A stretch of 64,000 bases of DNA, taken from Eutreptiella sp. 'Long Island Sound 2002'. Lineage: Eukaryota > Protista > Euglenida. A program made the translations under genes and the position numbers. The DNA is taken from assembly GCA_964036045.1 (NCBI GenBank), contig OZ038378.1, positions 1,364,001 through 1,428,000 of the forward strand. The letters run 5' to 3'. Below the pieces are notes generated by a model. That model was not told the DNA's origin, did not search any database, and saw only the letters and a list, made by a program, of their open reading frames with translations. Below are positions 1-64,000 of this stretch, piece by piece. Every line of letters begins with the position of its first letter. Positions within the stretch are counted from its first letter, which is position 1.

Positions 1-12222: not shown

Positions 12223-12526
12223 TCATTTGGAGTAGTCTGTTTGGCCGGGCCCGGAGTTGTGGATGCCTTTGCCATTATGGAGGGTTGTTGTTGCCCGCCG
12301 CGGATTGGTTCATCGGTGTTCAATGAAGGCACCACCGCAATACTGCTTCCAGCATGTTGTTACCCCGACGTGGCCTTCTCGCTTTATAAGAATACACAAA
12401 GTCACACACATACACAAATACACAAACCCTTTTCGGCAGGCGATGTGTGCAAAAAAGGCGGCATACTCTTCGCGTGAACCCCACACTACCGGCGGTCGAA
12501 AGGGCGAACTATCGGTTATCCAAAGA

Positions 12527-15500
12527 CGAAGACGGTACGAAAACCCTACGAAAGGGTAACCTTTCGCACAAAAGGGTTTACGGAAGGGGGACGAAAGGGG
12601 ATCCAATGGACCCTTTCGTAGTGCTTTCGTAGTCCTCTCGAACAAGCACCACGATTAATGGGCTCTTCAAGGTCACTCAAGTCTTCTTGTTCCTCAACCC
12701 CATCCCGCTCCTCCAGTTCAGCCCCCAAAGGTCCGACGTGATGTGGCCCTGTTTGATTGCTATGTGCTTCGAAAGCCTTTGAGATGGCAAAGGCTATGAA
12801 GCCATTTTCAATTGCGCCCCCATTTTGGGTACCCCCAATCCAGCGAGGGTAGGATGTTTTGGCGCCAAGTATCGAGTATGCAGGAAGACATATTGATGAA
12901 TGAGCGTGTTTCATGGGGTCGAAAGTGTTGCACGAGTGTAATATGTTGTTTGCCACCTCCCTTGAAGATACTTGACAGCATGCGGCCGACTCGTTCCGCT
13001 GCTGGTGCAACACACTGAATTGATTTTGTACCAATAACAGTGGGTGCAAGGCCTCGGCACCACAAATGACGATGCTCTAATTGGTTGTTGTAGTAGCATC
13101 ATCCCCACCCCTCCCGATGCAACGGGCACTTGCAGGATATCATCCAAAGCATGTGCGAACTTTGTGTCGAATCCACTACGGACATGCGCACGCGGGATAT
13201 TTTGTACAAGGCCAACACCACGGCCAGTAGCGACAAAAGATTCTAGTAGCGGCTGTTCAACTTAGCGAATACCGCATGACATGGTTGTGGTAGCGCACAC
13301 CCTTCTTTTGATGGGCATCTAGGTCTGCCAAGTGGGTCAGTTTCCTCGTTCTACAACTCTTCACGAATCCCCTCACTTTGGCAACCATGGTGTGGTAAGA
13401 AATAAACAAACCATGGTGCGTGGATCACGAAAGCCCACCCCGAAGACGGTCCGAAAACCCAATGAAAGGGTAACCTTTCGTACAAAAGGGTTTACGGAAG
13501 GGGGACGAAAGGGGATCCAATGGACCCTTTCGTAGTGCTTTCGTAGTCCTCTCGAACAAGCACCACGATTAATGGGCTCTTCAAGGTCACTCAAGTCTTC
13601 TTGTTCCTCAACCCCATCCCGCTCCTCCAGTTCAGCCCCCAAAGGTCCGACGTGATGTGGCCCTGTTTGATTGCTATGTGCTTCGAAAGCCTTTGAGATG
13701 GCAAAGGCTATGAAGCCATTTTCAATTGCGCCCCCATTTGGGGTACCCCCAATCCAGCGAGGGTAGGATGTTTTGGCGCCAAGTATCGAGTATGCAGGAA
13801 GACATATTGATGAATGAGCGTGTTTCATGGGGTCGAAAGTGTTGCACGAGTGTAATATGTTGTTTGCCACCTCCCTTGAAGATACTTGACAGCATGCGCC
13901 CGACTCGTTCCGCTGCTGGTGCAACACACTGAATTGATTTTGTATCAATAACAGTGGGTGCAAGGCCTCGGCACCACAAATGACGATGCTCTAATTGGTT
14001 GTTGTAGTAGCATCATCCCCACCCCTACCGATGCAACGGGCACTTGCAGGATATCATCCAACGCATGTGCGAACTTTGTGTCGAATCCACTACGGACATG
14101 CGCACGCGGGATATTTTGTACAAGGCCAACACCACGGCCAGTAGCGACAAAAGATTCTAGTAGCGGCTTTTCAACTTAGCGAACACCGCATGACATGGTT
14201 GTGGTAGCGCACACCCTTCTTTTGATGGGCATCTAGGTCTGCCAAGTGGGTCAGTTTCCTCGTTCTACAACTCTTCACGAATCCCCTCACTTTGGCAACC
14301 ATGGTGTGGTAAGAAATAAACAAACCATGGTGCGTGGATCACGAAAGCCCACCCCGAAGACGGTCCGAAAACCCAATGAAAGGGTAACCTTTCGTAGAAA
14401 AGGGTTTACGGAAGGGGTACGAAAGGGTATCCACTTGACCATTTCGTAGTTCCTTCGTAGTCCTTTCGGATAGGCACCACGACGAACGGGCTCTTCAAGG
14501 TCACTCAAGTCTTCTTGTTCCAAAGGGCCGACGTGATGTGGCCATGTTTGATTGCTCCGTGCTTCGAGAGCCTCTGAGATGGCAAATGCCATGAAGCCAT
14601 TTTCAATTGCCCCTCGATTTCGGGTACCCCCAATCGAGCGAGGGTAATGTAGCCATTTTGTGTACCGATGTGGAACTCTAAGATAGCAAGGGTTATGTGG
14701 GCACATTCGCTTTTGCCTATAGTACGTTGACCCCCAAAAGGTCATGGGTAATTCAGCCAATTGCCCAGAAGAAGACGGCCAAAAACACGAGCGTTGTGTC
14801 GGGCTTTCTGAGTTTGTTGCGGATTCCGGGATCCCCAGGATAGCAAGGGGTGGGTAGCCACGTTGTCCACATCCGCCTTCCCAAGACGGAAAGGGTTGTG
14901 TCACTTTTGTTGTGTCCTGAGTTTGGGGGCCCCCGAAGACCGCAAGGGCGACGGAGCCCATTACTGCTGGTACTGTCGTGCAAGAGCCTTCAAGGAGAAA
15001 GGGGTTATGCAGCCGCTTTTCGATTCGATCCCAACGTCCGGTACCCACCAGATGGAAGGGTTTGTGTAGGCATTTTGCCCACATGTGGACCCAGGCAGAC
15101 GGCAAGGGTTTTGTGGCAAATTTAGATCTTTTCCACACTTCGGGGACCCGCAAGACGGAAGATGTTATCGAATCATGTTTTTCCACTTGGGAGCCTCATG
15201 CTGATCGGATTTGCAATGTTGTTCCCAACGCCCCTACTCATGTGTTGCATGTTCCACAACACCGCTTTTCGTGACATGAGCATAGGCTGTATGTCCTGAC
15301 TTAACGATTGTATGACATTGGGATGGTTAGTTCTTGATTTGCCGTTGAATCGGATCGGAGGGGGGGAGTTTTGGGTGAAGGCAGAATGCTCTCCAAGCCA
15401 CTGCTTACTCAATAAGGCTTGTCATTACCAAGTTTGGGAGTACAAAGACAGGGCCGCAGGGCTGCATTTGCCATGAAAGGCACACCAGGTTTGGCACTAT

Positions 15501-18500
15501 AAAAGTAAGGGCCGAGCATGCGGAATCATTGACCCCCAAAGGGTCAAGTACCACCTATAATGTTAGAAGAACACACACATTGTAGCATTTGACACTGTAA
15601 GAAGCCATGTGTTCATGAAATCAAGTAATATTTTTGTTGATTATGTCAAGCGGCATCGCACAACGGCAAGGTTTAGACCAACACCACGGCCAGTAGCGAC
15701 AAAAGATTCTAGTAGCGGCTGTTCAACTTAGCGAATACCGCATGACATGGTTGTGGTAGCGCACACCCTTCTTTTGATGGGCATCTAGGTCCGCCAAGTG
15801 GGTCAGTTTCCTCGTTCTACAACTCTTCACGAATCCCCTCACTTTGGCAACCATGGTGTGGTAAGAAATAAACAAACCATGGTGCGTGGATCACGAAAGC
15901 CCACCCCGAAGACGGTCCGAAAACCCAATGAAAGGGTAACCTTTCGTACAAAAGGGTTTACGGAAGGGGGACGAAAGGGGATCCAATGGACCCTTTCGTA
16001 GTGCTTTCGTAGTCCTCTCGAACAAGCACCACGATTAATGGGCTCTTCAAGGTCACTCAAGTCTTCTTGTTCCTCAACCCCATCCCGCTCCTCCAGTTCA
16101 GCCCCCAAAGGTCCGACGTGATGTGGCCCTGTTTGATTGCTATGTGCTTCGAAAGCCTTTGAGATGGCAAAGGCTATGAAGCCATTTTCAATTGCGCCCC
16201 CATTTGGGGTACCCCCAATCCAGCGAGGGTAGGATGTTTTGGCGCCAAGTATCGAGTATGCAGGAAGACATATTGATGAATGAGCGTGTTTCATGGGGTC
16301 GAAAGTGTTGCACGAGTGTAATATGTTGTTTGCCACCTCCCTTGAAGATACTTGACAGCATGCGCCCGACTCGTTCCGCTGCTGGTGCAACACACTGAAT
16401 TGATTTTGTATCAATAACAGTGGGTGCAAGGCCTCGGCACCACAAATGACGATGCTCTAATTGGTTGTTGTAGTAGCATCATCCCCACCCCTACCGATGC
16501 AGCGGGCACTTGCAGGATATCATCCAACGCATGTGCGAACTTTGTGTCGAATCCACTACGGACATGCGCACGCGGGATATTTTGTACAAGGCCAACACCA
16601 CGGCCAGTAGCGACAAAAGATTCTAGTAGCGGCTTTTCAACTTAGCGAATACCGCATGACATGGTTGTGGTAGCGCACACCCTTCTTTTGATGGGCATCT
16701 AGGTCTGCCAAGTGGGTCAGTTTCCTCGTTCTACAACTCTTCACGAATCCCCTCACTTTGGCAACCATGGTGTGGTAAGAAATAAACAAACCATGGTGCG
16801 TGGATCACGAAAGCCCACCCCGAAGACGGTCCGAAAACCCAATGAAAGGGTAACCTTTCGTACAAAAGGGTTTACGGAAGGGGTACGAAAGGGTATCCAC
16901 TTGACCATTTCGTAGTTCCTTCGTAGTCCTTTCGGATAGGCACCACGACAAACGGGCTCTTCAAGGTCACTCAAGTCTTCTTGTTCCAAAGGGCCGACGT
17001 GATGTGGCCATGTTTGATTGCTCCGTGCTTCGAGAGCCTCTGAGATGGCAAATGCCATGAAGCCATTTTCAATTGCCCCTCGATTTCGGGTACCCCCAAT
17101 CGAGCGAGGGTAATGTAGCCATTTTGTGTACCGATGTGGAACTCTAAGATAGCAAGGGTTATGTGGGCACATTCGCTTTTGCCTATAGTACGTTGACCCC
17201 CAAAAGGTCATGGGTAATTCAGCCAATTGCCCAGAAATAGACGTCCAAAAACACGAGCGTTGTGTCGGGCTTTCTGAGTTTGTTGCGGATTCCGGGATCC
17301 CCAGGATAGCAAGGGGTGGGTAGCCACGTTGTCCACATCCGCCTTCCCAAGACGGAAAGGGTTGTGTCACTTTTGTTGTGTCCTGAGTTTGGGGGCCCCC
17401 GAAGACCGCAAGGGCGACGGAGCCCATTACTGCTGGTACTGTCGTGCAAGAGCCTTCAAGGAGAAAGGGGTTATGCAGCCGCTTTTCGATTCGATCCCAA
17501 CGTCCGGTACCCACCAGATGGAAGGGTTTGTGTAGGCATTTTGCCCACATGTGGACCCAGGCAGACGGCAAGGGTTTTGTGGCAAATTTAGATCTTTTCC
17601 ACACTTCGGGGACCCGCAAGACGGAAGATGTTATCGAATCATGTTTTTCCACTTGGGAGCCTCATGCTGATCGGATTTGCAATGTTGTTCCCAACGCCCC
17701 TACTCATGTGTTGCATGTTCCACAACACCGCTTTTCGTGACATGAGCATAGGCTGTATGTCCTGACTTAACGATTGTATGACATTGGGATGGTTAGTTCT
17801 TGATTTGCCGTTGAATCGGATCGGAGGGGGGGAGTTTTGGGTGAAGGCAGAATGCTCTCCAAGGCACTGCTTACTCAATAAGGCTTGTCATTACCAAGTT
17901 TGGGAGTACAAAGACAGGGCCGCAGGGCTGCATTTGCCATGAAAGGCACACCAGGTTTGGCACTATAAAAGTAAGGGCCGAGCATGCGGAATCATTGACC
18001 CCCAAAGGGTCAAGTACCACCTATAATGTTAGAAGAACACACACATTGTAGCATTTGACGCCGTAAGAAGCCATGTGTTCATGAAATCAAGTAATATTTT
18101 TGTTGATTATGTCAAGCGGCATCACACAACGGCAAGGTTTAGACCAACACCACGGCCAGTAGCGACAAAAGATTCTAGTAGCGGCTGTTCAACTTAGCGA
18201 ATACCGCATGACATGGTTGTGGTAGCGCACACCCTTCTTTTGATGGGCATCTAGGTCTGCCAAGTGGGTCAGTTTCCTCGTTCTACAACTCTTCACGAAT
18301 CCCCTCACTTTGGCAACCATGGTGTGGTAAGAAATAAACAAACCATGGTGCGTGGATCACGAAAGCCCACCCCGAAGACGGTCCGAAAACCCAATGAAAG
18401 GGTAACCTTTCGTACAAAAGGGTTTACGGAAGGGGGACGAAAGGGGATCCAATGGACCCTTTCGTAGTGCTTTCGTAGTCCTCTCGAACAAGCACCACGA

Positions 18501-21500
18501 TTAATGGGCTCTTCAAGGTCACTCAAGTCTTCTTGTTCCTCAACCCCATCCCGCTCCTCCAGTTCAGCCCCCAAAGGTCCGACGTGATGTGGCCCTGTTT
18601 GATTGCTATGTGCTTCGAAAGCCTTTGAGATGGCAAAGGCTATGAAGCCATTTTCAATTGCGCCCCCATTTGGGGTACCCCCAATCCAGCGAGGGTAGGA
18701 TGTTTTGGCGCCAAGTATCGAGTATGCAGGAAGACATATTGATGAATGAGCGTGTTTCATGGGGTCGAAAGTGTTGCACGAGTGTAATATGTTGTTTGCC
18801 ACCTCCCTTGAAGATACTTGACAGCATGCGCCCGACTCGTTCCGCTGCTGGTGCAACACACTGAATTGATTTTGTATCAATAACAGTGGGTGCAAGGCCT
18901 CGGCACCACAAATGACGATGCTCTAATTGGTTGTTGTAGTAGCATCATCCCCACCCCTACCGATGCAACGGGCACTTGCAGGATATCATCCAACGCATGT
19001 GCGAACTTTGTGTCGAATCCACTACGGACATGCGCACGCGGGATATTTTGTACAAGGCCAACACCACGGCCAGTAGCGACAAAAGATTCTAGTAGCGGCT
19101 TTTCAACTTAGCGAATACCGCATGACATGGTTGTGGTAGCGCACACCCTTCTTTTGATGGGCATCTAGGTCTGCCAAGTGGGTCAGTTTCCTCGTTCTAC
19201 AACTCTTCACGAATCCCCTCACTTTGGCAACCATGGTGTGGTAAGAAATAAACAAACCATGGTGCGTGGATCACGAAAGCCCACCCCGAAGACGGTCCGA
19301 AAACCCAATGAAAGGGTAACCTTTCGTACAAAAGCATTTACGGAAGGGGTACGAAAGGGTATCCACTTGACCATTTCGTAGTTCCTTCGTAGTCCTTTCG
19401 GATAGGCACCACGACGAACGGGCTCTTCAAGGTCACTCAAGTCTTCTTGTTCCAAAGGGCCGACGTGATGTGGCCATGTTTGATTGCTCCGTGCTTCGAG
19501 AGCCTCTGAGATGGCAAATGCCATGAAGCCATTTTCAATTGCCCCTCGATTTCGGGTACCCCCAATCGAGCGAGGGTAATGTAGCCATTTTGTGTACCGA
19601 TGTGGAACTCTAAGATAGCAAGGGTTATGTGGGCACATTCGCTTTTGCCTATAGTACGTTGACCCCCAAAAGGTCATGGGTAATTCAGCCAATTGCCCAG
19701 AAGAAGACGGCCAAAAACACGAGCGTTGTGTCGGGCTTTCTGAGTTTGTTGCGGATTCCGGGATCCCCAGGATAGCAAGGGGTGGGTAGCCACGTTGTCC
19801 ACATCCGCCTTCCCAAGACGGAAAGGGTTGTGTCACTTTTGTTGTGTCCTGAGTTTGGGGGCCCCCGAAGACCGCAAGGGCGACGGAGCCCATTACTGCT
19901 GGTACTGTCGTGCAAGAGCCTTCAAGGAGAAAGGGGTTATGCAGCCGCTTTTCGATTCGATCCCAACGTCCGGTACCCACCAGATGGAAGGGTTTGTGTA
20001 GGCATTTTGCCCACATGTGGACCCAGGCAGACGGCAAGGGTTTTGTGGCAAATTTAGATCTTTTCCACACTTCGGGGACCCGCAAGACGGAAGATGTTAT
20101 CGAATCATGTTTTTCCACTTGGGAGCCTCATGCTGATCGGATTTGCAATGTTGTTCCCAACGCCCCTACTCATGTGTTGCATGTTCCACAACACCGCTTT
20201 TCGTGACATGAGCATAGGCTGTATGTCCTGACTTAACGATTGTATGACATTGGGATGGTTAGTTCTTGATTTGCCGTTGAATCGGATCGGAGGGGGGGAG
20301 TTTTGGGTGAAGGCAGAATGCTCTCCAAGGCACTGCTTACTCAATAAGGCTTGTCATTACCAAGTTTGGGAGTACAAAGACAGGGCCGCAGGGCTGCATT
20401 TGCCATGAAAGGCACACCAGGTTTGGCACTATAAAAGTAAGGGCCGAGCATGCGGAATCATTGACCCCCAAAGGGTCAAGTACCACCTATAATGTTAGAA
20501 GAACACACACATTGTAGCATTTGACGCTGTAAGAAGCCATGTGTTCATGAAATCAAGTAATATTTTTGTTGATTATGTCAAGCGGCATCACACAACGGCA
20601 AGGTTTAGACCAACACCACGGCCAGTAGCGACAAAAGATTCTAGTAGCGGCTGTTCAACTTAGCGAATACCGCATGACATGGTTGTGGTAGCGCACACCC
20701 TTCTTTTGATGGGCATCTAGGTCTGCCAAGTGGGTCAGTTTCCTCGTTCTACAACTCTTCACGAATCCCCTCACTTTGGCAACCATGGTGTGGTAAGAAA
20801 TAAACAAACCATGGTGCGTGGATCACGAAAGCCCACCCCGAAGACGGTCCGAAAACCCAATGAAAGGGTAACCTTTCGTACAAAAGGGTTTACGGAAGGG
20901 GGACGAAAGGGGATCCAATGGACCCTTTCGTAGTGCTTTCGTAGTCCTCTCGAACAAGCACCACGATTAATGGGCTCTTCAAGGTCACTCAAGTCTTCTT
21001 GTTCCTCAACCCCATCCCGCTCCTCCAGTTCAGCCCCCAAAGGTCCGACGTGATGTGGCCCTGTTTGATTGCTATGTGCTTCGAAAGCCTTTGAGATGGC
21101 AAAGGCTATGAAGCCATTTTCAATTGCGCCCCCATTTGGGGTACCCCCAATCCAGCGAGGGTAGGATGTTTTGGCGCCAAGTATCGAGTATGCAGGAAGA
21201 CATATTGATGAATGAGCGTGTTTCATGGGGTCGAAAGTGTTGCACGAGTGTAATATGTTGTTTGCCACCTCCCTTGAAGATACTTGACAGCATGCGCCCG
21301 ACTCGTTCCGCTGCTGGTGCAACACACTGAATTGATTTTGTATCAATAACAGTGGGTGCAAGGCCTCGGCACCACAAATGACGATGCTCTAATTGGTTGT
21401 TGTAGTAGCATCATCCCCACCCCTACCGATGCAACGGGCACTTGCAGGATATCATCCAACGCATGTGCGAACTTTGTGTCGAATCCACTACGGACATGCG

Positions 21501-24500
21501 CACGCGGGATATTTTGTACAAGGCCAACACCACGGCCAGTAGCGACAAAAGATTCTAGTAGCGGCTTTTCAACTTAGCGAATACCGCATGACATGGTTGT
21601 GGTAGCGCACACCCTTCTTTTGATGGGCATCTAGGTCTGCCAAGTGGGTCAGTTTCCTCGTTCTACAACTCTTCACGAATCCCCTCACTTTGGCAACCAT
21701 GGTGTGGTAAGAAATAAACAAACCATGGTGCGTGGATCACGAAAGCCCACCCCGAAGACGGTCCGAAAACCCAATGAAAGGGTAACCTTTCGTACAAAAG
21801 GGTTTACGGAAGGGGTACGAAAGGGTATCCACTTGACCATTTCGTAGTTCCTTCGTAGTCCTTTCGGATAGGCACCACGACGAACGGGCTCTTCAAGGTC
21901 ACTCAAGTCTTCTTGTTCCAAAGGGCCGACGTGATGTGGCCATGTTTGATTGCTCCGTGCTTCGAGAGCCTCTGAGATGGCAAATGCCATGAAGCCATTT
22001 TTAATTGCCCCTCGATTTCGGGTACCCCCAATCGAGCGAGGGTAATGTAGCCATTTTGTGTACCGATGTGGAACTCTAAGATAGCAAGGGTTATGTGGGC
22101 ACATTCGCTTTTGCCTATAGTACGTTGACCCCCAAAAGGTCATGGGTAATTCAGCCAATTGCCCAGAAGAAGACGGCCAAAAACACGAGCGTTGTGTCGG
22201 GCTTTCTGAGTTTGTTGCGGATTCCGGGATCCCCAGGATAGCAAGGGGTGGGTAGCCACGTTGTCCACATCCGCCTTCCCAAGACGGAAAGGGTTGTGTC
22301 ACTTTTGTTGTGTCCTGAGTTTGGGGGCCCCCGAAGACCGCAAGGGCGACGGAGCCCATTACTGCTGGTACTGTCGTGCAAGAGCCTTCAAGGAGAAAGG
22401 GGTTATGCAGCCGCTTTTCGATTCGATCCCAACGTCCGGTACCCACCAGATGGAAGGGTTTGTGTAGGCATTTTGCCCACATGTGGACCCAGGCAGACGG
22501 CAAGGGTTTTGTGGCAAATTTAGATCTTTTCCACACTTCGGGGACCCGCAAGACGGAAGATGTTATCGAATCATGTTTTTCCACTTGGGAGCCTCATGCT
22601 GATCGGATTTGCAATGTTGTTCCCAACGCCCCTACTCATGTGTTGCATGTTCCACAACACCGCTTTTCGTGACATGAGCATAGGCTGTATGTCCTGACTT
22701 AACGATTGTATGACATTGGGATGGTTAGTTCTTGATTTGCCGTTGAATCGGATCGGAGGGGGGGAGTTTTGGGTGAAGGCAGAATGCTCTCCAAGGCACT
22801 GCTTACTCAATAAGGCTTGTCATTACCAAGTTTGGGAGTACAAAGACAGGGCCGCAGGGCTGCATTTGCCATGAAAGGCACACCAGGTTTGGCACTATAA
22901 AAGTAAGGGCCGAGCATGCGGAATCATTGACCCCCAAAGGGTCAAGTACCACCTATAATGTTAGAAGAACACACACATTGTAGCATTTGACGCTGTAAGA
23001 AGCCATGTGTTCATGAAATCAAATAATATTTTTGTTGATTATGTCAAGCGGCATCACACAACGGCAAGGTTTAGACCAACACCACGGCCAGTAGCGACAA
23101 AAGATTCTAGTAGCGGCTTTTCAACTTAGCGAATACCGCATGACATGGTTGTGGTAGCGCACACCCTTCTTTTGATGGGCATCTAGGTCTGCCAAGTGGG
23201 TCAGTTTCCTCGTTCTACAACTCTTCACGAATCCCCTCACTTTGGCAACCATGGTGTGGTAAGAAATAAACAAACCATGGTGCGTGGATCACGAAAGCCC
23301 ACCCCGAAGACGGTCCGAAAACCCAATGAAAGGGTAACCTTTCGTACAAAAGGGTTTACGGAAGGGGGACGAAAGGGGATCCAATGGACCCTTTCGTAGT
23401 GCTTTCGTAGTCCTCTCGAACAAGCACCACGATTAATGGGCTCTTCAAGGTCACTCAAGTCTTCTTGTTCCTCAACCCCATCCCGCTCCTCCAGTTCAGC
23501 CCCCAAAGGTCCGACGTGATGTGGCCCTGTTTGATTGCTATGTGCTTCGAAAGCCTTTGAGATGGCAAAGGCTATGAAGCCATTTTCAATTGCGCCCCCA
23601 TTTGGGGTACCCCCAATCCAGCGAGGGTAGGATGTTTTGGCGCCAAGTATCGAGTATGCAGGAAGACATATTGATGAATGAGCGTGTTTCATGGGGTCGA
23701 AAGTGTTGCACGAGTGTAATATGTTGTTTGCCACCTCCCTTGAAGATACTTGACAGCATGCGCCCGACTCGTTCCGCTGCTGGTGCAACACACTGAATTG
23801 ATTTTGTATCAATAACAGTGGGTGCAAGGCCTCGGCACCACAAATGACGATGCTCTAATTGGTTGTTGTAGTAGCATCATCCCCACCCCTACCGATGCAA
23901 CGGGCACTTGCAGGATATCATCCAACGCATGTGCGAACTTTGTGTCGAATCCACTACGGACATGCGCACGCGGGATATTTTGTACAAGGCCAACACCACG
24001 GCCAGTAGCGACAAAAGATTCTAGTAGCGGCTTTTCAACTTAGCGAATACCGCATGACATGGTTGTGGTAGCGCACACCCTTCTTTTGATGGGCATCTAG
24101 GTCTGCCAAGTGGGTCAGTTTCCTCGTTCTACAACTCTTCACGAATCCCCTCACTTTGGCAACCATGGTGTGGTAAGAAATAAACAAACCATGGTGCGTG
24201 GATCACGAAAGCCCACCCCGAAGACGGTCCGAAAACCCAATGAAAGGGTAACCTTTCGTACAAAAGGGTTTACGGAAGGGGTACGAAAGGGTATCCACTT
24301 GACCATTTCGTAGTTCTTTCGTAGTCCTTTCGGATAGGCACCACGACGAACGGGCTCTTCAAGGTCACTCAAGTCTTCTTGTTCCAAAGGGCCGACGTGA
24401 TGTGGCCATGTTTGATTGCTCCGTGCTTCGAGAGCCTCTGAGATGGCAAATGCCATGAAGCCATTTTCAATTGCCCCTCGATTTCGGGTACCCCCAATCG

Positions 24501-25541
24501 AGCGAGGGTAATGTAGCCATTTTGTGTACCGATGTGGAACTCTAAGATAGCAAGGGTTATGTGGGCACATTCGCTTTTGCCTATAGTACGTTGACCCCCA
24601 AAAGGTCATGGGTAATTCAGCCAATTGCCCAGAAGAAGACGTCCAAAAACACGAGCGTTGTGTCGGGCTTTCTGAGTTTGTTGCGGATTCCGGGATCCCC
24701 AGGATAGCAAGGGGTGGGTAGCCACGTTGTCCACATCCGCCTTCCCAAGACGGAAAGGGTTGTGTCACTTTTGTTGTGTCCTGAGTTTGGGGGCCCCCGA
24801 AGACCGCAAGGGCGACGGAGCCCATTACTGCTGGTACTGTCGTGCAAGAGCCTTCAAGGAGAAAGGGGTTATGCAGCCGCTTTTCGATTCGATCCCAACG
24901 TCCGGTACCCACCAGATGGAAGGGTTTGTGTAGGCATTTTGCCCACATGTGGACCCAGGCAGACGGCAAGGGTTTTGTGGCAAATTTAGATCTTTTCCAC
25001 ACTTCGGGGACCCGCAAGACGGAAGATGTTATCGAATCATGTTTTTCCACTTGGGAGCCTCATGCTGATCGGATTTGCAATGTTGTTCCCAACGCCCCTA
25101 CTCATGTGTTGCATGTTCCACAACACCGCTTTTCGTGACATGAGCATAGGCTGTATGTCCTGACTTAACGATTGTATGACATTCGGATGGTTAGTTCTTG
25201 ATTTGCCGTTGAATCGGATCGGAGGGGGGGAGTTTTGGGTGAAGGCAGAATGCTCCCCAAGGCACTGCTTACTCAATAAGGCTTGTCATTACCAAGTTTG
25301 GGAGTACAAAGACAGGGCCGCAGGGCTGCATTTGCCATGAAAGGCACACCAGGTTTGGCACTATAAAAGTAAGGGCCGAGCATGCGGAATCATTGACCCC
25401 CAAAGGGTCAAGTACCACCTATAATGTTAGAAGAACACACACATTGTAGCATTTGACGCTGTAAGAAGCCATGTGTTCATGAAATCAAGTAATATTTTTG
25501 TTGATTATGTCAAGCGGCATCACACAACGGCAAGGTTTAGA
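12527..25541. repeat. Higher-order tandem array: partial A + 5 x 2466-bp unit (module A 914 bp + module B 1552 bp)
   Basis: Marker ccaacaccacggccagtagcgac occurs at 13212, 14126, 15678, 16592, 18144, 19058, 20610, 21524, 23076 and 23990. Copies differ by only scattered SNPs, and A and B share their first ~0.5 kb. Confidence 0.97.
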
Positions 25542-27415
25542 GCATGATTCATTCATGTCTACTTAGGGGAGAGTCGATTTTCCCAATACCTCAAAGTGCC
25601 AGGGCCCGAATCCTCTTTTCCATCTTCCGGGATCTCCTGAAGTGGTTGTATGGACTCGCACAACACATGCACATACACTAGTTGACCCAATTCGTTATTG
25701 TGTGCTGTCCGGCGGTAGGGAGCGGCCTTCGAGGAGTGGATCCTCCAAGCTTTCAAACAACATGTTGAAGGTTACGGATGGGTGCTTTCGGCTCAACTTC
25801 TACGTCAAGATTCTTGCTCCTTACCCGTCTATCGCCCCCCCTGTCACTTTCATGAATCGCATCCCGAGCTTGCTCTCGGGTGAACTATTTTCTCCTTGAG
25901 CCGTCTTATCCTCTTTCGGGGTGCAATTCTTGGGTCTTTTTCTTCTTCCTCTTCTTGCTCGTCATCCCGCCCTGTGTCTAGCTAGAAAGATAAAATGGGT
26001 TGCGACTCCATTGACTCAAATGTGTGTTCCAATATTTAAGTGTCCTATATTTGTATATCCACAAATTGATTATGTTTCACATAACTAGAAATAAGCTAAA
26101 CCAAAAACAATATCACATAAAACAAAGATCGCAAAATGGGCACATAAAACTATGTAATTTTTTGGAGGGGTGCACACGAGCAAAAATTTATCTAAAACAA
26201 TTCCTCCATTGTTTGTTTGTGGAAAAAACGTTTCGATACAAAATAACCCTACTCTCTTCCCAACCCAACAACAACAAAGGCAAACAAGAGCAAAGGCAAA
26301 ACAAGGAAAACACAAAGGAAGTGTACTCTCACTCGATCGTGACAAGGTTCATGGTCCCCGCCTGCCACCCCAGCCAGGACAGGGGGCGCTATACTCCCCT
26401 AACTGGGTGGTTCTACCATGTCTACCTTCTTCCTCATCTTGCTCTTCAAGGTCGCTCAACCTCTCCGTCAAGCATATGAACTTCCATCCGCAAGCCTTCT
26501 CAGGTGTACCTAGGTATCTTGTAGAATGCCACAGGGAAATTGCCAGCCCCATCTCGGACGTTGTTGCTGCGCCTTCTTTTGATGGGCATCTAGGTTCGCA
26601 AAGTGGGTCAATTTCCTCGTCCTACAACTCTTCACGAACCCCCTGACTTCGGCAACCCTGGTGTGGTAAGAAATAAACAAACCATGGTGCGTGGATCACG
26701 AAAGCCCACCCCGAAGACGGTAACAAAACCCTATGAAAGGGTAACCTTTCGTACAAAAGGGTGTACGGAAGGGGTACGAAAGGGTCTCCAATCGACCCTT
26801 TTGTAGTCCTTTTGAACAAGCACCGCGATTAGGGGGCTCTTCAAGGTCACTCAAGTCTTCTTATTCCTGAACCCAATCCTGCTCCTCCGGTTTACCACCC
26901 TAAGGGCCAACATGATGTGGATGTGTTTGACTGCTACGTGCTTCGAGAGCCTTTGACATGGCAAAGGCTATGAAGCCATTTTCAATTGCGCCCCCATTTC
27001 GGGTACCCCCGATCCAGCGATGGTAGGATGTTTTGAGGTCGGGTATCGAGTATGCAGGAAGACATATTGATGAATGAGCGTGTTTGATGCCATTGAAAGT
27101 GTTGCACGAGTGTAATATGATGCTTGCCACCTCCCTTGAAGATACGTGACAACGTACGCCCGACTCGTTACGGCGCTTGTGCAACACACGGAATTGCTTT
27201 TGTATCTATAACAGTGGGTGCAAGGCCTCGACGCCACAAATGACGATGCTCTAATTGGTTGTTGCAGCAGCATCATCCCCACCCCTACCGCTGCAACGGG
27301 CACCTGCAGGATATCGTCTACCGCGTGTGCGAACTTTGTGTCAAATCCACTATAGACATGTGCACGCGGGAGATTGTGTACAAGGCCAACACCACGGCCA
27401 GTAACGACAAATGAT
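25542..27415. repeat. Diverged monomer of the same host repeat (modules C + A')
   Basis: 25542-25743 is homologous to 269-469. 26560-27415 is a diverged module A. Confidence 0.85.
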
Positions 27416-30059
27416 GATGATAATGATGATAAGTTCTCACAAGTTGTCAATGGGCTGCTTCCCCATATAAACATGTATATGCACAAAGCGCTTGATATCA
27501 GTCATGGGCTGCTTCAAAGAAGTAACATCGAACCATAGGCGGAGGGACCATACAAAGGGTAAACAGGCGCGACGGGGAGGAACTTGCACTTAGCTTTAGA
27601 AATCAGGATGAATGACGGTGACGGAAGAGGATACATTGAAAGGGCGGATCGTGCCGGCTGTGAGGACAGAAGTCAGTTGCGTCCTTTGGGCGCTGGGTTG
27701 TAGAACAGTTGGGCACTCCCTGGCTGGGGGGGGGGGGGGGGGGGGCTGCCGATGTGTGTTAACTGAGGCCTGGCACTGGGCAACACTTGCACAGAGTAGT
27801 AGCTGGCGTGGAATTTCCAGGGAAGAGCCTGCTGTTGCACAGGGGGTAAACAATTAACAGGGGCAGCGGGTTCAAGTGGGGGATGGGGCTGAGAGAGGGG
27901 AGCAGGCAAAAGGTCAAGTGGCCCCCACTGTTACCAGGGCGGCGAGTGAGGGTTGCTGACTACATGGCAGCCACGAACAGCTAACAGTTGTCTGGTGCTT
28001 GTCGTCTAGTGTTTGCCGTCTGTTGGCTGATGCCTGTTGCCTTCGTCTGTTGCCTGCTTCTCGACTGTTGGACTGTTGACTGTTGCCGGTGTCTCTTGCC
28101 TGTTTGTTGTTGCCTGTGCTGTGGTCTATCGTTTGCCACTGGTGTTTGCAGTCAGTGGGTTGATGACTCTCTTCGCAATATTTTGACAGGGTAAGGTGCT
28201 TCTGGGGCAGGATTCGTTGATTGCAGGCTGCCGAAATTAAAAGCAAGGCATTCCCTCCCTTAACCCTCAGGGTGCAAGACCGGTTGGTTGGGGCGGTGCC
28301 GGCAGATGAGATCAGAGACTTGGATGTCCACTCACCAATGGAGACAGACTGCGACGCAAAAAGAAAAAAAAAATTGGACAGGGTTTCCATGCAACCTTCG
28401 AAGGATTGAAACTCCGCCAACCAATCCACCCGTATGTGACTCAACCTCGCCCTGATCCGACAATCGAAATCGAAAATATCACTTCCCGCATCATACCTAG
28501 CGTGTTTCTGGTGTTTGTTCATGTGCACACCAGGAACCGGACATGAGCAAGATACCAAACAAGCAGGATGCTTGCACACACCACGGATGAACACCCCTTG
28601 CTCGGCCGGCAATCAACCTAGCGTTTCAACAATTCAGCAGATGAGTGCAACAAGTCCCGCTGGCTCCAGCAATCGTGTGAAACGGAACCGAAACTTTCGG
28701 ACCAAAGCCCACCAACCATTTGAACCATCACAGAGGCAGTCGGACAGCCCTGAGCGGCACTACGTGGGTCCGTGCGGCTGCTGACAGTTGCGGGTGCAAC
28801 CAGCTGGACATCCCAAGGGGATCCAGCCAGTTGGCGGAACCTGCCTGCCTCAAGTTATTGCATTTCAGCCCACGAACTTCCAGTTCAGAGTTGCGCCCTA
28901 TTGGATCCCTGGTCGAAGGCTGGTTACGTGATTCCACAGAATATGGCATCCAGGTACAGTGTCACCAACCGTATCTGCAATGTGATTGGTACCGAGGGAA
29001 CTTAGCGCTGTAGTCGGGCTCAAAAGCTGAGCCACCGTAGAGGGCAGCCTATCGCAAGAGTTTCAGCAGCGGCAACATGACAGGGAAAACGGCAGTGGTC
29101 TGTGTTATACTCGGGTGGCAAAGCAAGGGGCACGACAAACATCGAGTGTACCAACATAATCCCCAAAAACAAAAGACTGCAGTAATGGCTCAAATTTACC
29201 AAACAGCACCGTTCGAGCGAGCGGTTTGGAGGCACCCATAGAGCACCTGAAATGCACACCAAAAACAGTTCGAAGCATGGCGCCAGTGAACCGGTATGCA
29301 GACCCTAGGCAGATAGGAGGGGTAACATGAGCACTTGCGTTAGGGGGGGGCTGTGGGCTGGCAGAAAGCTTAGGTGGCACCAGGGGCGGAGAGGGAGAGG
29401 TCGCGGGTGAGGCTGAAGGCAGCTGAGCGCCAGGCCGTAGCCTCCTCCTGTGATTTAAGTGGGGCCTGTAGTGTCATCAGTGGTATCCGCTCTTCCCTGC
29501 GGGCCCTGCCGCAGGGCGCACACCTTATCGGCGGCTGCGCGCCAGGCCGTAGCCCCCTCCTGTGATTTTAGCAGGGCCGGGGCGGGGAGGTCGAGGACTC
29601 GGGTCGGGCCGGGGCGGCAGGGGCCAGAACTCGTTAGGCTTCGGGGGTGTGGGGGCCCCATAGGCCCCAAAGCGCGGAGAGGCGGGGTGGTCGGGCTCGA
29701 GCATGATGGTCACCTTGCCCCGAGGAACTTGCATGGGCTGTGGGGATGGCCTCGGGTGAACCTCACAGAGCCGCCGGGGTTGCTTGTTGTAGCCCGGGGC
29801 GGGATCATGGTGGTTGGAACGTTTGACGCTTCTAGTGACCTCCACTGTGAATTGCTCGCGAGGTCGGGGACCCCGTTCGGGACTAGCAGACCGAGAACGC
29901 TTCCGCTTCTGGGGGCTGGCAGACCGAGGCCGTTTCTTCTTTTGATTTTTGAGTTGGCGTTCTAGGTCTCGGACTTGATTTCGCAAGCGTTGGTTTTCCC
30001 TCTTGGTGGATTTGCCGGATGGTCCCGGGTGATGCGGTGGCGGGTAGCCTATTGGATGA
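27416..30059 (-). mobile_element. 2.6-kb insertion with 14-bp target-site duplication and (ATC)n tail; probable non-LTR retro-insertion
   Basis: taacgacaaatgat occurs at 27402-27415 and 30060-30073, and the flanks rejoin into the repeat consensus. A gat-repeat tract lies at the left end. No RT motif was recognised. Confidence 0.65.
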
Positions 30060-31650
30060 TAACGACAAATGATTGTAGTAGCAGCTGTTCAACCTGACGA
30101 AAAACGCATGACACGGTTGTGGTAGCGCACTCCCTTCTTTTGATGGGAATCTTGGTCTGCAAAGCCGGTCAATTTCCTCGTCCTACAACTCTTCACGACT
30201 CCCATCACTTTGGCAACAATGATGTGGTAAGAAATAAACAAACCATAGTACGTGGATCATGAAAGCCCACCCCGAAGACGGTCCGAAAACCCTACGAAAG
30301 GGTAGCCTTTCGTACAAAAGGGTTTACGGAAGGGGTACGAAAGGGGATCCAATGGACCCTTTCGTAGTTCTTTCGTAGTCCTTTTGCACAGGCACCACGA
30401 CGAAGGGCTCTTCAAGGTTACTCAAGTCTTCTTGTTCCTCAACCCAATCCTGGTCCTTCAGTTCACGCCCCAAAGGGCCGACGTTATGTGGCCATGTTTG
30501 ATTGCTCCGTGCGTCGAGAGCCTTTGAGATGGCAAAGGCCATGAAGCCATTTCTAATTGCGCCCCCATTTCGGGTACCCCCGATCCAGCGAGGGTAATGC
30601 AGCCATTTTGTCCCGATGTGGAATCCTAAGATGGCAGGGATTATGTAACCACATTCCTTTTCGCCCATAGTACGTTGACCCGCAAAAGGTCATGAGTAAT
30701 TCAGCCAATTGCCCACACAAAGACGTCCAAAAACACGAGCGTTGTGTCGGCCTTTCTGAGTTTGTCGCGGATTCCGGGATCCCCAAGATAGCAAGGGGTG
30801 GGTAGCCACGTTGTCCACATCCGCCTTCCAAAGACGGAAAGGGTTGTGTCACGTTTGTTGTGTCTTGAGTTTGGGGGACCCCGAAGACCGCAAGGGCGAC
30901 GGGGCCCATTACTGCTGGTACCGTCATGCACGAGCCTTCAAGGAGAAAGGGGTTATGCAGCCACTTTTAATTCGCTCCCCACTTCCGGTACCCACAACAT
31001 GGCAGGTTTTGTGTAGGCATTTTGCCCACATGTGGACCCAGGGAGACCGCAAGGGTTTTGTGGCAAATTTTGATCTTTTCCACACTTCCGGGACCCGCAA
31101 GACGGAAGATGTTATCGAATCATGTTTTTCCACTTTGGAGCCTCGTGGTGAACAGATTTGCAATGTTGTTCCAACGCCCCCTACTAATGTGCTCCATGTC
31201 CCAAAACACCGCTTTTCATGACATGAGCATAGGGTGTATGGCTCGACTCAGCGATCGTATGACATTTGGATGGTTAGTTCTTGATTTGCTGTTGAATCGG
31301 ATCAGAGGGGGCGAGTATTGGGTGAAGCCTACTCAATAAGGCTTGACATTACCAAGTTTGGGAGTACAAAGACAGGGTTGAGGGGATGCTTTTGCCATAA
31401 AAGGCACACCAGGTTTGGCACTATAAAAGGAAGGGCCGAGCACGCGGAATCATTGACCCCCAAAGGGTCAAGTACCCCCTATAATATTAGTAGAACACCC
31501 ACATTGTAGCAAATGAGGGCTGAAAGAAGCCATGTATTCATCAAATCAAGTAATATTTCTGTGGATTATGTCAAGCCGCATCACACAACGGCAAGGTGTA
31601 GAGCATGATTCATTCAAGTGTAGTTAGGGGACAATAGATTTTCCCAACTC
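30060..31650. repeat. Diverged monomer of the host repeat (module B' and start of C)
   Basis: Colinear with 14140-15680 but with many substitutions. Homology ends at about 31650. Confidence 0.88.
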
Positions 31651-33649
31651 ATTTCAATTTGTCCCCACTTTGAAGATCCCAAAGACGGCAAGCATTATGT
31701 CGCGATAGGCCACATGTGGGCTCTCAAGATGGCAACGCTAGTGTAGCCACTTTTGATCTTGTCTGTTTGAATTGAAGCACAAGTCCAATAGCCTCATCTT
31801 CCGCGCAACACCAAAATTTGGACGATGGAACTCCCGCTAGTGAGGTTGGCTGAGATGCAACTCTCCTCACTAAGATTGTATGCATGTGTATGTCTTGTCC
31901 TGGCAATGCATCGTGTTGGTGGTGGCGGTGCCTAGTGTGCTCGCAGGGTACTCCTCACACTTTGAGATGGGCATTGCAAGTGCATGGCACAACAACTGCC
32001 CTCCTTGGGCCTTTGGCTGTAGGTTTCGCCCCTGCCCCCACCATGCATCGCCCGGCCCACGGTCCGGGACATTGTTGACAACAGAGGCGTACATCATCGG
32101 AGGAGGGGGGGGGGGGCACTCCACCGGGGCGGTGCGGCTCGGTAGGGGGGCACCAAGCCCCCCCCCCCCTCCCGGCGGGCCGCCGTGGGAGGCTGCGGGC
32201 GCGCTTGGGACCTTCCAGTGCGGCAGCTGCTGCTGCGTCATGGGCGCTTGGGAGTTGCATGGCGGTGCTTGCAGCGGCTGCGAAGGGGTTGCGTGGGACC
32301 TCCACGGCGGAGGCGGCAACGGCCGTGGGGGTGCTTGGGAGCTCTAGCGCGGTGGCGGTGGCGCCGGTGCCGGCGCTTGGGACCTCCACGGCGGCGGTGG
32401 CATTGGTGAGTGTGGGGCCGCTCGGGTCGTACATTCTTTGTTTGACACAATCCATCTTGGCCTCATGAGCTGTTCTTGGCTGTCCAATGCATTGCTTTGT
32501 TTGCATCTAGGCTGTTTGTCTTGGGAGTCGCTTGCCTCGTGTGTGTTCCCTTGGGGCTAGAGATTTCATGAAGGTCGAAAGAAGGGTTCCAACTTGCATT
32601 TTACATCATGTGGATGGATTGCAAATAACTTGTCAGAGCTAGGATGCTCTAGGAGGTAAATTTCTTGAAGCAGCCCCGAGCTACCTAAGGTTCGAAGGTG
32701 GCATTGCCTTTTCATCTTCCGCCTTGGGAATGCACCAATGGTTAAGACCTGCCAAAATTTGACGCATTGCATGCATAATTTGCGGGTTGCAAGCAGCCAA
32801 GGAGAGAGGGCTAGTGCCTGTGTCACAACTCTAGCAGCATTTTTACTACCCATGTTGTCCAAAATGAGAGGTAAGCCATCTCTGTTGGGGGCAAGCTGTG
32901 CTGCTCAGGGCTGCTTCCTCAAGTCAATTACGTGGTGTAACAACAAAAGTCCACATACCTTGGAGGGAGTATCCCGCTTTTCCAACACCCTTCTTTCAAA
33001 TCTTCCCCAGGATGCTCCGCAGGATGGTGGCGTTTGTCTTATGATTGTACATTTGATGGTTTTCTCCTCGATGAATGTCACCAACAACACTTTCACTGGA
33101 TCATATCCAGCAAAGACTGCCCATGCAGCTGATGCTGGGAGACACTCACCAAACAAGGCACATGTCTTTGGGCCCTTGTGAGTAGCAAATGCAATTTCAA
33201 TGGCCATGGACCTAAGAGATTTAAGCAATAATAGCACTTATCACGTTGCATGCATTGGACAGCTTCAAGCTCAGTAGGGCCCCCCGTGGCGAACGCGGAG
33301 GTGCCACGGCGCGTTTCATTACCCGCACATAACGCACCAAAGTGCCCTCCATGCACTGCTCCCACCAATGCACCATTCTCACGTACGTGTAGATAAATCG
33401 CTCGGTGCTAGAGTCCAGTCCAGTCGGAGCATCCCGAAAACCTCTTGGGGCTGCCTTCCGAAACACCGACCGCTCCACCGCGGTAGCCACATACGTGGCC
33501 ACCAACGCCGTGTGCACCTCCGCCGGCATCAACGACACGTTGTCGCCGGGTGCCCCTCTGCCCGACTCGACCCTCTCCTCCAGATCTTGCAAATTACATT
33601 GGAGGGCATATTGGAAATTGTCGCAATTGAATTGTCTAATGGTTACATG

Positions 33650-35500
33650 CGCAACACATGCTGGGTTATTTTTTCCACTGCGTGCAGCAGTTGAAAATAC
33701 TGCTTTGCATCTTACATGGCTGCAGCCGTCAGGGGGAGGACATTGTCTTTTCTTCGGGGACTTGCTGCATAACTTGTGCTTTGATAGACACCAGACATGC
33801 CAGCATAATATTTTCTTCGCACGCACCCAATTTTCCAAACATTTGGCTACATCACTTTTGGACAGTGCAATGAATCAATCACCTCAATCACCGCAATGTC
33901 ACTCGATCTAAAGAGTTGCGTGCAAATGAAATTTCACAACGTAAAATTTTTTAGCCCATTGTCTTCTCTCAAACAAAGCCGATAATGTTATTGACTTTGA
34001 GGAGTCGCAAGGGCTGCGTTCGAAGTTTGTTAAATGGATGCTAGATGCTGGATGCTGCGGTTGGACGCATTTTGCGCACTCCCATTCATCAAATGCTGGT
34101 TGGAGCGCCATAGGCAGCAATGGGTGCACTAGCCCATACTTCTTGCTTATTGTGTGCTTGCGAATGCTAAAACGAGTGCATCCACATTTGTGCTTTGTAA
34201 AGGAGTCTACAAGAGCACATGACAATGAATGAACAAACAGACAGGAGTGTTTTGATGTTTCGGCATTTGGCTATGGAGAACCTTTGTCGTACACAAAGAT
34301 GAAACCCACCCCGAAAGAGTGTGCACGCTCCTCATCCCCCTTCGATCAAAAGAGGTTCGTATACTCCATATTTTGAAGTTTGTAGCCGAATTGGAGGAAT
34401 CCGGTAGATGGTGTTTGCCATACAGCTTCCGTCATGCCTGCTCTTTGTGCAAACTTGTCTAGTTTGCTAAATATTGCTGGTTGCAACAACATGGATCCAG
34501 GACAACATACTACATTAAGAGCTGCTGACGCTATCATGAAGTCAAAGTCTCTTTTGTTGATGCCCATTATGTATGAGACTCTCAAAGCCTTTTGAGATGT
34601 TGCACTTTTTGACCTAACGGAAACACAAGTGGGGCTGATTTCCTGTCATGTACCTACGCAGGTCTCTTGTCACCTACTTCAGCCCGTGTGCTCCAACTCT
34701 GGAAAGAGACATATTGTTCAAAACTTTCCTAACCAATTCAAATATGCTATGTCTCATGTATTATGTGTGAAGCTTATAAATCCTCTATGCATGAACATCG
34801 ATCACTGCATACTCGGCATTTGGCATCGTCCATTTTGAGTGACCATATTCGGAGCTGATTTGACATTCCCAGCCTTTTGTTGAACATGTCAAGTTTTCAT
34901 GAAGATGGCGTGTGCAGAAAGGAAATATATGGTCATCAAATTATCCATCGTGGTAGGATCTCCGACCTGCAACCATCATTGCAAGTGTTCCATCTTTGTA
35001 ACATCGCCGCAACGCTATATTGGAGACCAACAAATGATCCAGACGTTGCAAAACGGAAGCCAAAGAGAAACTCTCTATTTAACCTATGCGAACCATTGGT
35101 CTTTGTGTTTCCACCTATTATAGAAACTCTGAGTTCACCGTTCTTTTCGCTAAATCCAATTATGAAAAACCGCCATGTTTAGGACATTTAGAAAAAAACA
35201 AAGATTTTTTTTTTACGAATGTCGGGTCAGAAGCATGTAAATTACCATCTTCTAGTTGCATCATTACGTCTCCATGTCATGTGGCCTGTTTGACGAATCA
35301 CAAAGCCATGGCGTATAGGCCCCCTCTAGTATTGATGATTGACAACACCTCTTCAAGACTCTCACTCAAGTTGTAGCTTCGCCGAATGTCAAGAAAAGAT
35401 GTGGCCTTATGAGCTGCGTCATACTCTTCCTTTGAACCATACTAAAGACTGTTTGTCATGTCCGCCATCCTCTTCTTGATCCTCCTTGCTAGGGCAACTT
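33650..35500 (-). pseudogene. Highly degenerate MuDR/Mutator-type transposase remnant
   Basis: Minus-strand DDHIFPFCTRHLHENL (about 34890-34940) fits the MULE FCxRHLxxN motif. Weaker SWIM-like (WECAKCVQPQHP) and knuckle-like Cys clusters lie downstream. Many stops. Confidence 0.5.
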
Positions 35501-35944
35501 GTGCATAGCGATGCTTGAGGTCCAATTTCCCCTAGAAATCCAAAGGCTCTTCACACATGGATTGAAAATGGTCATCTTGAAGACAATTGGTGAAAATATC
35601 CTTGGCACCTTCCGCACATTGAGTGAAAAAAATATGGTAGGTTGTTTGGGAAAACAAAACAAGGGTGGCAGAATCTGCATTCATTTTGTAGCCTAGCCTC
35701 ATAACCGAGCCATCGGACTAGTATGCACTTGCTATTGTTAGTAATTAATAATAATAGCACTGATGTAGGTTGCTATTGCATTGAGTTTCAGCTTTTGGTG
35801 CTATGTCTGTGCAAAACCCTACCAGGTGTGCAGCTCCACGAACCGGAAGATTCATGACGCAATTGGATGTTGCTTCCATTTATGCTAAGTATTGGAGGAT
35901 AGGATAAGGTAATGCAAGATGTTTCAGTGTAAAAGAAAACAACC

Positions 35945-36560
35945 CAAGATGTATGGGCATGGGGACACTTTGCATTCTTGAAAAGGCCCCCATATATGGG
36001 CATGGGGACACTTTGCGGTGGCCAAAGGGCCCCCATACATGGGCATGGGAACACTTTGCATTGGCAAAAGCTCCCACACATAAGCATGGGGTCATTTTCC
36101 GCTGGCGAGAAGGCTGCCAAATATGGGCATGTGGACACGTTGCACGGGCAAAAGGACCCCAATCTATGGACATGGTGACACGTTAGCCCCCCCAGCCCCC
36201 CGGTACACGGTTCCCCCGCACCCCCCAGGATGGGCACCAAATCACAGTTCCCCGCACTCCCGCGGGTGACGGACGCCAAACAACAACACCTCATATTCTT
36301 TTATAACCGGTTGGGATCGGTGATTTCCTATTGATTTGTTACTTTTCATCAACCACGTGACGGTCCAAAATCCCTTGGGGGGGATCAACAGGGGGGGGGG
36401 GGGGTTACGTCTTTCTCTCTTAATTTTTGCCAGTGCAAAGTGTCCCCATGCCCATATTTTGGGGTCTTTTTGCCCGTGCAAAGTCTCCCTGTGCCCATAT
36501 AGGAGCGCCTTGTGCGAGCGCAAAGTGTTCCCATGCCCATATATGGGTGCGAATGTTTGT
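35945..36560. repeat. Inverted pair of ~43-bp tandem arrays (foldback/MITE-like)
   Basis: atgggcatggggacactttgca-type units at 35953, 35996, 36039 and onward to about 36180. Reverse-complement units (tgcaaagtgtccccatgcccat) at about 36430-36550. Confidence 0.75.
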
Positions 36561-39500
36561 GGCCGGGTATCTCAGAAATGAATGGTGTGTAGCGCAGTAA
36601 CTGGTCACCGCAATCATGCATGGCGACACACATGGGTTTAGTGAACTTGCTATTTTTCCATTCACGCGGTCTTGGCAACTTTGGTGTCGCTGTGGTACCC
36701 ACTCTAACTGTGCAAACAGGTGTATTTTGATACTATATGCCTACTAGCCTACAACAGGACGTTTGTTCTGGCGGATGACCTTCCCCAAGGTCGCTCATGG
36801 CGGATGTAAACAACATGAAATGACCGTTCCCATCAATCACAACATGGCCACCCATAAAAAACATACAAGTTGTGTAAAGTATGTTTTCGGGAGTATGTAT
36901 GTGTTGCTCACCTTGGGTATTAGTTTTGTTGCGGGCAGTTCCCCAATCGACTGGCACACAACCTGAAGGTTTTCAGCCTATGCGGCTCACCATCGAAGCC
37001 ACCTAAAGCCTGTTTTCAGCAGTGTTTAATTTTTGTATTCATGACCGGTAAACAACCTTTCTAAGTTTTTCACCATGTGCACCTCAAAATTAGAAGTTTG
37101 GGATTTTTTCCATTTCATAACCACTCACGATGACCATCCAAGGTATTTGAAGCAGGTTTTAGAGAGGTTTTGTGTTTTTTTAACGGTGATTGGGTATGTG
37201 TGCCACTTGGGTGTGCCTTGCTTGGGGTCAATTCTATGCGACGGGAAACGAATCAATTCGCAGACGTTGTTAGATGAAAGCCAGGCGGGCTCGTATACAT
37301 GAGAAAACATCACCCCCCCCCACACACCACCACCATTTGTGGCCTCTTACTGGCCTATTCACGTACCGTGCCCAAAGGGGTTCAATTCGTGGTTTCACCC
37401 CTTGTGTAATCTTTTTTTTTTGTAAGGGTTAGCCCCCCCGCATTTTTGTGCTACAAATTAGTAATTTTTTGGGTTTTTAGATCCCAGCCAAAAATTTTCT
37501 TCGGTCGCGACCCCATAGGGGTTTTATGCGGAGGACTGTCAGGGGCGCTTGTGTCATTTATGCATGTTTTAGCTTTTTTTTTTTTGTTGTATTGGCGGCT
37601 TGGTAACTTTCGCGTCAACGTGGTACCCACTTTGTTTTCGGTGAGGGGGTCATGTTGTTGCTCCTTGTAGCAAACATCCGGTCATACTCTTTCTGCTTTT
37701 CCTCGAGCATATCCAGAATGACATCCTCGCTCACATCTATGCTGTTGCCGCCGTTGGATTTTTGGTGGAATTTTAGCTCCGATTCCCGGGACTAGTGCCT
37801 TCCCGCTTCCCTGTCCTCTTTTGATGTCCCCAACTTCTCCTTCTCTGTACCCTTGCATGACTAGTCTCTTCTCTGCCGACGGAGTTAGCAATCTTGGACC
37901 CCTAGTATTGGGTCCCGTTTCATCAAAGACATGTTGAGGAGCAAAAATACATCTTGGCAAGTGCCCAACGCTCCCTTCACAGCACGACAAGCCCATGGCA
38001 CTGCTAAGATTTAGCTCTTTGGCAGTTCTACCACAGCAGAGACAGCACAAGACGTCCCCAAATGACCCTGGCGGATAGCAAAACTATGCCTTGTCCCATG
38101 ATCCAATCAACAAGCCCCCCCCCCCCCCCTCACCCCGAATATCCTTGAATGCCCCGAACATGGTTTTGAGGCGGCATGGAAGTGGGATCCCATGGAGCTT
38201 TGGGTGGTAGGAAGGACGGGTGGCACTACATGATGTCCCAAGGGAGGCCGCCTTGTGGACCGACGGAACTCAAAGATGGTGTGACGATGTGTTGGGGCGG
38301 GGTAGGTGGGTTTATTGTGCATAAGTGCAAAAGTGGGTGAAAATATCCATACTTGGGAGGATGTTTTTGGAAGACGCGGTCCCATGGGGCTCTAGGGGCC
38401 ACGAAAGACAGGTTCTACCAGGTGAAGGTCCCGGGGGATGCCCCCTTGTGGACCGGCCGGATGCAAAGATGCATAGGTCCAGTGGGGCGGAGTGGGGGGT
38501 AGTGAGGTGATTGTTGTAAGTGGGCCCATTTTGGGTAAGCGGAAAATAGGATGAACACCTCCATTGTATAGAAGCAGTTACGGCAAGGGGTAGAGAGGGG
38601 CAAATGCACTGTATACCGGGCCAGTCAACAACATTCTCGGCTGCACTGTTGGACACCTTGTTGGTGTGTTACCACTTGCAGGCATGTTGTACCCACCTCC
38701 AAGAGTGGCCGTTCTGGCCTTTGAAGGGCGGCTGCTGGTGATCGGTGTGGTGGTTTTGTATGGTTAGGATTATGATAATCAATTATGCATCACGGCAAAT
38801 GTCAAGGCGGACAATCCGAACGGGCAACATGCGCTTCAATCCTGAGTGTCAACCGCACTCGTGCGGCTAGTAATGTGGTGGTGGTGGATGGTAGTGTTTT
38901 TTTTTTCGGGGGAGTTGCCAACGATGATCCCATGAGAGATATTGAACGGTGCTACCCGAGGGGCCAATTTTGGGGAGATGGCACCCCGGTCGCCGCGGCA
39001 CTGGGAACCCATGTGATTGCAAGCAGGCTGTCCTAAAAAACACCATAGATGCAGATTGGGGGCCCATTGTGAACAATTGTGAGGCGGCCACTTACATTTG
39101 GAAGCGGCCCCCCATGAAGCCGAAAGCATAGCAATCTAGACCTTTTCAAGGTGTCTCCGCACTAATCTTCCACCGAAAACTCTCCCCCATATATCCCCTG
39201 TACGCCGCCCCTCACCAAAGATTGTGGCCACATATGTTCTCACCCCCACGCTAGCCACGACGAATGATCTCCTAAGCCCCGGTAGTGAGAAGCTGTTGCA
39301 CCTACCTCCTCAAGAACTACCGAGCAAGTTCGACATTAGTTGGTCCCGCTAGCAATTTCTCCAACAACACCATGGTGTGGTGCACACATGGCAACGTGAG
39401 GAAAGCCTTAGTAGACCCCCTCCCCCAAGTCCTTGGTGCGTGCCACATTAATCGCCCCAAAAACATACCGAATGCCAATCCCACCACTCTGCTGGCTGCA

Positions 39501-42189
39501 CGTCTAGGCGTGCCAACTCCCAGCGGCCCAACCACCACCCACGTTGGTTGAAGTGTGGCACCACCGACAAACATCGCTGCTGCTACTGTAGCCCCCCCAA
39601 CCCCCGACCCCCACCCCCTGTCCCCCCATGTAGTTCTCCATCTTCCCAGCGGCGGCTCCGTACGACGCACCTTGTTCCCAGACCCGCCGCTAACCTGTGG
39701 TTGGCTTTGTCGCGGGCGAGCTACTTTTTGAAGCCGTTGCCTTGGCGGCAGCTTGTTGTGTGGCCCCGTCGATGGCTCGGCTTTTCTTCGTCCCATGATG
39801 TTGCCCTTTCATTGCCATTGTCGTGCAGCTGGTCCTCTTGTTTCATTGACTTGTTAGCCGTTGCCAACCCAAGCTGCGCATTACATGCCACTTGCGTTAC
39901 TCGCCCAGTTAGTTTCATTTGCTCTTCAACCATTGCAATAGCCACTTGAGCATCCATCGCCTCTTGCCTGGTCTACTTGATGCTAGGGGGTGCACTGAGC
40001 TCCACTCTCGGTTCGTTGTGCTTATTTTGTTGAGCCTCATCATTTGGCCGCAGCCCCACGGGATGTTCACCCATTCGAACCCGTCCTTCAAGACCCCCAA
40101 AGCCCCATGGGACCCCGTTTTGGAAAAAAAGCTTTAATGCCATGGATACTTTCACTTGTTTCCCGCTTACCCGCAATCATCCCGGCTGCCCCACTTTTGC
40201 AAATCCATGGATTGCGCATGCTGACATTTGGGTGAAAGCAAGATTACGCTAGGCGACCCTTGCTACCGTTTAGGAATACCAAAGAACTACCTTTTTTGCG
40301 CGCTACCACAGAGGATCGCATGGCGGCAATGTCAAGGCTTAACAAAGGTCTTGGGCCTTTTCACGGATACGGCCGGGCGTTCGGAGGGTATCATATTGTT
40401 CGCATACCTCGCATTCCTAGGGACATGGCATAGTCCATCCTCCGCACTCGACGTCCTCGGCCTGCGTGAACAGCGGCGCATTGATGATGAGCCGCCACGG
40501 GCTTGCGGGCCACAATTGCCTAAACTAGACTTTCTTTCATTCCATCTTACGTCTCAATAATCAAGTAATGTTCGCTTTCTATTGAAAGCATTTGAACACG
40601 TGATTGATTTTATGATAATGCAAAGGAGATCTGCAGCAATGTCTAGGTGGCCAAATTATACGCCTAAGGAGTACAATTTTCCACAATGTGTGCGACGAAG
40701 TGCCCAAAAGAGGATGAATGGTTGTGCCCATTGACCATTGTAGCAAAGTCAAATAACCACGTTGCACTTGGAAACCACTTTTTTTTTTGCGTTCAGGCCG
40801 TTGCAATGAGGAAGATATCATTTGCCTCCACACAACGTTTGTTGGTCCCACATCGGATCGGGGATCCCTTTCAGAGATGCGCACTTGTTTCATAATTAGC
40901 GACAATTGTGGCTTCGTTGGCAGATCGGTGGGTGGCTTATCCCCGGGCAAGCTACTTTGTGAAGCCGTTGCTGTGGCGGCAGCTTCATTTATGGCCCCGT
41001 TGATGGCTTGTTGGTAATTTCAACATCTTTGTTGGATGTCGCCTTCCCATGGCCACCGCTCCCAACTCGTCATCTTGCCACATTACCTCGCCAGCCGGTG
41101 CCAATGCTAGGTCTCTTGCCTCATTTGGCCAATGTTATCGGCACTGCACGGGGCATGGGTCTCGCCTGTTAGTTTCATTTCCTTGTCCCCTATTGCGATA
41201 GGCACCTGAGCACGGAGGGGACGTCTCCTCGGATCCGGTAGGCAACCCCCCTCCCCTCCTGCCCTCCGGACCCACTTAGTTACCAAGGGTCAATCGCTAC
41301 AGGCCATACACCACGGTGCTTGTGTGCACGGCGAAGGGGAAAAAATGTATTCCCACAGAGTTGTATTTGTGTCTACGGCGAAGAGAAAAAAAACTATTAC
41401 TATAGAGCGCTACTTGTGTGTACACAAAGGAAAAAAAACTAATCTGGTGCCTCGTGGGCTTGGGCAACCTGCCAGGCACACAGCTACTCTCTGGTGTGGC
41501 GGGCCGTGTCGGAGAGACGAGCATATATATTTGCCCCCCCGCCCCCCCAGGCAGGGTGTGAGGGCGTCTACAACCACCATTGCAATGGTGAGGAGGTAGC
41601 GTGGAGGCCCCCTTTGTTGTAGAGTAACCCCTTGGGCCACCGCGTCTCTGCCAGACCGGACCAAACCTCTTCTAAACCCTCTCCACTAGCCCCCACCCCC
41701 CTAGCAAATAGCAGCAACTAGCTAGACCCCTGGAGATTTCCTCCTCGGCGGCTACCCACTTTGGCCCACTTCTATTGGGGGGGGGTCGCGTACAGAAGGG
41801 AAGAGACACCCCCCCCCCCCCCCCGTGCACCTGAGCATTCGTTGCCTCTTGCCTCGTTCGCTTGATGCCGTCATCACTAGAGGAGCCAAAGGGCTCCAAC
41901 CTTGATTTATTTTGCTGATTTTGTTGAGTTTCATCCCTCGTCTGCAAGCACCCACGACCTTCACCCGGCCAACACCGTCCTTCGTGGCCCCGAAAGCCCC
42001 ATGGGACCCCGTTTTCAAACAAACTTCTTCCATACTATGGAAATCTTCACCCGGCTTTCCCTTTACCCACAATTAGCCTGCCTACCCCCCGCACTGCCGC
42101 ACAACACCAATCCAACATTGCGTCCCGCTGGTCCACAGGTGGGCGTCCCCCGCGGCCCTCACCTAGTACGACACAATCTTCTTGCCCTC

Positions 42190-43960
42190 CAAAGCCCCAC
42201 GGGACCCCGTTGTCGAAAGACATTTTCCACACCATGGGAATTTACAACCCATTTTCCGCTTAGGCACAATCAGCCCGCCTACCCCACACACTGGCCCACC
42301 AAGTCAATCGATGTTTGCCTCCCGGGCGTGCACAAGGCAACGTCCCCCGGGAAGTTCACATGGTACAAGCCGTCCTTCTTGACCCCCAAAGCTCCGTGGC
42401 ACCCCGTTTTCGAGAAACATTTTTCATACCATGGAGGTTTTCACCCCGTTTCCCACTTGCCCACAATGAGCCTGGCTACCCCATTTTTGGTAATTAGTAG
42501 ATTGCACATGGTGACATTACGGTGAAACCAAGCTCAAATTGGGAGAGTCATGCTACTATTCAAGAATATGGAATTGCACTAAAGAGTTACAATGTTGTAC
42601 CCTCTCAGACGAAGGTTGGCATGGCGGCAATGCCAAGCCATAACAGACCCCTGGCTTCCGTTCAAGGAGACGGACAGTTTATGCAATTTTCAGTCTCAAT
42701 CTAGTCAGTACTGCTTGCCTTTGGTGAGAGAGTTGCAACATTTCATTGCCTGGATAATCACGCTATGGAATTTGCTGCGGTTGCTTGCTGCAGTGCGAGG
42801 CCGCGTAAGATGCACATCCGGCTCGTCCTCTAATGTTGCCTTCCCATAGCCATCGGGTTGGCTGTCGTCTTCTTGCCGCATTACCTCGCCACCAAATGCC
42901 CACCCAAGCGTTGCATCACATGCCTCTTTCCTTGTTTGCCGAATGTCATGGGCACTGCACAAAGGACACATGTTGCTTCTTAGTTTCATTTCCGCATCAA
43001 CTATTGTGATTACCACTTGATCATCCATCGCCTCTTGCCTCGCGTGCCTGATGTTATCAGCAGCTTGTCCCCCAAAGCCCCACGGGACCCGTTGTCGAAA
43101 GACATTTTCCACACCATGGGAATTTGCAACCCATTTTCCGCTTAGGCACAATCAGCCCGCCTACCCCACACACTGCCCCACCAAGTCAATTGATGTTTGC
43201 ATCCCGGGCGTGCACAAGGCAACGTCCCCCGGGAGGTTCACATGGTAGAAGCCGTCCTTCTTGACCCCCAAAGCTCCGTGGCACCCCGTTTTCGAGAAGT
43301 ATTTTTCATACCATGGAGGTTTTCACCCCGTTTCCCACTTGCCCACAATGAGCCTGGCTACCCCATTTTTGGTAATTAGTAGATTGCACATGGTGACATT
43401 ACGGTGAAACCAAGCTCAAATTGGGCGATTCATGCTACTATTCAAGAATATGGAATTGCACTAAAGTGTTACAATGTTGTACCCTCTCAGACGAAGGTTG
43501 GCATGGTGGCAATGCCAAACCATAACAAACCCGTCGTTTCCGTTCAAGGAGACGGCCACAGGATTGCCTTAAGTAGACAATTTATACAATTTTCAGTCTC
43601 AATCTAATCAGTACCGCTTGCCTTTTGTGAGACAGTTGCAACATTTCATTGCCTGGATAATCACGCTATGGAATTTGCTGTGGTTGCTTGCAGCAGTGCG
43701 AGGCCGCGTAAGATGCACATCTGGCTCGTCCTCTAATGTTGCCTTCCCATAGCTATCGGGTTGCCTGTCGTCTTCTTGCCGCATTACCTCGCCACCCAAT
43801 GCCCACCCAAGCGTTGCATCACATGCATCTTTCCTTGTTTGCCGAATATCATGGGCGCCGCACAAAGGACACATGTTGCTTCTTAGTTTTATTTTCGCAT
43901 CAAATATTTTGATTACCACTTGAGCATCCATCGCCTCTTGCCTCGTGTGCCTGATGTTAT
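42190..43960. repeat. Diverged tandem duplication of about 0.88-0.9 kb
   Basis: Paralogous ORFs 42522/43404, 42315/43197 and 42705/43608. ccccaaagccccacgggaccc occurs at about 42190 and about 43070. Confidence 0.85.
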
Positions 43961-44199
43961 CAGCACTAGAGGAGGCACATGGCTGCATCTTTGTTTCATT
44001 CTCCTCTTTTTGTTCAGCCTCATCACCCGTCTGCAAGGTTCCAAAAGCTCTTCTTGATCGGCCTTGGATCGTGCTGTGCCTGCTTTAAGATTTTTTCACG
44101 ACCCTCCCCCTACATTGAGCACTGTAACGATCATTATGTGCATGAATGTCAAGATGTCGTCCATCGCACCCCTCTCAACTAACAGCAAGTGCTCCCCAT

Positions 44200-45450
44200 G
44201 AACACATCTCCATGTTCTCTTTTAGGGGGAAGTCATTGGGGGCTACCGCCTGGATCTCCTGATAGTGTTTGTCATCGGGACTGTATACAAATTTCGCACG
44301 AATTTCACGTGAATTTTGTCCAATTTGGCAATAAAGGAAGCAAACACACAAGCAAGCACACCTTGCAATCACATGGACATGTGATTGACCATGCCCCAGC
44401 CTTCGAACACTTGGGCAGCCGCCACGCTGGGGCAGTGTTCAGGAGATGCCACAGCATGGTCGGGCCGCACCGGGGGGGGCAACGCCCGACATGGCAAAGT
44501 GGATCTCCAACTCCGCATCCACATTGTCTCCCTTGCAGATCTCGATCTGGTGCATGCACGTTTCCCAGAAAAAAGAGGACATTGTGCTCGGCGATCTCCA
44601 TGACCGCGAGATCGGTGCTCCGGGCGGAGCGGGAACGGGCACTTGTCCACGATAGGTTGGACGGTCTTCCGTAGTTGATCATCACTCCACGTAGTGTGGA
44701 ACCACCTCTTGAACAATTTCAAGGTACGGTCAGCACTAACATGACCAATGGACTCATGGGTCCATTTGAGGAGAGCCGGAATACGGTCGCTAGGCATGAC
44801 AATGCGGTCTTCATGCTAGAGGTAGGTCTTATCACGTTTCAACTTTTGCTGGTTGGCCAAGACAGATTCCATATGCCTCTCCAGGCGTTTGTAGATATCC
44901 TCAAACTCCTTCAGGTGCTCAACTTGTCGGAGTCCATCTAGAGGTGTGATCATGGTCATGTTCAGGTCAAGGTGTACATCCATACGGCTGAACGCCTGTC
45001 TTCCACATTGCCACGCAAGATGACAACGAGGGGATGCTTGGGCATATGCTGTGTGCCATTGTAGCAGTCTTCGTGGAAGAGGGCGTTGCGGGCCTCATTT
45101 GAGCCGCATGTGAGCAGGCGAAGATGGCCAAGCCGGTGCGCAGGTAATAGGAAAGAGCACGTGGTCGTGGTCGATGTCCACTTGAGTTTTTCAATGGTGA
45201 CAAGAACAATTGTACGTTGAGCTGGAATGGCCAATAGATGCGCTGAGTTTCGCTATCGCACGCGAGCGTTTGAAGTCAAAGAAGGACACCTCCAACATCC
45301 AACTTGCAACATTTTGAAGCGCATTCACCTCTTCCCCACTCTGCAAGGAGAAAGTGAACTTGCTACGTCCCGCAACATGCTACAAGGCGATGGACACCCG
45401 TGTTTCTAATGCCTGGAATATGCTTAGGAATGGGGGCATTGCCACGCTGA
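44200..45450 (-). pseudogene. Degenerate Ty3/gypsy pol remnant (RNase H linker to integrase zinc finger)
   Basis: RIVMPSDRIPALLKWTHESIGHVSADRTLKLFKRWF...IVDKCP resembles the HHCC integrase finger. Upstream TCGSNEARNALF resembles the PGxxNxxADALSR linker. The order is RH then IN. Confidence 0.55.
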
Positions 45451-48400
45451 CTTGAGCGTTGGGCAATCCGATCACACCCCGAGAGTTTGAATTCATTGTT
45501 GACATCAATTGCTTACCACCCTTAGCAATGCACATACTGTTGTGCTCATGTCACTTCACACAAACCGGCAGTCCTTGCCTGGATAGTTTGACCATTGCTA
45601 GTGGCAGTTTTCGCTTGATGTTTAGGATAGATGATCTACACTTTTACGATGCATCTTGTGCTTGAGAGTTCCTATTTTTCAATCCTAAATCGAATCGTAC
45701 TGCCGAAAGTGTGAAGTGCACGAAAGGGCAGTTGGAGGTAGTGGTTGATTTCATTGGTGCAAAGGCCGTGTAACCCTGATTTGAATAATTGGCATTACCA
45801 AAACGCGCATCGCCCGAGAACAAGTGCGCATGGTTGCCTGGTGTGAGATACAACTCACCTATTTTTGTCGCCAGTTGAATGATTTGACACCATAGTTTCT
45901 ATACTTTATGTCAATTGCGGCCAGTAATGTCACAATCTCTAATTTGCCAATGAAGGGGGGGCGGCGGGTATGCACATAATGTGTTGTGCCCTTTTCATTG
46001 TTCTTGCAAGGGCAGCTATCTTGCCATGTTCAATTAGATTTTTTAACTTTCTTCCACCTAGCCAATGTATACTTGATGACCTGTACACAGTATCTATGCA
46101 CAGGAAATCCCCAACAGTCGTCACATGTGCACCATTGCAGCCATGATTGGCCCACGAAAGAAACGAAACAAGAGCGCAACATGTGTGTGTGCTCTGTGAA
46201 AATTGCAACCCATTGCAGCACCGGGGCCGTGTAACCTTGCCATCTCAAGCAGTAGCCCGCGAGCAAAAAAACACCACTAATCCCGGCATTACTCCAAAAT
46301 ATGAGATAAGTACCGCCTGGTTCGTACACACAGCCTTGGTAGCACCCTAAACACCATACTACAACAATGGGGACCGAAATCCTACAATGAGATGTGAGTA
46401 TTCGCCAAACAAAGAATGACCGCAATTCTTCGAACCATCACATAGCGGCCTCGCCAAGCCATACCATAGAATGCTACGCCATGCCATGCCATGCCCGCCA
46501 TGCCTTGGTTTGGTGAGGACAACTGCACGGGTGTGTGGGAAGGGAAAACTGCCACTTCCTGAAATGGTAGCCATCTCGCCCCATGGCCTCTACGAGTGCC
46601 CTCCTTGCATGCTCCACACCGTAGCGCCCCGCCCCTCACCGTAGCGCCCTGCCCCTTTCAGCCCTTCATGTGCCATGTGCCCCCTTTGCAGCTCAACCTA
46701 GAGGTGGTGCATTGCGTGGCTTGTGTGGGACCTCCTCCTCTCACCGCGAGGCTCATTGGAGCCCGCGACGAGCCCACTATAGTGGGATTCTGCCTGCTCC
46801 CCGATAGGGCCTCTTGGATTAGGGCCACGGCTGTACGAGCCGGCCCCAGATAGCCGTGGGGGTCAGGGGTGGACGGGCCAACTCAGCGGTTTTCGGCGTC
46901 GAGTTGGTCAACAATAGGGCTGATGGGCCCTGCCGCAAACAAATTCTTCCTGACCTAGGGCTCTGGCAACCCCCCCAACGACGGAGGGGTGTCAGAGCCG
47001 ACCACGATGGGGCCCATTGGCGAGGCCATCGTACCTCATTCGGCAGCGCGCGAGGGTGCAGCGTTTGTCTGCTCGATCACCCTGATAGATGATTCGATTA
47101 TTAACCGATTCTCGGTGCTAATAACGGTTCTTGTGCCTTGACAAGGCAATTGTGGTCCACTTAGCTCTCTCCGAGGGTGGCTGTCCATTTCCTCGCCAAC
47201 CAACGCAGGTACACCAATTGGATCTCGAGGATGGGGGGCCCCAAAGGGAACATTCGGGGATTTCGAAGACATGGGATTTGTTGCGACTTGGGGCTTGGCC
47301 CGTTTTTGCGGCCCTTGTCCGGTCCATGGAGTAGGGGCCGAGGAGGTCCTGAGGGTGGGGACCTGGACACCCTTAGCTATCCCTCCCGGGGAAGAGATTT
47401 TGGAATTGGTCCACGATTTCGAGGACCGATCGCTTTCCGCGATGCCAAGCGCCCAACGGAGACGAAAAATTTTCGCCTCTGCTACCATGAAACCGGACCA
47501 AATGGTCAGGAGCAGAGGTCGCAGTGGCAAGGGCAGCAACATTGCTTGGCAAAGAAGACAGAACGATTTGTGAGACTGAATAGTATCCTGCAAACAGATA
47601 TGGCACAAATAGCCCTTGGGATAACTGATATGCACATATGAGAAATCCACCCTAGCATCCACTAATTCTTATAATTACAAAGGATCCAAGATTGCCTTAT
47701 CTATCTCACATCCTATGTTCCTAACAAGGAAATGGAATATAATATACAATAGTCCCTTATATAGGGTCATATAATGATTCCTTAGGGGCAATATGCTAGG
47801 GTAGGGTTGTGACTGCTTCACTGTCATTCTCAGGTACCTCACTGTTACACTCACGAACTCACACGCGTACAGATCGAGACGCTTCCCAGTGAACACTGGT
47901 ACAGGTATCTCCAGCTTCCCTTTCGCTGTGCCGTTCGTACTACCCCCAGAGTCTTTGCTATCGTCCAGGTGTCTTCCACCCTCGAAGGTGAGACGGCGAG
48001 TAGCGCCCGCGCCGTTAGCCCATTTTTGTCACTTGCTTCTTGATATTCACCGCGAACTCGTCTGGTAAGTATGACTCCTTGATTCTTCGTAGGAAGGGTG
48101 AGATACCTTTTTGGTGCTCATCTAACAAGTGGAGGGCAGCTACCTTGGAAAGGGCTGAGATATTCAAATCACTTTCAATGGGACTTTTTCCAGATTCGTC
48201 CAGCTCGTCCAAACGTTAGGATATTTTCTTTTGTTCTACCATCAGATGGGAAGGGCTTGAAGCTTGCAAATATGCAAACAGAGGACGTGTTTCCCTCCCT
48301 AGCCCTCGCCATGCACATACCTTCACAGCTTGGTGCCTCAACCTGTACGCAGGCCTAACTGCCCAAAGATGCTGGTGTTGGTTGATTTGCTGCTGTTGAA

Positions 48401-49050
48401 GGAAACTCATGAATTTCCGTCGCACGACTCAGCTTCGTGTATTCCTTCGCAGACTCTGTGGTGGACTCAGGGGTTACGGCCGTGGATGATGTTGCGGGAG
48501 TGTCTTTTTCTGTCGCCTCCGTTGGTTTTGATGGGTCCATGTATCACGTCTTGTTTATTACAGTTCAGATTCGAACAGGCAGAACTGTGCACAGAACTCA
48601 CCGAACAGACAGACACAGACGGACTTAGGCGCCTTTGTACAGTTGACACCTTCAAGATCGTTCACTCTGCTACCACTAAGATTTAGGCTCTAACTAGCAC
48701 CCCTTAGAGGGCACTTCCCCTTGGCCTCATTTGATTCATAAACACTGAGGCTGTACAAAGCAGAGTATGGTGTTGTTTCCGTCACTGACATATGCACACT
48801 TGTTCGCTTATATGATATTCACTTTGTCTCCTTGTCGTGTGGTGCCTTTATGGGTTTTGTGCTGTATTCTCCCCTATTTCCACCCATGTGGGTCACATGT
48901 GCACTCCACAAATAACAAGCTTTAGGCCATACACAAGCAAGCAAACACGTTGCTGAGTAGGTGCATAGTGTAATACCATAAAATTTTGGCTCGGGAACCT
49001 TGAAAATAGCCAGCAGAAAACAGGGTCACATGATACTCAAACAGTATAAT

Positions 49051-49093
49051 GATCATGATCATCATCATCATGATCATCATCATCATCATCATG
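49051..49093. repeat. (ATC)n microsatellite
   Basis: gatcatgatcatcatcatcatgatcatcatcatcatcatcatg. Confidence 0.9.
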
Positions 49094-49737
49094 CATCCGC
49101 GCATGTCATGGTCACACGTTCTGTCGTTGCTCACACTCTGCGAGCGCGTCTCAGTGCAATGGCCTTTACAGACAGGAACCTGTGCATGTCAGCGAAACGA
49201 CACTAATGTACACAACCTTACTTAAACCATTTTGAGTACCTTTTTGACCATACTTTTAGGCTGGATTGAGGGTCCATTTCACTTGGAGTTGAAGCTATTG
49301 GTTACCACGGAGGTAGAGCTAGAAACCGGATCGAAAAAAGAAGCTGGCAGATTGTGTGTTGTTCTTTGCTTTTTGGGAGGATTTGTTGTCTTTTCCTTTC
49401 CTTTGCGGGCTTTGGGTTTGCCATTGGGAGAAGTGTGTGATTGCGACTTGGCTCGGAAACGTGCCTTTTCCTTTTTTTTGGTGGCTGTGGTGCGGGGTTC
49501 TGTATTGTGGGGCCGGGGCTGTCCAGTGCATTTTCTTGTGGTTGTTCCGGGTTTAGGATGCTATCCAAATCCACCTCCGCCATTGACCTCTTATTCAAGT
49601 GTCAGGTCTTTCTGCTTTTATATAGCTCCAAGTGGGAGCGCAAATGAGTACTATTTCTGTGTTTCGAAGCACAAGAGCACACATCATCCTCAATCTTGGT
49701 CTCCGAGGGCAAAAAATGCAGTCGAAGAGGAGACCTC

Positions 49738-52513
49738 GTACCCCCATACCCTGGTGGATACATCGTTGGTGCACTTTCCAAGCACTCTATGCATGTGTTC
49801 GCCAATCAAATCAGCCTAGGTATATATGAGCAGGGTATTTATGTCCACATACGAAAGTTGATTCACCGCTTCAACAAGAAGGTCTATGGAATACTACCGA
49901 ATGGCCTCTAGTGCAAGACCCCAAACCATCTACTATCTCCTCCAATGGTTGCCTCAAATGGCTAATTTTTCCCCTTCTAGGAGTTCAAATGGTCCATGGT
50001 GTGAAAAGGAGTGGTGGCCCATACACAGGCCCATTCTACCCTACTTGTATCCTAGCCCTTGGCGAACAAAAATTGCGATGCGGGTGGAGTGAGCTTTCTG
50101 TGGTTGCCGCGGCAGACGGTCAAAAGGTGAGTCCACAACGTATACAAGCAGTCCGTGTAATGTATGTTACCTTTACCCCAATGATCAATCAACGAACAAG
50201 GGCTTTCGCGCACCACTTCTGATTGGTTTGCTAAAAGATTAAACACAATTTGACGTGTTTGCTTTCAAGGTTGCGTTGTTTAAGCCCACCCAAATGGGGA
50301 GGGGCAGTGGACAATGATGCTGCAGTTGTCTCAAAGTTGTTGATCAACATCTCTATGGAATAAAGTGCAAAACAATCCCGGGTCTCTGCGACCAAAGGCG
50401 ATGTCCACAGGGGGACAGAGGACTGGCAGTCCATGCACAGCGCCTGTTCAGAACTAGATATGAGCCCTCCTTCACCAAATGTGCCTTCAAGGGCGACGAA
50501 GGTGCTGGCGGTATTCCTCTCTATTTGCCAAGAAGGCCTTGACCAAATTCCGTGTGTGGAGAGACATGAGTTCATCATGAAGGGGAGTGATATATTCTAG
50601 TCTATATCTTGTGTGAGTTCCTTCAACGCGCAACTAAAAGCCAAGTTGCTTGAGTATTGCCCGTCAACCCGCCGCTGCCATTCACATTGTGAGCCATCGA
50701 GCAGCCTACGGAGTTTTGCATCCAATTGTCAGCATGACGAAGCGCACGCTATGAAATTTTTGCATTGGTGGCATGTACCGAATTGCCTTTTGCAAGAAGT
50801 GCGGCAAATGCCGTGCAAACCAATGCGGAAACTGATGGATTTCAGTCAGAACATTCAAAGGCACGCTTCGAGACATCGTGTTGTGTGAAGGCCCTTTTGT
50901 TCCCCAATGACACAAAAATGTTGCTATGGCCTCCTTTTATTTGTCGTTGTAAGTTTGACCTCACTTGTTTCATCCACAAGCTAAACGGTTCTTGGACCGT
51001 CTGGTAAAAGGGAAGGCATAGTGTGCCTTGCGAGCATCGCGTTTGCGTGATGCTGCAGCCTTCCACTTCCCCAAAACTTGAGTGGGTGCCTTCTGCCCCT
51101 AGGACTCAATCCAGCCCTTCAACTCTAGCGAAGTCCACCAATGTGACAGCCACAAGCAAAGGAGGGCCTCCGCAGGCTCACTCATGTCTGGGGGGGTCTT
51201 TGGAGGGATTTTGCCGTCTGCAATATCCACACAAGCACGCACAAGCGGTAGTTTGGCTCTTTGACGGATGTGATCGCGACTACTTTTGTTGATTACTTGG
51301 TCGCCCAAATGCAGGGCATGGGATCGGTTATGGTCTCTTGTTTTGGCATCATTAGCTCCTAGCACCGTTGTCTTGGATTGCAAGCTGTATCTCAAAAAAG
51401 ACGGAACAATGCATGTTCAGCGTAGAGGGCTTAGGCCTCTCCATTCTTAGTGTGTTAATGAATTGGCCCCGAAGATATCCACGAAAGTTAATTAAACCAG
51501 GGCACGTTACTAGTTGATCTCTCTATGTGCCATCCAGTTTTCATTCTTTTCTTGTTTTTGTACATGTGCCCAAAATACGTCTACATTTATGATGCAAACA
51601 CACATCGTCAGCATACAACGTACGTAGGACTGAATGTCGCACTAGTATACCGCGAGCACTAGGATGTCGCAATGCAACCAAAATCCTTTTCCACCCAAAA
51701 TGCAACATCTTGTTTAAATCTCTTCACACATGAACGCCATCCTCTTATCCATATGAATACCCGACGTCATTTTTGTACACGCACATCCCACATCCATTTT
51801 TTTGTGTTTTTCTGACCCCAAAATAAGGGGGGGGTGTCCCTAGTTTGCCTCTCAAACAACACCCGGTACCCCTGCACCCTGGTGGATACACCGTTGGTGC
51901 ACTGTCCAAGCACTCTATGCATTTGTTCGTCAATCAAATCAGCCTAGGTATATATGAGCAGGGTATTTATGTCCACATACGAAAGCTGATTGACCGCTTC
52001 AACAAGAAGGTCTATGGAATACTACCGAATGGCCTCTAGTGCAAAACCCCAAACCATCCACTATCTCCTCCAATGGTTGCCTTAAATGACTAATTTTTCC
52101 CCTTCTAGGTGAGTTCAAATGGTCCATGGTGTGAAAAGGAGTGGTGGCCCATACACAGGCCCATTCTTCCCTAGTTGTATCCTACCCCTTGGTGAACATT
52201 AGTTGCGATGCGGGTGGAGTGAGCTTTCTGTGGTTGCGGCGGCGGACGGTCAAAAGGTGAGTCCACAACGTATACAAGCAGTCCGTGTAACGACGAACAA
52301 GGGCCTTCGCGCACCACATGCTTATGATTCGTTTGCTACAAGATGAAACACAATTTGACGTGTTTGCTTTCAAGTTTGCGTTGTTTAAGCCCACCCAAAT
52401 GGGGAGGGGCAGTGGACAATGATGCTGCAGTTGTCTCAAAGTTGTTGATCAACATCTCTATCGAATAAAGTGCAAAACAACCCGGGGTCTCTCCGACCGA
52501 AGACGATGTCCAC
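49738..52513. repeat. Pair of ~0.65-kb direct repeats (49738-50410 and 51866-52513)
   Basis: Shared sequence caatcaaatcagcctaggtatatatgagcagggtatttatgtccacatacg... Paralogous ORFs 49696/51845. The second copy has a short deletion. Confidence 0.85.
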
Positions 52514-52739
52514 ACGGTGACGGTATGCGGGCTGCGGCCCTAGCAGACTGCGAAAGACTGCGCACGAACAGGCGACGCGCGCATTTACGACAACCGAAAA
52601 AACGACCGCAACTGATCTTCTGCTGAAAGGCTCAAATGGAACGCGGTTGTTTTGAACCGTTCTGCAGCCCAAATTTTTAAAATAGTTGCATTATTTTATC
52701 GCCAGATAAAGGAACGATACCTTACTGGTAACGAGGCTA

Positions 52740-53876
52740 CTCATTTTCAACTCCCTCCTACCCAATTTCAACTCCCTCTTGCTCATTTTCAAGTCCCTCC
52801 AAGTGAAAATCCACTCCCTCCTACTCAATTTCAACTCCCTCCTACTCATTTTCAAGCCCCTCCTACTCAATTTCAACTCCCTCCTACTCGATTTCAACTC
52901 CCTCCTACTCAATTTCAACTCCCTCCTACTCAATTTCAACTCCCACCTGCTCATTTTCAACTCCCTCCAAGTGAAAATCCACTCCCTCCTGCTCAATTTC
53001 AACTCCCTTCTACTCAATTTCAACTCCCTCCCACTCATTTTCAAGTCCCTCCTACTCAATTCAACTCCCTCCTACTCAATTTCAACTCCCTCCTACTCCA
53101 TTTCAACTCCCTCCTACTCAATTTCAACTCCCTCCTACTCATTTTCAACTCCCTCCAAGTGAAAATCCACTCCCTCCTACTCATTTTCAACTCCCTCCTA
53201 CTCATTTTCAACCCCCTTCTACTCAATTTCAAGTCCCTCCTACTCATTTTCAACTCCCTCCTACTCAATTTCAACTCCCTCCTACTCAATTTCAACCCCC
53301 TCCTGCTCATTTCCAACTCCCTCCAAGTGAAAATCCACTCCCTCCTACTCAATTTCAACTCCCTCCTACTCAATTTCAACTCCCTCCTACTCATTTTCAA
53401 CTCTCTGCTACTCAATTTCAACTCCCTCCTACTCAATTTCAACTCCCTCCTACTCAATTTCAACTCCTTCCTACTCATTTTCAACTCCCTCCTACTCAAT
53501 TTCAACTCCCTCCTGCTCATTTTCAAGTCCCTCCAAGTGAAAATCCACTCCCTCCTACTCAATTTCAACTCCCTCCTACTCAATTTCAACTCCCTCCTAC
53601 TCATTTTCAACTCCCTCCTACTCAATTTCAACTCCCTCGTACTCAATTTCAACTCCCTCCTACTCAATTTCAACTCCCTCCTACTCAATTTCAACTCCCT
53701 CCTGCTCATTTTCAACTTCCTCCAAGTCAAAATCCACTCCCTCCTACTCAATTTCAACTCCCTCCTACTCATTTTCAACTCCCTCCAAGTGAAAATCCAC
53801 TCCCTCCTACTCATTTTCAACTCCCTCCAAGTGAAAATGCACTGCCTCCTACTCAATTTCAACTCCCTCCTACTCA
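52740..53876. repeat. 21-bp minisatellite (ctcctactcaatttcaactcc)n, about 54 units
   Basis: Direct inspection. The period translates as the heptad LLLNFNS or SRRELKL, and there are interspersed variant units (ctccaagtgaaaatccactcc). Confidence 0.97.
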
Positions 53877-53907
53877 CAAAGACAAGCACAATAACGATGA
53901 GGCATTG

Positions 53908-56900
53908 TTATAACTTCCAAAAGTCTGGGTCCTCCTTAGCCGAGTCATAATCTTCGGAACCTTCCACAATGCCATCATATTCAACCATATTGTGAATGTG
54001 TGCATGCAAATCATCATTGTACGCGGCCTGCTGCGCACTAAGGCAAGGAGCCTGTTTCACGGTGGTTAGCGCATCTGAAAGGTCAAGGGCAACATTCAGC
54101 TCTTCCGTCAGCGGCGGACCGCTACCCCTACCCCGACCCCTACCTCTTCCCTTTGTAGCACCCTTTGTACCATCCCCTCGCGTAGCGGCCTTCCTGTCAC
54201 TTGGCTGCACGGTTCGCTTCGCGGCCACGGGCGGGGGAACAGGTCGTGGTGCTTGTGCACCTGCCACATGGACCTCTGTGGAGGAGGCTCGCATGTCCAC
54301 AAATTGGTTGAGTAGCCTCTCCTCCTCTTCGAGAAAGGCCCCTGCATCCTGTCCCTTGTCGGAAAGATGAGTTGCCACTCGATCCACATTAGCTATATAC
54401 TAACGCATCCGGGACTGCAGGTTCCCAAGGGAGCGGACAATCTGCTCGCGTTTCGTTTTGGGTGGCAAATCCGCCCAGGAGGAGATGTCGGTCAACATAA
54501 TCTCATCGTCTGTAGCATGGATTGCCACGGGTACCTGCACTGTGGGTAGGGGGAGGCGTCGGCTGCTGCATTTGGCCTTGATAAGGACCTCAGTTGCAGT
54601 CTGAAATTGTTTTAAAATAAAAATTGGATTGAACAACCCAAGATGGAAGCCGACTGAAGATGACCGATGATGCAAAACAGCAAAATAGTGACGACATGGA
54701 TGCCCGACTCGGACAGCCAGTCCACAACTACACCACAACTGCGTATAGGCACCATCCACAGCCAATGGCTCGAACAGACAAACATAATGTGGACAGTTCA
54801 TGTAACGCGAAGTGCAGCTGGATTCACTTCGCTTTACCTCATATACTATGTTTTTGCCTTGGATTTGTTGCACACGTTTGGAGATCGCACAGAATCTCGG
54901 TAGGTCTACCAACTCCGTCTCAAGTGACTCGTGACACTGTCGATCATAGTTCCATAAGGGTGCTGCCCTGTTGGCATCTATATATTGGGCCTCCCTGGAC
55001 ACGTCATACTCATACACGAGGTACGCAGATGAAGCATTCATCTGCTGGAGCATTCTATCAAACGCCCAGCTTGTCACCTTGCCTAAAACGAACTTGACAT
55101 AGAATGGGAAGGCTTGGTTAGCTGTTTGGTGATTGGCGTGTCGGTGATTCACCATTTCAGTATATTCAAGTTTATAGCCCTCCTTGGAGAGCAAGTGCAA
55201 AACAGATAGAAAAATGTGGTAGTAACCTTTTCTTGCACTCACGTGGCGCTTTATGCGGCAATTCAAAGACTCAGCCCTCTGTGTGGACTTGCAGCCGAGG
55301 TTAAAAACTTCTACCTGCCATGCAACACACCAACAGTCAAGACGATGTAGGGGGGATCTGACTCCAAGGTAGTCCTTGACAGTTTTCCAGCGGGGGTCCT
55401 CCAGAATTTTGCGCCAGAGAATATCAACAGCGTCCTTATCTGGGCACTCCTGAACCTGTCGGATGGCGCTCTCAAGAGCAGTGAAATCGTGTTGCTCGAG
55501 GGAGTTTCGGCAGTTTTCGGCCAGATTTTTGTAAATGTGAAAAAGGCAGAGGAAGTGAGCAGTTTGGTCCGGGGGGAAAACCCTGGGAACGGACCCCAAG
55601 AGGGCGTATGCAGCATCACTGAACAAAACCCGGGGGGCACAACCGGTTGCCTTTATCCACTCCTGCCAGAGCCACTCATAATCCTCTGCATTTTCATCGC
55701 TTGGCATGCAGCCCTGAGCCAGGAGAAGGGTTTGGCCATGTTCGTTGATACCGCAAAACAGGGCCACTGCCTCACCGTACCGATACGTTTTATCTTGAAA
55801 AATGACTTGTGCATATTTTCTGGCGTTTTTTACTTGCTCTGGCGTCATAAAAAACCATCTTCGTACAACACCAGTGACTGGGTCAGGGGCTTCATGATTG
55901 AAATACCCGGCAGGATCTGCCTGTTTGAGCATTTTCAGGTGGTTAATCAAACGTGCAAGATCATTTGGGCCCATCTTGCGTTCGATGGACTTGAAAAAAT
56001 TTCTGATGTGCTTGGTTGAATACCCTTTGATGGCTGGGTACGCGTCCTCGCTATATTTCTTCCTCAAATTTACAAGAATTTGCTCCGACATTTTACGGTG
56101 CTCATACGCCCGCTCAAGGTCGTGCCAGAACTGATCAGGGAGGGCTGAATTGTCCAGTGGGGCGGCCTCCTCCTCGTCAGGCCACCAATGGTCAGAGTGG
56201 TCCCAATTACACTCGGTTAGCTTCCACGGGCCCGTGCCAGGATCATGGGTTAGCGTTGCACCATATGGACACAAATCAGTCTTTGTGAGAGGCCGGGCTG
56301 CTTTTCTGGGCTGCTCTACTGGTTTCTTTTAGGGGCCTGTGTTGTTTTACACGTCCCCAAATGCGACAACCAATACGTGCCCAATTACTCCCCCCTGCAG
56401 CCTTGCTGGTAACACTGTTCTGTATTGCCAACTCCCCCCGAATCCTATTTAGGTATGCAACAGCCTCGGTGTGGGACGGGAAGGTGCAGTCAACCTCGTC
56501 TCCAGGTCGGGGGGAGTGCTCGGAGGGACAATGGGCTTCGCGTTTCACGCGTTTGCGGGGGGGGGGGGTGTCGGGATGAGGTTTAGGATCAGAACGCGGT
56601 GACTGGGCGGCACTAAACTCATGCTTAATTAAGGGGGCCGGACCCGTAGATTCCGTGGGTCCCGAGTCAGATGCCGGGGTTGGAGATATGATGGCAGGGG
56701 GGTTTCTTGCGGGGGCAGTGTTCATTGAAACTGCGTCGACCCGGGGGTACTCATTAGGCTCCATTTTTACCACGGCGGCAAGGCCAGTAGGGACAGGTCT
56801 GGATGATGCACCATTCGGAGGGCTTGTCAGAGCTTCTGGGCCTAGCACATCACTGCTTGAAACTGCCACTTCCGCGCGTTCTGTTTTGACGTTGTCCAAC

Positions 56901-57475
56901 ATTGATGAAGAAACAGATCTCAAGGTCGCACAAAACGGATCGGCATATACACCCTCAAAGAGCAAGGTCATCTTAGCGGTGGTAGGGTGGCCCATGGACG
57001 CGTGCAAGGACCAAAAATTCTTTCGAAGGAAGTCTGCGGTTTGATCCTGCAGCGGGATGCAGTTCCTTGCAACACCACCGCGGAGACGGAACAGTACAAG
57101 AACTCGTTCATTACGGACCCGGGTACCGGTTCTGCGTGAAACTCTACCAATTCGCTGATCATGAACGGGCACACCAGTGATGATGCTCACCAGATTTGAG
57201 ATGGCAGCCTCACTGATATCCTTATGCACACACAGAACGAGGGTTCTGTCGAGGAGTGGCACGAAAATGGGCATCTCTTTCCTCGCACATTGTCCCTTGT
57301 GGAGTAGTCGACACGGTGAGCATCTTCGCCGCCGTTGGTGGTGTCTACGATGCCTCCGATGGAGAAGGGAGAGAACAACGGCGGCCGAAACGACACCACA
57401 AAAGACCATGGTCAGCCCCACAAGGCTCCAGCCGACATCGCATATTGCGCAGAGCAAAAACATTAAGATGGACAT
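53908..57475 (-). pseudogene. Mutator-like (FAR1-MULE-SWIM) transposase with N-terminal ubiquitin-like domain; one frameshift and one nonsense codon
   Basis: MULE core VIFQDKTY...RVLFSDAA...FLCLFHIYKNL...TQRAESLN. SWIM CSCGLAVRVGHPCRHYFAVL. A FAR1-like domain is split across ORFs 56276-57475 and 54400-56274. 53908-54387 is in frame after the TAG at 54400-54402. Confidence 0.88.
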
Positions 57476-57509
57476 GTCTACAACGATGCCCGAACGTGAG
57501 AGGCTTACC

Positions 57510-58945
57510 CCTTTTATTGATTCACAAAGGTCCTCTGATGCACGAATTTTATAGGCTAACCCCTGACTTATGATTTACCAGGGGCCTCTGATGCACGTAC
57601 TTGATAGGCTACCCCCTGACTATTGACTTACCAGGGGCCTCTGATGCACGAACTTGATAGGCTACCCCCTGACTATTGATTTACCGGGGGCCTCTGATGC
57701 ACGAACTTGATAGGCTACCTCCTGACTATTGGTTTACCAAGGGCCTGTGATGCACGAACTTGATAGGCTACCCCCTGACTATTGATTTGCTAGGGGCCTC
57801 TGATGCACGAACCTGATAGGCTACCCCCCGATTATTGATTTACCAGGGGCCTCTGATGCACGAATTGATAGGCTACCCCCTGACTATTGGTTTGCCCGGG
57901 GCCGCTGATGCACGAACTTGATAGGCTACCCCCTGATTATTGATTTACCACGGGCCTCTGATGCACGAACTTGATAGGCTACCCCCTGATTATTGATTTA
58001 CCACGGGCCTCTGATGCACGAACTTGATAGGCTACCCCCTGGCTGTTGATTTACCGGGGGCCTGTGATGCACGAACTTGATAGGCTACCCCCTGATTATT
58101 GATGTACCAGGGGCCTCTGATGCACGAACTTGATAGGCTACCCCCTGACTATTGACTTACCAAGGGCCTCTGATGCACGAACTTGATAGGCTACCCCCTG
58201 ACTATTGAGTTACCAGGGGCCTCTGATGCACGAACTTGATAGGCTACCCCCTGACTATTGATTTACCAGCGGCCTCTGATGCACGAACTTGATAGGCTAC
58301 CCTCTGACTATTGATTTGCTAGGGGCCTCTGATGCACGAACCTGATAGGCTACCCCCCGATTATTGATTTACCAGGGGCCTCTGATGCACGAATTGATAG
58401 GCTACCCCCTGACTATTGATTTACCGGGGGCCTCTGATGCACGAACTTGATATGCTACCCCCTGATTATTGATTTACCACGGGCCTCTGATGCACGAACT
58501 TGATAGGCTACCCCCTGATTATTGATTTACCACGGGCCTCTGATGCACGAACTTGATAGGCTACCCCCTGGCTGTTGATTTACCGGGGGCCTGTGATGCA
58601 CGAACTTGATAGGCTACCCCCTGATTATTGATGTACCAGGGGCCTCTGATGCACGAACTTGATAGGCTACCCCCTGACTATTGACTTATCAAGGGCCTCT
58701 GATGCACGAACTTGATAGGCTACCCCCTGACTATTGAGTTACCAGGGGCCTCTGATGCACGAACTTGATAGGCTACCCCCTGACTATTGATTTACCAGCG
58801 GCCTCTGATGCACGAACTTGATAGGTTACCCTCTGACTATTGATTTACCGGGGGCCTCTAATGAACGAACTTGATAGGCTACCCCCTTACTTTTGATTTA
58901 CGGGGGGGCCTCTGATGCACGAACTTGATAGGCTACCGTCTGACT
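57510..58945 (+). repeat. 53-bp minisatellite, about 27 units, with an internal 529-bp (10-unit) duplication
   Basis: gcctctgatgcacgaacttgataggctaccccctgactattgatttaccaggg at 58166, 58219 and 58272. The variant ggctgttg occurs at 58041 and 58570. Confidence 0.97.
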
Positions 58946-58959
58946 CATGTATGGCAAGA

Positions 58960-59330
58960 CGTTGCCCTCCCCAGCCTTGAAGGATGCGGGGGGATGAGGG
59001 GGGTGGAGGGGGAGGTGAGGGCTGAGCTGGGGCGGGGGGGGGGGGGGGGGCAGGGAGGGGAGGGGGGAGGGTTGGGGGGCTTGGGCGGTTGGAGGGGGAA
59101 TTGGGGGGGCCCCGGGGTTGGAGGAGGGTGCGGGGGGGGATTGGGGGGGATATAGGGAGGTTTGGGGGGGGTAAGGGTGGGGCCAGGGGAGGAGGATGGC
59201 GGAGGAGGCTGGAGGGGCGTAGGGGGGAGAGGGGTGGGGGGGCTTGGGGGGGTTGGAGGGGAGGTTTGGGAGGGCCCGGGGGGGGGAGCGTGGGGGGGGG
59301 ATGCGGGGATAAAAGGGGGGAACACTGGGG
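58960..59330 (+). repeat. G-rich low-complexity tract
   Basis: Dense runs of 3-15 G. Confidence 0.85.
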
Positions 59331-60635
59331 CGTCTGACATACGACGGGCATCAACTCAATTGGTGATTGAATCATGAATCATCCAAAGGCCCACGCACGA
59401 CAGGCAAGGGAACGAAACAAATCAATCAAAGCAGAAGGATTGAGCAAGTAAAATGTGCGAATCCAGTACATGATTCTCAAGGATCCACTAGTATTTGTTC
59501 ACACTTGGGTTAAACGGGAGAAACATATTGGGAGTCAGAATCAGGCTGATGACGACAGCGCTAACTGACACCTTTAAGCACGTGGGGAAACCATAAAAAC
59601 TGGCCGGTAACCTGGAAACAAAACTCGCTGGCTGGGATTCGGCCCAGAGGATGCCGTAGCTTGGTTATCGCCCCCCTATAGGGGGACCCTGTGGCACTCG
59701 AGGTTCCCGGGGTGTGACCACACAGGATCGGCACATCTGTGGCGTCACGTGCCTTCCCCTAGCCTCGGTAGCTGCCTTACCTGCACTAATTGGCCAGCGC
59801 CGTTTCTGAGGTCCCTTTTGACCTGTTTTTAAGGTCAGGAACAAGGTTCACGCCCACTTACAATGTGGGTTGGGTCTGTATAATTCTCTTGGACCCATTT
59901 GGGTTCAAAATTCGAGTTCCCTTAACCGCACCCACGCAACTATGAAGCAAACGACGCAAACGCACTGTAGCTGTGGTGTCTTTGTAGCCTGTATCAGCCA
60001 TTACTCTCAAGGTTAGACAAACGAAAAGGGTTCGGTCCCGTCAAACCAGTCAAATCAGACGAAATGGGGTGCCGTAAAGGCACTGTTACATTTTCAAATA
60101 CCTGGGTAGATATGAATAATACTCTTGAACCTAAAAAATAGCGTGTTGTAACAACACCTGCCGTAACAGGAACAAGTACCTGTACCTGCAATCTGTCCCA
60201 CCTGGTGAAACCAGATGGAAAGTAAGCAATGGGACTCGGTCAAGATTAGATCAAATTAGACCAAGTAGGGTGCCCTTTGGCTCCAAAAAAATGAACAAAC
60301 ACCCCAATGGCGCCAAAGAGAAAGTCACAGGGCTAGACACGCGCGTATCACGCTCTCAAAAGTAGGAGGTCAAACAGAATTCACCGCGCAGGTGGTAGCT
60401 AGAGAAAGGAACAGAATGCAATGGAGCCTGGCCTTTCAATATTATATCTGGGTCCGGGAACCGGTATCACGGGTAAAATCTGCCAAGCAAACAGCAGTCT
60501 GCTGACCCCCCCGCCGTAGAAGAAAGTCGCGGAGCCTGCAATGCGTGGGTTCAGATCTCAGTCTTGGTCCGGCGATGCGCTCTGCCACTACACACGCCAT
60601 CATCTCACTGCCCAAACCACTTCACAATGCAAGCA

Positions 60636-61073
60636 CTAGAAAAACTTGTAGCGCTTCCTCTTCGGGTTCTCGGAACCGCAGAGGGGCCAATTAGGGTTAC
60701 CGGAACCCTCGCGCGAGCCCCCCCACTGACCCTCCAACCCAATGGCGGTCTCATCGGGCAGATAGACCACCCATGCAACTTGGGTGGTTTCCCCCTTTTC
60801 GGTTTCCCGCTCCACTTGCCGAAAGTTCCTACCCCCTGCAAGCCGCTTCTCATTGACGTCCGGGACCCAGAAGGCTTCAAAACTGCTGAGTCGGCCCTGA
60901 GACTCGGGCCGACAGAAGGTGAAAGGGGGGGTGCACTGGTCGGAGTCGACCAGAGCGAGGGGGAGATAGGGGACGACCTTTTCTGGTGGCAGGAGCCACT
61001 GCGTCGGATTGCCCTTGCTGAGCATCTCTTCCACCTCAGCCTTCGCCTTCTGAACAGGGACAGACCTCTTCAT
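60636..61073 (-). CDS. 145-aa ORF of unknown function; may be the C-terminal continuation of the SET gene
   Basis: Its ATG overlaps the TGA of ORF 61070-62590 (ATGA). Composition is protein-like. Confidence 0.4.
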   Translation of the reverse strand: MKRSVPVQKAKAEVEEMLSKGNPTQWLLPPEKVVPYLPLALVDSDQCTPPFTFCRPESQGRLSSFEAFWVPDVNEKRLAGGRNFRQVERETEKGETTQVAWVVYLPDETAIGLEGQWGGSREGSGNPNWPLCGSENPKRKRYKFF

Positions 61074-63528
61074 CTGCCATTTCCCACCCCAATCAACAAA
61101 TTTGGACAGAGTTGTCCAACAAAAACTTGGATCCCGAACGTCAAATTGCTCAAACCTGCTTCCTGCACCGGCAAGGACCCCGTACGAATGAACTCTTTAA
61201 AAACATTTGCCATTGCAAACGTGCAACGATACGGACCCCCGTCGACACGAGCCCTCTTTGCCTTGGGCTCGTCAGGCTCAACGCCGTAGGGGGGGCTGAC
61301 GGGGGAGCTCTTTCCCCAATGCTCAATCCGCGACTGCAGATCAGGCATCTTAGCAAGTGCCCTGGCCACCACCACCTGACAGATCCGCCTGATCCTCGGC
61401 GAATCCAAGCCTTTAGCTTCCCAGACCAGCAGAAACCAGCTGGACTTCCCCCTCAAATTCTTGCTGCACTCGGCAATGACCGAGATGCAGTGGCCCATCC
61501 CTCCCCCAGTCCCTCCACCGCCGTCGACGAGCTTAATGGGATGACCATTAACTCTGCAAATGACATGCCCATAAACCCTGTCCTTCACCCTCTCGTACAC
61601 GGGCTTGTCCTCGGTCTTGATGGTTTTTTTGCCAGGCGGAGCTGCCAGGTGCTCTGCCCGCCACTCAGCCCACTCCAGCGTCGCCCCCCACCGGCTGTCG
61701 ACACCCATAGCCCTCTCTGCCCGGACAAAAAATGTCTTCTGGCGGATACCACGCACTTCAGCATGGTATTCCGCATCATACCCCCTGAGGTCGATTCCGA
61801 CCTGCAGCCACTGACCCGTCTGGCCGTACACGTCCGTCCTATTCTGCACCGAAATCACCTCCCACTTACCACCCACAAACACCATTTCTACGACACCCCC
61901 ATAAGCAGCCCCCTCGAACCCGTAACAAAACCAGGGAGGGTAAACGCCTGCAAGTCGCGACCCAGCCGTGATGAAGTCGCCCCCCAAAGAATTCTGGTCA
62001 CCCCAGACCGTGGTCAACGGCCTGACGAACCTCCCCCTCCGCAAGTCCATCTTGAAACAACAGGTCCGGCTTTCAACCTGTGTCAAGTGCCCCCCCATCT
62101 CGGACCACAGCAGACGCACCCTGTCCCCCTTCCTGACAACAAACTGCCCCCCATCAACATGGGTCACGGTGGCCTGACTGGGGTAGGTCACCTTCGCAGA
62201 AAAATACTGGCGACCCACCATGGACCCGTCATCAGCATACAGTTGCCCTGCAGGCAGGGCAGAGGCGCTGGGAAGAATGTTCTGGGTGGTTGAAACTGGC
62301 TGGTTGGAACCTTCTGCAGCAGGGTCATCAGGGTCAGCAGCATCAGCACGTGGAGGCGAAGGGGGCAACGGGTAATCTACGCCATAGAACAGGGCCAGCT
62401 CTGTACCCGCCTTCACCTCCCGCCGGGTGTAAACTCTCGGGGTACCGTCATCTAGGTGGATGATCAAGTCGCAATCCTCCAGGCGAGGGCGAGCGTTGAT
62501 ACGGCTCAGAATATTCCCCCTTCTACCCCCGTCCACCCAAACCCCCCTCCCAGTCCTTGACTCTGCCCCCCCCGCCCTCGATGCACACAACCTTATCCCC
62601 CCTACCCGTCACGCAATCCGGTGCCGTCCCTTCAATCCTTTCCCCCTTGTACTCCCCCAGGCAGGTGTCCGCCTGAATATCCACCTTCGCTTTCAACCCC
62701 CGGCCTTCCCCAATCGTGGAGACCACGACCTCGAGGTGCTTCTTCATAGAAAAATCCCGCCGCTCCACCACCTCCCGTTGCCCCTCCTCCTCCCCCGCCC
62801 CCGTGTCCCTGGCCCGGCGTTTTTGACCCCGTGTTTTGACCCCCGCCGGTTCCTTGGCAACCCCCCCGCCCCCTTCTTCTGCCCCCTTCCGCCCACCCTC
62901 CGCCTCCGCAGTCTCGGTGTCCTGGCGCCCTTGAGTCGACCCTCTCCGCTCCTGCTCCTCTTTTTCCTACCCCTTCTCCTCCCCCGTTTTCTTTGCCTCC
63001 TCCTCCTCCTCCTCCTCCATCAACACGTCGGTCGGGGTTGGGGTGGGGGAGCGATCTTCAAGCTGCTCCGCTTTCTTCCCGGCCTCCTCCGAGGTCGTTT
63101 GACCCACCGGCGACAGGGCCTCGAAGGGGCGCCGGGGGCTGGGCGAGCCTTCTCCAAGAAGCTGGCGTTCACGACTTGGGCTTTGGCCTCGCTCCTTCTC
63201 ATGGGCCCACTTCTCCGCGAGCTCCTCTCTCCTTTCCTCCTTTTCCTTTTCCTTGAGAACTGAATACAAACAGCAAGGATCAGATTTAAATTCTTCTCGG
63301 AAAAGGAAGAAAATATTTACGCATGCAATTACATACCAAGGGCTCTCACATCCCCTCGGTGCAGGTCCCAGGACGCCTTCCTCCTCTTCTCCTGCTGCGG
63401 CTTCTCCCTGTGCCCCGCCGTCTTGAACCAATCCACGTCCTCCCCCTCTTCCGACTGCAAGTCCTCCCACCCGCGCAGCAGCTCGGCCGCCAGGTCCTTC
63501 GTCGTCTCGGACAGTGGACTCGCAAGAC
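61070..63528 (-). CDS. SET-domain protein (charged N-terminus, SET domain about 62380-62740, long uncharacterised C-terminus); frameshifts in G-rich runs
   Basis: LEVVVSTIGEGRGLKAKVDIQADTCLGEYKGERI (62523-62771 frame) joins VWVDGGRRGNILSRIN...VYTRREVKAGTELALFYGVDY (61070-62590 frame) if one G is removed from a G-run. The upstream exon is linked by a GT-AG intron. Confidence 0.72.
63260..63336 (-). other. 77-nt spliceosomal intron
   Basis: GTATGT...pyrimidine-rich...TTCAG. It is AT-rich within GC-rich exons, and removing it joins ...GDVRAL to VLKEKEKEE in frame. Confidence 0.75.
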
Positions 63529-63784
63529 CTATAGGTGCAGGGATATGGTTTCGTTTATGAGGCTCTTTGTGAATCAGTAATCAGGGGGTATCCTATCGAG
63601 GTTGATGATAAGTGGTGTTGTGCAATCAGTGGCAAACCTGCTTCTGCCCCTTTTTCATCGTCTTTTGGTGCTCCTTCTTCGCCCTCCTCCGCTGCTTCCT
63701 CCTCAGCTTCCGCTCCTTCCTCCGCTTCGGCTTCCGCTGCACCTGGATCAGAGGATGTGCGTTCTATTGCAAGGACCACCCTAG

Positions 63785-64000
63785 CAATGTCGTGCATCAG
63801 GGGCGGTAAATCAATAATCAGGGGGTAGCCAATCAAGTTCGTGCATCAGAGGCCCCTGGCAAATCAATAGTCAGGGGGTAGCCTATCAAGTTCGTGCATC
63901 AGAGGCCCTAGGTAAACCAATAGTCAGGAGGTAGCCTGTCAAGTTCGTGCATCAGAGGCCCCCGGTAAATCAATAGTCAGGGGGTAGCCTATCAAGTACG
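63785..64000 (-). repeat. 53-bp minisatellite in inverted orientation to 57510-58945; runs off the window
   Basis: gggggtagcctatcaagttcgtgcatcagaggcccc, with period 53 (caagttc at 63834 and 63887). A degenerate unit lies at about 63555-63600. Confidence 0.95.

Follow-up and report, generated by a model that had tools for sequence, protein, structure and literature searches.

Plant PB1-MULEs and MUSTANG-B genes carry a PB1 domain, which has a beta-grasp fold, on a Mutator-like (MULE) transposase, and some of their clades also carry C48 (Ulp1) (Joly-Lopez et al., 2016; PMC4948706). The element described here is similar in that a Mutator-like transposase bears an extra ubiquitin-like domain, putatively of the beta-grasp class, on its N-terminal side, and in that it possibly encodes a C48 protein as well. 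However, its domain matches ubiquitin and not PB1, keeps an R-L-x-G-G tail, is placed behind a hydrophobic and basic leader, and comes from a euglenid-like protist host.

The precursors Ub-eL40, Ub-eS31, and FUBI-eS30 are cleaved by deubiquitinases. As in the element, a ubiquitin-type domain ending in GG has an unrelated protein attached to it in cis, and GG is followed by a residue other than Pro; natural ubiquitin fusion precursors were also found among the PDB matches of the domain. In these precursors the ubiquitin part lies at the extreme N-terminus and is near-invariant, whereas here it is internal, is 6-8 residues shorter than ubiquitin, shares about 32-41% identity with it over the aligned stretch, and is attached to a transposase. 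In cytopathic pestivirus (BVDV), ubiquitin is inserted in the polyprotein and host ubiquitin-specific proteases make the processing site. This is similar to the present case in that a mobile or selfish element would have captured a host ubiquitin coding sequence, and the use of host proteases is also proposed here. In contrast, the BVDV insertions are recent captures in an RNA-virus polyprotein and near-identical to host ubiquitin, while the domain described here is old, diverged, and part of a DNA transposon.

Ubl domains that have diverged and stand at the head of mobile-element proteins are also described for the cargo of nematode Mavericks (WASP proteases as well as KRMA kinases), where they are N-terminal and exchanged as modules between lineages, according to the available part of a preprint (bioRxiv 10.1101/2022.07.12.499685). 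Those domains sit on cargo toxins and kinases rather than on a transposase, and that part of the preprint describes no GG tail or membrane leader. The first-pass annotation of the present locus knew of no Ub fold joined in cis to a transposase; the PB1-MULEs provide a precedent for a beta-grasp domain on a MULE transposase (PMC4948706).

The Element and Its Copy in the Window

The window, which is the whole stretch of 64,000 nucleotides that was analyzed, contains a dead copy of a Mutator-like DNA transposon that is large (~17.6 kb), was active recently, and is bounded by terminal inverted repeats (TIRs), with the transposase on the minus strand (Table 1). Membership in the Mutator group is based on PF10551, which scored 45.5 bits in the window copy and 62.2 bits in an intact copy (gathering score 27.6). 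The 68-bp TIRs were found at L012:3027-3094 and, inverted, at L012:20677-20610, and the left boundary is common to three copies. Judged by these TIRs and by 17.3-kb copies that are 99.7% identical, the element is a recently active one. No target-site duplication (8-11 bp) was readable at these ends; the right end of L013 is truncated and L012 abuts the terminus of another copy. In L003, L012, and L013 the 21-bp array also lies 3' of the gene, with inverted copies of its units close to the left end, and the 53-bp array has an equivalent position in all family-A loci. The order of the SET-like cargo gene is collinear with L003 and L007.

Table 1. Parts of the element copy in the window, numbered from the first nucleotide of the window.
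Feature	Position	Strand	Basis or remark
Right TIR	52515-52581	-	Matches the 68-bp terminus of intact copies at 94% over 67 bp
Subterminal tandem array of a 21-bp unit (54 copies), 3' of the transposase gene	52737-53876	.	TRF
Broken transposase frame	53900-57475	-	Alignment: 93.3% identical to intact CDS L003:5788-9294
SWIM-type zinc-finger pattern CxC...CxH	54667-54741	-	Weak Pfam SWIM, E 0.11; kept in family C
MULE DDE transposase domain	55525-55791	-	Pfam PF10551
Cys/His zinc-finger-like region, WRKY-GCM1/FAR1-type pattern, spanning both frameshifts	56190-56500	-	Translations
Unconserved Pro/Ser-rich linker with basic PRKRVKRE motif (possible NLS)	56530-57073	-	Unalignable between families
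Ubiquitin-derived domain ending RLRGG, 67 residues	57074-57274	-	Homology searches, B vs C conservation
N-terminal leader: hydrophobic stretch, polybasic run (HRRHRRHHQRRRR), LLHKG motif	57278-57475	-	
53-bp tandem array, 27.6 copies, immediately 5' of the transposase ORF	57485-58945	.	TRF
SET-like cargo gene carried by the element	61153-63209	-	89% identical to the L010 gene by tblastn; weak Pfam SET, E 0.002

The first-pass annotation read the ORF at 56276-57475 (minus strand) correctly: it contains MPIFVPLLDRTLVL...VLVLFRLRGG at 57274-57074, with the RLRGG intact. LHASMGHP comes next, then a Pro-rich stretch and the Cys/His zinc-finger-like region. This region runs on, in a different frame, into the ORF at 54400-56274, which bears the Pfam MULE match (1e-11). 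Alignment with the intact CDS revealed two 1-bp deletions, near 56311 and 56298, which put the two ORFs in different frames and therefore break the fusion in the window copy. Further lesions are a 9-bp deletion at 55784, within the catalytic domain, and a 2-bp deletion near 53934. The second ORF is terminated by a premature stop at 54400-54402, which was taken as a substitution because the alignment shows no indel there. A short intron joining the two ORFs (a 37-nt GT..AG candidate) was ruled out, since intact copies are uninterrupted and the window copy has the two deletions.

The first ORF starts with MSILM (57475), ~66 codons upstream of the ubiquitin-like stretch. The Met at the start of that stretch is a peculiarity of the window copy, and most copies have Ile. 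Conserved Cys/His patterns resemble the accessory zinc fingers of MULEs (N-terminal WRKY-GCM1/FAR1 type, C-terminal SWIM), the SWIM match being weak, and the zinc-finger-like region is unbroken in intact copies. It had been called FAR1-like, a call that stands at the level of the pattern; no Pfam FAR1 match was found in the window copy or an intact copy.

Intact Copies and Three Families

The fusion of the ubiquitin-like segment to the transposase, which the first-pass annotation had proposed from the window alone, holds in intact copies of near-identical sequence that belong to the same assembly. In these, both parts form one ORF of 1,168-1,181 codons (L003:5749-9291, for example, is a single ORF of 1181 codons), and intact single-ORF copies (P0021 and P0023) were found on four contigs. 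Two further families, B (P0016) and C (P0048), have transposases that are 29-33% identical and share the layout of family A: a hydrophobic leader, a polybasic run, a ubiquitin-like domain of ~70 residues, an unconserved, disordered linker, the zinc-finger-like and putatively DNA-binding region, MULE, and SWIM. Intact copies of families A and C have an uninterrupted reading frame that extends from leader to transposase. The concern that other copies might lack the Ub segment is thus removed, because other copies and two diverged families keep it.

The ubiquitin-like domains of families A and B are 39% identical (E 9e-10). Between families B and C the domain has 72% amino acid identity (dN 0.20, omega 0.38), which is close to the 74% identity and dN of 0.19 of the DDE core. 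Conversely, the linker is only 30% identical (dN 0.84, omega about 0.8) and has in-frame length differences of 54 and 78 bp between subfamilies. Judged by these substitution rates in the comparison of B with C, purifying selection acts on the domain as strongly as on the catalytic core. Within family A there were too few substitutions for an informative dN/dS. As a separate observation, the synonymous divergence of the domain between B and C is uniquely low, which could reflect exchange between lineages like that of the Maverick Ubl domains.

All family members found belong to one assembly. A search of 1.84 billion representative proteins with the N-terminal ORF returned copies of the same family only. 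A word-indexed protein search added family C (P0048 and P0049) and a fragment (P0050) among the matches listed, and the same type of search with the family alignment gave nothing new among the matches listed. A metagenome scan yielded 45 distant MULE relatives, of which 0/45 had a ubiquitin-like domain, many of the contigs being too short to inform.

Relationship of the Domain to Ubiquitin

Sequence comparison confirmed that the stretch at 57274-57074 resembles ubiquitin beyond chance. In Smith-Waterman alignments, the window copy shared 21/65 identities with ubiquitin (z 4.7), a score reached by 0/500 shuffles, and intact relatives gave z values of 7.5-11.8. A profile built from the three families matched ubiquitin chains exclusively in the PDB (252 matches at E<=1), and single ubiquitin was aligned end to end with E values from 1.6e-4 to 4e-3. 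With the FRLRGG tail removed, the profile again found ubiquitin exclusively and nothing else at E<=10; over the two profile searches there were 237-252 matches, every one of them ubiquitin. Moreover, two separate parts of the domain, corresponding to residues 1-44 and to the tail, align to ubiquitin in the correct order.

Individual sequences gave less. Pfam PF00240 matched family B at E 1.9e-4 with 21.6 bits, under the 25.4 cut-off, and gave no match for families A or C. The 67-residue window segment alone had no Pfam match, and phmmer with this segment against the PDB was empty. Single-sequence searches were insensitive here and only the family profiles were sensitive enough for the ubiquitin match. 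In an ESM feature search, every Pfam-bearing neighbor among those listed belonged to a ubiquitin-family cluster. No Pfam match to PB1 (PF00564) was found at E<=10, the matches of family B being ubiquitin and Rad60-SLD.

Structure prediction, which had been suggested as a check, did not reproduce the ubiquitin fold. Two AlphaFold models, made from shallow alignments of 7-8 sequences, had pLDDT values of 65 and 74 and a beta-beta-alpha-beta-beta order. Among known structures, eS24, uL23, and ACT-like folds came closest (Z 5-6), within the noise range of the tool, and ubiquitin was absent from five structure searches with these low-confidence models. Given the few aligned sequences and the noise-level matches, this absence is not counted as a negative result for the fold. 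The first-pass annotation also placed a Ub fold in a viral ORF1 of the same window, but that stretch (11180-11400) does not match the profile of this domain.

Tail, Leader, and Proposed Mechanism

The tail reads RLRGG in family A, RLSGG in family B, and RLCGG in family C. All three retain R72, L73, G75, and G76, no aligned member departs from GG, and position 74 varies (R, S, or C), giving an L-x-G-G pattern. In each of the three families GG is followed by Val or Ala, i.e. not Pro, and the conserved R-L-x-G-G tail fits a putative processing site. Val and Ala are stabilizing by established N-degron rules, therefore destabilization through the N-end rule, which had been suggested as a control of transposase stability, is not indicated.

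The domain was also initially taken to be N-terminal. In all three families it is in fact preceded by a leader of 66-96 residues, which in A, B, and C reaches Kyte-Doolittle maxima of 2.07-2.74 over 19 residues. The hydrophobic stretch has no K/R ahead of it, and 9-13 K/R occur in the next 30 residues; this hydrophobic and basic character is retained while the sequence diverges. Families A and C have no Met from the start of the leader to the ubiquitin-like domain, and only a start at the Met that opens the hydrophobic stretch would take in the domain.

The retention of this layout in three old lineages suggests that the enzyme may be made as a tethered precursor and then cut loose. The reading that we prefer, at a probability of roughly 0.45, is that the ubiquitin-derived domain acts as a cis cleavage module which would release the transposase from its membrane-anchor-like leader. 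The transposase would be translated as one polypeptide behind the transmembrane-like stretch and polybasic run, and a ubiquitin or ubiquitin-like-specific protease would cut after the conserved L-x-G-G. The likeliest cutting enzymes would be host deubiquitinases, or alternatively, in family A, the product of the element's own candidate Ulp1-like ORF. The cut would free the transposase from the leader and allow nuclear entry, therefore the precursor would be latent until cut. The Ile44 patch is partly changed in the domain, and because of this change, the divergence from ubiquitin, and the shorter length, general deubiquitinases may not recognize it. A fuller version of this hypothesis, which we consider rather doubtful, would have a membrane-tethered inactive precursor in which the cut at L-x-G-G, by a host deubiquitinase or (family A) the element's Ulp1-like protease, is the release switch. 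Transposition would then be gated by the ubiquitin-protease activity of the cell, and the freed leader-Ubl-GG might itself serve as a tag that is bound to membranes and can be conjugated.

Control over transposases usually lies with host silencing or with an element's own inhibitors and dosage effects. If the preferred reading is true, a transposase that bears, behind a membrane-anchor-like leader, a ubiquitin-derived module for its own cleavage or regulation would represent a new way to control transposition post-translationally. It would likewise offer a clear example of co-option of the ubiquitin system by a DNA transposon, which to our knowledge has so far been known mainly for viruses and ribosomal-protein precursors. 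Furthermore, the presence of beta-grasp domains on Mutator transposases would extend beyond plants to a protist lineage far removed from them, and from PB1 to ubiquitin proper.

The candidate protease lies upstream of the transposase in family A (L010:5190-6362), where the motif order HWW...ILDSL...HQPDGWSC corresponds to the His...Asp...Gln...Cys order of Ulp1-type proteases. C48/Ulp1-carrying MULEs are known, namely KI-MULEs and CUMULE (as cited in PMC4948706), and family A elements are similar to them in this motif order. They differ in that the ORF has no HMM support for C48, nor any Pfam or PDB sequence match, stands as a separate gene with J-like and SET-like parts joined to it, and did not turn up within 8 kb of the transposase genes of families B and C.

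Alternative Explanations

The domain could instead be an integral, uncleaved UBL, which would recruit ubiquitin-binding partners or the proteasome, serve as a ubiquitin-fusion-degradation-type degron keeping the transposase low, or mediate PB1-like oligomerization. Loss of the RLRGG tail is usual in integral UBL domains, whereas R-L-x-G-G is retained here in three families despite saturated synonymous divergence. An uncleaved domain would be consistent with an internal position and far divergence from ubiquitin, but it leaves a conserved membrane-anchor-like leader ahead of a nuclear enzyme unexplained. Precedents exist in the beta-grasp PB1 on plant MULE transposases, which has no processing tail (PMC4948706), and in the N-terminal Ubl of the Maverick cargo MSFT-1, which appears to regulate protein abundance (10.1101/2022.07.12.499685). 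We consider an uncleaved domain possible, though on the unlikely side.

It is improbable that the segment lies outside the working transposase, either through a downstream Met start or through removal from the mRNA, leaving the ubiquitin-like ORF as a leader sequence or as a separate small leader and Ubl product. Euglenid mRNAs are trans-spliced, and the models of the gene caller began inside the domain, at an internal GTG. Against this, no Met is conserved after GG in the three families, the unbroken frame of intact copies in families A and C joins leader to transposase, and the domain is conserved at the protein level equally to the DDE core, with its omega of 0.38.

Lastly, it is very improbable that the resemblance to ubiquitin comes from convergence or is only superficial, with another small alpha/beta fold and an incidental GG tail: the ribosomal-protein and ACT-like matches of both AlphaFold models, the silence of Pfam for families A and C, and the empty phmmer search would agree with this, but the models are low-confidence and shallow with matches inside the noise range, while residues 1-44 and the tail each match ubiquitin in order, all PDB profile matches are ubiquitin, and z is up to 11.8 against shuffles.

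Intact copies of the fusion

The Mutator-like element (MULE) in the window had been described at first pass as a transposase fused to an N-terminal ubiquitin-like domain ending in RLRGG. The ubiquitin-like stretch reads as described (see table). The transposase domain itself is found in a downstream ORF that does not share this frame, and a Cys/His zinc-finger-like region spans the junction of the two. Alignment to an intact coding sequence (locus L003; 93.3% identity) showed that the frame changes because of two 1-bp deletions. The window copy is therefore broken, and the fusion was judged from other copies, where it is real. Searching protein data with the MULE ORF yielded many proteins of 86-91% identity, all from a single ENA assembly, ERZ25074135, including one cluster of 205 members. 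In these copies the ubiquitin-like part, linker, zinc-finger-like part and transposase form one frame, so that intact genomic copies retaining the segment do exist. The intact ORF (L003:5749-9291) has 1181 codons, or 1168 counted from MSILM. Database gene models (1097 residues) start at a GTG internal to the ubiquitin-like segment; this product is identical on three contigs and near-identical on a fourth. Most copies have Ile where the ubiquitin-like stretch of the window has its apparent Met1, so the frame must begin upstream, at MSILM (57475).

An environmental contig (L008; JGI sample 3300043015, Ga0436639_0053291, 2345 nt) is 99.7% identical and collinear to L003:7214-9558. It covers the 3′ part of the intact gene, ending short of the ubiquitin-like part, and its near-identity indicates that this organism, or one very close to it, was present in that sample.

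Coordinates of features in the window and in the related locus L010
Feature	Position	Strand	Remarks
Ubiquitin-like stretch MPIFVPLLDRTLVL...VLVLFRLRGG	57274-57074	minus	inside ORF 56276-57475 (399 codons)
Downstream ORF (ORF B)	54400-56274	minus	MULE transposase domain (Pfam, 1e-11); weak SWIM match
1-bp deletions	near 56311 and 56298		alignment to intact CDS
9-bp deletion	55784		beside first Asp of DDE domain; alignment to intact CDS
2-bp deletion	near 53934		alignment to intact CDS
Premature stop	54400-54402		closes ORF B; intact copies continue through
Viral-like ORF1 stretch WPMFVKYHGSSTILLVCDG...	11180-11400	minus	in ORF 10825-12006
Ulp1-like ORF	L010:5190-6362		same element as window copy; would fall past window position 64000

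Conservation across three transposase families

The window copy and its relatives constitute family A. The same assembly, from which all members were drawn, also contains families B (P0016, L001) and C (P0048, L009; P0048 is intact, with 1191 residues). The transposases of B and C share 29-33% identity with that of A and 46-49% with one another. All three begin with a leader whose hydrophobic stretch (Kyte-Doolittle maximum 2.07-2.74 over 19 residues) is preceded by no basic residue; the 30 residues that follow the stretch contain 9-13 Lys/Arg. The leader is followed by an LLxxGR(Y/C) motif and a domain of ~70 residues ending in RLRGG-V (A), RLSGG-A (B) or RLCGG-V (C). The ubiquitin-like domain is thus not N-terminal as first described. 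Moreover, in families A and C no Met follows the hydrophobic start until the domain is reached, so a product with the whole domain must carry the leader.

Between A and B the domain is 39% identical (E 9e-10), and the flanking sequences are unalignable. Between B and C it is 72% identical (dN 0.20, omega 0.38), the DDE core is 74% identical (dN 0.19, omega not computable as dS is saturated) and the linker after GG is 30% identical (dN 0.84, omega about 0.8); within-family substitution counts were too small for use. Synonymous divergence between B and C (L001:8001-10757 against L009:8001-11576) is uniquely low across the ubiquitin-like segment, at about residues 86-200 of B (pS 0.28-0.47 against 0.6-0.97 elsewhere, DDE core included; Fisher p about 1e-6). 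This could reflect module exchange between transposon families or nucleotide-level constraint.

Relation to ubiquitin

Pfam and PDB searches with the 67-residue window stretch alone found no match. A profile of the three families matched 252 PDB sequences at E<=1, every one ubiquitin or engineered ubiquitin, and the single ubiquitins among them aligned end to end (E 1.6e-4 to 4e-3). When the FRLRGG tail was removed, PDB matches were still only to ubiquitin, over residues 1-44; body and tail therefore match ubiquitin independently and in the correct order. The Pfam ubiquitin model detected family B below its cut-off (E 1.9e-4) and gave no match in A or C. In Smith-Waterman comparison with ubiquitin, z was 10.9 (B), 11.8 (C), 7.5 (intact A) and 4.7 (window copy), each score being attained by none of 500 shuffles, and 1.0-2.9 for three decayed family-A copies. 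Among the matches listed in a language-model feature search, all Pfam-bearing neighbours were ubiquitin-family clusters (scores 0.88-0.90, leads only).

The domain falls short of ubiquitin's length by 6-8 residues, in the area of strand 4 and the 3-10 helix. In two AlphaFold models (pLDDT 65 and 74) the elements run strand-strand-helix-strand-strand; the closest structural matches were eS24, uL23 and ACT-like folds (Z 5-6, the tool's stated noise range), and ubiquitin was absent from the neighbours of both. Taken together, homology to ubiquitin is well supported by sequence comparison, while the ubiquitin fold proposed at first pass is not confirmed. A ubiquitin fold was also proposed for a stretch of a viral-like ORF1. 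That stretch lacks a GG tail and is unmatched by the profile of the transposase's domain, whose sole match in six frames of the whole window (hmmsearch, E<=10) was the 57574-56279 piece.

A possible tethered precursor

Ubiquitin tail residues R72, L73, G75 and G76 are common to the three families, and position 74 is variable. L-x-G-G is the pattern recognised by deubiquitinases and clan-CE proteases. Natural N-terminal ubiquitin or ubiquitin-like (UBL) fusions that retain the tail are cut, and integral UBL domains that stay uncut have usually lost it. Further, a basic NLS-like motif is located past the predicted cut site. Given the retained tail, the conserved membrane-anchor-like leader and this motif, the most economical reading would be that the transposase is made as a precursor tethered by the leader and is released by cleavage after GG. 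The main rival, an uncleaved UBL controlling abundance or interactions, seems somewhat less likely. The N-end-rule control suggested earlier finds no support in the position following GG, where Val or Ala gives no suggestion of N-degron destabilisation.

The protease could be a host enzyme or the product of the Ulp1-like ORF of family A, the host being the more parsimonious candidate. That ORF has a weak DnaJ-like match (E 0.005), and toward the C-terminus it has motifs in the order of Ulp1-type proteases, HWW...ILDSL...HQPDGWSCAVF; Pfam and PDB sequence searches gave it no C48 match, so that it lacks HMM support. No homolog of the ORF turned up at up to 8 kb from the transposase genes of families B and C.

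Comparison with known systems

In plants, the Mutator transposases of PB1-MULEs and MUSTANG-B genes bear a PB1 domain of the beta-grasp type, and several MULE clades have C48 and PB1 together (PMC4948706). Nematode Maverick cargo proteins are described with modular N-terminal ubiquitin-like domains affecting protein dosage (10.1101/2022.07.12.499685). Helitron-encoded deubiquitinases are a further transposon-ubiquitin link (PMC9741609). Our literature search found no paper on ubiquitin proper, processing tail included, fused to a transposase. The domain was present in 0 of 45 distant MULE relatives from metagenomes, where many contigs are short.

The family-A element

Family-A copies have sharp common boundaries, and L012:3027-20677 is flanked by 68-bp terminal inverted repeats (TIRs). 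Across 17.3 kb, L012 and L013 are 99.7% identical, and their flanks are unrelated, a sign of recent transposition. The feature order is TIR, the ORF with the DnaJ-like match and Ulp1-like motif string, inverted 53-bp-repeat blocks, a SET-like gene, a 53-bp array, the transposase gene, a 21-bp array and TIR. The window copy extends from the right TIR (52515-52581) beyond position 64000; the 53-bp arrays and SET-like gene of the window (52515-64000 and beyond) are internal to a 17.6-kb Mutator-like element. Near the left end, units of the 21-bp array reappear inverted, resembling subterminal transposase-binding repeats. Retroelement genes (RVT_1 with Exo_endo_phos; rve with RT_RNaseH) adjoin or interrupt family-A copies (L010:1-1081; L007:20397-23237). 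The left end of the L010 element is rearranged and carries subterminal sequence in triplicate.

Follow-up and report, generated by a model that had tools for sequence, protein, structure and literature searches.

The question raised by this locus is what two inverted arrays of the same 53-bp unit are doing on either side of a SET-domain gene. The window, meaning the whole stretch of 64,000 nucleotides from Eutreptiella sp. contig OZ038378.1 that was analysed, was originally predicted to hold either a foldback- or Pack-MULE-type element with the SET gene as cargo, or a host gene with the end of a separate element facing it from either side. The inverted arrays themselves were recovered by TRF. 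The left array (57485..58945, + strand) comprises 27.6 units with 90% matches. It separates the 3' side of the SET gene from the start of a transposase gene, whose ATG at 57475 is about 10 bp away, in line with the adjacency to a ubiquitin-MULE transposase originally described. A proline-rich ORF from the ORF list (58946..59375, − strand; the + strand is G-rich here) runs into this array. The minus arm of the right array occupies 63805..64000 of the window (63805-63997 in TRF) and continues beyond it. Inverted pairs of 53-bp sequence measure 196 nt and are 91–96% complementary. [quoted passage not shown] The segment is multi-copy, its gene order is fixed, its arrays are internal, its SET gene is related in sequence to SET/PR proteins, and the copy in the window is defective.

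With the sequence to the right of the window taken from L043 (window 60001-70000), the element spans approximately 52515 to 69380, about 17 kb, and all of its genes are on the minus strand. It begins on the left with its terminus, followed by a 21-bp subterminal array. Next come the transposase gene with its ubiquitin-like leader and a 53-bp array; the SET gene, whose product combines a SET/PR-like domain with a conserved C-terminal domain (about 350 aa); the palindromic 53-bp array within a predicted intron, followed by acidic exons and a J/Ulp1-like region; and last an inverted 21-bp array. The left terminal region (52515..52736, + strand) was delimited by the start of homology shared with other copies, which in about 40 of them falls at query positions 92-95 of window segment 52422-52640, that is, at 52513-52516. 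It is inserted in a 2.2-kb satellite (49733-52514), which is split at 52514/52515 and picks up again at 69381. The 21-bp array (52737..53876, + strand; 54 copies, TRF) has its inverted partner outside the window at about 68930-69380, as found by TRF on the extension.

The right end of the window copy is truncated: its right TIR is missing, and no inverted copy of the terminus was found within 37 kb. The junctions carry an imperfect 27–34 bp duplication of satellite sequence; the TSD of a MULE is usually 8–11 bp. Elsewhere in the genome the 110–125 bp terminal sequence occurs, judged by coordinates only, as inverted pairs 25–31 kb apart. By the same coordinates, one pair (C1:9806000, +, and C1:9831384, −) lies 25.5 kb apart around the SET ORF at C1:9817634, and a second is found at C9:19388238 (+) and 19419359 (−). 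The copy in the window is broken: it lacks the right terminus and has an apparent frameshift in its SET gene.

The transposase gene identifies the type of element. A 624-aa ORF (54400..56274, − strand) matches the MULE (Mutator) DDE transposase family PF10551 with an E-value of 1e-11 and 45.5 bits against a cut-off of 27.6, and thus supplies the MULE-type DDE transposase of an autonomous MULE. The N-terminal ORF of the same gene (56276..57475, − strand; ORF list), parted from it in the window copy by a stop codon, encodes a hydrophobic leader and a ubiquitin-like part ending in RLRGG; a Pfam search with this ORF returned no match. At 95% nucleotide identity the MULE region has at least 40 copies, and at least seven copies show the MULE gene in linkage with the left terminus.

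The SET gene is repetitive as well. Its 4.4-kb region occurs in at least 30 copies at 87–97% identity. At least 53 copies of the SET ORF were scored on many chromosomes, and about 35 of them are full-length without stops at 96–100% amino-acid identity; intact copies lie, for example, around C6:3850509-3859305 and C10:26570401-26579197. With dozens of near-identical intact copies, the family is probably still active. In 18 copies, spread over many chromosomes, SET ORF and MULE region share a strand and are separated by 2.4–4.7 kb; in 7 of the 18 the gap is identical at 3287–3290 bp. Far from being a single-copy, syntenic gene free of flanking arrays, the SET gene belongs to a transposon and is in physical linkage with the 53-bp arrays.

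Predicted upstream exons and the SET exon were analysed one by one. The main exon, encoding the SET/PR-like domain and the C-domain (60636..63259, − strand), was defined by alignment with intact copies (L006:1355-3919, 854 aa; L003:2010-4664, 884 aa); other copies have unbroken ORFs of 854–884 aa. The split within the SET domain, which had been taken for an intron, is due to one extra G. In a nine-copy alignment, the G-run at 62566..62573 (− strand) has eight G in the window copy and seven in all eight others, and this single G produces the +1 shift between the overlapping frames 62523-62771 and 61070-62590. An intron within the SET domain is thereby ruled out; the extra G is either a frameshift or a homopolymer error. 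Three phase-1 GT-AG introns are predicted further upstream on the minus strand. The first (63260..63336; GTATGT, pyrimidine tract, CAG) was modelled from sequence and frame continuity. The second (63529..63637), modelled from sequence and frame, is of the GTTTGCCA... family and contains one degenerate 53-bp unit. The third, likewise modelled from sequence and frame, measures 1674 nt (65416-63743) and has its 3' part, 63743..64000, in the window; its donor is G/GTTTGCCA at 65416, its acceptor CCAG/GT at 63743, and the frame is open on both sides.

The SET/PR-like domain (62372..62735, − strand; GEGRG ... LGEYKG ... GVWVDG ... SRINARP ... ELALFYG) was identified by profile and alignment, and it is as divergent and PR-like as originally described, SRINARP motif included. 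On the split ORFs of the window, Pfam gave a partial SET match of 14 bits and nothing else. On intact copies the full SET model was matched (1-105/105, E 4.6e-4) with 21.0 bits in L003 and 20.5 bits in L006, just below the 22.4-bit cut-off, and family member P0006 reached 22.9 bits against the same cut-off. The family profile A2, searched against PDB, placed the PR domain of PRDM4 first (E 3e-7), followed by LegAS4, EZH2, PRDM14, SETD8 and SETD7; the best 60 of 77 matches were all SET/PR proteins. In an alignment to SETD8, the domain has the GEGRG and EYKG motifs, the NH-motif Asn and the ELALFY Tyr, carries Ala in place of the NH-motif His (RINARP), and lacks a post-SET region. The active PR-domain enzyme PRDM9 likewise lacks the NH-motif His. 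An AlphaFold2 model of the SET domain on a shallow alignment was unusable (pLDDT 32). Recent copies give an overall dN/dS of 0.7–0.9 and a value of about 1 for the SET domain, which means that constraint on SET is not detectable at this depth.

In paralogous lineages of the same genome, at 25–30% amino-acid identity, the C-domain is kept in multi-copy genes with long open frames. It is joined to a SET-like domain in the P0025 lineage and fused to Pfam Peptidase_C48 (E 2e-6) in the P0038 lineage. By sequence comparison, these multi-copy lineages point to old, maintained transposon genes. A HMMER search of 1.84 billion representatives returned 27 matches, mostly fragments of the same family at 73–96% identity; the distant ones include P0025, which maps to this genome at 100%, and P0032, which does not map to it. 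A word search for relatives of the SET ORF and of P0025 returned close copies alone, and an ESM Atlas search gave no usable match. AlphaFold2 modelled the C-terminal 520 aa with pLDDT 70–88 confined to residues ~250–495. Foldseek of the C-domain model against PDB found nothing at E ≤0.001, its profile had no match among PDB sequences, and a wide VIA-align search reached no more than Z 4.6, a value within the noise; AvrA and Lem17, both clan-CE proteins, gave just Z 3.9. The J/Ulp1-like region, colinear at C6:2.13M, C3:160.33M, C8:3.45M and C26:6.03M, includes an ORF upstream of the SET gene (extension 66488-67558) that resembles Ulp1/C48 only in an HWW...ILDS motif. No Peptidase_C48 match was obtained for this ORF at E up to 1, and a PDB search with it found no relative.

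A recent capture in the manner of Pack-MULEs, in which the SET gene would be a functionless host gene fragment inside a Mutator element, agrees with the dN/dS of about 1 among recent copies, and a host SET/PR gene is plausible as the ultimate source of the domain. Capture of host genes by MULEs is described in PMC6446971. This reading is nevertheless unlikely. Pack-MULEs lack a transposase and carry host fragments, whereas this element encodes its own transposase, colinear in 18 copies, and its cargo is a full-length ORF of 854 aa. Moreover, a second multi-copy lineage, at only 25–28% amino-acid identity, also pairs a SET-like domain with the C-domain, and a third, likewise multi-copy, has the C-domain together with an Ulp1 protease domain.

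The arrays bear on whether a foldback unit is present. Followed to the right, the minus arm ends at 64512 and flips to a head-to-head plus arm at 64510-65337, so that the right array is itself a palindrome. By the phase-consistent GT-AG models it is predicted to sit in an intron, and it is predicted to fold into a hairpin of about 700 bp (−1236 kcal/mol). The palindrome centre is identical in five other copies. All 29 sampled array loci, at 23 other genomic places, have at least one flank matching the element, and where a locus covers both sides the array is bordered by the same two element sequences. A general genomic satellite was ruled out, all sampled loci being in the same element context. 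Homology between copies crosses both arrays, into the ubiquitin-MULE gene on one side and the J/Ulp1-like region on the other. Since homology continues beyond at least one array flank at all 23 other places, the arrays are internal and are not the inverted termini of a mobile unit; the left terminus is found another 5 kb to the left, near 52515.

A present or former independent foldback-type element nested in the MULE, with the arrays as its inverted ends and the SET gene as its cargo, is accordingly very unlikely. Arrays do lie inverted on either side of the SET gene in several subfamilies, and array-built inverted repeats are a hallmark of foldback elements. In the Drosophila foldback (FB) element, long inverted repeats of short tandem units can form long hairpins; the present family has such repeats too, and a hairpin is predicted from them. 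The FB arrays are terminal, however, whereas the 53-bp arrays are internal, one of them in a predicted intron, and the termini here are of other sequence with a 21-bp subterminal array. No sampled copy ends at the arrays, the spacing from SET to transposase is fixed, the arms of the main subfamily are very unequal (about 1.1 kb vs about 0.2 kb), the right array is palindromic within its predicted intron, and the arrays have no flanking duplication. An ancient nesting event, fixed in the ancestor of the family, is conceivable. The idea of a host SET gene lying by chance between the ends of two separate elements has nothing in its favour beyond the local picture in a single window and is practically excluded by the at least 53 scored copies on many chromosomes with the same colinear neighbours.

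Several known systems resemble the present family in part. SET genes have been described in MuDR and HarbingerS transposons of Phytophthora (PMC12730594, citing Kojima and Jurka 2014; PMC6446971), and in the Repbase family 'MULE-Phytophthora_1' 14 members contain SET (PMC6446971). SET in Mutator elements is thus already known, and the present family is a variant of that kind: as in those elements, a cut-and-paste transposon, Mutator-type or, in HarbingerS, Harbinger-type, is combined with a SET gene. The Phytophthora elements, compared by description and not by SET sequence, are from an oomycete, a different supergroup from the euglenid host. Here, by comparison, the SET domain is PR-like and fused to a conserved C-domain, and the element is far larger (about 17 kb, and about 25 kb between inverted termini elsewhere in the genome), with a ubiquitin-like transposase leader, a J/Ulp1-like region and internal satellite arrays. 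Pack-MULEs are similarly Mutator-type elements with non-transposase coding sequence, but the present family has an autonomous design and keeps a full-length gene across lineages. KI-MULEs (Kaonashi) and other transposons carry an extra Ulp1/C48-type protease gene (PMC2528002; PMC2836005). In the present genome, a C48-type protease is Pfam-supported in a paralogous lineage, where it is fused to the C-domain, whereas C48 in the element's own upstream ORF is a motif resemblance only. To our knowledge, the combination of SET with Ulp1/C48 has not been described for KI-MULEs. In maize, Mu killer consists of Mutator sequence duplicated in inverted orientation, and its hairpin RNA silences MuDR. A comparable hairpin is predicted from the palindromic array, although Mu killer is a rearranged single-locus derivative that covers the transposase, whereas the palindrome is an inherited, predictedly intronic element part built of satellite units.

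The SET/PR-like protein could be an element-encoded accessory factor. It would modify chromatin or some other lysine substrate where the element's own copies or its targets lie, and its likeliest role would be to oppose or redirect silencing by the host. The 53-bp arrays may derive from element intron sequence, and the palindrome may have had a single origin, with the short inverted repeat of the unit itself as the fold-back point. Once transcribed, the palindromic array would give a long hairpin that could feed RNA interference and so act as a built-in brake dependent on copy number. A more elaborate, self-contained epigenetic toolkit is conceivable but unlikely. In it, a PR-like SET methyltransferase would be fused to a new domain of clan-CE-like type (Ulp1/YopJ-type, His-Glu-Cys), a protease encoded by the element would process a transposase with a ubiquitin-like tag, and an inherited 700-bp hairpin in an intron would give small RNAs against the array beside the transposase start. 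If true, the transposon could withstand silencing by the host and at the same time limit its own copy number.

Transposons with their own chromatin- or DNA-modification enzymes, such as VANC in VANDAL elements, TET/JBP in fungal elements and SET in the MuDR and HarbingerS elements of Phytophthora, form a small, growing class that bears on how mobile DNA evades or manipulates silencing. The present family places a transposon-borne SET gene in a euglenid, a lineage with a 2-Gb genome of mostly unclassified repeats (PMC11252322), and its dozens of near-identical intact copies make it experimentally accessible. At least three transposon-linked lineages combine the conserved C-domain of about 350 aa with a SET or Ulp1 module. 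In annotating this genome, its many 'SET genes' and 53-bp satellites are better masked as a single transposon family than treated as host genes. If the intron origin of the arrays holds, an intron within a transposon gene gave rise to a satellite that then became an inherited palindrome.

The SET gene of the window (minus strand, main exon 60636-63259) was found to be a multi-copy component of a Mutator-like (MULE) transposon family, with the copy in the window extending from about 52515 to about 69380. The assembly (2.28 Gb, 2317 contigs; the window is C1:1364001-1428000) contains a spliced-leader sequence of Euglena gracilis 5458 times and its reversed control 0 times, which points to E. gracilis or a very close relative. 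In a search of this assembly, the 4.4-kb region 59400-63780 was present in at least 30 copies with 87-97% identity. The intact SET ORF, used as a protein query, scored at 53 places on many chromosomes, and approximately 35 of these are full-length without stops, with 96-100% amino-acid identity. A host gene caught between two element ends, the second option of the original prediction, was rejected because of these copy numbers. The transposase gene region (Ub-MULE, a ubiquitin-like leader and MULE DDE ORF at 54400-57475, minus strand) occurs in at least 40 copies at 95%. Pairing of coordinates showed that, in 18 copies, the SET ORF and this region share a strand and are separated by 2.4-4.7 kb; the gap is identical (3287-3290 bp) in seven of them and measures 3161 bp in the window. 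The region beyond the palindromic array, 65340-68400, is also multi-copy and is colinear with SET at C6:2.13M, C3:160.33M, C8:3.45M and C26:6.03M. Profile searches gave no support for an Ulp1 identity of the ORF in this upstream region.

The 53-bp arrays had been placed correctly to within 25 bp. Tandem Repeats Finder (TRF) located the left array at 57485-58945 (27.6 copies, 90% matches), ending about 10 bp ahead of the transposase ATG, and its reverse complement at 63805-63997 within the window; inverted pairs reach 197 nt and are 87-96% complementary. After the next 26 kb to the right were added, the minus arm was seen to extend to 64512, head-to-head with a plus arm at 64510-65337. The right 'array' is thus palindromic, with arms of 708 and 828 bp. 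Across the assembly, at least 300 matches to the 53-bp unit were found. A sample of 29 array loci, representing 23 genomic places besides the window, was compared with the window, and at every locus at least one non-array flank matched the element: 56790-57485 and 58945-59900 for the left array, 63130-63780 and 65340-66180 for the palindromic one. The arrays are therefore read from these alignments as internal to the element, and the proposed foldback or Pack-MULE unit was abandoned: a foldback element was rejected since the arrays are internal at all sampled loci, and a Pack-MULE was rejected since the SET-carrying element encodes a transposase of its own.

SET genes are described in Phytophthora MuDR and HarbingerS transposons (PMC12730594; PMC6446971), and Ulp1-type proteases in plant MULEs (PMC2528002). 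A SET gene lies within the transposon there, as it does here, so a SET-carrying MULE as such is not new; the present family is not a foldback element, a Pack-MULE or a host gene. The literature searches brought up no account of Euglena MULE families.

The (-)(+) palindrome also occurs at the comparison loci L012, L024, L029/L035, L031, L036 and L040. Its centre is identical to that of the window in five of these other places and falls within the short inverted repeat of the unit itself (CCCTG...CAGGG), which argues for a single origin. The palindrome plausibly arose by fold-back at this short repeat and would then have been passed on through transposition. In the main subfamily (L006:45-653), what lies upstream of the short right array is not the long palindrome but a coding-like repeat of 42 bp (KLEAEKKAAADEAA units); thus, the array intron is not the same across subfamilies.

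Sequence-based models gave three consecutive predicted GT-AG introns upstream of the SET exon, all on the minus strand and in phase 1, through which a single frame stays open. These are 63336-63260, 63637-63529 (109 nt, holding a degenerate 53-bp unit) and 65416-63743 (1674 nt, holding the entire palindrome). The 5' end GTTTGCCA...ATTGCAC is common to two of the three and to a third candidate farther upstream. The palindrome stretch of the 1674-nt intron is predicted to fold into a hairpin of about 700 bp (-1236 kcal/mol). On the minus strand of 57478-58964, a GT with an intron-family-like 5' end (GTCTTGCCA) lies upstream of the left array, and the AG directly ahead of the ATG at 57475 is phase-compatible with it. 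This pair would put a proline-rich ORF in frame with the transposase leader, although it could be chance.

An intron had also been predicted inside the SET gene, where SET-like sequence is divided between two minus-strand frames that overlap, 62523-62771 and 61070-62590. Alignment of nine copies traced this split to a single extra G in the run at 62566-62573, which has eight G in the window versus seven in every other copy. The two frames thus result from a +1 frameshift, or from a homopolymer error, and not from an intron. Intact ORFs of 854 aa (L006:1355-3919) and 884 aa (L003:2010-4664) align to the full Pfam SET model (1-105/105) with an E-value of 4.6e-4 and 21 bits, just missing the cut-off of 22.4 bits; the family member P0006 scores 22.9 bits. 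A profile of the family and two distant relatives (A2), searched against PDB sequences, had only SET/PR proteins among the 60 matches listed of 77, the best being the PRDM4 PR domain (E 3e-7), followed by LegAS4, EZH2, PRDM14, SETD8 and SETD7. Together with the full-length Pfam alignment, these matches uphold the predicted divergent, PR-like SET domain. In an alignment to SETD8, the domain retains GxG, YxG, the Asn and the catalytic Tyr, has Ala in place of the NH-motif His and lacks a post-SET segment. An AlphaFold2 model of the domain from a shallow alignment had a pLDDT of 32, too low to be of use.

Self-comparison of the extended 90 kb revealed a 2.2-kb satellite (units 90-95% identical) at about 49733-52514 (to 52521), resuming at about 69376-69381 through 78850. 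This satellite is the insertion target of the window copy. Left-end homology begins at 52513-52516 in approximately 40 other copies, and in at least seven the left terminus and the MULE region are 1.7-2.7 kb apart. A 21-bp array at 52737-53876 has its inverted partner at about 68930-69380, inside which the right end breaks off, with no inverted terminus present. Between the blocks of the right 21-bp array (68406-69320; L043:8406-9320), a 0.5-kb (AT)n microsatellite occurs together with related AT-rich repeats; these probably belong to the decay of this end. Rightward extension, proposed for finding the array end and a target duplication, located the former at 65337; the junctions gave only an imperfect 27-34 bp satellite repeat with four mismatches. 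The usual MULE target duplication is far shorter. Elsewhere, the terminal sequence occurs in inverted pairs, such as C1:9806000(+) and C1:9831384(-), which enclose a SET ORF at C1:9817634; these pairs suggest that a complete element measures about 25 kb and that its TIRs are 109 bp or longer. Large tandem repeats with >99.5% identity occupy 1-12526 and 13209-25544; the units measure about 2.5 and 4.96 kb within 1-11190, and 2466 bp within 13209-25544. With the satellite, they mark this part of the contig, 1.4 Mb from its start, as repeat-rich.

Recent copies gave a dN/dS of 0.7-0.9 overall and of about 1 for the SET domain; between subfamilies, the C-domain had 0.4-0.6. Young transposon copies are expected to show such values, which carry little information. 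Three lineages, 26-30% identical, share the C-domain (about 350 aa; L006:2762-3916; window 60636-61700, minus strand). Gly, Arg-Cys, Phe and Trp are invariant in it, and His (GHC; strand), Glu (EAG; next strand) and Cys (RC-F; helix start) form a pattern. This layout is similar to that of clan CE enzymes, which serves as a lead only. The C-domain had no match in Pfam or PDB sequences, its fold had none in Foldseek, and a VIA fold search gave a best Z of 4.6 (AvrA and Lem17, 3.9), with nothing above noise.

Paralogues provided deeper evidence than the dN/dS values. When 1.84 billion representatives were searched in full with HMMER, the result, besides fragments of the SET gene family, was two proteins with the C-domain at 30% identity, P0025 and P0027, and the SET-like P0032 at 35%. 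In P0038 and P0043, which are longer proteins of the P0027 cluster, the same C-domain is preceded by an Ulp1 (C48) domain with Pfam support. P0025 has its own SET-like domain and a 100% identity match in the same genome, with several copies on C13. Seven genes of this lineage (SET-like plus C-domain, 99-100% identical) lie at C13:6850966-7656057, mostly about 110-170 kb apart, a spacing that suggests large segmental or tandem duplications. P0032 itself has no identical copy in the assembly; a family about 52% identical to it occurs there in at least 20 copies. The ORFs of this SET-like family, one of them at C20:25104506-25105003 and the rest at no fewer than 19 further places, are about 169 aa long, with exactly one in-frame TGA per listed copy. 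More lineages exist at 31-48% identity. On these comparisons, the genome holds the SET-like and C-domain modules as old genes that have diversified and occur in multiple copies.
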